From Macrostomum lignano (lineage: Eukaryota), in contig NIVC01004410.1 in assembly GCA_002269645.1 (NCBI GenBank), positions 1 to 46,845 of the forward strand: a stretch of 46,845 bases of DNA. Reading direction: 5' to 3'. The notes under the pieces are model-generated. The model was not told where the DNA came from. It was given only the letters and a program-made list of their open reading frames with translations, and did no database searches. Below are positions 1 to 46,845 of this stretch, piece after piece. How positions within the stretch are numbered: position 1 is the stretch's first letter; every line of letters begins with the position of its first letter. The translations under genes were made by a program, and so were the position numbers.

Positions 1-815
1 AATATGGTCATTGTTAGATTGCAGCAGAGATGGTTCAGTAGTTCCCTAATATGGTCATTGGTTTAGATTGCAGCAGAGATGGTTCAGTAGTTCCCTAATA
101 TGGTGATTGGTTAGATTGCAGCAGAGATGGTTCAGCAGTTCCCTAATATGGTCATTGGTTAGATTGCAGCAGAGATGGTTCAGCAGCTCCCTAATATGGT
201 CATTGGTTAGATTGCAGCAGAGATGGTTCAGCAGTTCCCTAATATGGTCATTGGTTAGATTGCAGCAGAGATGGTTCAGCAGCTCCCTAATATGGTGATT
301 GGTTAGATTGCAGCAGAGATGGTTCAGCAGTTCCCTAATATGGTGATTGGTTAGATTGCAGCAGAGATGGTTCAGCAGTTCCCTAATATGGTGATTGTTA
401 GATTGCAGCAGAGATGGTTCAGCAGTTCCCTAATATGGTGATTGGTTAGATTGCAGCAGAGATGGTTCAGCAGTTCCCTAATATGGTCATTGGTTAGATT
501 GCAGCAGAGATGGTTCAGCAGTCCCTAATATGGTGATTGGTTAGATTGCAGCAGAGATGGTTCAGCAGTTCCCTAATATGGTGATTGGTTAGATTGCAGC
601 AGAGATGGTTCAGCAGTTCCCTAATATGGTGATTGGTTAGATTGCAGCAGAGATGGTTCAGCAGTTCCCTAATATGGTATTGGTTAGATTGCAGCAGAGA
701 TGGTTCAGCAGTTCCTAATATGGTCATTGGTTAGATTGCAGCAGAGATGGTTCAGCAGTTCCCTAATATGGTGATTGGTTAGATTGCAGCAGAGATGGTT
801 CAGAGTTCCCTAATA
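1..815. repeat. 48-bp tandem minisatellite (AATATGGTCATTGGTTAGATTGCAGCAGAGATGGTTCAGCAGTTCCCT), ~17 copies, probably intronic in the RNF34-like gene
   Basis: Direct periodicity; ORFs 107..298 and 515..727 have a 16-aa period. Confidence 0.95.
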
Positions 816-897
816 CGGTTATGAAACAGTATGTATATGGTGTTTCAATCACGCATGCTTTAATCTGATCTGTTTAAACAATATATTTTTGGACAGC

Positions 898-1815
898 AAC
901 GACAACAAACTGCTTCTACGAGTACAAGTCAGCGTGAAAATCAACATCAACCAGAAGATTCCATGCTCAACCACCGGAAGCTGCTCAACTACCGGAAGCT
1001 GCTCAACCACCGGAAGCTACTCAACCACCGGAAGCTGCTCAACTACCGGAAGCTGCTCAACCACCGGAAGCTGCTCAACCACCGAAGCTGCTCAACTACC
1101 GGAAGCTGCTCAACTACCGGAAGCTGCTCAACTACCGGAAGCTGCTCAACTACCGGAAGCGATGGAACGGTCGACAGACACCCTGTCGCAGTCGTCCATC
1201 CCGAATGTACCGCCGCCACCGTATCCTGGTTTACCGCCAGAAGCCGCCGCCGCTGCTGCAGACGAGGATAACAATGCGGCAAATACTGACGATGAGGACA
1301 TCGAGATGGCTCAGGACGCGGCTGCGGAAGCGGCTGCAGCGGATCTGCTGGCCGCTATGGAGGCCGCTGAAGTGGCTGCCGCTATTGAAGAAGCGGAAGC
1401 GGCCTCCTCCTCAGCAGCAGCCGCCGCCCCTGCCGCCCCCGCAGCGTCGTCTCACTCGGAGGTGACCAGTCTGGATCAAGTTGCCAACGAATCGGATTTG
1501 GATAAGCTAAGCGTTCGCGAGATTAAACAACTGCTAGTGCGCAACTTTGTTGACTATCGCGGCTGTTTAGAACGTGCTGAACTGCTGGAACGACTGCGCA
1601 GGCTGTACAGAGAGCATGCCGTGTCTAAACAGGCTGTCCTGCATGACGAATTGGCCGACTCTGACCTGTGCAAGATCTGCATGGACGCGGCCATAGACTG
1701 TGTGCTGCTGGAGTGCGGCCACATGGTCACCTGTGTGCAGTGTGGCAAACAGTGCTCGGACTGTCCCGTGTGCCGGCAGTACGTTGTAAGGGTTGTGCGA
1801 ACTTTTAAGTCTTGA
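898..1815 (+). CDS. RNF34: 3' terminal exon of an RNF34/RFFL (CARP)-type RING E3 ubiquitin ligase; 5' exons (FYVE-like domain expected) lie outside the window
   Basis: C-terminal RING CKICMDAAIDCVLLECGHMVTCVQCGKQCSDCPVCRQYVVRVVRTFKS* and upstream LSVREIKQLLVRNFVDYRGCLERAELLERLRRLY both match RNF34/RFFL as recalled; candidate acceptor TTTTTGGACAG ends at 897; stop at 1813-1815. RNF34 versus RFFL is not resolvable. Confidence 0.85.
   Translation, partial: NDNKLLLRVQVSVKININQKIPCSTTGSCSTTGSCSTTGSYSTTGSCSTTGSCSTTGSCSTTEAAQLPEAAQLPEAAQLPEAAQLPEAMERSTDTLSQSSIPNVPPPPYPGLPPEAAAAAADEDNNAANTDDEDIEMAQDAAAEAAAADLLAAMEAAEVAAAIEEAEAASSSAAAAAPAAPAASSHSEVTSLDQVANESDLDKLSVREIKQLLVRNFVDYRGCLERAELLERLRRLYREHAVSKQAVLHDELADSDLCKICMDAAIDCVLLECGHMVTCVQCGKQCSDCPVCRQYVVRVVRTFKS
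965..1160 (+). repeat. 18-bp coding tandem repeat (GAAGCTGCTCAACYACCG; EAAQLP/EAAQPP) with a 1-bp deletion near 1084
   Basis: Unit ACCGGAAG reads ACCGAAG at 1081-1087; translation switches from STTGSC to EAAQLP. Confidence 0.9.
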
Positions 1816-2084
1816 ACAATTCTTTGTTTGTTTTTTTGGTTTATTTCCCATTATAAAAACTCTTTTCGAAATTTCTTATTCAGAGTAACTTCATATTTTG
1901 CGTACTGTAAAATTAAAATTAAACAGTATATTATTATTTTGTTGTTGTTGCTTTTATAACCTATGCCACAAATCATTTTAAGTCAACTATTGAGCGGCAT
2001 AAAGCATCGCTCAACTGTGCTGTACTACTGTTAGTAGCAACCGTAAGTGTCCGGTATCTAAGAAAAATTTCTTTTGCTATGGAA

Positions 2085-2355
2085 CAGCTTTGTATCCAGA
2101 GTAAACATCCGTTGGTATGCAACCACTTGGTATCCAGGGTAAACATCTGTTGCTATGCAACTACTTGGTATCCAGGATAAACATCCGTTGCCATGCAACT
2201 ACTTGGTATCCATGGTAAAAATCCGTTGCCATGCAACTACTTGGTATCCAGGTTAAACATCCGTTGCTATGCAACCACTTGGTATCCAGGGTAATTGGGT
2301 AAACATCCGTTGCTATGCAACCACTTGGTATCTAGGGTGAACAGCCGTTGCTGTG
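2085..2355. repeat. ~38-bp tandem repeat (GGTATCCAGGGTAAACATCCGTTGCTATGCAACCACTT), ~7 copies
   Basis: Direct periodicity downstream of the RNF34 stop. Confidence 0.85.
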
Positions 2356-3249
2356 CATTGTAGTGTAAAATAGTCCGCAATGTTGTTTTTTTGCAAATTT
2401 CTTAATATTTTTCCAAGGCAACTGGCCGTTTTCAAGTTTTTGGTTTTATTATTTTAACAGCGGTCTGAATATGTGACCCCATATTATTATTTAAATATTG
2501 CGACATTATTTTTTCGCTGTAAACCTTGCCTGTCCTTATAGTTGTGTTCCCTTTATTATTTAAGTTATAAATAAACTGTTTACTCGAAATAGCACTTCTG
2601 TAACCTTTGCCTATATTTACAAGCTAATAATGTCTTATTTTAATTTTGCAGTATTCAATTAATTGTAATGTTCAAATAGAGTTTCTGAGATTGGGATTCT
2701 GAGACTGGAGACGGGGATTCTTGGAGATGTAATTCTGAGATAGGAAAGCATAAAAATTTTTGGCCAAATATGGATGTACTTTTATGTCGTGCTCTCGTAG
2801 TTATATTTTTTGTGATCTTTCTCCAGTGTTTGGCCACGAAATTTAAGATGATTAAAATTGACTTCATTACTTTCTATTATCTGTTCAAACATGGTGTTGG
2901 GTTTTATTTTTGTCAACTTTTCTGTGAGAAAATTATAATTTGTCTCTTTAGTTTTGTCACAACCAATATTATATCTACACTGGTCGCAGTAGTAGCACTT
3001 TTGATAGAAAAAAGCTAAAAACGGTGCAACTTCTAAGCAGTCGCAGTAATCTCCCGTCTGTCTGTCCATTATTTAATAATTGCATGCATTAAAACAGATA
3101 GTAATAATTACAAGCCTAATTACCAAATACATTCAGTACATGCACGGTAATAGCATGCATCGGGCTTTTGTAAAATTTGTTTGTAACTTTTAATTCTCAG
3201 ACTACAAGTAAAAATTATTAGCGTGTTTGTTTTCTATTTTAATTAACTG

Positions 3250-3628
3250 TACTCTTCCTATCTCTGTCTGCACCACCCACCCCAATATACACACTCCCTA
3301 CCTCTGTCTGCACCACCCACCCCAATGTACACACTCCCTACTCCTGTCTGCACCACCCACCCCAATATACACACTCCCTACCTCTGTCTGCACCACCCAC
3401 CCCAATGTACACACTCCCTACCCCTGTCTGCACCACCCACCCCAATATACACACTCCCTTCCCCTGTCTGCGCCACCCACCCTAATGTACACACTCCCTA
3501 CCCCTTGTGTACACACTCCCTGCCCCTGTCTGCACCACCCACCCCAATGTACACACTCCCTGCCCCTGTCTGCACCACCCACCCCAATGTACACACTCCT
3601 GCCCCTGTCTGCACCACCCATTCCAATG
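3250..3628. repeat. ~40-bp tandem repeat (CCCTACCTCTGTCTGCACCACCCACCCCAATGTACACACT) just upstream of the RPP30 ATG
   Basis: Direct periodicity; source of spurious ORFs 3227..3655 and 3507..3752. Confidence 0.9.
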
Positions 3629-3684
3629 TACATCGTCATCGGCATTGTCACATAAAAACTCTATATACTACTTGTCACTTATTT

Positions 3685-5541
3685 ATGCCGCAGTCAAATC
3701 GTTATTACGACCTGAACCTGCTGGACAGGCAGGAGGCCATGGTGGCTCGTAGCCAAAATCTCGGCTATTCGCACCTGGCATTCGCTTCGGTGCACACCAA
3801 CATCAAAGTTCCACCGCCGCCGCCCTCACCTCTGCCAACAGCGGCTGGATCTTCTGGTTCCGGTAGGCTATGGCGAATGAGTATATCAGAGAGCATATCG
3901 AAGGTCCTAGTGGTGAAGCTTTAGTGCTGTTGAACTTTGTTTTAAAGGGTACGGATATTTTTTATAATGAAGATAAAATTGAAGTTAAGTTCAGTGAGTC
4001 AAAGTTCCTGAGGTGTGAAGTTAGGTGACTCAAACTTCCTGAGGTGTGAAGTTAGGTGACTCAAAGTTCCTGAGATGTGAAGTTCAGTGACTCAAAGTTC
4101 CTCAGGTGTGGAGTTCAGGGACTCAAATTTCCTCAGGTGTGGAGTTCAGGGACTCAAATTTCCTCAGGTGTGAAGTTCAGGGACTCAAAGTTCCTCAGGT
4201 GTGGAGTTCAGGGACTCAAAGTTCCTCAGGTGTGGAGTTCAGGGACTCAAAGTTCCTGAGGTGTAAAGTTTAGTGACTCAAATTTCCTGAGGTGTGAAGT
4301 TCAGTGACTCAAAGTTTCTGAGGTGTGAAGTTCAGTGACTCAAATTTGCAAGAATGCGCAGTGACAGATATTTAAACTTCAAAGCATATTTTCTCCATCA
4401 ACCACTCCGACTCCAGGCTCTGTGTGGTCCCGCACGGGAAGTCGCGTATGCCGTCTCACCCTAGCTTTCGGGCCGGAAGTTCAAGAAACCGAGCTGAAGT
4501 CCTATTTCCGTCAGCACGCCAAAGAACTGGAGGCCTACGATCTGTTAGCCGTGCTGCCTAAGAGCCAATCGGCTCTGCACGCCTGCGCAGAGACTCTGCC
4601 TGTGGATCTCATCGCTTGCGATCTGGGCTCGCCTAAGTTGGAGACATTCTGGTCAGATTTTCGCGACATTCGAACAGCAGTTAGGCGAGGTATTAAGATT
4701 GAGGTTAGTTGCGACGCCGGATCATCCGGACACTTGAGAGTGTGGAGTTGCTATAGGCAGGCTGACAGGCCGACTTAAGCTACTGACAGATAGATATTTA
4801 GGTATCTAGAGACACAGACACTAACTCAGACAGACAGACAAATAGACAGATAGGTATACAAACAAACACTAAGACAGACATGGAGACATGGACAGGTGGC
4901 AGACAGACAGAGACATACAGACAGGCAGGCAGACAGACAGACAGACATACAGACAGACAGACAGACACTAAGACAGACAGACAGACAGACAGACAGACAG
5001 CCAAGGCCACCAATCAGAGCCTGTGCCACCCGCCCATCCCCCGCAGGTGTCCCTGCAGCCCATGCTGCACTCGCAGCAGAGCCGCATCCTGGCGGCCACC
5101 CTGCTGTTCGAGCTGCTGACCTCGGCCAGGCTGTCCCCAGACGGGCTGGTGCTCAGCTCGGGCGCTCTCAACCAGTGGGATCTGCGCGACCCGTTCGGTG
5201 TCTGCGCCCTGGCCGCGTCGCTAGGCGTGCCGCCAGACAAGACCAGAGCCTGCCTGTCAGCCAATTGTGAGTCAGCAGTTGAGCACGCGCTAGTCAGACG
5301 TAAGACTGCTCACGGCGCCCTGGCTATTGCTCAGATTGCTAAGCTGCCGGGCGTGAGCAGCGTGCAGCTGGCAGATTCGGATTCTAAGAGATCGTCGGGT
5401 AGGAAGCGACCAGCCGCCGAGGAAGCTCAAGTAGATGACGGCATGACCGACTTGACGGAGCAGCAGGACCGCCTTATCGACCTGCTGTTGCCGGCAAGAC
5501 CAAAGAAGAAAAAGAAAAGCGGAGCTGTTGTTCGAATATAG
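3685..5541 (+). CDS. RPP30: RNase P/MRP subunit p30; exons 3685-3862, 4417-4703, 5047-5541 (319 aa)
   Basis: Motifs YYDLNL, LGYSHLA, YDLLAVLPKS, VDLI, AVRRGIKIEVS, LVLSSGA..WDLRDP, LSANCESAVEHA..RKTAHG align with RPP30; GT-AG introns with compatible phases (1,0); total 960 nt. Confidence 0.9.
3985..4345. repeat. 31-bp tandem repeat in RPP30 intron 1
   Basis: Unit GTGTGAAGTTCAGTGACTCAAAGTTCCTGAG repeated ~11 times. Confidence 0.9.
4790..5000. repeat. (GACA)n microsatellite in RPP30 intron 2
   Basis: Direct inspection. Confidence 0.9.
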
Positions 5542-5804
5542 GGAATGCCGTGCTACTAAAAGTAGGCAAAGTTTAAATTTTGGTGGGATTTGTTCCTGTG
5601 CCAAAACAACAAGTTGTAAAATTGTAACTTTAACAACTTAATAATGATTTGCTTGTATTTTTGAAGTATAACCGTTGCTAATTTAGTCTGAACTATGCAT
5701 TTGTTCCTTTGCGGCCTGTTATTGACTGTGATGAGTCAGTCTTGTTACTTATTTTATTTCACTTTTTCCGTTTAGCATTGCTTAAGCTAGGGGAGGTCTT
5801 TCCT

Positions 5805-6237
5805 AACCCCTCAGATCATTCAGTGCCTGCTGCCCCTCCCCTCAGATCATTCAGTGCCTGCTGCCCCTCCCCTCAGATCCTTCAGTGCCTGCTGCCCCTC
5901 CCCTCAGATCCTTCAGTGGCTGCTGCCCCTCCCCTCAGATCCTTCAGTGGCTGTTGCCCCTCCCCTCAGATCCTTCAGTGCCTGCTGCCCCTCCCCTCAG
6001 ATCCTTCAGTGGCTGCTGCCCCTCCCCTCAGATCCTTCAGTGCCTGCTGCCCCTCCCCTCAGATCCTTCAGTGGCTGCTGCCCCTCCCCTCAGATCCTTC
6101 AGTGGCTGCTGCCCCTCCCCTCAGATCTTTCAGTGGCTGCTGCCCCTCCCTTCAGATTCTTCAGTGCCTGCTGCCCCTCCCCTCAGATCCTTCAGTGCCT
6201 GCTGCCCCTCCCCTCAGATCCTTCAGTGGCTGCTGCC
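5805..6237. repeat. 31-bp minisatellite (CCTCAGATCCTTCAGTGGCTGCTGCCCCTCC); array interrupted by the Polinton and resumes at 9046-9080
   Basis: Direct periodicity; remnant unit GCTGCCCCTCCCCTCAGACCCTTCAGTGG follows the element. Confidence 0.92.
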
Positions 6238-6442
6238 AGTAGTAATATAAAATTACGTCCATACCCATTTTTTTCAATTGCAAAACACGTAATAAGGTAA
6301 CCCGTCAGAAATTTTATTCCGCACATACCTTTATTTTCCTATAAAATCAAGTAGTAAGATACCGAACCAAATGGTAGGGTATACAACAGGAATTCTAACT
6401 ACACTGCACCGCACCCACAAATAATTCAAAAGAAGAAAAGAT

Positions 6443-7060
6443 CTAAATTTCGATCAACCAACCAACTTGTCCAAAAACGCACTTTCCGTATATTTCTGCA
6501 TTACAAGAACAGAGGCAACTAATGTGCTGTAAAGCGTCGTAGGCAAAAATACACGCGCCGAAATTCATTTCTTCGACGAGGCTCACAACCGTTAAAAAGA
6601 AGCGAAGGCTACCACCACGAGTCAGTTTGAAATACAAACAAAACAACACCCAAATACCACAATGTCCAGACCGAGGATCCTGAATAGCAAATCGGCTGTA
6701 GGACCAATTTTGAAAATCCCCACATTCTCGCCCCAACCACCGTCTAATATTTTCCGGCGGATTTAAACCAAGCGAATCAAAATATTCCCCGACCCTTCGT
6801 CCACGGCCCCCCCCCCTAACCCGCCTGCTACTCACCCAAACTGCAACCCAATGCCTACCAGGAAGATTCGAAGTGTCTGTATTCGCCACAAAGAAATAGT
6901 CTTTACCATCTAAAGGTAATTGTCCAAGAGTTCTAATCGAGTCCTGAGGATACACACCCAAAAAGACAACACCAAACAATCTCATACATAGAATTGTAAT
7001 AATTGACCGCAAGAATCTGTCACTGGCACTCTGCAACATGTTCAGATTCACTTCCTCCAT
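6443..7060 (-). CDS. Polinton/adenovirus-type (clan CE) cysteine protease, 205 aa
   Basis: FLGVYPQD, VANTD..PGRHWVAV (His), EYFDSLG (Asp), IQDPRSGHCG (Gln, Cys) in the expected order and spacing. Confidence 0.85.
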   Translation of the reverse strand: MEEVNLNMLQSASDRFLRSIITILCMRLFGVVFLGVYPQDSIRTLGQLPLDGKDYFFVANTDTSNLPGRHWVAVWVSSRRVRGGGRGRRVGEYFDSLGLNPPENIRRWLGRECGDFQNWSYSRFAIQDPRSGHCGIWVLFCLYFKLTRGGSLRFFLTVVSLVEEMNFGACIFAYDALQHISCLCSCNAEIYGKCVFGQVGWLIEI

Positions 7061-7200
7061 GCTGTGCCCGGCACGACGTCGCGAAGCTCCGTGATCTGCA
7101 GCTGCTTGTCAAATAGACCACCGAATATTACATTGTAGACAACGCGCTTGTTGCTTGAGCGAAGCGCAACTCCAACTTTACATTTCCTTCCTTATAGAGC
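7048..7200 (-). pseudogene. C-terminal remnant of Polinton major capsid protein (PY), frameshifted near 7150
   Basis: LYKEGNVKLELRFAQAT then, in a shifted frame, VVYNVIFGGLFDKQLQITELRDVV; resembles the G.LRLELKFA...IVYAEFEN.IEID..RNV C-terminus of Polinton MCP; stop overlaps the protease start. Confidence 0.55.
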
Positions 7201-7493
7201 TGAGCACCATGCACGTTACGTCTACGCAAAAAAGCGAGAAAAGATTCAAAGCCACCTACCATGTCTTTTTAGCGGTCTGTCTCGGACAACATACTCCGCC
7301 TCCGCAGAACTACCCTCTTCGAAAAGAGTTTTTACAAGAGCGTCGTATCTCCTTTTGAATGCCTTCAGAAGCCGATTTTTGGTGCTTCCTCAACACCAAC
7401 CTCTCGAACAGGACCGCTACTTGGCCCATTTTGCAGTATTCGCCGAGAATTTTCTAGTCTTGTCTTTACACTAGCATTGCATTCACTACGAAT

Positions 7494-7721
7494 ATGGACA
7501 AATCCGCCCGAAAGAAAGAACTAGCTGAGCGATATGTGAGAGACGGTAAGCAATTATTGGGCTTTTTGTTTATTAAGAAGCTGATCGGGTACTAATGGGC
7601 TGCGTCTTCTCTCTTTGCAGCGTTCAAGAACGAGGTCTTTGCGCGGCCGCCTCCGGGTTATATGTACCCCGAGAATGTCACGGTTGCGAGGGCGAATATG
7701 CCTTGGCAGTGCAAGCCCTAG
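7494..7721 (+). CDS. Candidate small two-exon ORF inside the Polinton (7494-7545, 7621-7721; 50 aa, MDKSARKKELAERYVRDAFKNEVFARPPPGYMYPENVTVARANMPWQCKP), function unknown
   Basis: Donor GTAAGC, branch-like TACTAAT at ~7591, polypyrimidine tract plus TTTGCAG acceptor, phase-compatible. Confidence 0.35.
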
Positions 7722-8114
7722 GTACTGGGTGGTACCGCTTTTTCTTCCGGGAGATGAAGTCTGGAAAACTGACGACTATGGACTATTGGGACTTGACTGC
7801 GGACGCCTGACTGCGCAATGGAACGATACTGATATGTAGTTGTTCGTATATAATTTGGTAATATTAATGTCTACTTAGTATTGTAATAATCCACTATTCA
7901 TTAGGGAATTTTAAAGTTATTTAAAAGACTGTCATATCGCGATTTTGCGTTCGTTTGCCTTAGTTTACCATAAAGAATTTAACGTCATGATACTAAAACT
8001 GTATCCGATCTGTTCAAATATATAGAATAAGACAAGTCAAGTCGATTCGACCCTAAGACTGTTTCTCACTACGAAGGTTCAATTTATTATTGTGCATGGC
8101 CGTCAGTACCGAGC

Positions 8115-8360
8115 TCAGAAGGATCTCGTCACAGCAACACTTACAATTACCCGGTTTTTTCGGATGTGATTGGTTTGTCGATCAGTGACTGAGAATTGAA
8201 AACTGATTATGTCTTTTGGCGTGTTATACTTTAGTCCGTTAAATTCAAGTATACTTAGTTTTTTGAGCAAGTGATAGTACAACGAACAGGAACGGTGGCG
8301 AAGAACTGCAGAAATGAACAGGTTGGACAACGAAAAAATGATATTGAAGCATTCAATCAA
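8115..8360 (-). pseudogene. Possible C-terminal fragment of Polinton minor capsid (PX/penton)
   Basis: LYYHLLKK...PKDIISFQFSVTDRQTNHIRKNRVIVSVAVTR loosely fits the penton C-terminal pattern; weak. Confidence 0.25.
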
Positions 8361-9173
8361 GACAGTTTAGTGGCTTACGAATGTTAGAAATTCAAAATAT
8401 GAATGTATACCCGAGCCGAATAACTGTTAAGATATTTGGGGGCCTACTACTGTCTTAAACTAGCAACTTTTTGTCCCATCTTTGAAGTATGTATATATTT
8501 GGCTGGTAAATTTCAAATACGTTTAAAAATAAAAAATAGGAGTTTGTATCGTTCGTAATTCTCAATGGTCTTTTCTTGAAAATTTAAAAATTGGGGTCTT
8601 GAATGACTCCTGGTACGAAAGGCAGTATGGGGAGAAAGTATAAGGCGCAGCAGGCGGCTTATTTACTGCCTGTAGCCTATTCTGAGCTGGGTTTTGCTTG
8701 CAGGGGGATTGTGGCACAATTTGACTTCTGCAATTTATTAAGCTCTTTTCTTTTGTTCTTTGTGGGTGCGTGTTTCCCCTATTCTTGTAATGCAGAAATA
8801 GCTATGTCGTTTTTCAGCAACTTGGTTGATCGGTGTCGGGGTCTTTTCTTTCTCGTTCTTTGTGGCTGCACTGCAGTTTAGTTGGAATTCCTGTAGAATA
8901 CCCTACCATTTGGTTCGGTACCTTATTTGATTTTTAATACAAAAATAAGGTATGTGCGTAATAAAATTTCTGACGGGTACCTTATTACGTGTTTTGCAAT
9001 TGAAAAATGGGGTATGGACGTAATTTTCTATTACTACGAGCTACTGCTGCCCCTCCCCTCAGACCCTTCAGTGGCCGCTATTCTCCTTACTTAATTAATA
9101 TTTCTACAGTGATAAAAGCCAAATAAATGTGAGCATATCTCGCCATCTCACTGCAGCGCTCAGACCAGGCATC

Positions 9174-10207
9174 ATGAACCCATTAACCCAAGTCCGCAAT
9201 CAGCGCCTGATGACTGAGAAGGAGCTCCAACTGGGCACGGCGAACACCCAAAGCTCCTGGCACTCGATGTTCAAAGACTCCGCTTGGATCTACATTGGCG
9301 GCTTGGACTATGAACTCACCGAAGGCGACGTAATCTGCGTGTTCTCCCAATACGGCGAAGTGGTCAACGTCAACCTGGTGCGGGACCAGTCCACTGGCAA
9401 GAGCAAAGGCTTCGCTTTCCTGTGCTACGAAGATCAGCGATCAACCGTGCTGGCATGCGACAACCTCAACGGAGCCCGAGTTGTGGGTCGCACTCTGCGG
9501 GTTAATCACGTGGAAAGCTACAAGGTGAAGGAGCTGATTAAACCGGACGATGATCCGGTGAAGCAGCGGCTTAAGGAGCGCGGCTGCGCGCCTGAAGTTG
9601 GACATGACGGCGATTTGAGTCCGCCTCGCCGTCGGCGCTCGCCGCCCGCCGCTCCTGGAGGCTCAGCCGCTCCTGTGCGAGTGAAGCGCGAAAAAATCGA
9701 TCCAAATTATCCGGATTACCAACCGTCTGATCGTAGCCGTAGCCGTAACGGACATCCGGGTAGCCGCGACGGACATTCGGGTAGCCGCGACGGACATCGG
9801 GTAGCCGCGACGGACATCCGGGTAGCCGCGACGGACATCCGGGTAGCCGCGACGGACATCCGGGTAGCCGCGACGGACATCCGGGTAGCCGCGACGGACA
9901 TCCGGGTAGCAAGGATCGACAAGTCGCTAGCACGAATCGTAGAAAGAATTATAGTCATAGCCGTAGCCGTAGCCGCGATGGACATCCGGGTAGCAAGGAT
10001 CGACAAGTCGCTAGCACGAATCGTAGAAAGAATTATAGTCATAGCCGTAGCCGAAGCCGTAGCCGTAGCCGCGACGGACATCCGGGCAGCAAGGATCGAC
10101 AAGTTCCTAATCCAAATCGTCGAAGAAATCGTAGCCGTAGCCGTAGCCCACCGTCCAGAAGTGACGCTGCCAGATATCGAAGGTCTACTACAAGTAGTAG
10201 AAAATAA
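9174..10207 (+). CDS. RBMX2: RBMX2/Snu17 (RES complex RRM protein) with RS-rich tail; single exon; apparent 1-bp deletion at ~9798 (as sequenced the ORF ends at 10232)
   Basis: MNPLTQV..SWHSMFKDSAWIYIGGLDYELTEGDVICVFSQYGEVVNVNLVRD..GKSKGFAFLCYEDQRST is the RBMX2 RRM; restoring CATCCG in the 21-bp GHPGSRD repeat gives an RS tail ending TAA at 10205-10207. Confidence 0.92.
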
Positions 10208-11050
10208 TTTCAGTGGTTTTGTGTCGTCATAACAACGGTTTTGACCAAGCCTCATTGACTATTGTACAGATTATGATTTTTCAATTTGAAAGTTCTATTT
10301 TTAATAGCTTGGGAGACTGATTCTACCCAAATTAGATGAAGCCGAGAGGCAGATTCTACCTATAACTTACTGCTAATAATTATTGGCATGTTTCGTTGAA
10401 ATTTAATGCCTACCGGTAATTTTGATCCAACCAGTTCTTGCTGTTATTATTAGGTTATGTTCAGATAACGGCAGTGTACTATGCATTTTACAATACTTTG
10501 GTAAATATCAAAATATACTTTAATAAAAACACATGTTCAGTACTGATATATAGTGCTCTTCTTATGTGTATTGCAAATGTAGTTATTAACGGAGTTGTTG
10601 CTCATTTATTTTTTTAAAATCTAAAATAACACCGTTCGTAACAATTTAAAGAGAGTTGCTTAGCAAAGCAATTTACTGAATATGCGATTTAAAAGGGTTA
10701 AAAAGAATGTTAATTTTCTACAGATAATGTAAACAGATTTAATCTTAGCTCACTAATACAAGCTACTTGATTTTTTTAGATTTTTTGCAGTCATGAATGA
10801 CCTAATTTAACACTTGGAAAATTTTTTACCACAAATCAGTGATGTGCCTGTCGTTTTTTAGAAACATAAAATTTCACAGAACAGCCTTCAAAAGATTTTC
10901 TAAGAAACCAAGTGGATCTCGTTTCAACACTACATGTTTATACTTAAGTCATTCTGTGTTAACTACTCGCACAGATGTAATCTTTGTCGCTGGTCTGAGT
11001 AAATTTCAAGTTAATATATTGACTGACGCGAACTATACCATATCAGATAA

Positions 11051-14000
11051 TTAGTTCCAGTACGGTCTATAATGCTCCGGTAGGCGAGGCACGTGTCTGC
11101 GCCACAGGTTTTTGTCCTCCTGCGACAGGCGAGCTACTGGCCGAAGAAAACTCTCTGTTGCTTTCCACTTTCTTGCCGGCCTTTCCGTTTCCTGCATGTG
11201 GTAATGAGGGTTGCCAGGCTACTGATTATCTAGTGAGAATTTCACGAGTATTCCGTACCTGCATTTGCTCTAATAAAATGACAGCGTGCGCTCTCCAGTC
11301 TCAACCCGTTGAAAACGGTACCGTGACAAGAATCGCTAAAAAGTCGTTGCAAACAACTTACTTGTGACTCTGGGCGACTCTTGTGACTTTTTAACGACTC
11401 AAACGCGTCAAATGCGACGGAGGCGACTTGCGTCGCAAAAGCGTAAATCATGAAAAAATTGTCCAAGAATCGTTGAGTTGGCGTTATAACTTTTGCTACA
11501 GATACGACTCTAATTCATCAAGCGACGCAAATGCGCTTTAAACACAACTCAGTGACTACAGCGACTTTAGCACGCCTCAAATACGACTCTTTACGGCACC
11601 AGAGTCGATTTCAGAGTCACAGACAACAAAACGCTTCGTGACTTCTTTGGTGACGAATTTTTGGTGACTTTAACCATTTCATCTCATCGTTTTAGAGTCG
11701 TCTAGAGTCATTTCTTTTCATTTCTTTCATTTCATTCATCACTTTCATTCATCACTTTCATTTCATTTCATTCATTTCTTTCCTATTTTGTGTTACCTGC
11801 AACGACTGTAAGGCGACGCAAGTGACTTTGGTACGCTTCTTAGCTTAGATACCGTTTTCATCGGGCAATTCATTTATCCCTGAGCTGAGATCAACAAGAA
11901 GCTTCTCCACTCTCGTCAATTTACTCCCCATCTGCTTTCTTCTCTAACTCCTTCTTTCCCCATCCATCCCAATCTTCTGTCCTGTCGCACCCTCCTCCAA
12001 TCATATCCACAGCAACAGTAGCAACTCAAACTTCTAATTTCTCCAGGCAGTTCCATACCATTGTAATAGACCGACGAAACAGCACGGCCTCGACGGTCAG
12101 CAGCGGGAAAAACAGTCTGCCGTAGCTTACAACCTTAGCAACCTTGAAGCCGCAGCTGTCGCACACTAGATCAACGCCAATTACTTCCACGCCGGGCACC
12201 CTTTTGGCTTCGCCGCCAGCTTGGCCGCGAAGTCGGCCGCCGCTGGCGAACATCTCGACATCGACAACAACCCGGTGGATGTCGCCGATTAAGCGAAGTC
12301 GAGTCGAATGTGACAGCTGAGTGAAGCACTTGCTGCACAGAATGTCGTGATCGCTGTCAAGAACTTGACCTCGGTTGTTGTTGGCCTGATTGACGTCTCC
12401 GCCTCCAGCCTCTTGGTTATCCTCATCTGTGTTCATCATTCTTACTTGATATTCGAGCATCTGCAAGCAGGAGGCATCAAAGCTGGGAGTCATACCAAAT
12501 CGACCCAATTCGGGATTATTTACATGTATATGTTAATCTCTCACCTGAATCTCCAGTTCCCTTGCTGACATGGCAGCAACGGTCCTCACCGCCTGGGACA
12601 TCATGGCATCTCGCTCCTGATTGATGCGTTCTTTATCTTTCAGCCATTCCTGCGTTTCCGCTACAATCACGTGATAGGCGCTGTTTCTGGCCCGGCCGCG
12701 GCCCTTGGTCTGCACCATGGAGACCTCGTTGGTCACGTGACAGTAGCGCACCACCAGGTTGCAGTCGGGGATGTCCAGGCCCTCCTCAGTGACGCTCGTA
12801 CAAGCGATCACTTTGTAGAGACCGCGTCGGAAGTCTTCAAGTCTGGCCCGCTGCTCAGCCGCGTTGGTGCCTCCCGTCGACTCGCCAGATGTTGCACCTG
12901 TCACGTAGGTAGCCTTAAGACGCAGTTCCGCACACTCGTCTACAAAATCGGCCAGAACGCGAGCGTAAAATTTCTGTTTTACAAAAACGATAGCGCGACT
13001 GTTTGGCTGGCCGGTGAATTGCTCGCGAAGAATTTCGACAAGCTTGTCCAGCGGTGGGCTGGACTGGAACATACGAAGGAGGAGTTCATTTTACAGGTTA
13101 ATACGAAGGTCTGGAGTCTTGCGAGTAAAGGGCATAAAAAATCAGCCTCTATGCTGTCTACCCCCATTACTTCCAAATGACTGCACTGTCAAAGAAACCC
13201 CTACTCATCCTGCGTCCATTTTTAATATACTCGTACTATCAGAACTAAAAAATCCCTAGACCCAGTAACCATGTTCCTCACCGAAGCCTCCTTTGTGCCG
13301 CAGAACCTGATCAATTGTTGCATTACGTCATCCAGATGCCGTCTCAGTCTTTCCTCAGCCTCGCTTGCCGGTGGCTTTGCCATCTCATCCTCGGTTCGCA
13401 GCTCCGTCTCCAAATAGCGCAACGCGTCCACCGCGCGAAAGCACTGCGCAATCATTTGAGCCTCGTTGCAGCAGCCAAGATACCTGCTGCAGGCTAATAT
13501 ATTCTTGCAAACGGTTTGGTCAGTGATGTTGTGCATGTTGTACTTCACGTTGGTGCAGTAGTTCAAGTACGCGGGAGTGCCTCGGGGAGGCACAGACGAC
13601 ACTGGCAGGCCTTCACTCTGCCACTGTTCAAGTGAATCGCAATAGTCGCGCAGAAGGCCCTCGCCCATGTTCATTAATCTGTTTAGCAGGTTGATAAACA
13701 CGTCGACTTTTGTTGGATCGCCAGGTGCATAGTGTATCTGGCAATCGGGATTTGATGTCACTTCATTGAGCGACTTGATGCAGCGCTGCACAGTGACTGG
13801 ATATGGGCAGTCGAGATTGGCGCACAGCTTGATTAGATGCTCCACGGCGGCCTCGAGTCGCGATGCTTTGCCGGTGCCTTGTTTGTACGAATGTTTTTAA
13901 GATGTTAGCGCATTAGACTGTGCGGTTGTACTTTTACTGGGTGTATTTAATGGCCTCTAATTAGGCTTTGAATTATCTTGAATAGCTACGGTTTTCTAGT

Positions 14001-17000
14001 GCTCTCCGTTGTAGTTCTCCAATATTCTATACATGTAGTGTCTGTTTGGAGTTCTCTAGCATCCATATTAAGGTTCGTGGAAACAACCCACTAGTGGTTC
14101 TAGCGAATGTTATTTGAAGACTCAAGCGACTGTAATGCAACTGTTGAGTCACGAGCGCATCACGTGCGAATCGTAAGAGTCGTCCAAAAGCCGTTGCGTT
14201 AGAAATTTTCTACTAACTCAAGTAGACTAAATAGATCGAGTTATTACACGTATGCTAGTAAACTGTGCAAGTCGATTCTAGTTCATAAAGTGATATGTTG
14301 AATGCTTTTTTCCTGAGCGTATTTAGCCACTCGGCAGATTTTGAAGGAAAAAAGCATTGCGGGCAAACCTCGGTGGGAAAAAAACTCGGCGGGCAATTCG
14401 CTCGCGGGCAAAATGCACTGCGGGCAAATCTCGACGGGAAAATCGTCTGCGGGCAGTTCTCATGGACCTGACTCTGAGATGCTTCTTGGCCTAGGTACCG
14501 TTTTTTTATCAATAGTGTTCTCTTAATGTCCCTTGCATTGTTTGGGTAATCTAGTATCTCTCAAGCGTCCCTTGTTACAAACTGCACTGTCTAAGTCTTT
14601 GAGGGTTTCTGGTATCCTTACTTAAACTCCCCCCTAGTGTTATCTTTTGGCTATAGTTGCTCCTAGCAGCTCTCACCTGGACTGGCCGTCAGTCCCAGAA
14701 TCTGCGGCAGCTTGCTTCCTTTCTGTTGCTCTTCAACCGACGATTCAAGAATCTTCTTTCGCCGCATATAGTGCACCATCACCCCTTTGCTTGGGTGGTC
14801 GTTTGAGCAATTGTGACACTCGTCGAAGATAATTAACCGAAATGCCGACACGCCCAGGCCGTTGAAGCTGTCGGGTTCGCGTTTCAAAGCGTTCAGCAGA
14901 ATCTGAGTGCTCATAACAATGATGGAGTGCCCCTTCAGAGCCTGGGCGAAAGGCATTCGATTTCTCGAATCCGCTCCACCGTGCACCGGCGGGCAGACGC
15001 TGTTGTGCCAAGGCGGCGGCAGGACCGAGCGGAACTCTTCGTACTGCTGCTGCACCAGGTTCGTTGTAGAGGCCAGGAATGCTACCTGAACCAAAAAATG
15101 TACAAAAAAGATGGAAACCGCGGTCCGACTTATACCCAAACATAACAGAACAAAGTTTTGCTTTTTTCACCCACCTTTGCTTGGGGCTCGGCCTTGAGCA
15201 GCCGCAGAGCGACGTACACGGCTACCAGAGTCTTCCCAGAGCCAGTGGGCGCGATCACTATCGAGTTGCGACCTAACAGGGCCGGCTCTGCCAACTCCAG
15301 CTGGTAGTCGCGGAGCTGCCGGCCGACGAGCTCGTTGTTGCCAGACGGCTGAGACCCAGGCGGCGATGGAGGCTGCTGATTGGCTATTCGCTCAAGCTTG
15401 TAAGTGTCAGAGTCGAACTTCAGTCCGTTGAGATCGAACCACCGGTTCGATTGGTCGACGACCGACTTTTTGGCCTCCTCGAACTCTGGACTCGACACCG
15501 TGTTGTAGAGCTTGGGCTGAAGCGCCGGGAGCTCTAAAATGAATGGGTGGCGATGCATTGAGACTGAGATTGATCATCCTTGAGTTCCCAATCTCAGCAA
15601 AGGTGGAGTCTTCCAGCTGCTTTTGCTCTGTGATTCAACCAGCTATTTCTGATACAATAATCTGGTCTCTCACCTGACTCGAAGTTTTGGCCGAACGGTG
15701 CAATGATGTTGAGCAGATCGACTGAGCTCTCGAGGTCAGCGATAGCAGCGAGGATGAGGTGCTCAAACCAGTCGTGAGGTGCGCAATCGATGAGCTGGCG
15801 AAGCACGCGATGGACGTCTGCGGGTTGAGGCGACAAGGGGAGATCTGGTAAGGGATCTGGAGATGGGGTCATGTGATCATGGTCATGTGACAGGAATCAG
15901 AAAGATAAATGAAAGCACCTCAGTAACACAGAAGCTCAGCAAATCAGCAACTCTGCATCTGAGCATTCTAATACCTCAGCAACTGAGCACCCCAATACCT
16001 CAGCAACTGAGCAGCCCCAACAACTCAGCAACTGAGCAGCCCCAACAACTCAGCAACTGAGCAGCCCCAACAACTCAGCAACTGATCAGCCCAATAACCC
16101 AGCAACTGAGCAGCCCAATAACTCAGCAACTGAGCAGCCCAATAACTCAGCAACTGAGCAGCCCCAATAACTCAGCAACTGAGCAGCCCAATAACCCAGC
16201 AACTGAGCAGCCCAATAACCCAGCAACTGAGCAGCCCAATAAATCAGCAACTGAGCAGCCCCAATAACTCAGCAACTGAGCAGCCCAATAACCCAGCAAC
16301 TGAGCAGCCCAATAACCTAGCAACTGAGCAGCCCAATAACTCAGCAACTGAGCAGCCCAATATCTCAGCATCTGAGCAGCCCAATATCTCAGCAACTGAG
16401 CAGCCCAATAAGCAATAACTCAGCAACTGAGCAGCCCAATAACTCAGCAACTGATCAGCCCAATAACTCAGCAACTGAGCAGCCCAATAACTCAGCAACT
16501 GATCAGCCCAATAACTCAGCAACTGAGCAGCCCAATAAGCAATAACTCAGCAACTGAGCAGCCCAATAACTCAGCAACTGATCAGCCCAATAACTCAGCA
16601 ACTGAGCAGCCCAATAACTCAGCAACTGAGCAGCCCCAATAACTCAGCAACTGAGCAGCCCCAATAACTCAGCAACTGAGCAGCCCAATAACTCAGCAAC
16701 TGAGCAGACCAATAACTCAGCAACTGAGCAGACCAATAACTCAGCAACTGAGCAGCCCCAATAACTCAGCAACTGAGCAGCCCCAATAACTCAGCAACTG
16801 AGCAGCCCAATAACTCAGCAACTGAGCAGACCAATAACTCAGCAACTGAGCAGACCAATAACTCAACAACTGAGCAGCCCCAATAACTCAGCAACTGAGC
16901 AGCCCCAATAACTCAGCAACTGAGCAGCCCCAATAACTCAGCAACTGAGCAGCCCCAATAACTCAGCAACTGAGCAGCCCCAATAACTCAGAATCTGAGC

Positions 17001-17689
17001 AGCCCACTCAGCAGCACAGCATCTCAGCTCAGCTCACGTGCTGCACTCCCGTCGCCGTCAAGATCTTCAGAAGACTTGCTGAAGTCCTGCAGTGACTGGG
17101 CGAAGACGTCTCTCTGCAGTGCTGCGGGAAGGCTGGCCGGCACTGACAACTGCAGCCGATGAAGACGCGGCAGATCCCGCCGATTGTCCAGGTGCAGAAT
17201 GTGCAGCAAGTTCTCCTGTGCTGCTGTTGCGTGGGTTCACAGGGAGATGAGTTGACATTTATTATGCTTTCTCGCATGTACAGCTCAGCATGACAGCACT
17301 TACAGCTTGTGATGCAGCGCAGAAGCTGGCTGAATGCGTCTTCGATTGGCAATTGGCCGACAACCTGCAGCAATTCGGACCAACTGCTGGGCCGATTCAT
17401 GGTAATGCCTTGAGTGGGATGAGCTGCATTGGGTGGAAATTCGATCAGGAGCAGACATTGCTGAGTAACGATAATTATTGTCAATTTCAAGAAATTTATC
17501 GATTAGATGAATTACACTTTTTACAGGTTTTCAAAGTTTAGTATTGAGGCACTCACCATTTTTAATATGATTTTCGTACACAGCCACAATATTGCCAATG
17601 TCAATTAGTCCTTCAATGTCGTCTTTAAATATATGGAAAAGAAGGCTAATAAGTCCTTCGAGTTCAACGCTTTCTTCGCCACCGTCCAT
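11051..17689 (-). CDS. RIG-I-like receptor A (2 CARD-like, DECH helicase, pincer, Zn-CTD); exons 17689-17557, 17423-17304, 17223-17038, 15817-15674, 15533-15175, 15085-14677, 13877-13282, 13063-12545, 12460-12059, 11191-11051 (1002 aa)
   Basis: LRDYQLELA (Q), APTGSGKT (I), DECH (II), GLTASPG (III), RAIVFV (IV), TSVTEEGLDIPDCNLVVRY (V), MVQTKGRGRA (VI); CTD CSKC/CDSC and RKWK; all introns GT-AG with compatible phases, total 3009 nt. RIG-I versus MDA5 orthology is not assignable. Confidence 0.9.
11305..11865. mobile_element. 561-bp MITE in RLR-A intron 9 (CCC...GGG ends, possibly CACTA/EnSpm-like)
   Basis: TIR CCCGTTGAAAACGGTA / TACCGTTTTCATCGGG (15/16); candidate 3-bp TSD CAA; many internal CGACT/GTGACT subrepeats. 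Confidence 0.6.
15905..17010. repeat. 24-25-bp minisatellite (CTCAGCAACTGAGCAGCCCAATAA) in RLR-A intron 3
   Basis: Direct periodicity; each unit contains the CTCAG-caa-CTGAG inverted repeat. Confidence 0.95.
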
Positions 17690-17868
17690 GGTTGATTGAT
17701 ATTATTTGTTGATAGGCTCAGCCGCTTTTTAGCTTATTTTTAATTAAAAACTAATTGATTAGTCCACTTGTCCGTTGTCCACTTGTCTTGCATTAACTAA
17801 CTTAGTAATGCAAAGCAATGCAGTTGCAGTGACAGAGCTGCCTCTATTTTATCACGACAGGACAGAGC

Positions 17869-17910
17869 GAAACTGAAAACTGGAAAAGGGAAAGATTTCT
17901 TGGAAATTCC
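17869..17910 (-). promoter_or_regulatory. ISRE/IRF-like sites plus kappaB-like site, 180-221 bp upstream of the RLR-A ATG
   Basis: + strand GAAACTGAAAACTGGAAAAGGGAAAG...GGAAATTCC fits GAAANNGAAA and GGRNWTYCC. Confidence 0.55.
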
Positions 17911-18409
17911 GAGCGCGCGCGGAGGGTATGGCCACCAGTTCTAAAAATAGATTTTATTTGGATATAACCAATGTACACTGGGAGTCTACGTTCATCCCGC
18001 AAGCTAAATGTACATTTCATTGCGTACAAGAGTGAATTTGAGGTCTATGCCCTTTTTCATTTCAAATCTTATTTTTTTGCTCTGGTTCTTTCTATACACA
18101 CATTAAAGCAGCCTTGCAATAATTTCATTTCCATTTCTGCTTGTGCTTTCCTATCAAAGTGCTGTGGTACTCTACTCTGTCTATTGTCCTTCCTGACTCC
18201 GAGTAAATTATGTTCAGTAGTTTCATGCATGATTTTTGTGTTTGTTTTAGATAACATAACAATCAATAAGCGTAATGGCACTTAAACTCTAGAATTTATT
18301 TGTTAGTAACGAATTCACCGATTGTAATCAAGTTACATGACTTATGAGTATCTAGTCGTGGAACAGTCAGCTACTTTAGGGTGTAGAAACTGGTTGAAGT
18401 AGGTGCCGG

Positions 18410-18845
18410 TCCTCCTCTCTCCCTACCCTACCTCTCCCTTGACTCCCTACCTCCCTACCTCACTCCATACCTCTCTCCCTACCTACCTCTATCTCTCTCC
18501 CTACCTCTCTCCCTACATCTCTCCCTACCTCTCTTCCTAAATCTCTCCCTACCTCTCTCTATCTCTCTTCCTACCTCTCTCCCTACATCTCTCCCTTACC
18601 TCTCTCCTGACCCCCTACCTCTCTTCCTATCTCTCTCCCTACATCTCTCCCTACCTCTCTATCTCTCTCCCGACCTCTCTCCCTACATCTTTCCCTTCCT
18701 ACCTCTCCCTACCTCTCTCTACCTCTCTCTATCTTTCTCCCTACATCTCTCCCTACATCTCTACCTCTCTCCCTAGCTCTCCCTACCTCTCTCTATCTCT
18801 ACTTCCCGACATCTCTCCCTACATCTCTCCCGACCTCTCTCCTAA
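18410..18845. repeat. CT-rich degenerate microsatellite (CCTACCTCTCTC-like) in the spacer between the RLR genes
   Basis: Direct inspection; strong pyrimidine strand bias. Confidence 0.9.
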
Positions 18846-19696
18846 TTGTGTAAACTAATTGTATAATAACCTGATCAATTTTAATGAAATAGCAAGTATT
18901 GCAAAAAGTGTTGAAAAATGGGAACTTTTCCAAGGAAACTTGGGTATTTTTTTAAGAAATTAGACAATTTTTTTCTATAACCGACATGTATTTTAATAGA
19001 GAAGTACAACAACTTAGTAAGAACTGGTGAAATTTACGAGTTGGAGAGAAAAATTGGCCGATATGTATCACATGGGCGTCGCCACAGGCGAGACAGAGGG
19101 GACATAATCCCCCAGTAGAAGCTAAGGGGGGCATGTCAAATACTTTGTCCCCCCATACGTCATTTCACCTTGTAACTTGCTATGGAAACCAATAATTTTG
19201 CTTCAGGGCGCCAAAATATAGCGGCTTCAGCGCCAAAATGAGTGACTGCGGCCCCAAAATGAGTGCCAAACAACACCGATGTTTAGCATAACGTATGAAA
19301 ACATAGTAGTCTACTTACAGTAGAGATAAGAAATCTGTTTCACTTATACTTCACAAACACCCAGGGATTAAAATTCAATAATATTTCAGCATTTTACACT
19401 TAGTAATGCAATTACAATTTAACACCGAGCCCAGGAAATGTTGGCAGCTTGGCCAACATGGTGAACAGTTGGCTGGTCTGGTCACCAGAGATTTCTTTTT
19501 CCAATGAAAAATCATTTAAAAGCTGTGATTTCCAACACGGCAGATACATGTAAATTTTGTACAAGTTTGGCTGGACACTTTTTGGGGGATTCGGAAAATT
19601 TGCAAAACCCTAAACAACCCGAAAATCCTTTCCCGAACTCCGATCCCGATCCCAAATCCCAACCCCGAAACCTAACCACTCCTAGTGAACGTAGAC

Positions 19697-21119
19697 CGGG
19701 GGTCAGCAAACTCCGGCCCGAGGGTCACATGCGGCCCGGCCCGCAATGCCTCACTATCCGGCCCTCGGGTCCATGGACACTTTAAAATGGCAATCCGGCC
19801 CGCTCAAGGTTTGTGTCTTCTCAGTTGTCTCTTCTCTTCTCTTCTCTTTTCTTTCCTCTCAGTTTCTCTTCTTTTCTCTCTCCTCTCCTCTTCTCTCCTC
19901 TACTCTCTCCTCTACTCTCTCCTCTTCTCTCCTCTACTCTCTCCTCTACTCTCTCCTCTTCTCTCCTCTACTCTCTCCTCTACTCTCCTCTTCTCTCCTC
20001 TACTCTCTCCTCTACTCTCTCCTCTTCTCTCCTCTACTCTCTCCTCTACTCTCCTCTTCTCTCCTCTACTCTCTCCTCTACTCTCCTCTTCTCTCCTCTA
20101 CTCTCTCCTCTACTCTCCTCTTCTCTCCTCTACTCTCTCCTCTACTCTCCTCTTCTCTCCTCTACTCTCTCCTCTTCTCTCCTCTTCTCTGCTCTACTCT
20201 CTCCTCTTCTCTCCTCTTCTCTCCTCTACTCTCTCCTCTACTCTCCTCTTCTCTCCTCTACACTCTCCTCTTCTCTCCTCTACTCTCTCCTCTACTCTCT
20301 CCTCTTCTCTCCTCTACTCTCTCCTCTACTCTCCTCTTCTCTCCTCTACTCTCTCCTCTACTCTCTCCTCTTCTCTCCTCTACTCTCTCCTCTACTCTCC
20401 TCTTCTCTCCTCTACTCTCTCCTCTACTCTCTCCTCTTCTCTCCTCTACTCTCTCCTCTACTCTCTCCTCTACTCTCTCCTCTTCTCTCCTCTCCTCTCT
20501 CCTCTACTCTCCTCTTCTCTCCTCTACTCTCTCCTCTACTCTCCTCTTCTCTCCTCTACTCTCTCCTCTACTCTCCTCTTCTCTCCTCTACTCTCTCCTC
20601 TTCTCTCCTCTTCTCTGCTCTACTCTCTCCTCTTCTCTCCTCTTCTCTCCTCTACTCTCTCCTCTACTTTCCTCTTCTCTCCTCTACTCTCTCCTCTTCT
20701 CTCCTCTACTCTCTCCTCTACTCTCCTCTTCTCTCCTCTACTCTCTCCTCTACTCTCCTCTTCTCTCCTCTACTCTCTCCTCTACTCTCCTCTTCTCTCC
20801 TCTACTCTCTCCTCTACTCTCCTCTTCTCTCCTCTACTCTCTCCTCTACTCTCCTCTTCTCTCCTCTACTCTCTCCTCTACTCTCCTCTTCTCTCCTCTC
20901 CTCTCCTCTCATCTCCTCTCCTCTCCCCTCTCATCTAATCTCTTCTCTCATAGCATCTCTCATCTCGCTTCTTACCTCTCCTCTCTCCTGTCATCTCTCA
21001 TCTCCTCTTACTTCTCTCTCGCCAATCCCTCTCCTCTCCACTCTCATCTGGCCCACAGGCCACAGCCATGAGCTAGATTCTTTACCTGACCCCCGAGGTA
21101 AAAAGTTTGCTAACCCCTG
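19697..21119. mobile_element. Non-autonomous hAT element/MITE with a ~1.2-kb internal CT microsatellite expansion (19830-21045)
   Basis: TIRs CGGGGGTCAGCAAAC / GTTTGCTAACCCCTG; perfect 8-bp TSD ACGTAGAC (19689-19696, 21120-21127); CGGCCC subterminal motifs. Confidence 0.85.
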
Positions 21120-21193
21120 ACGTAGACGCTCAGTGTACATTGGTATGTAGAATCTATTTTTAGAACTGGTGGCCATACCCTCCGCGCGCGCTC

Positions 21194-21235
21194 GGAATTT
21201 CCAAGAAATCTTTCCCTTTTCCAGTTTTCGGTTTC
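21194..21235 (+). promoter_or_regulatory. kappaB-like site plus ISRE/IRF-like sites, 180-221 bp upstream of the RLR-B ATG
   Basis: GGAATTTCC...CTTTCCCTTTTCCAGTTTTCGGTTTC (reverse complement GAAACCGAAAACT). Confidence 0.55.
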
Positions 21236-21414
21236 GCTCTGTCCTGTCGTGATAAAATAGAGGCAGCTCTGTCACTGCAACTGCATTGCTTTGCATTACT
21301 AAGTTAGTTAATGCAAGACAAGTGGACAACGGACAAGTGGACTAATCAATTAGTTTTTAATTAAAAATAAGCTAGAAAGCGACTAAGCCTATCAACAAAT
21401 AATATCAATCAACC

Positions 21415-24400
21415 ATGGACGGTGGCGAAGAAAGCGTTGAACTCGAAGGACTTATTAGCCTTCTTTTCCATATATTTAAAGACGACATTGAAGGACTAAT
21501 TGACATTGGCAATATTGTGGCTGTGTACGAAAATCATATTAAAAATGGTGAGTGCCTCAATACTAAACTTTGAAAACCTGTAAAAAGTGTAATTCATCTA
21601 ATCGATAAATTTATTGAAATTTGACAATAATTATCGTTACTCAGCAATGTCTGCTCCTGATCGAATTTCCACCCAATGCAGCTCATCCCACTCAAGGAAT
21701 TACCATGAATCGGCCCAGCAGTTGGTCCGAATTGCTGCAGGTTGTCGGCCAATTGCCAATCGAAGACGCATTCAGCCAGCTTCTGCGCTGCATCACAAGC
21801 TGTAAGTGCTGTCATGCTGAGCTGTACATGCGAGAAAGCATAATGAATGCCAACTCATCTCCCTGTGAACCCACGCAACAGCAGCACAGGAGAACTTGCT
21901 GCACATTCTGCACCTGGACAATCGGCGGGATCTGCCGCGTCTTCATCGGCTGCAGTTGTCAGTGCCGGCCAGCCTTCCCGCAGCACTGCAGAGAGACGTC
22001 TTCGCCCAGTCACTGCAGGACTTCAGCAAGTCTTCTGAAGATCTTGACGGCGACGGGAGTGCAGCACGTGAGCTGAGCTGAGATGCTGTGCTGCTGAGTG
22101 GGCTGCTCAGATTCTGAGTTATTGGGGCTGCTCAGTTGCTGAGTTATTGGGCTGCTCAGATGCTGAGATATTGGGCTGCTCAGTTGCTGAGTTATTGGGC
22201 TCCTCAGTTGCTGAGTTATTGGGCTGCTCAGTTGCTGAGTTATTGGGCTGCTCAGATGCTGAGATATTGGGGCTGCTCAGTTGCTGAGTTATTGGGGCTG
22301 CTCAGTTGCTGATTTATTGGGCTGCTCAGATTCTGAGTTATTGGGGCTGCTCAGATGCTGGGTTATTGGGCTGCTCAGTTGCTGAGTGGGCTGCTCAGTT
22401 GCTGAGTTATTGGGCTGCTCAGTTGCTGAGTTGTTGGGGCTGCTCAGTTGCTGAGTTATTGGGCTGCTCAGATGCTGAGTTGTTGGGCTGCTCAGATGCT
22501 GAGTCATTGGGCTGCTCAGATGCTGAGTTATTGGGCTGCTCAGTTGCTGAGGTATTGGGGTGCTCAGTTGCTGAGTTATTGGGCTCCTCAGTTGCTGAGT
22601 TATTGAGCTGCTCAGTTGCTGAGTCATTGGGGCTGCTCAGTTGCTGAGTTGTTGGGGCTGCTCAGTTGCTGAGTTGTTGGGGCTGCTCAGTTGCTGAGGT
22701 ATTGGGGTGCTCAGTTGATGAGGTATTGGGGTGCTCAGTTGCTGAGGTATTAGAATGCTCAGATGCAGAGTTGCTGATTTGCTGAGCTTCTGTGTTACTG
22801 AGGTGCTTTCATTTATCTTTCTGATTCCTGTCACATGACCATGATCACATGACCCCATCTCCAGATCCCTTATCAGATACCCCCTCATGTCGCCTCAACC
22901 CGCAGACGTCCATCGCGTGCTTCGCCAGCTCATCGATTGCGCACCTCACGACTGGTTTGAGCACCTCATCCTCGCTGCGATCGCTGACCTCGAGAGCTCA
23001 GTCGATCTGCTCAACATCATTGCACCGTTCGGCCAAAACTTCGAGTCAGGTGAGAGACCAGATTATTGTATCAGAAATAGCTGGTTGAATCACAGAGCAA
23101 AAGCAGCTGGAAGACTCCACCTTTGCTGAGATTGGGAACTCAAGGATGATCAATCTCAGTCTCAATGCATCGCCACCCATTCATTTCAGAGCTCCCGGCG
23201 CTTCAGCCCAAGCTCTACAACACGGTGTCGAGTCCAGAGTTCGAGGAGGCCAAAAAGTCGGTCGTCGACCAATCGAACCGGTGGTTCGATCTCAACGGAC
23301 TGAAGTTCGACTCTGACACTTACAAGCTTGAGCGAATAGCCAATCAGCAGCCTCCATCGCCGCCTGGGTCTCAGCCGTCTGGCAACAACGAGCTCGTCGG
23401 CCGGCAGCTCCGCGACTACCAGCTGGAGTTGGCAGAGCCGGCCCTGTTAGGTCGCAACTCGATAGTGATCGCGCCCACTGGCTCTGGGAAGACTCTGGTA
23501 GCCGTGTACGTCGCTCTGCAGCTGCTCAAGGCCGAGCCCCAAGCGAAGGTCAGTGCTGAAAGCAATAAATTTATCATACCACACAACATAATGGCAGTGG
23601 GAATAAAATGGAGACAGCGGAGTTCACAATTGCCGTCAGCGCTGGTTTACAAGACGATGTCGCCGATTGCTTTGCACCAGTGTGCCAAGTGCCATGTTTC
23701 ATGTTAAATGTTTGAACATTTGCCCCATTTTCAAACGCCATAATATCTTAGGTGGCACTTCTGGCATCCACTAATCAGCTGGTTCAGCAGCAATACGACA
23801 AGTTCAGGTCCGCCCTGCCCTCACCTTGGCGGGACAGAGTTGACCTAATTCTGGGAGGCAAAGACAACAAGAATCGAAAGCCATTCGCCCTGTCTATGAA
23901 GAAAAACTCCATCCTGGTCATTAGCACCCAAATTCTATTAAACGAGCTTGATAGAAAAACAGTTGCGAACATTTCCGATTTCCGCCTCATCATATTCGAC
24001 GAATGCCACAATTGTGCAAAGAGCCACGCCAGTATGAAAGTGATGATGCACTACCTGCGACTGAAGAGAGATCTGGAACAAGAGAATCAATCGGGAAGAT
24101 TCTTGCCGCGGATTCTTGGGCTAACGGCCAGTCCAGGTAAAATGCTAGAAAGGCATGAATTATTAAATTCTTGTTTTTAAGCTATTTCACGTCTAACGAT
24201 GCCTGATCTGTTCATTGTGTCTGATCTGTAAGGACACTCAATGTCCATTGTGTCTGATCTGTAGGGACACTACTGTCCATTGTGTCTGATCTGTAAGGAC
24301 ACTACTGTCTATTGCGTCTGATCTGTAAGGACACTCAATGTCCATTGTGTCTGATCTGTACGGACACTACTGTCCATTGTGTCTGATCTGTAAGGACACT

Positions 24401-27400
24401 ACTGTCTATTGTGTCTGATCTGTAAGAACACAACTGTCCATTGTGTCTGATCTGTAAGAACACAACTGTCCATTGTGTCTGATCTGTAAGAACACTACTG
24501 TCCATTGTGTCTGATCTGTAGGGACACAACTGTCCATTGTGTCTGATCTGTAAGGACACAACTGTCCATTGTGTCTGATCTGTAAGAACACAACTGTCCA
24601 TTGTGTCTGATCTGTAAGAACACTACTGTCCATTGTGTCTGATCTGTAGGGACACAACTGTCCATTGTGTCTGATCTGTAAGGACACAACTGTCCATTGT
24701 GTCTGATCTGTAAGGACACTACTGTCTATTGTGTCTGATCTGTAAGGACACTCAATTTCCATTGTGTCTGATCTGTAAGAACACAACTGTCCATTGTGTC
24801 TGATCTGTAAGAACACAACTGTCCATTGTGTCTGATCTGTAAGAACACAACTGTCCATTGTGTCTGATCTGTAAGGACACTACTGTCTATTGCGTCTGAT
24901 CTGTAAGGACACTACTGTCTATTGCGTCTGATCTGTAAGGACACTCAATGTCCATTGTGTCTCATCTGTAAGGACGCTACTGCCAGTGGACAAAACGCCA
25001 ATTAAACACCCAAAACATTCAAACGTCCAAAAAACCTGCACCTCAAGGCACCGGCAAAGCCAAGGGACCAGAGGATGCCAAGGAGCATCTTGTTCAACTG
25101 TGCGCCAATCTTGACTGCCCCTACCCTGTCACTGTGCAGCGCTATCTTCAGTCACTATTTAAATTTAACTCAGATCAAGACTGTCAAATCCTCTCGGTAC
25201 CTGCTAAACAGAGCTCGGAAGACGTATTCATTAAATTTTTAAACGAGCTGATGGACCTTGGGGAGAAGCTGCTATATAGCAATCGGAGCTCGCTGCTAAA
25301 CTCAGAGCCGGAAGCCCTCCAGATTGCATCAGCGCCGCCAAGAGGCACTCCAACTTACACAAACTACTGCTCCGATGTTAAGTACAAAATTCACCAAGTG
25401 GCAGACGAAGAGATGGGCAAAGATCTGTTCGCCTGTAGTCGTTATCTGGACACATTCAATCAAGCGTATATGATTGCGCAGTTCTACAATCCCCGAGGTG
25501 CGTGGCGCTACATCAAGAAAGAACTTCGAGCTGTGGACGAACTGGCTAAGCCCCCAGTCTGCGAGGCGGAGAGTCAACTGCGGCAGCGACTGCATAGCCT
25601 GATCGGGCCGCTAGAAAGATTCTGCGACACCAAAGAAGCTTCGGTAAGTTTGTTATTGAGTGCATTTAGCCAAATGCAACGTTCCATTATTTTGATGACT
25701 GGTTTATCGCTTGCAGTCGAGTCCTCCGCTGGACAAATTCGTGGAAATCCTTCGCAACCAGTTCAACTCGCAAGCCGACTCGCGAGCGATTGTTTTCGTA
25801 CAACGGAAAATCTACGCTCAGGTGATTACTGAGTTCTTAAACGAGCAACTACCGCATCTACCGGCTGCCTATGTGACTGGCGCAACTTCAAGCGACGCTT
25901 CCGGAGGCACTAATGCTTCTGAGCAGCAGGCTCGCATTGAGGGCTTCCGGCAAGGCGACTACAAAGTGATTGCTTGCACCAGTATGGCGGAAGAAGGCCT
26001 AGACATACCGGACTGCAACCTGGTGGTGCGCTACTGTCACGTGACAAACGAAATCGCCATGGTGCAGACCAAAGGCCGGTGCCGGGCCAAAAACAGCGCC
26101 TATTACGTGATTGTAGCTGAGACACAGGAGGCGCTGCGTCACAAGGAACGCGAAAATGAGCTGCGCGATGCAATGATGCAGCAATCAGTGGCGTGCGTTA
26201 CTGATTTAACGACTGAAGAGTTGGTAGTCAAGGTGAGAATCTTTCAGTTTTTTGTCGACAGTTTCAATCGCTGTGTTGACTTAAGGACAACTTTGTTTTT
26301 CTCTGTGCTGTGCCTCTTCGAGAGTTATAGCCAGGGACTACTATAACATCGAGACGGGAAACTAGGCAAATCATGGCAAAGTTTTTACGAGGCTGGTTTG
26401 CGAGGTTTACGAGGATCTTTGAGTAGTCCCTGGTTTTATAGCCTAGTGAGGACTCATGACTAGAAGGTCGGGTTTTCGAATCTCTACCCACTCGGAACAA
26501 TTCGTGACAAAGATACTTAACTTTACATTTTTTTAGTTTACCCAGCTAGCTGTAAAGTGGATGCCAGCATTAGCTGGGGTAATTGAGGGTGGGTGGCGAC
26601 CCCCCAGTCCTTTGACTGAACAGCCGTACGCAGCCTTCAGATGCGCCGCGCAATAGCTGCGGCTGAGCTGTCGGTTGCACATCTGGTCATTAGGGCAGGT
26701 GTAATCAATTATAGACGATTAAAGTTATGAATTCTCTTCTCTGATTCTCTTCTTTACGAGTTCTTGTGCATTATTAATGTTGGGTGTGGCCATAGACGAT
26801 TCAGTTGCACACACACCCATGCAGCCATGAGCTAAAGAAGCAATGCTTCAAGCTGGGAAAATAAAAAAGAAGGTTACGATAACATGAAATAAGACGCTCG
26901 GTTAAGAGAGCAAATACTTAAGAGGTCTTGGCTCACTGTCTTCCGCTAGAGAAGAAGTCATAAGAATTAGATTTGTTAAAATTCTTTTAGCCTTCTATAA
27001 GCTTTATACGCTACTGCTATAAGCTTTCAATTGCAGATGCTGGATTACCAGGAAAAGGCGCTGAAAGACGAAGAGGAAAAACGTGCTAATAATAGCACAC
27101 CTATCGGAAGTGACGTCATCATTGATAGCGACCACGAAATTCTGTGCCGCAAGTGTGAAAAAAAACTGTCGGATTCGACTCGGCTTCGATTGATTTGCGG
27201 AATCCATCGCGTCGTCCTGGATGCCGACATGTTCATTGGAGGTCAACGCATTGTTGGTCAACATGGAGGCGAGATCAAAAAGGTTCCCGGAATGGATATG
27301 ATTGGTGTGGATTTGCTGTGCGGCTACTGCAGCTACGGACCTGTGGCTAAAATTGCTCGCTACAAAGGCCAATTTTTCCCTTTGTTGGACCCGGAATGCG

Positions 27401-28195
27401 TCTGTTTTCGCCGATTGAATGACAAGGTAAGACTTCTATAGTTGGTATTGAAATTCTGTTCATTTAGAACGCAAATGAAATAAAATATGTAAATACTGAG
27501 CCTGTAAGAACATGTACGGTCATGTCAAGGCTTACGGGGAGAATTGCTGAGATGTCAAGGCTGATGGGGAGAATTGCTGAGATGTCAAGGCTTACGGGGA
27601 GAATTGCTGAGATGTCAAGGCTTACGGGGAGAATTGCTGAGATGTCAAGGCTTACGGGGAGAATTGCTGAGATGTCAAGGCTTACGGGGAGAATTGCTGA
27701 GATGTCAAGGCTTACGGGGAGAATTGCTGAGATGTCAAGGATGAGAGGTCAGAAGCTACATGTGGTTTATTCAAAAAATGATTCTATTTTTTGTTGCCTT
27801 TTTAAAGGGGGCGCTGATTGCTAGCAGTCACTATCGGCCCTAAAAGACGGCCTCAGCATTTCAATAATTTACCCCCATATGAGCCTTGACATCCGAGCAA
27901 TCCCCCATAAGCTATTGACATCTCAGCAATGAAACAATGCAGCAGTGAAAGTGTAAAAGCCTAACGAATTACCTCGGAAGGAATCGATCATGGCCGGAAG
28001 ATAATGGATCGCAACACCTTTCCTCATTTACTTTAGAAATTGGAAAAACAGGTGAGAAAGTGGAAACATACAAAATCCTTCCTTCGCGATGTTGCTGAGC
28101 TGAGCAGTGACGATAGAGACTACTGGCGTCGGGCAGTTCCGCGTCTGCCCAGACAGTACCGAGCTGCGGCAGTTCGAGGCGGAGCGCATCGTTAA
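21415..28195 (+). CDS. RIG-I-like receptor B; exons 21415-21547, 21682-21801, 21882-22067, 22906-23049, 23190-23548, 23752-24136, 25048-25643, 25717-26232, 27037-27426, 28037-28195 (995 aa)
   Basis: Same motifs (APTGSGKT, DECH, GLTASPG, TSMAEEGLDIPDCNLVVRY, QTKGRCRA; CTD CRKC/CGYC, RKWK); same intron positions and phases as RLR-A (1,1,1,1,0,1,0,0,0); total 2988 nt. Confidence 0.9.
22085..22790. repeat. 24-25-bp minisatellite in RLR-B intron 3 (inverted, shorter counterpart of 15905-17010)
   Basis: Unit TTATTGGGCTGCTCAGTTGCTGAG. Confidence 0.95.
24215..24980. repeat. 32-bp minisatellite in RLR-B intron 6
   Basis: Unit TGTCCATTGTGTCTGATCTGTAAGGACACAAC, ~24 copies. Confidence 0.95.
26430..26500 (+). 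mobile_element. Possible decayed tRNA-derived SINE head in RLR-B intron 8
   Basis: A-box-like TAGCCTAGTG and B-box-like GGTTTTCGAATC about 30 bp apart; no clean cloverleaf. Confidence 0.25.
27522..27740. repeat. 30-bp minisatellite in RLR-B intron 9, with degenerate inverted copies at ~27855-27930
   Basis: Unit ATGTCAAGGCTTACGGGGAGAATTGCTGAG x7; GAGCCTTGACAT and TTGACATCTCAGCAAT occur downstream. Confidence 0.85.
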
Positions 28196-28764
28196 TGTGA
28201 TCAACTATTTTTGCACTTGGTGGGACTGGGTCCTCATTTTTTAAATATTGTGGACATGATGCTACTTTGGTCAGCTACTACTTACAGACTAGTAATATAT
28301 ATTGGTTCATATTGTTCGCAACGTGCTGCATCGGTGAGCAAAATTTATCCTCTAAACTGCAACCGTATGGACTGATTCGTCGTATAAATTACTAAACAAT
28401 GTAACGACCCTAAGAACAAGCACAGAATATTCAGAAACAATTGTTTAATGATAATATACCTTCTTTATTATGCATGTAATAACCGAAAATATATGTCGTT
28501 CATGGATTTACTGCTAAGCCAAATGTTACGGTGGCAGCTGATAACGAGTCATGTCATGTTACGAACGTATGATATAATATTTTGAAAAATGGGAACTTTG
28601 AAAAAACGATGCATCGAAATTGGTTATGAATCTGTATAATTTTAGTAGTAATAAATAATATAAGTAGATCTGCTATTATTGTCCATTTAAGCAACATACC
28701 AGGTAGCAAAGTCTGTAATCAGTTACAGTAAATAATTAAGTCATGCACGGCTATTCCAACCCTG

Positions 28765-29480
28765 TCTATAGTCACCAATCAATCATAGAACACCCTGAGC
28801 ATGTCTACAGTCAGCAATCAATCATAGAACACCCTGAGCATGTCTACAGTCACCAATCAGTCATAGAGATCCTTGAGCATGTCTACAGTCACCAATCAGT
28901 CATAGAGATCCTTGAGCATGTCTACAGTCACTAATCAGTCATAGAACACCCTGAGCATGTCTACAGTCAGAAATCAGTCATAGAGATCCTTGAGCATGTC
29001 TACAGTCACCAATCAGTCATAGAACACCTTGAGCATGTCTACAGTCAGCAATCAATCATAGAACACCTTGAGCATGTCTACAGTCACCAATCAGTCATAG
29101 AACACCTTGAGCATGTCTACAGTCACCAATGAATCATAGAACACCTTGAGCATGTCTATAGTCACCAATGAATCATAGAACACCTTGAGAATGTCTACAG
29201 TCACCAATGAATCATAGAACACCTTGAGCATGTCTATAGTCACCAATGAATCATAGAACACCTTGAGCATGTCTACAGCCACCAATCAGTCATAGAACAC
29301 CTTGAGCATGTCTACAGTCAGAAATCAGTCATAGAACACCTTGAGCATGTCTACAGCCACCAATCAGTCATAGAGCACCCTGAGCATGTCTACAGCCACC
29401 AATCAGTCATAGAACACCTTGAGCATGTCTACAGTCACCAATCAGTCATAGAACACCTTGAGTATGTCTACAGTCAGTAA
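28765..29480. repeat. 39-bp minisatellite between the convergent RLR-B and GPCR 3' ends
   Basis: Unit GAGCATGTCTACAGTCACCAATCAGTCATAGAACACCTT, ~18 copies. Confidence 0.95.
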
Positions 29481-29563
29481 TCGGTAATTTGAGCCAGTCT
29501 ACTTTTTTCCATCGGCAATTCATCTCGTGTCGCCTGGAATTTAACAAGAGACAGAAGCTCGAA

Positions 29564-32500
29564 TCAAACTCGCCTCATCAGAAACGGCTCCCTGGCAGCA
29601 GACGTCAGCCCGTGGCATCGCTGATCTTGCTCGGGTGACAGCTCCACTACAGACAGCCGCGTCTGAGCAACCGGCAGCTGCTTTCTTTGCTTCATCAGTC
29701 TGCTGCTGGTTACCAGGCTCTGCTTCATACTGGCCAGAATTGCTTTTAGGTGTCTACGAAAAGTGGCCTGACTGATGAATTGAACAATGGGCCGAGCTGA
29801 CAGCCAGGTCAGCAGCAGCAGATAGACTACAGAATCTACGGTGAAGAACAGATCCTGAAATCGATTGGTTGGTGATTGTTTAGAATCCAAACATTTACTG
29901 TAAGATCTGCTGGTTCGACAACTGGGGGAGCCGGTATGAAGAGGCGATAGGAAAGATACTGCGAGAGACAGGAGAGACGACAGGGGAGAACATGTAGGCA
30001 ACTGGAGAGAACAGGGAGATAGGAAGTAAGTGTAGTCCAATAGAAAATGTTGACGCGTTCTCGATATTGAATGCGAATATGCGAATGGGAGTGGATCCCT
30101 GGTTCAACTGCCGCGGTCACATTCGTTTGGACTTTTGTACACGAGAATTTGCCGGTTTGAATCGTTTTTGTGCGATTCAAAACCCATGAAGACCAAACCG
30201 CAAGGCACAAGTAGTGTACATGCATAACTATAAGAAATTTGAAAAAAGGTACAGTATGGGAGCGCTTGTGTGTTCTCAGGAGTCTGCGGAATGGCCAGAA
30301 TCATCTCAGCGCTGGTTGTGAAAACGATGTCGATGAAGTCGTTGCGCCAGAGTTCCCCACAGCTGTTTTTATTTTTATACTACACAGAATCGAATATAGG
30401 ATGCATCTTTGGTGCCACCCTCCCCCCCCCCCACCACAAACCTGTCTGTTCTTCCTATCCAGAAAGCTCGCATGCGACTGCGTGCCCAGCAGGGAGCGCA
30501 GGCTCTGCGGCACGAAGATGTGCTCCTGCATCATGTGGCTGGCGCTGCTCACAAACTTAGTAAAGGTAAAAATCGACGTAGGTGCGTTGAACAGCAGCTC
30601 GAGACCGACGGTGATCAGACTGGCTCGGCGAATCTCGACGAAGGCGTCGACATCGATTAACACGACTTGGCCGATGCTCTCTGGCTGCAGCCACTGGAGC
30701 TGCCCAGTTCGGCACAGCTGCAGCAGCCTCAGGCCGCACAGAACCGGCACAACCATTGGCAGAAAGTCGCCAATCATCAGATCAATCAGTGGCCAGATCA
30801 CCGCTTTGTACCGAATCTCAACCCACTTGTCGGAGAAGCCACAGTGGTAGCCTCGGTTGGTTTCGCCCGGATTGTCCAGCCGGGTCAGGGAGAAAGTCCA
30901 CAGGAACTGGCAGTTCAAGCTCATCAGTATGGCGCAGAACAGGACGAAGCAGTTGAAAACTCGCTCCCGGTTGTACTTGGGATAGAACTTGTCCAGCCGC
31001 TGGTACAGCAGCAGAGTGTCGATGGCGATCGCCAGGAAGCACAGCTGCCTCATGTGCGCAGCCAGGCTGTACACCATCGGGTAGACTTGACAGCAGGTCT
31101 CGCAAGCGAACAGCAGCATGAAGTTGACGTCCACCCGGGCAACCGAGCGGAGCCAGAGATCGCCTGCGCTGATCAGGATTAGCACCGAGTCCAGGCCGGC
31201 CACAGCGCTAGAGAAGTAGCACAGCGGTAGGAAATTGCGACCCATCCTGGTGAGCGTGGCCGCGGCCAACAAATTGCCCGCTCCTCCTAGAAGAAGAAAA
31301 ACCGGCAGCAAGAAAGCGATGACCTGACGCCACTTGTCCGGCAGGTCTGGTCGGCCTCGGTAGACGGTGCACTCTGGCAGCAGCTGACGCTCTTCGCCAG
31401 CCGGATGCGCCTCCGACTCGGTGTCCGGGTCGTGCGGCGGCGTCAGTTCTGGCCGGACCGTCTGCGGCATGTTGACAGTTCCGTTGCCTAGCAACGAGTT
31501 GAAGAATTTCCGCTGCAGATCGCCGGATCCTTTCTGAACGTCGATCGCTCCGTAGCATTCGGAGACTGTTGAAGATAAAAATCAAGTTGAAGACGTTGAA
31601 GTAGTTTTTTTCGATGCACTATAATATTTCAAGCGTCTTGAAATGATGCTTAAGATAGGAAAAAAGGCACACCTGAAATAGCAGTAATTCCCTATCACTA
31701 TCTTGAATAAATATATCATAAGTAATGGTATATTTCACTGGGCTTGGGCTGTGTAAACTCGGAATTTATAGTGTGCACAATCCGGGTCTCTTGGCAGATA
31801 TCTTGTAAACAATATAGATATACGATATCTTTCTCTATAATCCAATCCATCTGTGTAGGCTTGACGAACAGGAACTGTTCCTTCAAGATTTATGAGCCTA
31901 TAGAATCATTAAGGCACAAAAATATGGAATGCATAAGTATATGACTAAGAATTCCAGAAGGATTATAATTCTTACGACAAAGAGTTCACTTAAGTAGTAT
32001 AGTAATCTTCGGTTGCTCAATATTTGGCGTCTTTCAATCGCAATGTTCTGTTGCACAACAGTGGCATCTGATCTATAGTCTATGGCAGTCTTCTGTTGCA
32101 CAAAATTCGGTATTGTCTATGGCCTACATGATAATCTTCTGTAGAACAACATGTGGAATTGTCTATGATCTTTGGTACTCTTCTGTTAAATAACGTGGTA
32201 TTGTCTATGGTCCTATGGGAACTGTCTGTTGTAGAACATGTGACATTGTCTATGGTCTATGGTAATTGTCTGTTGTAGAACATGTTGCATTGTCTATGGT
32301 CTATGATAATTGTCTGTTGTAGAACATCGAACATGTGGCATTATCTATGGTCTATGGTAAATTGTCTGTTGAACAACATGTGGCATTGTCTATGGTCTAT
32401 GGTAAATTGTCCGTTGAACAACATGTGGCATTGTCTATGGTCTATGGTAAATTGTCCGTTGAACAACATGTGGCATTGTCTATGGTCTATGGTAAATTGT

Positions 32501-33071
32501 CCGTTGAACAACATGTTCTATGGTAATTTTAGGTTGTTTAGCATGTAGCATTGTCTATAGCGGCCTATGGCAATCTACCATTGTTTATATTAGATATCAC
32601 TTGTCATGACATGACCAGATAGCCAGCAATAAAAGTCCAACAGGAAATCTTACAGTCCATATTCTCGAAGAAATCGGCGCCTAGTCCAAGTTTCTTGAGA
32701 TTTTCTTCAACCTTGGCTCCGCCCTTGAAACTGTTGCTTTTGTCTCCAGCGTGGGTGTCAATCCAGTACAAGCAGGAGTAGCGAGTCATCCTGTTACTGC
32801 AGAACCGGGTCACATCGTGATCGAAGCATCCGTGTCGAAGTATTTTAAAGATGCTCACATTGGGAAATTGTCTGGCTCGGCCGTCAATCTCCAGATCCGG
32901 CGGGAAATTCGAGTGCTCCGTGTCCCAGCTGCCCAACTCATTGACAGATCGACGGCTAACAACAGTTTCTGTGCTTCTCATCTTCCTCTCGGCTTTAGTT
33001 TCTATGGCGACGCCGAGCACGATTTGAACCAGCAGCAACAGGCAGCTCCATCTAATCAACAATCGAGGCAT
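29564..33071 (-). CDS. Rhodopsin-family (class A, peptide-receptor-like) GPCR with signal peptide and ~200-aa ectodomain; exons 33071-32654, 31565-30442, 29854-29564 (610 aa)
   Basis: Signal peptide MPRLLIRWSCLLLLVQIVLGVA; TM1 GGAGN, TM2 AGLD, TM3 CQVYP..AIAID, TM4 SLNCQFLW, ECL2 Cys, TM5 WPLID..FLP, TM6 LFNAP, TM7 RPIVQFISQATFR; phases 1 and 0 join in frame (1833 nt). Confidence 0.8.
32110..32560. repeat. 45-bp minisatellite in GPCR intron 1
   Basis: Unit CATGTGGCATTGTCTATGGTCTATGGTAAATTGTCCGTTGAACAA; 15-aa period in ORFs. Confidence 0.85.
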
Positions 33072-33957
33072 TAGTCTGATTATTCGACAGGAAAAAAGTA
33101 TACTATATCTTCGAAGCGCAGAGAGACAGAGAGAGAGAGAAGAATTGGAGAAATGGAGTTATTAGCAGCTGCACTGTTTGGCTCGCGAGCTTAGCCGAGT
33201 AGAGGAAGTCCACTGTCAAGAGCTGGAATAATGTTGTCCCAGGGGCAGATTAAATTTTGGACTGGCGGTTGCAGTGAGGGGTTGCTGGTGCGGAGCAGCG
33301 CCAGAGAGGGCTGTTGGTGAAAAAAGGGTCAGCCAGTCAGGGGGGGGGGAGCTCAATGGGATTTGCCTGTCCCGCTGCTGGTCGAGTAAAGTATTGGAGG
33401 GGGAGGAACTTGTGTGTCTGAGCTCAGTCGCGCACACACACATACACAGAGAGAGGGAGAGTCACACACTCTCTGTAAAAACCAAGCAAGTATCCAAGGT
33501 CATAATTAAATTCCGAGCATAAAACTGGAGGACAAGAGGATAAATTATTAATGAGATTTGCACATCTATACGAAAATCTGAAATTTCTAAGAAATCTACC
33601 AGGTTTAAAATATGAAACTTGAACGCTTATCAACGTTTCCGAAAAAAGGCAATGAGACATTTAAGTCTCCGGTGTGTCGCTCCCGGCTCCTACGACTGAA
33701 GTGAGCTATGAGTGTTTTAAATCGATTATGTGGCTAAACTGGTAGTCAAAATTCTCTTCTAGCAATAGAACTAGCAATAGAACTAGCAATAGCAATAGCA
33801 ATTGGGCCAATTCAGATGTCTCTGAACTCGCTATTGTTGGCTTTGTTGGACTGCTCGTCTTATTTTCATTTTCAAATAGCTATGAAACATTCATTTCCAT
33901 TCTAGTTACCAGAAGTGGTATTTGTGATCCAGTACTCTGCGAACAGCTTTGGTTACC

Positions 33958-34412
33958 TGTTGTCTCCCCTGTTGTCTCCCCTGATGTCTCCCCTGTTGTC
34001 TCCCCTGTTGTCTCCCCTGTTGTCTCCCCTGTTGTCTCCCCTGTTGTCTTCCCTGATGTCTCCCCTGATGTCTTCCCTGATGTCTCCCCTGTTGTCTCCC
34101 CTGTTGTCTCCCTTGTTGTCTTCCCTGTTGTCTCCCCTGTTGTCTCCCTTGTTGTCTCCCCTGTTGTATCCCCTGTTGTCTCCCTTGTTGTCTCCCTTGT
34201 TGTCTCCCCTGTTGTCTCCCCTGTTGTCTCCCTTGTTGTCTTCCCTGTTGTCTCCCCTGTTGTCTCCCTTGTTGTCTCCCCTGTTGTATCCCCTGTTGTC
34301 TCCCTTGTTGTCTCCCTTGTTGTCTCCCCTGTTGTCTCCCCTGTTGTCTCCATTGTTGTCTCCCCTGTTGTCTCCCCTGTTGTCATCCCTGTTGTTTCCC
34401 CTGTTGTCTCCC
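33958..34412. repeat. 12-bp tandem repeat (TGTCTCCCCTGT)
   Basis: Direct periodicity. Confidence 0.95.
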
Positions 34413-35019
34413 CATACTCACAAAGATTGCTCAAACACTGCACTCTATCTGCTTTGAAATGAGCAATGGCATTTGCTGCAAGCTTAAAGACGGAATGAAG
34501 TGAATCCTCTGCAAATACTTACTGTGGATTAACTGTAAGAACTTCTTTGCCCACAGCACAGTGACAGCTGGTGCAATTCTGATTGGGCCAAGGACCCCCC
34601 CACACTTGGTAGCATGTAGGCAATAGACACGCTAGTAGCCAGCCTGTGTATGAGTCCGTGTGACTGAGCCCCAGGGGTGTCCCGCAGCCTTCCTGCAATT
34701 ATTATATAATCATAATCATAAACTTGATCTGATGCTGCCAAAGAGGCTTCCGGATTGAATTCGAGTCTTGCAATTTCCTGGCTGTGATTTTGAGAAATCT
34801 CGGGTCAGTTATTACTGAGAAATAGGGTGAATTGAACTTTGCTACAATCTGTTTGTGGGATTTTTGAAGTCAGTGTCTTGTATCGGAAGTAGATGGTGGA
34901 AGTGCAGTGGCTGGTCACCTGCAGTTTATAATTACACTGGGATCTGGCTAAAATTACTATAATTTACAATGCTATATAGGGAAAAACTTCGCTCTGATAC
35001 GAGAAGTAGAATAAATTAG

Positions 35020-35745
35020 AGTACAGTAGAACAGAGTAGAGTAGTGTAGAGTAGAGTAGAGTAGATTAGATTAGATTAGAGTAGAGTAGAGTAGATTAGA
35101 TTAGATTAGAGTAGAGTAGTGTAGAGTAGAGTAGAGTAGAGTAGATTAGAGTAGAGTAGAGTAGAGTAGAATAGAGTAGAGTAGAATAGAATAGAGTAGA
35201 ATAGAGTAGAGTAGAATAGAGTAGAGTAGAGTAGAGCAGAGCAGAGTATAGTATAGTAGAGTAGAGTAGAGTAGAGCAGAGCAGAGTAGAGTAGAGTAGA
35301 GTAGAGTAGAGCAGAGTAGAGTAGAGCATAGCAGAGTAGAGTAGAGTAGAGTAGAGCAGAGTAGAGCAGAGCAGAGTAGAATAGAGTAGAGTAGAGTAGA
35401 GTAGAGTTGAGTAGAGTTGAGTAGAGTAGAGTAGAGTAGAGTAGAGTAGAGCAGAGCAGAGTAGAATAGAGTAGAGTAGAATAGAGTAGAGTAGAGTAGA
35501 GTAGAGCAGAGTAGAGTAGAGTAGAGTAGAGTAGAGTAGAGTAGATTAGATTAGAGTAGAGCAGAGTAGAGCAGAGTAGAATAGAGTAGAGTAGAGTAGA
35601 GTAGAGTAGAGTAGATTAGAGTAGAGCAGAGTAGAGCAGAGTAGAATAGAGTAGAGTAGAGTAGAGTAGAGTAGAATAGAGTAGAGTAGAGTAGAGTAGA
35701 GTAGAGTAGAGTAGAGTAGAGCAGACTAGACTAGACTAGACTAGA
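35020..35745. repeat. (AGAGT)n pentanucleotide microsatellite
   Basis: Direct inspection. Confidence 0.97.
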
Positions 35746-36493
35746 GAAGCTAGGAGGGAAGGAGTGGAGAAAATATGGATTATATATGTACTACTTGTAT
35801 CAGTAGAGTATCTCAATAATTGCAAGTATAATTGTTGTGACATTGGAGGTTAAAATTGCTAGTTAAAATGAAGTCTAGCTACTCTACCATGCGAGTCCTG
35901 GCAGTCTCGGATACCAATGAAACTGTTTACACGAACCATGATTTGAAGTACAGCACAGACCCTTCTAACAAATGGGATTGGCAAACTGGGAACTATTTGG
36001 GAACAGGGTGGCTTCTCCTCGCCAGCCTGCCCCGGAGCTGTGTGGGGTGAGCTGTGAGAAACCATCCGTGTCGCCCAGCTAAGTAGCTGAGGAGCTGAGG
36101 AGCATTGAGGACTCGGGGTTCTGTTCTTAGACTGGTTAATGCATATCAGAGCATGTTTTTAGGCCTACACAGCTTCTTTATCCTTCTGTCTTATATTTCA
36201 TCTAAGCTCATTAATTATTTATTATTTGGGAGGACTCAAGTTTTACGACTCTTATAGAGTTCTTTAATCCTATAAGAGAAGCATTCAGCAGATTGAGTTG
36301 GTATCGATGTTCAACTTTATTGAGCAATAAAAATCAGTAAAGAATGCAGTTGATAATCTTAAGCCAGTGCAAATATGAATATGAGTAGAAGCAGACAGAT
36401 ACTTATTTATGGCCTTAAGCAATGAAGCATAAGAGGCTGCATAAAATTGAATTTTAAGATGAAGGAATCTATCACAGCATAGCTGCCGCTAGT

Positions 36494-36912
36494 CAGGGCG
36501 TAGCCAAGGGGTCAAAGGGGGCCCCCCCAATCGACTAGCAAAGCAGGTGGCGCCCCCACTTGGCAGCAGGCTTGGCGCCCTTGCCAGCAGGCTTAGCGCC
36601 CTTGCCAGCAGGCTTAGCGCCCTTGCCAGCAGGCTTGGCGCCCCCCCTGTTTTCCAACAGGTTTGGCACCCCCCCCCCCTGTTTTCCAACAGGCTTGTCG
36701 CCCCCCCTCCTGTTTTCAACAGGCTTGGCGCCCCCCTCTTTTCCAACAGGCTTGGCGCCCCCCCCCCTGTTTTCCAACAGGCTTGGCGCCCCCCCGTTTT
36801 CCAACAGGCTTGGCGCCCCCCCCCGTTTTCCAACAGGCTTTGGCGCCCCCCCCCGTTTTCCAACAGGCTTGGCGCCCCCCCCCATTTTGCAGAAATCCTA
36901 GGTACACCCCTG
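36494..36912. mobile_element. Probable MITE (Harbinger-like ends) filled with GGCTTGGCGCCCCCC-type subrepeats
   Basis: Imperfect TIR CAGGGCGTAGCCAAGG / CCTAGGTACACCCCTG; no TSD found. Confidence 0.45.
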
Positions 36913-37454
36913 CTCAAACACAAACTCAGACTATAAGAGCCATTTACTCATAAGCTCCTCACTGTAGCTTGAGCACAATTCGTTTATTATATATCAAACT
37001 GACGGGACTGAAAATACTGTACAAGTTTCCAGCGTTTCTTGCCTGAATTTCAAGGCTTTAAATTTATTTTCTAGTAAAACTGACAGAGAAATGAAATGAA
37101 AAATGTTAAGATGAGTAGTATATATTAATTGCTGTTTATCTACATTAAATGCCACTCTGAAACGCCGGAATTTAGACGTTAGTGAGATTTTTCACACACA
37201 AAAAAATTTCATAATTAGTGCTACATTCAAACAAGTTAATGTGGTGAATCTAGATCGGGTGACCCAAATAGAAGACACTTAATAATTTACTGGCTATATA
37301 GACGTAAAATTTAAACTGGATGGAGCTTCAGATAAAAAGTACACTGTTTTTAAGAGTTTACATAAATCCTGTCGACCAATCAACCCACGTTTTATGCGTG
37401 TTTTGACCATAGACAGTTCAACACTCTATGGCTGCTCTACACTTTCTAGTCTTC

Positions 37455-37754
37455 GGGGCACTTATTTAGTCTATTTTGCACTGAATGGAGCCATGGATGC
37501 AGATGCATCAACAAGAAGCCACCCTGATGGATCCTCAAGTGTGCGTAGCGTGTGTACTCTAAGACCTTGTCCTGGATTCACTGGGACTGAGAAGAACGTC
37601 CGACACAGATTCTGTGGCCTCCAAGTGGACGAGTCCACCATCGGGCCTTCGTCGTCGCGGGCTGTTTCGAATTTTGCGTTGGCTTCTTCATCGGATGTTG
37701 ATGCATCCGCATCCAAAGCTCCAGTCAGTGCAAAATAGACTAAATGAGTGCCCC
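37455..37754. mobile_element. 300-bp fold-back element/MITE with ~66-bp inverted arms
   Basis: 37455-37520 is the reverse complement of 37681-37754 with few mismatches and a 7-nt bulge. Confidence 0.7.
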
Positions 37755-38173
37755 CCTATGTTATCAGTGATGACCCAAAACAAAGAAATGACGCACATCG
37801 TAGGGGATACCCGACAGGCCACATCACAGATATGACACTCCAAAAAAATATATCCGACCAGAATATTTCGAAATATGACACATAAAAGTTTCGCAAAAAA
37901 CTATAAATTTTGCATTACATGCTACTAATAGTAGAAATGCGAAAATAATTCGATCGCAGCTCCAAAGGGTTTCAAATAAATCGCATTAGACACAAGTCCA
38001 GCTATTTTAGTTATATATATTATTTACTTGCAAATTTTATAATTATATTTTATGTGCATACGAATTTTAGTTATAATTAATAAGTTTTCAAATATTATAT
38101 TATCTTTACATGTTTCACATGTTAGAAAATAGTTATATTAGCATGTTGAAATAGTGCATTGGTAGGCAGTCAC

Positions 38174-38287
38174 CGAATGGGCAAATGTACTCCTGCCGGC
38201 ATGCGACTTGGGCCGCTCAGCTGGGCCGGGCGGCTGCTGGGCTGCGGTGGGCGGCTGCTCAGCTGATCCGGGCTGTGACGCATCGGT
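38174..38287 (-). CDS. Candidate isolated 114-nt phase 0/0 exon (TDASQPGSAEQPPTAAQQPPGPAERPKSHAGRSTFAHS) of an unidentified gene
   Basis: GC-rich island, acceptor TTTCTCTACTCAG, donor GTGACT, open frame; no homology recognised. Confidence 0.3.
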
Positions 38288-38311
38288 CTGAGTAGAGAAA
38301 TTGCAGTTATT

Positions 38312-40003
38312 GGTAGAGACAGGGCAGAATGGTAGAGACAGGGCAGAATGGTAGAGACAGGGCAGTATGGTAGAGACAGGGCAGAATGGTAGAGACAGGG
38401 CAGAATGGTAGAGACAGGGCAGAATGGTAGAGACAGGGCAGTTATTGGTAGAGACAGGGCAGAATGGTAGAGACAGGGCAGAATGGTAGAGACAGGGCAG
38501 AATGGTAGAGACAGGGCAGAATGGTAGAGACAGGGCAGTTATTGGTAGAGACAGGGCAGAATGGTAGAGACAGGGCAGTTATTGGTAGAGAAAGGGCAGA
38601 ATGGTAGAGACAGGGCAGAATGGTAGAGACAGGGCAGAATGGTAGAGACAGGGCAGTTATTGGTAGAGACAGGGCAGAATGGTAGAGACAGGGCAGAATG
38701 GTAGAGACAGGGCAGAATGGTAGAGACAGGGCAGAATGGTAGAGACAGGGCAGTTATTGGTAGAGACAGGGCAGAATGGTAGAGACAGGGCAGTTATTGG
38801 TAGAGAAAGGGCAGAATGGTAGAGACAGGGCAGAATGGTAGAGACAGGGCAGTATGGTAGAGACAGGGCAGTATGGTAGAGACAGGGCAGAATGGTAGAG
38901 ACAGGGCAGAATGGTAGAGACAGGGCAGAATGGTAGAGACAGGGCAGTATGGTAGAAACAGGGCAGTATGGTAGAGACAGGGCAGAATGGTAGAGACAGG
39001 GCAGAATGGTAGAGACAGGGCAGAATGGTAGAGACAGGGCAGAATGGTAGAGACAGGGCAGAATGGTAGAGACAGGGTAGAATGGTAGAGACAGGGCAGA
39101 ATGGTAGAGACAGGGTAGAATGGTAGAGACAGGGCAGAATGGTAGAGACAGGGCAGTTATTGGTAGAGAAAGGGCAGAATGGTAGAGACAGGGCAGAATG
39201 GTAGAGACAGGGCAGTATGGTAGAGACAGGGCAGTATGGTAGAGACAGGGCAGAATGGTAGAGACAGGGCAGAATGGTAGAGACAGGGCAGAATGGTAGA
39301 GACAGGGCAGAATGGTAGAGACAGGGCAGAATGGTAGAGACAGGGCAGAATGGTAGAGACAGGGTAGAATGGTAGAGACAGGGCAGAATGGTAGAGACAG
39401 GGTAGAATGGTAGAGACAGGGCAGAATGGTAGAGACAGGGTAGAATGGTAGAGACATGGTAGAATGGTAGAGACAGGGTAGAATGGTAGAGACAGGGCAG
39501 TATGGTAGAAACAGGGCAGTATGGTAGACACAGGGCAGAATGGTAGAGACAGGGCAGAATGGTAGAGACAGGGCAGAATGGTAGAGACAGGGCAGAATGG
39601 TAGAGACAGGGCAGAATGGTAGAGACAGGGCAGAATGGTAGAGACAGGGCAGTATGGTAGAAACAGGGCAGTATGGTAGAGACAGGGCAGAATGGTAGAG
39701 ACAGGGCAGAATGGTAGAGACAGGGCAGAATGGTAGAGACAGGGCAGAATGGTAGAGACAGGGCAGAATGGTAGAGAAAGGGCAGAATGGTAGAGACAGG
39801 GCAGAATGGTAGAGACAGGGTAGAATGGTAGAGACAGGGCAGAATGGTAGAGACAGGGTAGAATGGTAGAGACAGGGCAGAATGGTAGAGACAGGGTAGA
39901 ATGGTAGAGACAGGGTAGAATGGTAGAGACAGGGTAGAATGGTAGAGACAGGGTAGAATGGTAGAGACAGGGTAGAATGGTAGAGACAGGGCAGTTATTG
40001 GTA
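38312..40003. repeat. 19-bp minisatellite (AGAGACAGGGCAGAATGGT), ~88 copies
   Basis: Direct periodicity. Confidence 0.97.
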
Positions 40004-41297
40004 AAAATATTGCTCTTCACCTTCACTTACCATTAACTGGAATCGATCAGACGCGGCGAGCTCTTTCTCAAACGACTTTTGCCGCTTAGCGACGTCATAG
40101 CATTTGCCTTTGCGGCTTATCAGCTGTTTTATGAACTCCAATTGTTTGGACATTTGGGTTAATTTATTGAAAAAATGAAATTAATTGACAAATAGAAATC
40201 TGGCTTTTTGAAAGGCCAACTGAAGTCCCATTTTATATGAAGCGGCAGTTTGACATCAACAAGTTCACTCTAATTTTCATTGGTTCGGAATGGGGTGGTC
40301 AAAATATTTCACGTTCATAGTACGTGTCAAATCCACTATGCTTTTAGACTCAAAGGGGTGGACTGCTTCATTTCAGTAGTGACTCATTTTGACACCAAAT
40401 TACTTTGATTCAAAATGAAACATGCGCATTAACCAGCATGAAACATACATTAGGTACAATATGCCCCACTCACATTCACAGCCTCATTCACAGCCTCATT
40501 CACTGCCTCATTCACAGCCTCACAGCCAGACTCACTGATCGACCCTAATCCAGTTTGGGTTTCGAATACTCAGTTATTTCTGCATTTTCAATTCATTGAG
40601 TAGCTCTGTGAGATCCGCTGCTGTCAATATACAGTGGGCAGTGGATAAAAAATAAATGACACACAATGAATTGGATAGGAATTAAATGAATGATGCAAAA
40701 TAGAAATTCGAGAAATAGATTAAATATGCAAGAAAAAGACGTATATGCTCAAAAATTAGGATGAAGTCAGTCATCAACAAATCAAAGAGTAGATAAAATT
40801 TCTCTTTGGTGACTAAATAAAGTTTACAATTTTACATATTTGGAACTGCTTGACACTATTCTTTACGATAATGGCGCAATCATAAGTTTGGTGCAACAAA
40901 TTTGCTTAGATAGGTGTCTTCCACCATGAACCACCCATCACTGTCACCGAGCATTGCGCAATCTTGAGCATACCCAGAGCACGTATTTGCTTTTAAGCAA
41001 TCGTGAGAACTGCGATTCTTATCTTTACTCAAAATCCAGCTACAGTGGAAAGATCGAGAAAAGCGCGAAACACACCTCCAAACAAACCGCTGTGCATAAT
41101 ACAAAACAATATATAGATAAAAAGTGGAACGCTCACAGCAGGTGACCAAACCAAAAGTAAAAGCAAAGCCCAATTGTATTTTGATAAAAAGCCATTACTA
41201 AAGAAGCTGGCGAAATATTTCTGAGCTAACCTGTCAATATCAAGTATAAGTTAAAATGTACGAGCGCAGTTTCAAACATGGATTTAAACTATAGCGG

Positions 41298-44200
41298 CGC
41301 TGTCAATATATAGAATTAAATGGAGAGCTTAGAAATGACACTCAATGGGGCTGATATACACAGGTGCAAAGATGACGCAGAGCCCGCTACTCTCAGCATC
41401 TCTAACTAGCCCTGTCGCTGTCAATATATAGAATTAAATGGAGAGCTTAGAAATGACACTCAATGGGGCTGATATACACAGGTGCAAAGATGACGCAGAG
41501 CCCGCTACTCTCAGCATCTCTAACTAGCCCTGTCGCTGTCAATATATAGAATTAAATGGAGAGCTTAGAAATGACACTCAATGGGGCTGATATACACAGG
41601 TGCAAAGATGACGCAGAGCCCGCTACTCTCAGCATCTCTAACTAGCCCTGTCGCTGTCAATATATAGAATTAAATGGAGAGCTTAGAAATGACACTCAAT
41701 GGGGCTGATATACACAGGTGCAAAGATGACGCAGAGCCCGCTACTCTCAGCATCTCTAACTAGCCCTGTCGCTGTCAATATATAGAATTAAATGGAGAGC
41801 TTAGAAATGACACTCAATGGGGCTGATATACACAGGTGCAAAGATGACGCAGAGCCCGCTACTCTCAGCATCTCTAACTAGCCCTGTCGCTGTCAATATA
41901 TAGAATTAAATGGAGAGCTTAGAAATGACACTCAATGGGGCTGATATACACAGGTGCAAAGATGACGCAGAGCCCGCTACTCTCAGCATCTCTAACTAGC
42001 CCTGTCGCTGTCAATATATAGAATTAAATGGAGAGCTTAGAAATGACACTCAATGGGGCTGATATACACAGGTGCAAAGATGACGCAGAGCCCGCTACTC
42101 TCAGCATCTCTAACTAGCCCTGTCGCTGTCAATATATAGAATTAAATGGAGAGCTTAGAAATGACACTCAATGGGGCTGATATACACAGGTGCAAAGATG
42201 ACGCAGAGCCCGCTACTCTCAGCATCTCTAACTAGCCCTGTCGCTGTCAATATATAGAATTAAATGGAGAGCTTAGAAATGACACTCAATGGGGCTGATA
42301 TACACAGGTGCAAAGATGACGCAGAGCCCGCTACTCTCAGCATCTCTAACTAGCCCTGTCGCTGTCAATATATAGAATTAAATGGAGAGCTTAGAAATGA
42401 CACTCAATGGGGCTGATATACACAGGTGCAAAGATGACGCAGAGCCCGCTACTCTCAGCATCTCTAACTAGCCCTGTCGCTGTCAATATATAGAATTAAA
42501 TGGAGAGCTTAGAAATGACACTCAATGGGGCTGATATACACAGGTGCAAAGATGACGCAGAGCCCGCTACTCTCAGCATCTCTAACTAGCCCTGTCGCTG
42601 TCAATATATAGAATTAAATGGAGAGCTTAGAAATGACACTCAATGGGGCTGATATACACAGGTGCAAAGATGACGCAGAGCCCGCTACTCTCAGCATCTC
42701 TAACTAGCCCTGTCGCTGTCAATATATAGAATTAAATGGAGAGCTTAGAAATGACACTCAATGGGGCTGATATACACAGGTGCAAAGATGACGCAGAGCC
42801 CGCTACTCTCAGCATCTCTAACTAGCCCTGTCGCTGTCAATATATAGAATTAAATGGAGAGCTTAGAAATGACACTCAATGGGGCTGATATACACAGGTG
42901 CAAAGATGACGCAGAGCCCGCTACTCTCAGCATCTCTAACTAGCCCTGTCGCTGTCAATATATAGAATTAAATGGAGAGCTTAGAAATGACACTCAATGG
43001 GGCTGATATACACAGGTGCAAAGATGACGCAGAGCCCGCTACTCTCAGCATCTCTAACTAGCCCTGTCGCTGTCAATATATAGAATTAAATGGAGAGCTT
43101 AGAAATGACACTCAATGGGGCTGATATACACAGGTGCAAAGATGACGCAGAGCCCGCTACTCTCAGCATCTCTAACTAGCCCTGTCGCTGTCAATATATA
43201 GAATTAAATGGAGAGCTTAGAAATGACACTCAATGGGGCTGATATACACAGGTGCAAAGATGACGCAGAGCCCGCTACTCTCAGCATCTCTAACTAGCCC
43301 TGTCGCTGTCAATATATAGAATTAAATGGAGAGCTTAGAAATGACACTCAATGGGGCTGATATACACAGGTGCAAAGATGACGCAGAGCCCGCTACTCTC
43401 AGCATCTCTAACTAGCCCTGTCGCTGTCAATATATAGAATTAAATGGAGAGCTTAGAAATGACACTCAATGGGGCTGATATACACAGGTGCAAAGATGAC
43501 GCAGAGCCCGCTCTCTCAGCATCTCTAACTAGCCCTGTCGCTGTCAATATATAGAATTAAATGGAGAGCTTAGAAATGACACTCAATGGGGCTGATATAC
43601 ACAGGTGCAAAGATGACGCAGAGCCCGCTACTCTCAGCATCTCTAACTAGCCCTGTCGCTGTCAATATATAGAATTAAATGGAGAGCTTAGAAATGACAC
43701 TCAATGGGGCTGATATACACAGGTGCAAAGATGACGCAGAGCCCGCTCTCTCAGCATCTCTAACTAGCCCTGTCGCTGTCAATATATAGAATTAAATGGA
43801 GAGCTTAGAAATGACACTCAATGGGGCTGATATACACAGGTGCAAAGATGACGCAGAGCCGCTACACTAGCATCTCTAACTAGCCCTGTCGCTGTCAATA
43901 TATAGAATTAAATGGAGAGCTTAGAAATGACACTCAATGGGCTGATATACACAGGTGCAAAGATGACGCAGAGCCCGCTACTCTCAGCATCTCTAACTAG
44001 CCCTGTCGCTGTCAATATATAGAATTAAATGGAGAGCTTAGAAATGACACTCAATGGGGCTGATATACACAGGTGCAAAGATGACGCAGAGCCCGCTACT
44101 CTCAGCATCTCTAACTAGCCCTGTCGCTGTCAATATATAGAATTAAATGGAGAGCTTAGAAATGACACTCAATGGGGCTGATATACACAGGTGCAAAGAT

Positions 44201-46845
44201 GACGCAGAGCCCGCTACTCTCAGCATCTCTAACTAGCCCTGTCGCTGTCAATATATAGAATTAAATGGAGAGCTTAGAAATGACACTCAATGGGGCTGAT
44301 ATACACAGGTGCAAAGATGACGCAGAGCCCGCTACTCTCAGCATCTCTAACTAGCCCTGTCGCTGTCAATATATAGAATTAAATGGAGAGCTTAGAAATG
44401 ACACTCAATGGGGCTGATATACACAGGTGCAAAGATGACGCAGAGCCCGCTACTCTCAGCATCTCTAACTAGCCCTGTCGCTGTCAATATATAGAATTAA
44501 ATGGAGAGCTTAGAAATGACACTCAATGGGGCTGATATACACAGGTGCAAAGATGACGCAGAGCCCGCTACTCTCAGCATCTCTAACTAGCCCTGTCGCT
44601 GTCAATATATAGAATTAAATGGAGAGCTTAGAAATGACACTCAATGGGGCTGATATACACAGGTGCAAAGATGACGCAGAGCCCGCTACTCTCAGCATCT
44701 CTAACTAGCCCTGTCGCTGTCAATATATAGAATTAAATGGAGAGCTTAGAAATGACACTCAATGGGGCTGATATACACAGGTGCAAAGATGACGCAGAGC
44801 CCGCTACTCTCAGCATCTCTAACTAGCCCTGTCGCTGTCAATATATAGAATTAAATGGAGAGCTTAGAAATGACACTCAATGGGGCTGATATACACAGGT
44901 GCAAAGATGACGCAGAGCCCGCTACTCTCAGCATCTCTAACTAGCCCTGTCGCTGTCAATATATAGAATTAAATGGAGAGCTTAGAAATGACACTCAATG
45001 GGGCTGATATACACAGGTGCAAAGATGACGCAGAGCCCGCTACTCTCAGCATCTCTAACTAGCCCTGTCGCTGTCAATATATAGAATTAAATGGAGAGCT
45101 TAGAAATGACACTCAATGGGGCTGATATACACAGGTGCAAAGATGACGCAGAGCCCGCTACTCTCAGCATCTCTAACTAGCCCTGTCGCTGTCAATATAT
45201 AGAATTAAATGGAGAGCTTAGAAATGACACTCAATGGGGCTGATATACACAGGTGCAAAGATGACGCAGAGCCCGCTACTCTCAGCATCTCTAACTAGCC
45301 CTGTCGCTGTCAATATATAGAATTAAATGGAGAGCTTAGAAATGACACTCAATGGGGCTGATATACACAGGTGCAAAGATGACGCAGAGCCCGCTACTCT
45401 CAGCATCTCTAACTAGCCCTGTCGCTGTCAATATATAGAATTAAATGGAGAGCTTAGAAATGACACTCAATGGGGCTGATATACACAGGTGCAAAGATGA
45501 CGCAGAGCCCGCTACTCTCAGCATCTCTAACTAGCCCTGTCGCTGTCAATATATAGAATTAAATGGAGAGCTTAGAAATGACACTCAATGGGGCTGATAT
45601 ACACAGGTGCAAAGATGACGCAGAGCCCGCTACTCTCAGCATCTCTAACTAGCCCTGTCGCTGTCAATATATAGAATTAAATGGAGAGCTTAGAAATGAC
45701 ACTCAATGGGGCTGATATACACAGGTGCAAAGATGACGCAGAGCCCGCTACTCTCAGCATCTCTAACTAGCCCTGTCGCTGTCAATATATAGAATTAAAT
45801 GGAGAGCTTAGAAATGACACTCAATGGGGCTGATATACACAGGTGCAAAGATGACGCAGAGCCCGCTACTCTCAGCATCTCTAACTAGCCCTGTCGCTGT
45901 CAATATATAGAATTAAATGGAGAGCTTAGAAATGACACTCAATGGGGCTGATATACACAGGTGCAAAGATGACGCAGAGCCCGCTACTCTCAGCATCTCT
46001 AACTAGCCCTGTCGCTGTCAATATATAGAATTAAATGGAGAGCTTAGAAATGACACTCAATGGGGCTGATATACACAGGTGCAAAGATGACGCAGAGCCC
46101 GCTACTCTCAGCATCTCTAACTAGCCCTGTCGCTGTCAATATATAGAATTAAATGGAGAGCTTAGAAATGACACTCAATGGGGCTGATATACACAGGTGC
46201 AAAGATGACGCAGAGCCCGCTACTCTCAGCATCTCTAACTAGCACTGTCGCTGTCAATATATAGAATTAAATGGAGAGCTTAGAAATGACACTCAATGGG
46301 GCTGATATACACAGGTGCAAAGATGACGCAGAGCCCGCTACTCTCAGCATCTCTAACTAGCCCTGTCGCTGTCAATATATAGAATTAAATGGAGAGCTTA
46401 GAAATGACACTCAATGGGGCTGATATACACAGGTGCAAAGATGACGCAGAGCCCGCTACTCTCAGCATCTTAACTAGCCCTGTCGCTGTCAATATATAGA
46501 ATTAAATGGAGAGCTTAGAAATGACACTCAATGGGGCTGATATACACAGGTGCAAAGATGACGCAGAGCCCGCTACTCTCAGCATCTCTAACTAGCCCTG
46601 TCGCTGTCAATATATAGAATTAAATGGAGAGCTTAGAAATGACACTCAATGGGGCTGATATACACAGGTGCAAAGATGACGCAGAGCCCGCTACTCTCAG
46701 CATCTCTAACTAGCCCTGTCGCTGTCAATATATAGAATTAAATGGAGAGCTTAGAAATGACACTCAATGGGGCTGATATACACAGGTGCAAAGATGACGC
46801 AGAGCCCGCTACTCTCAGCATCTCTAACTAGCCCTGTCGCTGTCA
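41298..46845. repeat. 118-bp tandem satellite, ~47 near-identical copies, truncated by the window end
   Basis: Period 118 bp (GCTGTCAATATATAGAATTAAATGG...CTCTAACTAGCCCTGTC); only a handful of variant units seen. Confidence 0.98.

Follow-up and report, generated by a model that had tools for sequence, protein, structure and literature searches.

The element at positions 6238-9045 of the window (the whole stretch of 46,845 nucleotides of Macrostomum lignano DNA that was analysed) is most probably what is left of a single Polinton/Maverick insertion after internal deletion; its five same-site copies were likely produced by duplication of the host genome and of its segments, and not by transposition. 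The assignment to the Polintons rests on the end motif, a 6-bp target site duplication (TSD), terminal inverted repeats (TIRs) and DNA homology to a full-length relative in the same genome, G000:C2529:17164-35936 (hereafter C2529).

The element is 2808 bp long, starts with AGTAGTAAT and ends with CTACT; the AGTAG termini and the TSD GCTGCC described in the earlier note are both present (Table 1). The spacing of the minisatellite units across the element is 2845, that is, 2808 + 31 + 6. The excess of 37 over the length of the element corresponds to one 31-bp period plus 6, and therefore exactly 6 bp of the target have been doubled and the array has stayed in register. A 13-bp imperfect TSD that takes in the extra bases of the right end was rejected, given that it needs four changes versus one insertion and that all 13 two-ended family elements examined, at five different sites, have a perfect 6-bp TSD. 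Insertion into the minisatellite is thus confirmed, but the continuation on the far side claimed in the earlier note amounts to one unit only, versus 14 on the left; in the sibling copies, the left array has from 10 to 46 or more units. The long imperfect TIRs also withstood scrutiny, with about 280 bp aligned at 81% (BLAST) and a local alignment score of 265 versus a maximum of 28 in 500 shuffles. The true TIR comprises the outer ~195 bp only; at TIR positions 196-282 the end types differ by 22-25%, in the 2.1-kb relative too. The (AGT)2 end motif is perfect at the left end, while at the right end AGTAG is followed by a 7-nt insertion.

Table 1. Features of the element and its surroundings, in positions of the window.
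Feature	Position	Strand	Remarks
RNase P p30 gene, last exons	4365..5541	+	flanking host gene
31-bp minisatellite, 14 units	5807..6237		host DNA left of the element
TSD GCTGCC, left	6232..6237	+	sequence read at both junctions
Left TIR, protease-side end	6238..6519	+	outer ~195 bp true TIR; inner part degenerate family extension
Polinton cysteine protease	6443..7060	-	His, Asp, Gln and Cys motifs present; frame broken near 6590 (C-terminal side)
Major capsid protein (MCP) gene, last ~52 codons	7054..7211	-	frame-broken; from comparison with C2529
Junction J1	7210..7212		~3.2-kb deletion relative to the full-length relative; 2-nt microhomology
Fragment (~240 bp) of a 232-aa ORF	7211..7452	-	ORF adjoins the integrase in C2529; further small deletions
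Junction J2, to the opposite element end	7445..7452		5-nt microhomology
Subterminal region, sister end type	7453..8771		absent from C2529; common to the 2.1-kb element and C1157/C1638
Two-exon accessory gene (80 aa in unbroken copies)	7494..7810	+	exon 1 7494-7545; exon 2 7621-7810
Right TIR	8772..9045	-	from end-to-end alignment
7-nt insertion in the terminal AGT repeat	9034..9040	-	in 5/5 same-site copies
TSD GCTGCC, right	9046..9051	+	sequence read at both junctions
Single minisatellite unit left over on the right	9046..9079		from unit spacing
RRM-domain gene	9176..10232	+	flanking host gene

The gene content of the element was determined by comparison with C2529, which is 18,773 bp long and has both ends and the TSD CAGGTC. 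Pfam recognises in it a pPolB, an integrase with a chromodomain, an A32-type ATPase, PLA2, dUTPase, dNK, TBP-like and protease genes, and its core genes are open. Its 441-aa and 330-aa ORFs, which match no Pfam family, we take to be the major and the minor capsid protein (MCP and mCP) from their size and from the gene order of known Polintons. The known gene order used for naming the capsid genes is that in the available text of PMC8097293. The pPolB of C2529 carries an endonuclease VII domain, and inside one end of C2529 the TIR and part of the protease are repeated in degenerate, inverted form.

Positions 1-975 of the element, which span the TIR, the protease and the last ~52 capsid codons, align to the first 980 bp of C2529 at 92%, with 5.2% substitutions. 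The minus-strand ORF at 6443-7108 matches the pS273R protease of African swine fever virus (ASFV) with an E-value of 4.7e-5 and, weakly, the Pfam family Peptidase_C48 (E 0.08), and the encoded protease is 88.5% identical over 157 aa to that of C2529; the protease ORF and the capsid remnant proposed in the earlier note are both borne out by these comparisons. Weak Toxin A matches in the search that gave pS273R reflect a match to a 30-residue repeat and were ignored. Pfam gave no significant family for 11 other short ORFs of the element, and tblastn of the 13 ORFs of C2529 against it was significant only for the protease, the MCP tail and the fragment of the 232-aa ORF. Relative to C2529, J1 removes most of the MCP gene, a 159-aa ORF and the integrase, and at J2 the mCP, ATPase, PLA2, dUTPase, pPolB, dNK and TBP-like genes are lost. 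Judged from its sequence, an element with no pPolB, integrase, ATPase or whole capsid genes of its own is not autonomous. The search for a parent proposed earlier brought a full-length 18.8-kb relative, but the genome searches, in which only the best candidates were scored, gave no full-length element with the right-end sister type.

Modules are mosaic among the long elements. In G000:C889:27500-41800 compared with C2529, identity is 99.5% for MCP and 97% for the protease, and 77% for pPolB, 64% for dUTPase, 61% for dNK and 53% for the TBP-like protein. DNA similar to the right arm, including exon 2 of the small accessory gene, is also found at G000:C12:913640-914026 and 937258-938077, beside genes of distant Polintons with 25-37% identity to the C2529 proteins; this arrangement suggests an exchange of subterminal DNA between Polinton families.

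Searching the genome with the element gave at least 118 matches, among them at least five full-length 2.8-kb copies at 97-100% (best 40 of 155 candidates scored); copy counts are lower bounds, given that the searches score the best candidates only. The TSD, the minisatellite and the right flank are common to all five copies. With tandem repeats masked, window 1404-37757 is colinear with C679, window 1404-14345 and 1404-10881 with two inverted copies on C1153, and window 1404-9178 with C2550, up to the end of that contig. Given that all five copies have one TSD and shared host flanks, they represent one insertion, probably copied along with the host DNA. The J1 pattern, with one mismatch allowed, is matched in the genome at the five copies only, and the unique right flank occurs five times, each time adjoining the element, the other 26 of its 31 matches being 34-bp minisatellite. 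The right-flank search shows no empty site in the assembly, and the contigs of eight runs hold no joints that skip the element, although contigs cannot show absence.

The shared flanks hold genes for a rififylin-like RING ligase, RNase P p30, an RRM protein and two RIG-I-like helicases. A larger carrier transposon was rejected, the shared flanks being ordinary host genes over at least 36 kb, with which a giant carrier would still be formally compatible. The RRM gene, presumably RBMX2-like, contains a 21-bp repeat (window 9739-10148) in which the stop-to-stop frame shifts register relative to the Arg/Ser-rich frame at 9785-10207, possibly through an assembly slip. The two helicase genes (window 12026-15573 on the minus strand and 23150-27441 on the plus strand) are inverted and head-to-head, also on C679. 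Further along the window lie an (AGTAG)n array of 148 units (35005-35746), which has the same pentamer as the element terminus, probably by coincidence, and a 118-bp satellite with 47 units at 99% identity (41298-46845, up to the contig end).

The copies differ pairwise by 3-33 substitutions in ~2800, and two pairs differ by only 3 substitutions each; some of the five may be assembly redundancy. Duplication by the host is the likely copying agent. According to the available text of PMC10733133, Macrostomum lignano is a hidden polyploid with three subgenomes ~1.4-2.4% apart, and hidden polyploidy also appears in the accessible part of PMC5704211. In G000:C1153:14500-39800, an inverted duplication presents the block of RING ligase, RNase P p30, element and RRM gene twice, and on C2893 the 2.1-kb element likewise occurs twice at the same site, in inverted orientation.

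The same-site copies also record decay. In four of the five copies, 10 nt of the protease and 42 nt of the ORF fragment are deleted, whereas C679 has both stretches; the two deletions are therefore later than the duplication of the locus and represent decay in place. Loss rather than gain is indicated for both, given that C2529 also has those stretches. None of the five copies keeps the protease frame of C2529. The proposal of the earlier note that a full element was deleted in place therefore holds for the deletion itself, which C2529 maps, and for the small deletions as to their place, whereas the large ones are untimed: both are present in 5/5 copies, and no less-deleted or empty version of the site was found, so that their timing before or after integration can only be inferred. 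We consider it quite probable that they arose after integration, by microhomology-associated repair.

Three other short two-ended members of the family were found, of 1.9 kb (two copies), 2.1 kb (four two-ended copies and one cut by a contig end) and 4.1 kb (one copy). Each has one TSD and its own junctions, with no internal junction in common among those compared. The 4.1-kb element (G000:C3475:18359-22469) has a perfect TSD and two ends of the dNK-side type, and its same-site copies, which differ by large rearrangements, share only its right part on C1378 and C1839. The pattern of the short members is that of a graveyard, in line with the 96% of vertebrate Maverick loci that are degraded according to the available part of PMC8097293.

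The strongest alternative, which we nevertheless hold to be unlikely, is that the mini-element arose as a defective recombinant while a helper Polinton was replicating and was afterwards integrated once in trans, with only the small deletions made in place. The 2- and 5-nt microhomologies at the junctions fit template switching, but host end-joining is generally known to leave such microhomology equally well. Short elements, all with perfect TSDs, occupy four of the five two-ended sites examined, as expected of such recombinants, but short two-ended elements are also the easiest to find in a 10-kb fetch. The two same-type ends of the 4.1-kb element point in the same direction, although its same-site copies indicate that large changes do occur in place. 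The TIRs, moreover, diverge more than the non-synonymous decay of the protease predicts: outer TIR mismatch is 20/185 here, compared with 5/187 in C2529, 8/190 in the 2.1-kb and 17/190 in the 1.9-kb element, while 151 protease codons carry 7.5 synonymous and 6.5 non-synonymous changes specific to the element (ratio 0.26). Because these changes are mostly synonymous, most of the divergence from C2529 arose under selection, with little neutral decay. Dating by TIR divergence was dropped, given that the inner TIR differs by end type throughout the family and that synonymous changes predominate in the protease. The closest full-length relative lacks the end type of the right arm, and the two arms may come from two family members. 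Nonetheless, the long elements are themselves mosaics of modules (C889 versus C2529), so that a mosaic full-length parent, which is plausible, would explain the arms. A wider version of this alternative would have flatworm Polintons shed short two-ended recombinant genomes in replication, in the manner of DI viruses, each integrating once with full-length help; the 1.9-, 2.1-, 2.8- and 4.1-kb elements would then form a fossil series, the 2.8-kb one still expressing a spliced orphan gene, and this too we regard as doubtful.

The 7-nt insertion noticed earlier in the terminal AGT repeat of the right end is present in all five copies; the 7-nt pattern has one more match in the genome, on C2902, in unrelated sequence that holds no element. 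An exact genome search gave 36 family termini, and among those inspected no comparable extension was seen, the five copies apart. Slide-back or jump-back priming, as in phi29 and adenovirus, adds or removes whole repeat units. The link of the insertion to slide-back made in the earlier note found no support, since the insertion is of 7 nt and not of whole AGT units, with three bases untemplated by the repeat, and since a 4-nt analogue is post-integration. This analogue interrupts the AGT end repeat in one of three same-site copies of an older family member (G000:C48:192591 versus C322:216096 and C102:690721); it therefore arose after integration, and the motif gains insertions in place. The 7 nt more likely came from host repair or from slippage.

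The accessory gene of the element, which the earlier note does not mention, starts with an ATG at 7494, has a 75-nt GT-AG intron (7546-7620) and ends with a stop codon at 7808-7810. Splicing was checked in the contigs of 8 of 24 runs, the kinds of which were guessed, none being recorded as RNA, and for which contig depth does not equal expression. The intron is exactly skipped in four of the eight, by joints in X11 and X16 and by loose ends matching the other exon in X12 and X19; the contigs of X1, X2, X4 and X13 contain no intron-skipping joint. Contigs of X11 (6876-7544) and X12 (7155-7545), with 0 differences, and of X19 (6590-7545), with 7 differences and 2 gaps, run across both J1 and J2 as far as the splice donor. 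The spliced form therefore stems from the 2.8-kb element, and the gene is likely transcribed from the element locus.

These observations raise the question of whether the remnant has been kept by the host through co-option of the spliced 80-aa gene or its transcript, which we consider highly improbable. Splicing in four of eight runs, with contigs crossing element-specific junctions, would speak for it, but the run types are guessed and contig depth is not expression. Exon 2 has a pN/pS of 0.20-0.23 versus five relatives (62 codons, uncorrected), but this purifying signal comes from comparisons among family members, and all of it may go back to the time when the element was active. C1153b and C679, the copies furthest apart, also have identical exons 2, but at ~0.7% divergence chance alone can leave 189 nt without differences. 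The exon 2 frame itself is unbroken in two of the five copies and broken in three, including the window copy (near 7683), which argues against co-option.

The product of the gene corresponds to the 80-aa database record P0001, which is labelled Macrostomum lignano. It has no Pfam family, its Atlas matches are below 0.9, and the only homologue in the 34-111 aa range is itself. A search with E up to 0.001 gave 21 representatives, of which one is the protein itself, another a close relative, and the other 19 are short matches within large proteins; five of these 19 were checked, and all five lie in proteins with Ig-like repeats. The structural model (pLDDT 60) matches no fold in PDB or BFVD at E 0.001. 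Paralogues at C1638:160447, C272:386460 and C889:44173 have 34-41% exon-2 identity and keep the GT-AG intron at the same position and phase, those of C889 and C272 adjoining dNK and TBP-like genes. Further family members are found at G000:C1157:254151, C1638:162909, C1113:304650, C870:167812 and C12:937410. The accessory gene belongs to a small family of Polinton genes in which the position of the intron is conserved. Nematode Mavericks have intron-bearing cargo beside the TIR (available part of bioRxiv 10.1101/2022.07.12.499685), and dinoflagellate elements have introner-derived introns (available part of PMC12166617); the spliced accessory gene is a further example of intron-bearing Polinton cargo and no new kind.

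The weakest explanation is the non-autonomous derivative mobilised in trans of the earlier note, a MITE-like or satellite-like family moved repeatedly, which is extremely improbable: intact termini, five near-identical copies with the same junctions and full-length relatives with open core genes would suit it, but the proposed genome-wide search, which did find several 2.8-kb copies with the same junctions, found no different TSDs, so that, as judged from junctions and flanks, the test for such a family failed (5/5 copies share TSD and host flanks), J1 occurs nowhere else and the short members share no junction.

In the preferred reading, that of a single insertion deleted internally and copied by the host, a Polinton of a low-copy family would have integrated once into the last minisatellite units between two host genes, its own integrase presumably making the 6-bp TSD. 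Two large deletions with short microhomology would have cost it ~85% of its length, and the locus would have been duplicated by the host, with the element decaying further afterwards, a later decay that is observed. With both ends kept, the element could in principle serve as a substrate for a helper; no new insertion is present in the assembly. Signs of activity are confined to the small spliced gene.

Kapitonov and Jurka reportedly described non-autonomous Polintons of zebrafish in 2006. Like non-autonomous Polintons and MITE-type derivatives, the element has kept both ends and lost the core enzymes; unlike the non-autonomous Polintons, which form multi-copy families with different TSDs, it has one insertion site. 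An exact-phrase literature search for non-autonomous or mini Polintons matched a single paper, on Tlr1, from which no absence from print is claimed. With the animal Polinton/Maverick fossils in the available text of PMC8097293, the element shares the 5'-(AGT)2//(ACT)2-3' end motif, the 6-bp TSD, a TIR within the range of 46-1447 bp, a protease adjoining the major capsid gene and the degraded state of most loci. It differs from the intact Mavericks of that text in its length (2.8 kb versus 12.7-24.6 kb) and in being without pPolB, integrase and ATPase, and from its Mavericks generally in a right end motif interrupted by 7 nt and in a flatworm host. As in nematode Mavericks, to the extent of the available part of bioRxiv 10.1101/2022.07.12.499685, there is an intron-bearing accessory gene in a variable subterminal region while the core genes are intronless; unlike the nematode cargo, the gene here encodes an 80-aa orphan with no Pfam family, fold or named homologue, for which a host origin is not claimed.

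The element is thus an ordinary Polinton fossil and, as degraded Mavericks are the norm, matters little as it stands. It carries the warning that, in a polyploid assembly, multiple copies with identical junctions do not amount to mobility. From its same-site copies, small deletions and terminal insertions can be placed in order relative to the host duplications. If the short elements did pre-date integration, an animal genome would hold evidence of defective Polinton genomes that depend on a helper.

Follow-up and report, generated by a model that had tools for sequence, protein, structure and literature searches.

Probable gene conversion between the 5′ halves of two head-to-head RIG-I-like receptor genes in Macrostomum lignano

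Two RIG-I-like receptor (RLR) genes of the flatworm Macrostomum lignano lie head-to-head on a single contig, nearly identical in their 5′ halves and deeply diverged in their 3′ halves, which raises the question of how the two parts of one gene came to have such different histories. The evolution of RLRs has so far been discussed mainly in terms of whole-gene duplication and domain grafting. We examined the pair in a 46,845-nucleotide stretch of DNA (contig NIVC01004410.1, assembly GCA_002269645.1, positions 1 to 46,845), the whole of which is referred to here as the window; the coordinates of its features are collected in Table 1.

The window contains two divergently transcribed 10-exon RLR genes, designated A (minus strand) and B (plus strand), whose ATG codons are 3725 bp apart. 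All introns have canonical GT-AG boundaries, and intron positions and phases are identical between the two genes. Apart from one amino acid at a CAGCAG acceptor, the gene models agree with the transcript-based proteins deposited as PAA47555.1 and PAA47556.1, and the exon structures of both genes are reproduced by the deposited RNA-seq-based models. These models bear out an earlier note on this DNA, which had described two head-to-head 10-exon RLR genes with shared intron positions approximately 3.7 kb apart. Rfam and tRNA scans of the entire window returned no matches.

Table 1. Features of the RLR gene pair and its inverted-repeat arms (window coordinates).
Feature	Position	Strand	Description	Basis or identifier
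RLR gene A	11051..17689	-	product 1002 aa	Mlig016200g2, PAA47555.1
Gene A exons	17689-17557, 17423-17304, 17223-17038, 15817-15674, 15533-15175, 15085-14677, 13877-13282, 13063-12545, 12460-12059, 11191-11051	-	GT-AG introns	gene model
RLR gene B	21415..28195	+	product 995 aa	Mlig021912g2, PAA47556.1
Gene B exons	21415-21547, 21682-21801, 21882-22067, 22906-23049, 23190-23548, 23752-24136, 25048-25643, 25717-26232, 27037-27426, 28037-28195	+		gene model
Divergent 3′ half of gene A, exons 6-10	11051..15085	-	Hel1 from motif Ia onward, Hel2i, Hel2, pincer, zinc-binding CTD	
Divergent 3′ half of gene B, exons 6-10	23752..28195	+		per-segment identity, dS
Gene B-specific exon 6 sequence in window			...ENQSGRFLPRILGL	
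Left inverted-repeat arm	15152..17991	-	~270-300 bp upstream region, exons 1-5 and introns 1-4 of gene A	repeat search, blastn
Right inverted-repeat arm	21120..23572	+	~270-300 bp upstream, exons 1-5 and introns 1-4 of gene B; A-type sequence in the window contig	
24-bp minisatellite, gene A intron 3	15949..17006		~43 copies	TRF
Same 24-bp minisatellite, gene B intron 3	22099..22772		~28 copies	TRF
Unique 3.1-kb spacer between arms (3128 bp)	17992..21119		dominated by strand-asymmetric CT-rich arrays, 18443-18842 and 19829-21022	TRF
Inferred 3′ end of recent A-to-B conversion tract	23513..23520	+	A equivalent 15210-15203; B-type alleles from 23520 on	
Six-site cluster, 222-248 nt upstream of gene A ATG	17911..17937	-	window A arm has the base of all B arms, not of the other two A arms	

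As judged from their sequences, genes A and B are RLRs, combining a helicase core with a Hel2i insertion and a RIG-I C-terminal domain. The Pfam models DEAD (4e-23 in B, 2e-21 in A) and Helicase_C (9e-18 in B, 7e-16 in A) match both products, and the ATPase motifs APTGSGKT, FDECH, LTASPG and QTKGRxRA are legible in both translations. The Hel2i model (RIG-I_C, PF18119) scored 27.0 bits in A and 22.6 bits in B, the latter slightly below the cut-off of 23.2, and across that region both proteins align to LGP2, MDA5 and RIG-I without a break (query 265–874 versus LGP2 7–585, E 8.5e-67). The C-terminal domain model (RIG-I_C-RD, PF11648) scored 39.3 bits in A and 27.9 bits in B (cut-off 25.6), and each gene encodes two CxxC pairs (ILCSKC...LVCDSC in A, ILCRKC...LLCGYC in B). 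The best relatives in the PDB are LGP2, MDA5 and RIG-I at approximately 1e-66, scores that do not separate RIG-I from the MDA5/LGP2 clade. A third M. lignano RLR type, Mlig018307, is only 36% identical to the window genes; all of these are flatworm RLRs, as are the planarian homologues PRLR1–3, of which PRLR1 mediates an in vivo response to dsRNA (PMC8797187). The literature that we found includes flatworm RLRs and places M. lignano RLRs in a phylogeny; the arrangement of A and B is not described there.

Across exons 1–5 the two genes agree at 938 of 942 coding nucleotides (dS 0.014), with per-exon identities of 100, 99.2, 100, 99.3 and 99.4%. Their introns are 99.2% (intron 1), 97.5% (intron 2) and 99.3% (intron 4) identical, and intron 3 is 94.5% identical over its alignable part. 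Three of the four coding differences are synonymous (17407/21698, 15744/22979 and 15178/23545) and the remaining one is an R/Q change (15203/23520); the earlier note had counted only one of each kind. The near-identical promoter, put at about 300 bp in that note, holds at high identity for 267 bp and continues more weakly to approximately 300 bp. Near-identity stops at the exon-5 donor (15175/23548). Beyond that point exons 6–10 are 71–76% identical in nucleotide sequence and 58% in protein, within the 45–65% previously estimated by eye, and introns 5–9, described before as unrelated, are unalignable. Divergence is not uniform along the genes, since dS rises from 0.014 in exons 1–5 to approximately 1.75 in exons 6–10 (dN/dS 0.19); because the latter value is saturated, A and B are old paralogues, as had been supposed. 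The diverged half comprises the RNA-binding parts (Hel2i, Hel2 and CTD), and the homogenised half comprises the N-terminal head.

The head-to-head pair is also found on two other contigs of the same assembly, NIVC01000679.1 (252 kb) and NIVC01004216.1 (54.5 kb), and comparison with these copies separates the histories of the two halves. The 3′ halves differ between contigs by a background of 1.3–2.2% substitutions, and exons 6–10 of window gene B are 98–100% identical to the B exons on the other two contigs. Across exon 4 and intron 4, window A, window B and the other contig's A are only 1–3 of 284 sites apart, and the B arms of the other contigs depart from this A-type group by 25–27 (9%) and 44–46 (16%) sites. 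When the last 90 nt of intron 3 are included, the window B arm differs from A arms at 3–5 of approximately 370 sites, versus 39–61 for the other contigs' B arms. Between the 3′ end of intron 3 and the early part of exon 5, the other B arms are set apart from window A, window B and the other A by 34 informative sites, and none unites the three B genes; over the first 80 nt of intron 5, the count is 15 to 0 for sites at which the three B genes together differ from the A genes. The switch lies within exon 5, where gene B equals gene A over the first 326 nt, and where in the last 33 nt window B shares both variable sites with B of NIVC01004216.1. The exon-5 donor, taken previously as the end of identity, thus marks the end of near-identity, while the recent conversion tract appears to end approximately 30 nt earlier. 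This phylogenetic incongruence supports the view, raised in the earlier note, that the promoter and exons 1–5 of the window copy were made nearly identical by recent arm-to-arm gene conversion, which would have been non-reciprocal and would have run from A to B; the assignment of donor and direction rests on three copies and no outgroup species.

The B arms of the three copies are in three states: diverged throughout in one (L1), A-like in exons 1–3 and B-type in exon 4 in another (M), and A-like throughout in the window. The B arms of M and L1 differ by approximately 9%, versus 1.3% for their 3′ halves, and divergence within arms ranges by segment from 0 to 16%. The diverged B-arm haplotypes reappear among the predicted proteins of ML2, an older assembly. 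On NIVC01000679.1 the heads of A and B differ at about 20–21 residues (non-synonymous sites), so that identity of the head is not general among copies of the pair. Copy-specific B-arm variants are interleaved at a fine scale a pattern for which a small number of long tracts does not readily account. The six-site cluster upstream of gene A suggests a possible short B-to-A tract, whose direction is unpolarised without an outgroup.

Within the spacer between the arms, an ORF scan gave low-complexity frames only and no convincing ORF. The spacers of the two other contigs hold approximately 2.3 kb more CT-rich array than that of the window. The spacer is collinear and has the same orientation on all three contigs with the pair, and the inversion that the earlier note had envisaged was not seen. 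Homogenisation of the arms may be selected, or it may be a by-product of their proximity and inverted orientation.

We consider it likely, with a probability of approximately 0.8, that recurrent and patchy arm-to-arm conversion has acted on two old RLR paralogues, most recently overwriting the B arm of the window copy, while the bodies of the two genes have evolved independently. A proximal promoter and an N-terminal module (exons 1–5) would be common to the two divergently transcribed paralogues, and this 5′ segment, present as short inverted repeats, may undergo repeated non-reciprocal interlocus conversion. The latest event or events in the window copy would have laid A-type sequence over the B arm from the promoter to approximately 30 nt before the exon-5 donor, after which the four coding differences would remain. 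Conversion would halt at intron 5 because homology there and in all downstream sequence is no longer usable, and the helicase body, Hel2i and CTD would therefore evolve independently under purifying selection. The window A arm retains A-type sequence, which argues that the transfer was non-reciprocal; a reciprocal crossover or inversion was ruled out, since both arms are of the same type (not swapped) and the orientation of the spacer is constant.

Near-identity might also arise if a critical signalling domain were under purifying selection strong enough to preserve the 5′ halves with no transfer of DNA, and it is true that the head is coding and that three of the four coding differences are silent. 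However, introns 1, 2 and 4 and approximately 270 bp of sequence upstream match as closely as the exons do, and an identity of 97–99% in those introns is beyond what purifying selection on the protein could produce. The step in dS between exons 1–5 and the downstream exons, and a dN/dS between copies that is higher in the head (~0.36) than in the body (0.19), also speak against such selection, which acting alone is ruled out by the identity at introns and synonymous sites and to which we assign almost no probability. A one-off graft, by which a single inverted segmental duplication placed the promoter and exons 1–5 on a neighbouring RLR body with its breakpoint in intron 5 and no ongoing conversion, would agree with an arm boundary just inside intron 5 in all copies and with an inner boundary near −270 that is fixed in 3/3 contigs (93 sites separate the A-side from the B-side spacer flanks). 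It is nonetheless improbable, because one event can yield neither the three B-arm states in three genome copies nor the range of segmental divergence within arms; the number of separate transfers must be at least two or three. These data would still be compatible with a founding graft to which later conversions were added.

The arms might instead have been homogenised by PacBio read correction or multi-mapping short reads, with the true B arm being diverged like those of the other contigs. The assembly, which is highly redundant, was made with Canu, and Illumina and RNA-seq reads were then used to polish it with Pilon; the identity of the arms rests on the assembled sequence of one contig, which correction or polishing could in principle inflate; and another contig at this locus, NIVC01001153.1, contains a suspicious large palindromic structure. 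Nevertheless, arms diverged by 9–16% survived the same pipeline on the two other contigs, cross-mapping is not expected for reads that diverged, scattered mismatches and a 15-copy difference in the minisatellite still separate the window arms, and the switch from A-type to B-type sequence is clean and lies inside exon 5 rather than at a repeat edge. We regard such an artefact as very unlikely, somewhat more so than the graft.

In the RIG-I/MDA5 subtype of RLRs, two N-terminal CARD (death-fold) domains signal via the CARD-containing adaptor MAVS. Exons 1–5 of A and B encode an approximately 195-residue head that is all-helical in AlphaFold models, followed by a linker, the helicase Q motif and Walker A. 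The head has no match to Pfam CARD or CARD_2 at E≤1. When aligned on its own with a 13-sequence RLR 2CARD profile using hhalign, it gave a weak, collinear match (score 23.7, P ~0.005), a score reached by 0/100 shuffles (maximum 19.8). The N-terminal region of the Mlig018307 type matches RLR 2CARD profiles at 93% probability; the A/B head is shorter than that region and is not significant on its own against it, and transitive homology from the window head through the Mlig018307-type head to 2CARD was rejected, its first link failing at P 0.15, the same as shuffles. AlphaFold modelled the head with a pLDDT of 47 from a 5-sequence alignment, and with a pLDDT of 55.5 (11 helices) from a 19-sequence alignment whose canonical 2CARDs would bias the model towards a CARD. 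Foldseek searches of these poor-quality models against the PDB gave no match at E≤0.001. The '2CARD' label applied in the earlier note thus retains the weak profile signal in its favour, and lacks agreement from Pfam, AlphaFold confidence and Foldseek.

A search of 1.84 billion representative proteins with the head profile returned only five matches, all Macrostomum RLR-type, and no separate adaptor-like protein, a search that a diverged partner could escape; we know of no MAVS-like partner for A or B. The head is presumably a signalling module, and its sharing may have functional value. As the earlier note proposed, the two bodies might differ in ligand specificity, and the heads might stay compatible for hetero-oligomers. 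One possibility, which we consider doubtful, is that selection keeps the promoter and head as a unit of concerted evolution, providing two co-regulated sensors of different RNA specificities with one fast-evolving CARD-like oligomerisation/signalling module, while patchy conversion adds head diversity among the copies of a polyploid genome. If true, the locus would mirror the paired receptors of vertebrates and would represent an invertebrate way of reaching the 'two sensors, one output' design of RIG-I/MDA5.

The locus is a clear example of a known process, gene conversion, in a new gene family. It allows direct observation of two RLRs whose sensing half and presumed signalling half have uncoupled histories, with the breakpoint at an intron and with three genome copies caught in differing states of conversion. 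Full-length trees or dN/dS analyses of A and B will mislead, and short reads within exons 1–5 are unassignable between them. Because transgenesis is established in M. lignano, the locus is experimentally tractable; it opens the questions of what role a common head and promoter play in lophotrochozoan antiviral signalling, and of what the non-canonical head binds.

Like vertebrate RIG-I, MDA5 and LGP2, genes A and B combine an SF2 DExD/H core (Q, GSGKT, DECH, TAS, QTKGRxRA) with Hel2i, a pincer and a CTD with two cysteine pairs, and their helical module occupies the position of the tandem CARDs of RIG-I/MDA5; vertebrates also possess two sensors with different RNA-binding bodies. In contrast to vertebrate RLRs, A and B are head-to-head neighbours, CARD models fail to recognise their head, and the head would be common through transfer of DNA rather than through ancient common descent alone.

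Arm-to-arm gene conversion is known from human Y-chromosome palindromes. It also occurs between inverted Caenorhabditis paralogues (PMC3966223). Such conversion inflates variation between copies of one locus, as is seen in the B arms here. The A/B locus resembles both in its inverted repeats, unique spacer and near-identity by what is probably intrachromosomal non-reciprocal transfer; in contrast to them, its arms are only 2.4–2.8 kb long, cover half a gene each and end in a promoter and an intron. Among immune receptors, the closest parallels are the paired activating and inhibitory leukocyte receptors of the KLRC/NKG2 and CEACAM families, which are likewise adjacent paralogues homogenised by gene conversion in one functional module while the rest diverges (PMC3210942, PMC2832619). 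In those receptors conversion homogenises the module that binds ligand, and the signalling tails differ; A and B form their mirror image, with the presumed signalling head and promoter homogenised and the ligand-binding body diverged.

The window, 46,845 bp long, spans an entire contig of Mlig_3_7, a genome assembly of Macrostomum lignano (GCA_002269645.1), and contains two divergently oriented RIG-I-like receptor (RLR) genes. We built models of gene A (Mlig016200g2; PAA47555.1) and gene B (Mlig021912g2; PAA47556.1) manually, guided by open frames, splice signals and the similarity between the two genes. All introns are GT-AG and their positions and phases are the same in both genes, confirming an earlier note that had described two ten-exon RLR genes facing away from each other. 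Protein searches recovered the annotated products (BOX15_Mlig016200g2 and BOX15_Mlig021912g2), which equal our models save for one residue at the exon-3 acceptor. In A and B alike, this acceptor has the tandem NAGNAG form CAGCAG. Splicing at its downstream AG, as in the deposited models, removes 1 aa relative to our proteins, and both isoforms may occur. The deposited set was predicted from RNA-seq transcripts assembled with the genome as guide; there, a common name prefix marks transcripts of at least 95% identity, and A and B therefore represent distinct transcript clusters.

Features of the RLR pair locus (window coordinates unless a contig is named)
Feature	Coordinates	Strand	Details
Gene A	11051-17689	minus	10 exons, 1002 aa
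Gene B	21415-28195	plus	10 exons, 995 aa
Inverted arms	15152-17991 and 21120-23572		98-99% identical outside 24-bp minisatellite (self-comparison)
Spacer between arms			3128 bp
B-arm stretch compared, contig M	22937-23578		merged extract
B-arm stretch compared, contig L1	7900-8540		extract L001
Exon-3 acceptor, gene A	17226-17218		CAGCAG
Exon-3 acceptor, gene B	21879-21887		CAGCAG
Intron-3 minisatellite, gene A	15949-17006		24 bp, 43 copies
Intron-3 minisatellite, gene B	22099-22772		24 bp, 28 copies
Intron-6 minisatellite, gene B	24208-24982		32 bp x24
Intron-9 minisatellite, gene B	27522-27740		30 bp x7
Coding indel, gene B exon 6 end	24099-24136		copy-specific
CT-rich spacer arrays	18443-18842, 19829-21022		M, about 16700-17800
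RNF34/rififylin-like RING E3 ligase ORF	814-1812	+	left flank
RNase P subunit p30 gene	4972-5538	+	left flank
RRM protein gene	9099-10229	+	left flank
Tandem repeat in RRM gene	9739-10148		21/84/96 bp
Satellite, contig start	1-819		48 bp x17
Satellite, contig end	41298-46845		118 bp x47, 99% matches
AGTAG array	35005-35746		x148
19-bp array	38311-39994		x88

Both proteins match Pfam DEAD and Helicase_C and exceed the cut-off for RIG-I_C-RD; for RIG-I_C, the Hel2i insertion, A is over the cut-off and B is 0.6 bit under it. Their closest solved relatives are LGP2, MDA5 and RIG-I (E ~1e-66 to 1e-64, over alignments that begin at the Q motif and extend into the CTD), and the ATPase motifs and the two CxxC pairs of the CTD are intact in each. 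By sequence A and B are RLRs, as the earlier note held, with scores that leave the RLR clade unspecified. Outside the pair, the nearest relatives are two proteins from run assemblies and Mlig018307, which represents a third RLR type in M. lignano; all are only 36% identical.

The divergence between A and B changes abruptly, exactly at the exon-5 donor. Upstream of it, exons 1 to 5 are identical at 133/133, 119/120, 186/186, 143/144 and 357/359 positions, and introns 1, 2 and 4 at 99.2%, 97.5% and 99.3%; intron 3 is 94.5% identical over its aligned part, with 43 versus 28 minisatellite copies. Downstream, exons 6-10 are 71-76% identical in nucleotides and 58% in amino acids (previously estimated by eye at roughly 45-65%), and introns 5-9 are unalignable and of unrelated length. 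By Nei-Gojobori counting, dS is 0.014 in exons 1-5 and ~1.75 (saturated) in exons 6-10 (dN 0.33, dN/dS 0.19), a step of more than 100-fold at synonymous sites. Divergence is thus not uniform along the genes, and the near-identical 5' halves and divergent 3' halves first seen by eye are borne out; of the coding changes then listed, the R/Q change (R305Q) stands, and the synonymous changes number three rather than one, making four coding differences in exons 1-5.

Because M. lignano is a hidden polyploid, with additional large chromosomes in line DV1 (PMC5704211), the assembly contains several copies of most loci. The head-to-head pair is also present on NIVC01000679.1 (M; 252 kb) and NIVC01004216.1 (L1; 54.5 kb), which rules out a simple misjoin as its origin. 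When the contigs are compared, substitution divergence of the 3' halves, introns included, is 1.3-2.2%, and identity in exons 6-10 is 98-100%. The copies do differ at the end of gene B exon 6, where the window reads ...ENQSGRFLPRILGL and the other two ...ENQSESCR(E/G)TRLP(Q/R)ILGL, and a 9-nt insertion in exon 5 of gene A of M gives LDNAGPRNS in place of LLGRNS immediately ahead of the Walker A motif.

These copies reveal how the arms became alike. In exon 4 plus intron 4, window-A, window-B and M-A (the A copy of M) mutually differ at 1-3 of 284 sites, whereas M-B differs from them at 25-27 (9%) and L1-B at 44-46 (16%). In the interval reaching from the end of intron 3 into early exon 5, M-B and L1-B are grouped against the other three sequences by 34 informative sites; no site groups all three B genes. 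Exon 5 of window-B equals that of window-A for its first 326 nt, and at both variable sites in the final 33 nt it agrees with L1-B. Within intron 5, the opening 80 nt contain 15 sites that set the two A genes apart from all three B genes. Window gene B therefore switches clade between 23513 and 23520. Judged by these groupings, the arm of gene B was copied from an arm of A type; since the A arm stayed unchanged, the transfer was non-reciprocal, that is, gene conversion, in agreement with the recent homogenisation of the 5' halves proposed earlier. Three B arms are in three different states (L1-B diverged throughout; M-B A-like in exons 1-3 and B-type in exon 4; window-B A-like throughout), which requires several events. 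The opposite pattern occurs at six clustered sites that lie 222-248 nt before the gene A ATG: there window-A carries the base of all B arms, a hint of a short tract converted from B to A. At the inner end, all copies share the arm boundary near -270, and 93 sites divide A-side from B-side flanks.

M-B and L1-B differ by ~9% in exons 4-5 (dS 0.12 over exons 1-5), their 3' halves by only 1.28%. This excess is not polishing noise, because protein predictions from ML2, an older assembly, contain both haplotypes. Wherever one B copy has a base of its own, the other has the A-type base, and the sites of the two copies are interleaved on a scale of 10-20 nt. Such interleaving would be consistent with patchy mismatch repair of long heteroduplexes between A and an older, more diverged B arm, and conversion is known to homogenise paralogues yet raise variation within a locus (PMC3966223). 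Alternatively, the excess may come from unsampled donor copies or from local hypermutation.

The spacer, earlier supposed to be invertible, has the same orientation in all three contigs with the pair; inversion is possible in principle, but none was seen. CT-rich (polypyrimidine) arrays with strong strand asymmetry dominate the spacer (GC skew down to -0.98, same strand CT-rich in both) and are ~2.3 kb longer in the other two contigs; as speculation, these tracts could be recombination-prone. The intron-3 minisatellite (AACTCAGCAACTGAGCAGCCCAAT, with an internal 5-bp hairpin) breaks assemblies, since L1 begins inside that of gene A. Tandem arrays are unusually dense over the entire locus, and that in the RRM gene is coding, because the reading frame passes through it. 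On a fourth contig, NIVC01001153.1:14799-37422 corresponds to window 2266-10881 followed by the reverse complement of 964-14599 (99.2-99.8% identity). More than 8.6 kb of left flank, with the RNase P p30 and RRM genes, is thereby duplicated in inverted orientation around a fragment of gene A that has exons 7-10 only (484 aa; P0126). Either this is a genuine rearranged copy, or the long reads formed a palindromic chimera.

The head (residues 1-195, exons 1-4), called "2CARD" in the earlier note, is predicted to be all-helical (~11 helices). Neither protein matches a Pfam CARD even at E<=1, and a head profile matched five Macrostomum RLR-type proteins and nothing else among 1.84 billion representative proteins. 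In profile-profile comparison, an alignment of five Macrostomum heads matched 13 canonical RLR 2CARDs with 94.5% probability, collinear across both CARDs (reversed and column-shuffled controls, <=0.3%), a signal coming from the Mlig018307-type sequences (93% on their own), with which the window head has no significant match. The window head alone matches RLR 2CARDs weakly (score 23.7, P 0.005), above 100/100 shuffles (mean 12.8, maximum 19.8), and in the multiple alignment its PHDWFEHLILAAI aligns with the (P)GWF..FL.AL motif of RLR CARDs. AlphaFold models of the head are poor (pLDDT 47 and 55.5) and gave no Foldseek match. A tandem CARD-like head is a reasonable lead, not a finding.

The idea of an identical head on two bodies holds in the window contig only: the A and B heads of M differ at ~21 non-synonymous positions (dN 0.03), and the L1-B head differs from the window head at ~23. 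Constraint on the head is looser, not tighter, than on the body (dN/dS ~0.36 versus 0.19). Homogenisation of the arms may have been favoured by selection, or may be the ordinary fate of inverted repeats that lie close together, reaching as far as intron 5, where homology ends. Given that the two bodies are 53-54% identical in Hel2i and CTD, they may plausibly differ in RNA specificity; the most exciting functional claims made earlier are unproven. A planarian RLR, PRLR1, mediates a dsRNA response (PMC8797187), and M. lignano RLRs are included in a published tree (PMC8476169); our literature searches found neither the head-to-head arrangement nor module-limited conversion described in RLRs. The process is an ordinary one, segmental gene conversion between inverted neighbouring paralogues, and not a new mechanism; the locus offers a clean, experimentally tractable example of it. 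The closest immune analogy is with the paired leukocyte receptors, but with the polarity reversed, in that there it is the ligand-binding domains that are homogenised (PMC3210942).

What the first reader, a model, noticed from the sequence alone, without database searches (positions are those of the whole stretch)
17869..21235. ISRE-like plus kappaB-like enhancer module upstream of both RLRs
Seen: GAAACTGAAAACTGGAAAAGGGAAAG-N7-GGAAATTCC at 17869-17910 and its mirror at 21194-21235, each 180-221 bp from the ATG. The SNP between them (GAAACTGAAA vs GAAACCGAAA) falls in the spacer and keeps GAAANNGAAA. Established: tandem GAAA cores are IRF sites, vertebrate RLRs are ISRE-driven, and the IFN-beta enhancer has adjacent IRF and GGGAAATTCC kappaB sites. 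Inference: an interferon-like IRF/NF-kB feed-forward loop drives these sensors in an invertebrate. The two copies are not independent evidence because they lie in the duplicated arm.
Basis: partly seen in the sequence, partly recalled or inferred. Interest (0 to 1): 0.72.

Follow-up and report, generated by a model that had tools for sequence, protein, structure and literature searches.

The report
ISRE-like promoter module, flatworm RLR pair
Two head-to-head RIG-I-like RNA-sensor genes of the flatworm Macrostomum lignano share a short promoter carrying sequences that resemble vertebrate IRF, STAT and NF-kB binding sites. The motifs are really there and sit in a plausible position, but nothing available here shows that they work.

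Summary
GAAAC[T/C]GAAAACTGGAAAAGGGAAAG-N7-GGAAATTCC lies 180-221 nt upstream of the ATG of each of two divergently transcribed RIG-I-like receptor genes of Macrostomum lignano. It sits 16 nt distal to a TATA-like box, so it probably spans about -40 to -95 from the transcription start. The composite is improbable under shuffling (about 0.7% of shuffled windows), but that test was chosen after seeing the motif.

No independent support could be obtained:
- The module is intact in all six promoter copies on three contigs, but those promoters are 96-99% identical throughout, so there is no footprint.
- A third RLR paralogue and a truncated copy lack it.
- No orthologous promoter from another species was available.

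The "kB" 9-mer fails the 10-bp GGGRNNYYCC consensus and overlaps a perfect STAT-type palindrome (TTCTTGGAA).

Published work shows IRFs in other flatworms. It reports no clear NF-kB in planarians, no TLRs in M. lignano, and eroded NF-kB upstream signalling in flatworms.

An IRF-responsive inducible promoter is the best reading, at about 0.35. The NF-kB arm and the feed-forward loop are unsupported. If functional, this is a new member of a known kind, and it can be tested with existing M. lignano transgenesis.

The parts
17869..17894 (+). Left copy of the ISRE/IRF-E-like tandem GAAA tract, GAAACTGAAAACTGGAAAAGGGAAAG. The purine strand is antisense to the left gene. It holds two full AANNGAAA sites plus two extra GAAA cores.
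17897..17905 (.). Left copy of the STAT/GAS-type palindrome TTCTTGGAA (TTCN3GAA). It lies inside the 5-3-5 palindrome ATTTC-TTG-GAAAT and overlaps the kB-like 9-mer.
17902..17910 (.). Left copy of the Rel/kB-like 9-mer GGAAATTCC. It matches NGGRNWTTCC but not GGGRNNYYCC.
21194..21202 (.). Right copy of the Rel/kB-like 9-mer (GGAATTTCC on the + strand).
21199..21207 (.). Right copy of the GAS-type palindrome (TTCCAAGAA on the + strand).
21210..21235 (-). Right copy of the ISRE/IRF-E-like tract. On the - strand it reads GAAACCGAAAACTGGAAAAGGGAAAG.
17845..17852 (-). TATA-like box ATAAAATA of the left gene, 16 nt proximal to the module.
   Evidence: read directly; its function is inferred
21252..21259 (+). 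TATA-like box ATAAAATA of the right gene. The predicted TSS is about 21275-21290 (inference).
11054..17689 (-). Left RLR gene (BOX15_Mlig016200g2, P0002, 1001 aa). Exon 1 is 17555-17689.
21415..28195 (+). Right RLR gene (BOX15_Mlig021912g2, P0122, 994 aa). Exon 1 is 21415-21549.
15158..17995 (.). Left arm of the inverted duplication or conversion tract. It covers the promoter from about -310, exons 1-5 and the introns, including a 24-nt minisatellite.
21120..23565 (.). Right arm of the inverted duplication or conversion tract.
19697..21119 (.). TE-like insertion with 16-nt imperfect terminal inverted repeats and an 8-bp target duplication (ACGTAGAC). It carries the CT-rich minisatellite and bounds the right promoter at about -296.

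Best explanation
The 42-nt module is part of a compact, TATA-containing proximal promoter of about 310 nt. Two head-to-head RLR paralogues of Macrostomum lignano share this promoter and keep it alike by duplication or gene conversion.

Its proximal half (GAAAC[C/T]GAAAACTGGAAAAGGGAAAG) most likely binds one or more IRF-family proteins through AANNGAAA sites and makes transcription of both sensors inducible.

The distal half is the overlapping palindromes TTCTTGGAA and GGAAATTCC. It is more likely read by a dimeric STAT-type or Rel-homology (NFAT5- or Rel-like) factor than by a canonical NF-kB.

Shown: the sequences, their position, the identity of the genes and the copy structure. Inferred: the TSS, which proteins bind, inducibility, and any feedback from the RLRs to those factors.
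For: - The motif is present exactly as described.
- The core GAAACCGAAA equals the core of the mammalian ISG15 ISRE (own knowledge) and matches 11 of 12 positions of the IRF-E consensus G(A)AAA[G/C][T/C]GAAA[G/C][T/C].
- The ISRE core is enriched in the window and the composite is rare in shuffles.
- GGAAWTTCC is found nowhere else in about 100 kb of non-redundant M. lignano DNA held here.
- The module lies 16 nt distal to a TATA-like box and 180-221 nt from the ATG.
- It lies inside the about 310 nt that are the only upstream sequence the two genes share. The spacer beyond is variable, TE- and minisatellite-filled, and differs between genomic copies.
- In six copies the two substitutions inside the module hit degenerate positions, while the 29 nt just distal carry six substitutions and one indel.
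- Flatworm IRFs with a DNA-binding domain and an IAD exist in Schistosoma, with a planarian homologue (PMC2194728; PMC13563047).
- Oyster IRFs activate mammalian ISRE and IFN-beta reporters, and oyster RLR-pathway genes respond to poly(I:C) (PMC5557890).
- IRF, STAT, NF-kB and ETS motifs are enriched near poly(I:C)-induced genes in Nematostella (PMC8476169).
Against: - There is no independent conservation. The six promoters are 96-99% identical over the whole -320 to +650 region, and SNP density in the module (2 in 42) is no lower than downstream (4 substitutions and 2 indels in 186 columns).
- The third RLR (L002) and a truncated copy (L005) have neither motif in 10 kb upstream.
- The locus is rich in purine/pyrimidine low-complexity sequence, so shuffles understate chance.
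- The motif was found by eye among many possible vertebrate motifs.
- The TSS is not mapped, and 38.8% of M. lignano genes are trans-spliced (PMC5730564).
- M. lignano IRF, STAT and Rel genes could not be checked.
- The planarian IRF-like gene showed no effect in the one functional assay published (PMC13563047).
Confidence: 0.35

Rival explanations
1. The resemblance is chance. The tract is a purine-rich low-complexity stretch plus two short palindromes in a repeat-rich genome. It was carried along in a recently duplicated arm and has no specific regulatory role.
For: GAAA clusters are about 100-fold more common in the real window than in shuffles (7 against 0.05), and 39 tandem-repeat rows show how repeat-rich the window is. 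Short 4-1-4 and 5-3-5 palindromes are expected every few hundred bases. Conservation among copies is explained entirely by recent duplication. Paralogues lack the motif. The motif was selected after the fact.
Against: The near-exact IRF-E core, the adjacent 9-mer that is unique in about 100 kb, and placement right next to a TATA-like box of an antiviral sensor gene are jointly unlikely. Both SNPs spare the core positions.
Confidence: 0.3
2. The element is a real cis-element but is not an interferon-like IRF/NF-kB circuit. It would be read by other GGAA/GAAA-recognising factors (ETS, STAT, NFAT5) and would control tissue-specific or stress expression of the RLRs.
For: TTCTTGGAA is a perfect TTCN3GAA/TTCYNRGAA site overlapping the kB-like 9-mer. 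TGGAAAA and GGAA cores fit NFAT and ETS (own knowledge). NFAT5 is the well-conserved RHD protein in planarians, while NF-kB is not clearly present (PMC13563047). M. lignano lacks TLRs (PMC8609888), and flatworms lack several NF-kB upstream components (PMC4894443).
Against: The GAAANNGAAA spacing is the hallmark of IRF sites rather than ETS or NFAT sites. IRFs are retained in flatworms (PMC2194728). The presence of STAT or ETS genes in M. lignano was not tested either.
Confidence: 0.2
3. The module lies inside the primary transcript, in a 5'UTR or in an outron removed by SL trans-splicing. It is then not an upstream promoter element.
For: 38.8% of M. lignano genes are trans-spliced and the TSS is unmapped here (PMC5730564). 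A CTAAT...T-rich...AAG stretch lies between the TATA-like box and the ATG.
Against: A TATA-like box lies 16 nt proximal to the module, with an initiator-like CA about 25-30 nt further on. The homologous arm ends only about 90 nt distal to the module, and beyond it lie a TE and minisatellites. That leaves little room for another shared promoter.
Confidence: 0.1

Closest known systems
Vertebrate ISRE / IRF-E of interferon-stimulated genes (e.g. the ISG15 ISRE GGGAAACCGAAACTG), and the IRF-1 site in the human RIG-I (DDX58) proximal promoter
   Same: Tandem GAAA cores with a 2-nt spacer (GAAACCGAAA is identical to the ISG15 core). Proximal position next to the core promoter of an RNA-sensor gene. 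Works in either orientation. (The vertebrate elements are from own knowledge; the sequence is.)
   Different: The 3' flank is GAAAACT instead of GAAACT. Two further GAAA cores follow with non-canonical spacing. The organism has no interferon. No binding or induction data exist.
IFN-beta enhancer (PRDIII-I IRF sites next to PRDII GGGAAATTCC)
   Same: IRF-type repeats and a GGAAATTCC-containing site lie within about 40 nt, immediately upstream of a TATA box.
   Different: The order is inverted, with the kB-like site distal. The first G of PRDII is missing (TGGAAATTCC; it fails GGGRNNYYCC). No shared ATF-2/c-Jun-type site is present. It controls a sensor gene, not a cytokine gene.
Composite GAS/kB element of the mammalian IRF1 promoter (own knowledge)
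   Same: A STAT palindrome physically overlaps a Rel-type site. This is exactly the geometry of TTCTTGGAAATTCC here.
   Different: The sequence differs. STAT and Rel factors are not demonstrated in M. lignano.
Lophotrochozoan and cnidarian IRF-driven antiviral programmes (oyster CgIRF2/8 on ISRE reporters, PMC5557890; the oyster cGAS/STING-TBK1-IRF axis, title of PMC8218723, seen only in the search listing; motif enrichment in Nematostella poly(I:C)-induced genes, PMC8476169)
   Same: An invertebrate without interferon has an RLR pathway, and IRF-type motifs or factors are implicated in induction.
   Different: Those cases have expression or reporter data. Here there is only sequence, in a phylum where the downstream pathway (MAVS, NF-kB, cGAS, TLR) appears strongly reduced.

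Membership tests
ISRE / IRF-E (IRF-binding element) | Tandem GAAA cores spaced by 2 nt (GAAANNGAAA; AANNGAAA half-sites) | tested here: met
   GAAAC[T/C]GAAA plus AAGGGAAA are present. The site matches 11 of 12 positions of IRF-E. The full ISRE RNGAAANNGAAACT is missed by one inserted A.
ISRE / IRF-E (IRF-binding element) | Located upstream of the transcription start of the regulated gene | tested here: inconclusive
   The module is 16 nt distal to a TATA-like box and 180-221 nt from the ATG. The TSS is not mapped, and trans-splicing is common in this species.
ISRE / IRF-E (IRF-binding element) | Conserved in orthologous or paralogous promoters beyond the background | tested here: inconclusive
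   The module is intact in 6 of 6 copies, but the promoters are 96-99% identical throughout. It is absent upstream of the third RLR and the truncated copy. No other species' promoter was available.
ISRE / IRF-E (IRF-binding element) | An IRF protein exists in the organism and binds the site; the gene is induced by dsRNA or virus | not testable with these tools
   Homology searches list only the best 120 hits, with no taxon filter. Published work shows IRFs in Schistosoma and planarians only.
NF-kB (kB) site | 10-bp GGGRNNYYCC | tested here: not met
   The site reads TGGAAATTCC, and the consensus scan returns no match at 17901-17910 or 21194-21203.
NF-kB (kB) site | 9-bp Rel-homodimer type NGGRNWTTCC / GGAAATTCC | tested here: met
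   GGAAATTCC is present at both promoters and nowhere else in the held M. lignano loci.
NF-kB (kB) site | A Rel/NF-kB factor and an activating pathway are present in the organism | not testable with these tools
   Published work points against it: no clear NF-kB in planarians, no TLRs in M. lignano, and RIPK, NIK and caspase-10 lost in flatworms.
GAS (STAT-binding) element | Palindrome TTCN3GAA | tested here: met
   TTCTTGGAA at 17897-17905 and 21199-21207. Ten independent TTCN3GAA sites occur in the window, counted once per palindrome (20 when both strands are listed), so the motif is not rare.
Heat-shock element | Contiguous inverted nGAAn units (GAAnnTTC / TTCnnGAA) | tested here: not met
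   The spacings are GAA-A-TTC (1 nt) and TTC-TTG-GAA (3 nt), read.
RIG-I-like receptors (the two flanking genes) | DExD/H helicase with a DECH motif, Hel2i/pincer region, Helicase_C, and a C-terminal RD with four zinc-binding Cys | tested here: met
   Pfam gives DEAD, ResIII, RIG-I_C, Helicase_C and RIG-I_C-RD. The best named homologues are mollusc and vertebrate RIG-I, MDA5 and LGP2. D401, E402, C403, H404 and C863, C866, C924 are invariant, and C921 is nearly invariant (at least 90%). The AF2 model matches LGP2, RIG-I and MDA5 with TM about 0.8.
RIG-I-like receptors (the two flanking genes) | N-terminal tandem CARDs (needed for MAVS-type signalling, and hence for a feed-forward loop) | tested here: inconclusive
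   There is no Pfam CARD in the first 266 aa, and only a faint CARD_2 hit (E = 0.018) in relative P0003. The AF2 model shows two helical bundles at residues 4-93 and 101-228, with pLDDT 55-82. The single-sequence model was unusable.

The most novel reading that the evidence does not exclude
A flatworm that has lost TLRs and probably canonical NF-kB signalling still runs an interferon-independent, IRF-driven positive-feedback circuit on its RLR sensors. The circuit would act through an enhanceosome-like composite promoter (IRF sites plus an overlapping STAT/Rel palindrome) of about 90 nt. Gene conversion would keep that promoter identical on two divergently transcribed paralogues.
Probability: 0.15. 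Interest if true: 0.55.

Novelty: new member of a known kind. Interest (0 to 1): 0.3.

Why it matters
Almost nothing is known about transcriptional control of antiviral genes in Platyhelminthes. Published surveys report no TLRs, no clear NF-kB and, in planarians, no cGAS, so RLRs are among the few conserved nucleic-acid sensors left.

A working IRF-type element on M. lignano RLR promoters would extend the IRF-ISG logic known from vertebrates, oysters and sea anemones to flatworms. It would also give a compact, about 320-bp candidate inducible promoter for a species with working transgenesis.

Routine dsRNA soaking for RNAi in this animal might itself induce these genes, which would matter to anyone using that method.

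As it stands, this is an attractive but untested motif match.

Tried and rejected
- Heat-shock-element reading: rejected because the spacings are wrong.
- Captured viral or TE promoter: the 26-mer has no exact match in the viral contig collection or elsewhere in the held loci.
- Structured RNA or tRNA in the intergenic region: none found.
- Footprinting across genomic copies: there are three contigs and six promoters, but they are too similar.
- Paralogue comparison: L002 (third RLR) and L005 (truncated copy) lack the motifs. L003 (P0005/P0006, an ENA metagenome contig of unknown organism) is not a usable orthologue.
- Search for proteins sharing the RLR N-terminal domain, to find a MAVS-like partner and more promoters: it returned nothing, not even the source proteins, so it is uninformative.
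- Pfam on the N-terminus: no CARD. Single-sequence AF2 of the N-terminus: pLDDT 40, unusable.
- Literature search for IRF, Rel or STAT genes or dsRNA-response data in M. lignano: nothing specific. Supplementary gene tables of two M. lignano papers have no IRF, DDX58 or IFIH1 entries, and the one NFKB2 entry is an ankyrin-repeat match.
- A direct homology search for an M. lignano IRF was not run. The tool lists only the 120 best hits with no taxon filter, so vertebrate or mollusc IRFs would fill the list.
- The sigma-70 promoter and terminator scan is irrelevant for a eukaryote.
Full report
**Observation.** GAAACTGAAAACTGGAAAAGGGAAAG-ATTTCTT-GGAAATTCC lies at 17869-17910 on the + strand. Its reverse complement at 21194-21235 carries GAAACCGAAA. 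The start codons are at 17689 (- strand) and 21415 (+ strand), so both modules lie 180-221 nt upstream of an ATG. The only difference between the two copies is the C/T in the NN spacer.

**What the locus is.**
- The exons on the right carry DEAD/ResIII, RIG-I_C, Helicase_C and RIG-I_C-RD domains.
- A protein search identifies the organism as the free-living flatworm Macrostomum lignano, assembly GCA_002269645.1, and the window is a whole 46,845-bp contig.
- The left gene is BOX15_Mlig016200g2 (P0002, 1001 aa, 11054-17689, - strand). The right gene is BOX15_Mlig021912g2 (P0122, 994 aa, 21415-28195, + strand).
- Both are genuine RIG-I-like receptors. DECH and three of the four C-terminal zinc cysteines (C863, C866, C924) are invariant in an alignment with 43 RLRs, and the fourth (C921) is nearly invariant.
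- An AlphaFold model (mean pLDDT 80) superposes on LGP2, RIG-I and MDA5 structures with TM about 0.8.
- The first about 315-330 residues of the two proteins are essentially identical and the rest is 56% identical. A 96-99% identical inverted tract, about 15158-17995 and 21120-23565, covers the promoter, five exons and the introns. This looks like gene conversion or a recent partial duplication between older head-to-head paralogues.

**Copies and conservation.** The same head-to-head pair occurs on two further contigs (L001 and L004). This fits the known redundancy of the DV1 assembly (PMC5730564). All six promoters carry the module (alignment A1).

| Region (gene orientation) | Length | Variation among six copies |
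|---|---|---|
| Just distal to the module | 29 nt | 6 substitutions, 1 indel |
| Module | 42 nt | 2 substitutions, both at degenerate positions (GAAAC[T/C]GAAA; GAAAA[C/G]TGG) |
| Module to ATG | 186 columns | 4 substitutions, 2 indels |

That pattern is compatible with constraint on the cores but has no statistical weight. The whole -320 to +650 region is 96-99% identical between any two copies. Left copies cluster together, and so do right copies.

No orthologue from another species with genomic flank was found. The third M. lignano RLR (P0004, L002) and a truncated copy (P0126, L005) have neither GAAANNGAAA nor GGAAWTTCC in the 10 kb upstream.

**Chance.**
- GAAANNGAAA occurs 7 times in the window against 2.05 expected, and no shuffle reaches 7.
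- The 9-mer GGAAWTTCC occurs only at the promoters. About 27% of shuffles contain at least one.
- The pair within 50 nt appears in 0.7% of shuffles.
- The real sequence has about 100-fold more GAAA clusters than shuffles, because the contig is packed with low-complexity repeats, and the hypothesis was formed after looking.
- The strict kB consensus GGGRNNYYCC is neither matched at the site nor enriched.

**Anatomy.** In gene orientation the promoter reads, from distal to proximal:

| Element | Note |
|---|---|
| GGAATTTCC | Rel-type 9-mer |
| Overlapping TTCCAAGAA | Perfect TTCN3GAA STAT palindrome, part of a 5-3-5 palindrome |
| 26-nt pyrimidine tract | Complement holds two full IRF half-site pairs (AACCGAAA, AAGGGAAA) and two more GAAA cores |
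| 16-nt gap | |
| ATAAAATA | TATA-like box; the ATG lies about 156 nt further on |

If the TATA-like box is used, the TSS is near 21275-21290 (mirror: about 17815-17830). The module then spans about -40 to -95. This is inference; the TSS was not mapped.

The module sits in the distal third of the about 310 nt that are the only upstream sequence the two genes share. Beyond that, the spacer holds a TE-like insertion with an 8-bp target duplication and CT-rich minisatellites, and it differs between genomic copies by kilobase indels. A heat-shock-element reading fails on spacing. The "kB" site can equally be read as a STAT site or, with the TGGAAA cores, as an NFAT-type site.

**Trans-acting factors.** I could not query the M. 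lignano proteome for IRF, Rel or STAT genes, because the homology tool lists only the best 120 hits with no taxon filter.

Published work gives the following:
- Schistosoma mansoni has an IRF with a DNA-binding domain and an IAD-like C-terminus, and a planarian homologue exists (PMC2194728).
- Schmidtea has a diverged IRF3/4-like gene, seven divergent RHD genes and a conserved NFAT5. It has no clear NF-kB and no cGAS, and knockdown of the IRF-like gene had no effect in the one assay reported (PMC13563047).
- M. lignano has no TLRs (PMC8609888).
- Flatworms, including M. lignano, lack RIOK3. Flatworms also lack caspase-10, RIPK and NIK (PMC4894443).
- Oyster IRFs activate mammalian ISRE and IFN-beta reporters, and oyster RLR-pathway genes respond to poly(I:C) (PMC5557890).
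- STAT, IRF, NF-kB and ETS motifs are enriched near poly(I:C)-induced genes in Nematostella (PMC8476169).

The IRF half therefore has a reasonable prior and the NF-kB half a poor one.

The feed-forward idea also needs the RLRs to signal. Pfam finds no CARD in their N-termini. The model shows two helical bundles of moderate confidence that could be divergent death-fold domains. This stays open.

**Mechanism and rivals.**
- Best reading (about 0.35): a compact inducible promoter in which IRF-family proteins bind the tandem GAAA tract and a dimeric STAT- or RHD-type factor binds the overlapping palindrome, giving coordinated induction of both sensors.
- Chance low-complexity sequence (about 0.3).
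- A real element used by other GGAA/GAAA-binding factors, unrelated to an interferon-like loop (about 0.2).
- Location inside the transcript or outron (about 0.1).

**Comparison with known systems.** The module works like, and looks like, a vertebrate ISRE/IRF-E. The core GAAACCGAAA equals the ISG15 core (own knowledge). Loosely, it also resembles the IRF plus kB part of the IFN-beta enhancer, with the order inverted and an imperfect kB site. The overlap of the GAS-type and Rel-type palindromes recalls the composite GAS/kB element of the mammalian IRF1 promoter (own knowledge). Membership in "functional ISRE" cannot be granted, because binding, induction and independent conservation are all untested. 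Membership in "canonical kB site" fails the 10-bp consensus.

**Verdict.** If functional, this is a new member of a known kind, not a new kind of system. It is worth a modest follow-up, because M. lignano has RAMPAGE data, routine dsRNA treatment and working transgenesis, so the hypothesis is cheap to test.

Noticed in passing
window 19697-21119: TE-like insertion. Imperfect terminal inverted repeats CGGGGGTCAGCAAACT / AGTTTGCTAACCCCTG are flanked by an 8-bp direct repeat ACGTAGAC (19689-19696 and 21120-21127), which is hAT-like. Its interior is the CT-rich minisatellite 19829-20948. It is present in all three genomic copies and bounds the right promoter at about -296.
   Followed up: partly
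window 15158-17995 and 21120-23565: The two RLR paralogues are 96-99% identical over the promoter, exons 1-5 and the introns, but only 56% identical at protein level downstream. This is a sharp conversion or duplication boundary inside the helicase domain. Left copies and right copies from three contigs each cluster by side.
   Followed up: partly
window 21317-21327 and 21332-21342 (mirror in the left 5' region): An 11-nt direct repeat GACAAGTGGAC occurs twice between the TATA-like box and the ATG and is invariant in all six copies. It could be another factor site or a 5'UTR element.
   Followed up: no
window 21118-21125: A CRE/ATF-like TGACGTAG is created at the junction of the TE end and its target duplication. 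It occurs in the right promoter only (the left promoter reads TGAACGTAG).
   Followed up: no
P0002 residues 1-266 (window exons 17689 down to about 15300): The RLR N-terminus has no Pfam domain. AF2 predicts two helical bundles (residues 4-93 and 101-228) that may be very divergent CARDs. A homology search with this region returned nothing, not even P0002 itself.
   Followed up: partly
window 15949-17006 and 22099-22772: A 24-nt minisatellite (AACTCAGCAACTGAGCAGCCCAAT; 43 and 28 copies) lies inside the same intron of both genes. Copy number differs between the arms and between contigs.
   Followed up: no
window 41298-46845; also 1-819, 38311-39994, 35005-35746: Tandem-repeat load is extreme. 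A 118-nt unit repeated 47 times at 99% identity runs off the contig end, and there are many 19-48-nt minisatellites.
   Followed up: no
L001 1300-3582 against window 18256-18262: The intergenic spacer differs between genomic copies by an indel of about 2.3 kb. The shared promoter arms are unaffected.
   Followed up: no
L005 (NIVC01001153.1) 10001-12624: A truncated RLR copy (Mlig006916g1, 484 aa; Helicase_C plus RD only) is flanked on both sides by RRM genes and by an RNase P p30 gene. The window also has an RRM-type ORF at 9129-10232, so this may be a paralogous segment.
   Followed up: no
window 889-1815: An ORF ends in a C3HC4 RING-finger-like motif (CKICMD...CPVCR), preceded by an 18-nt minisatellite that encodes a repetitive N-terminus. 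It may be an E3 ligase gene and was not examined.
   Followed up: no
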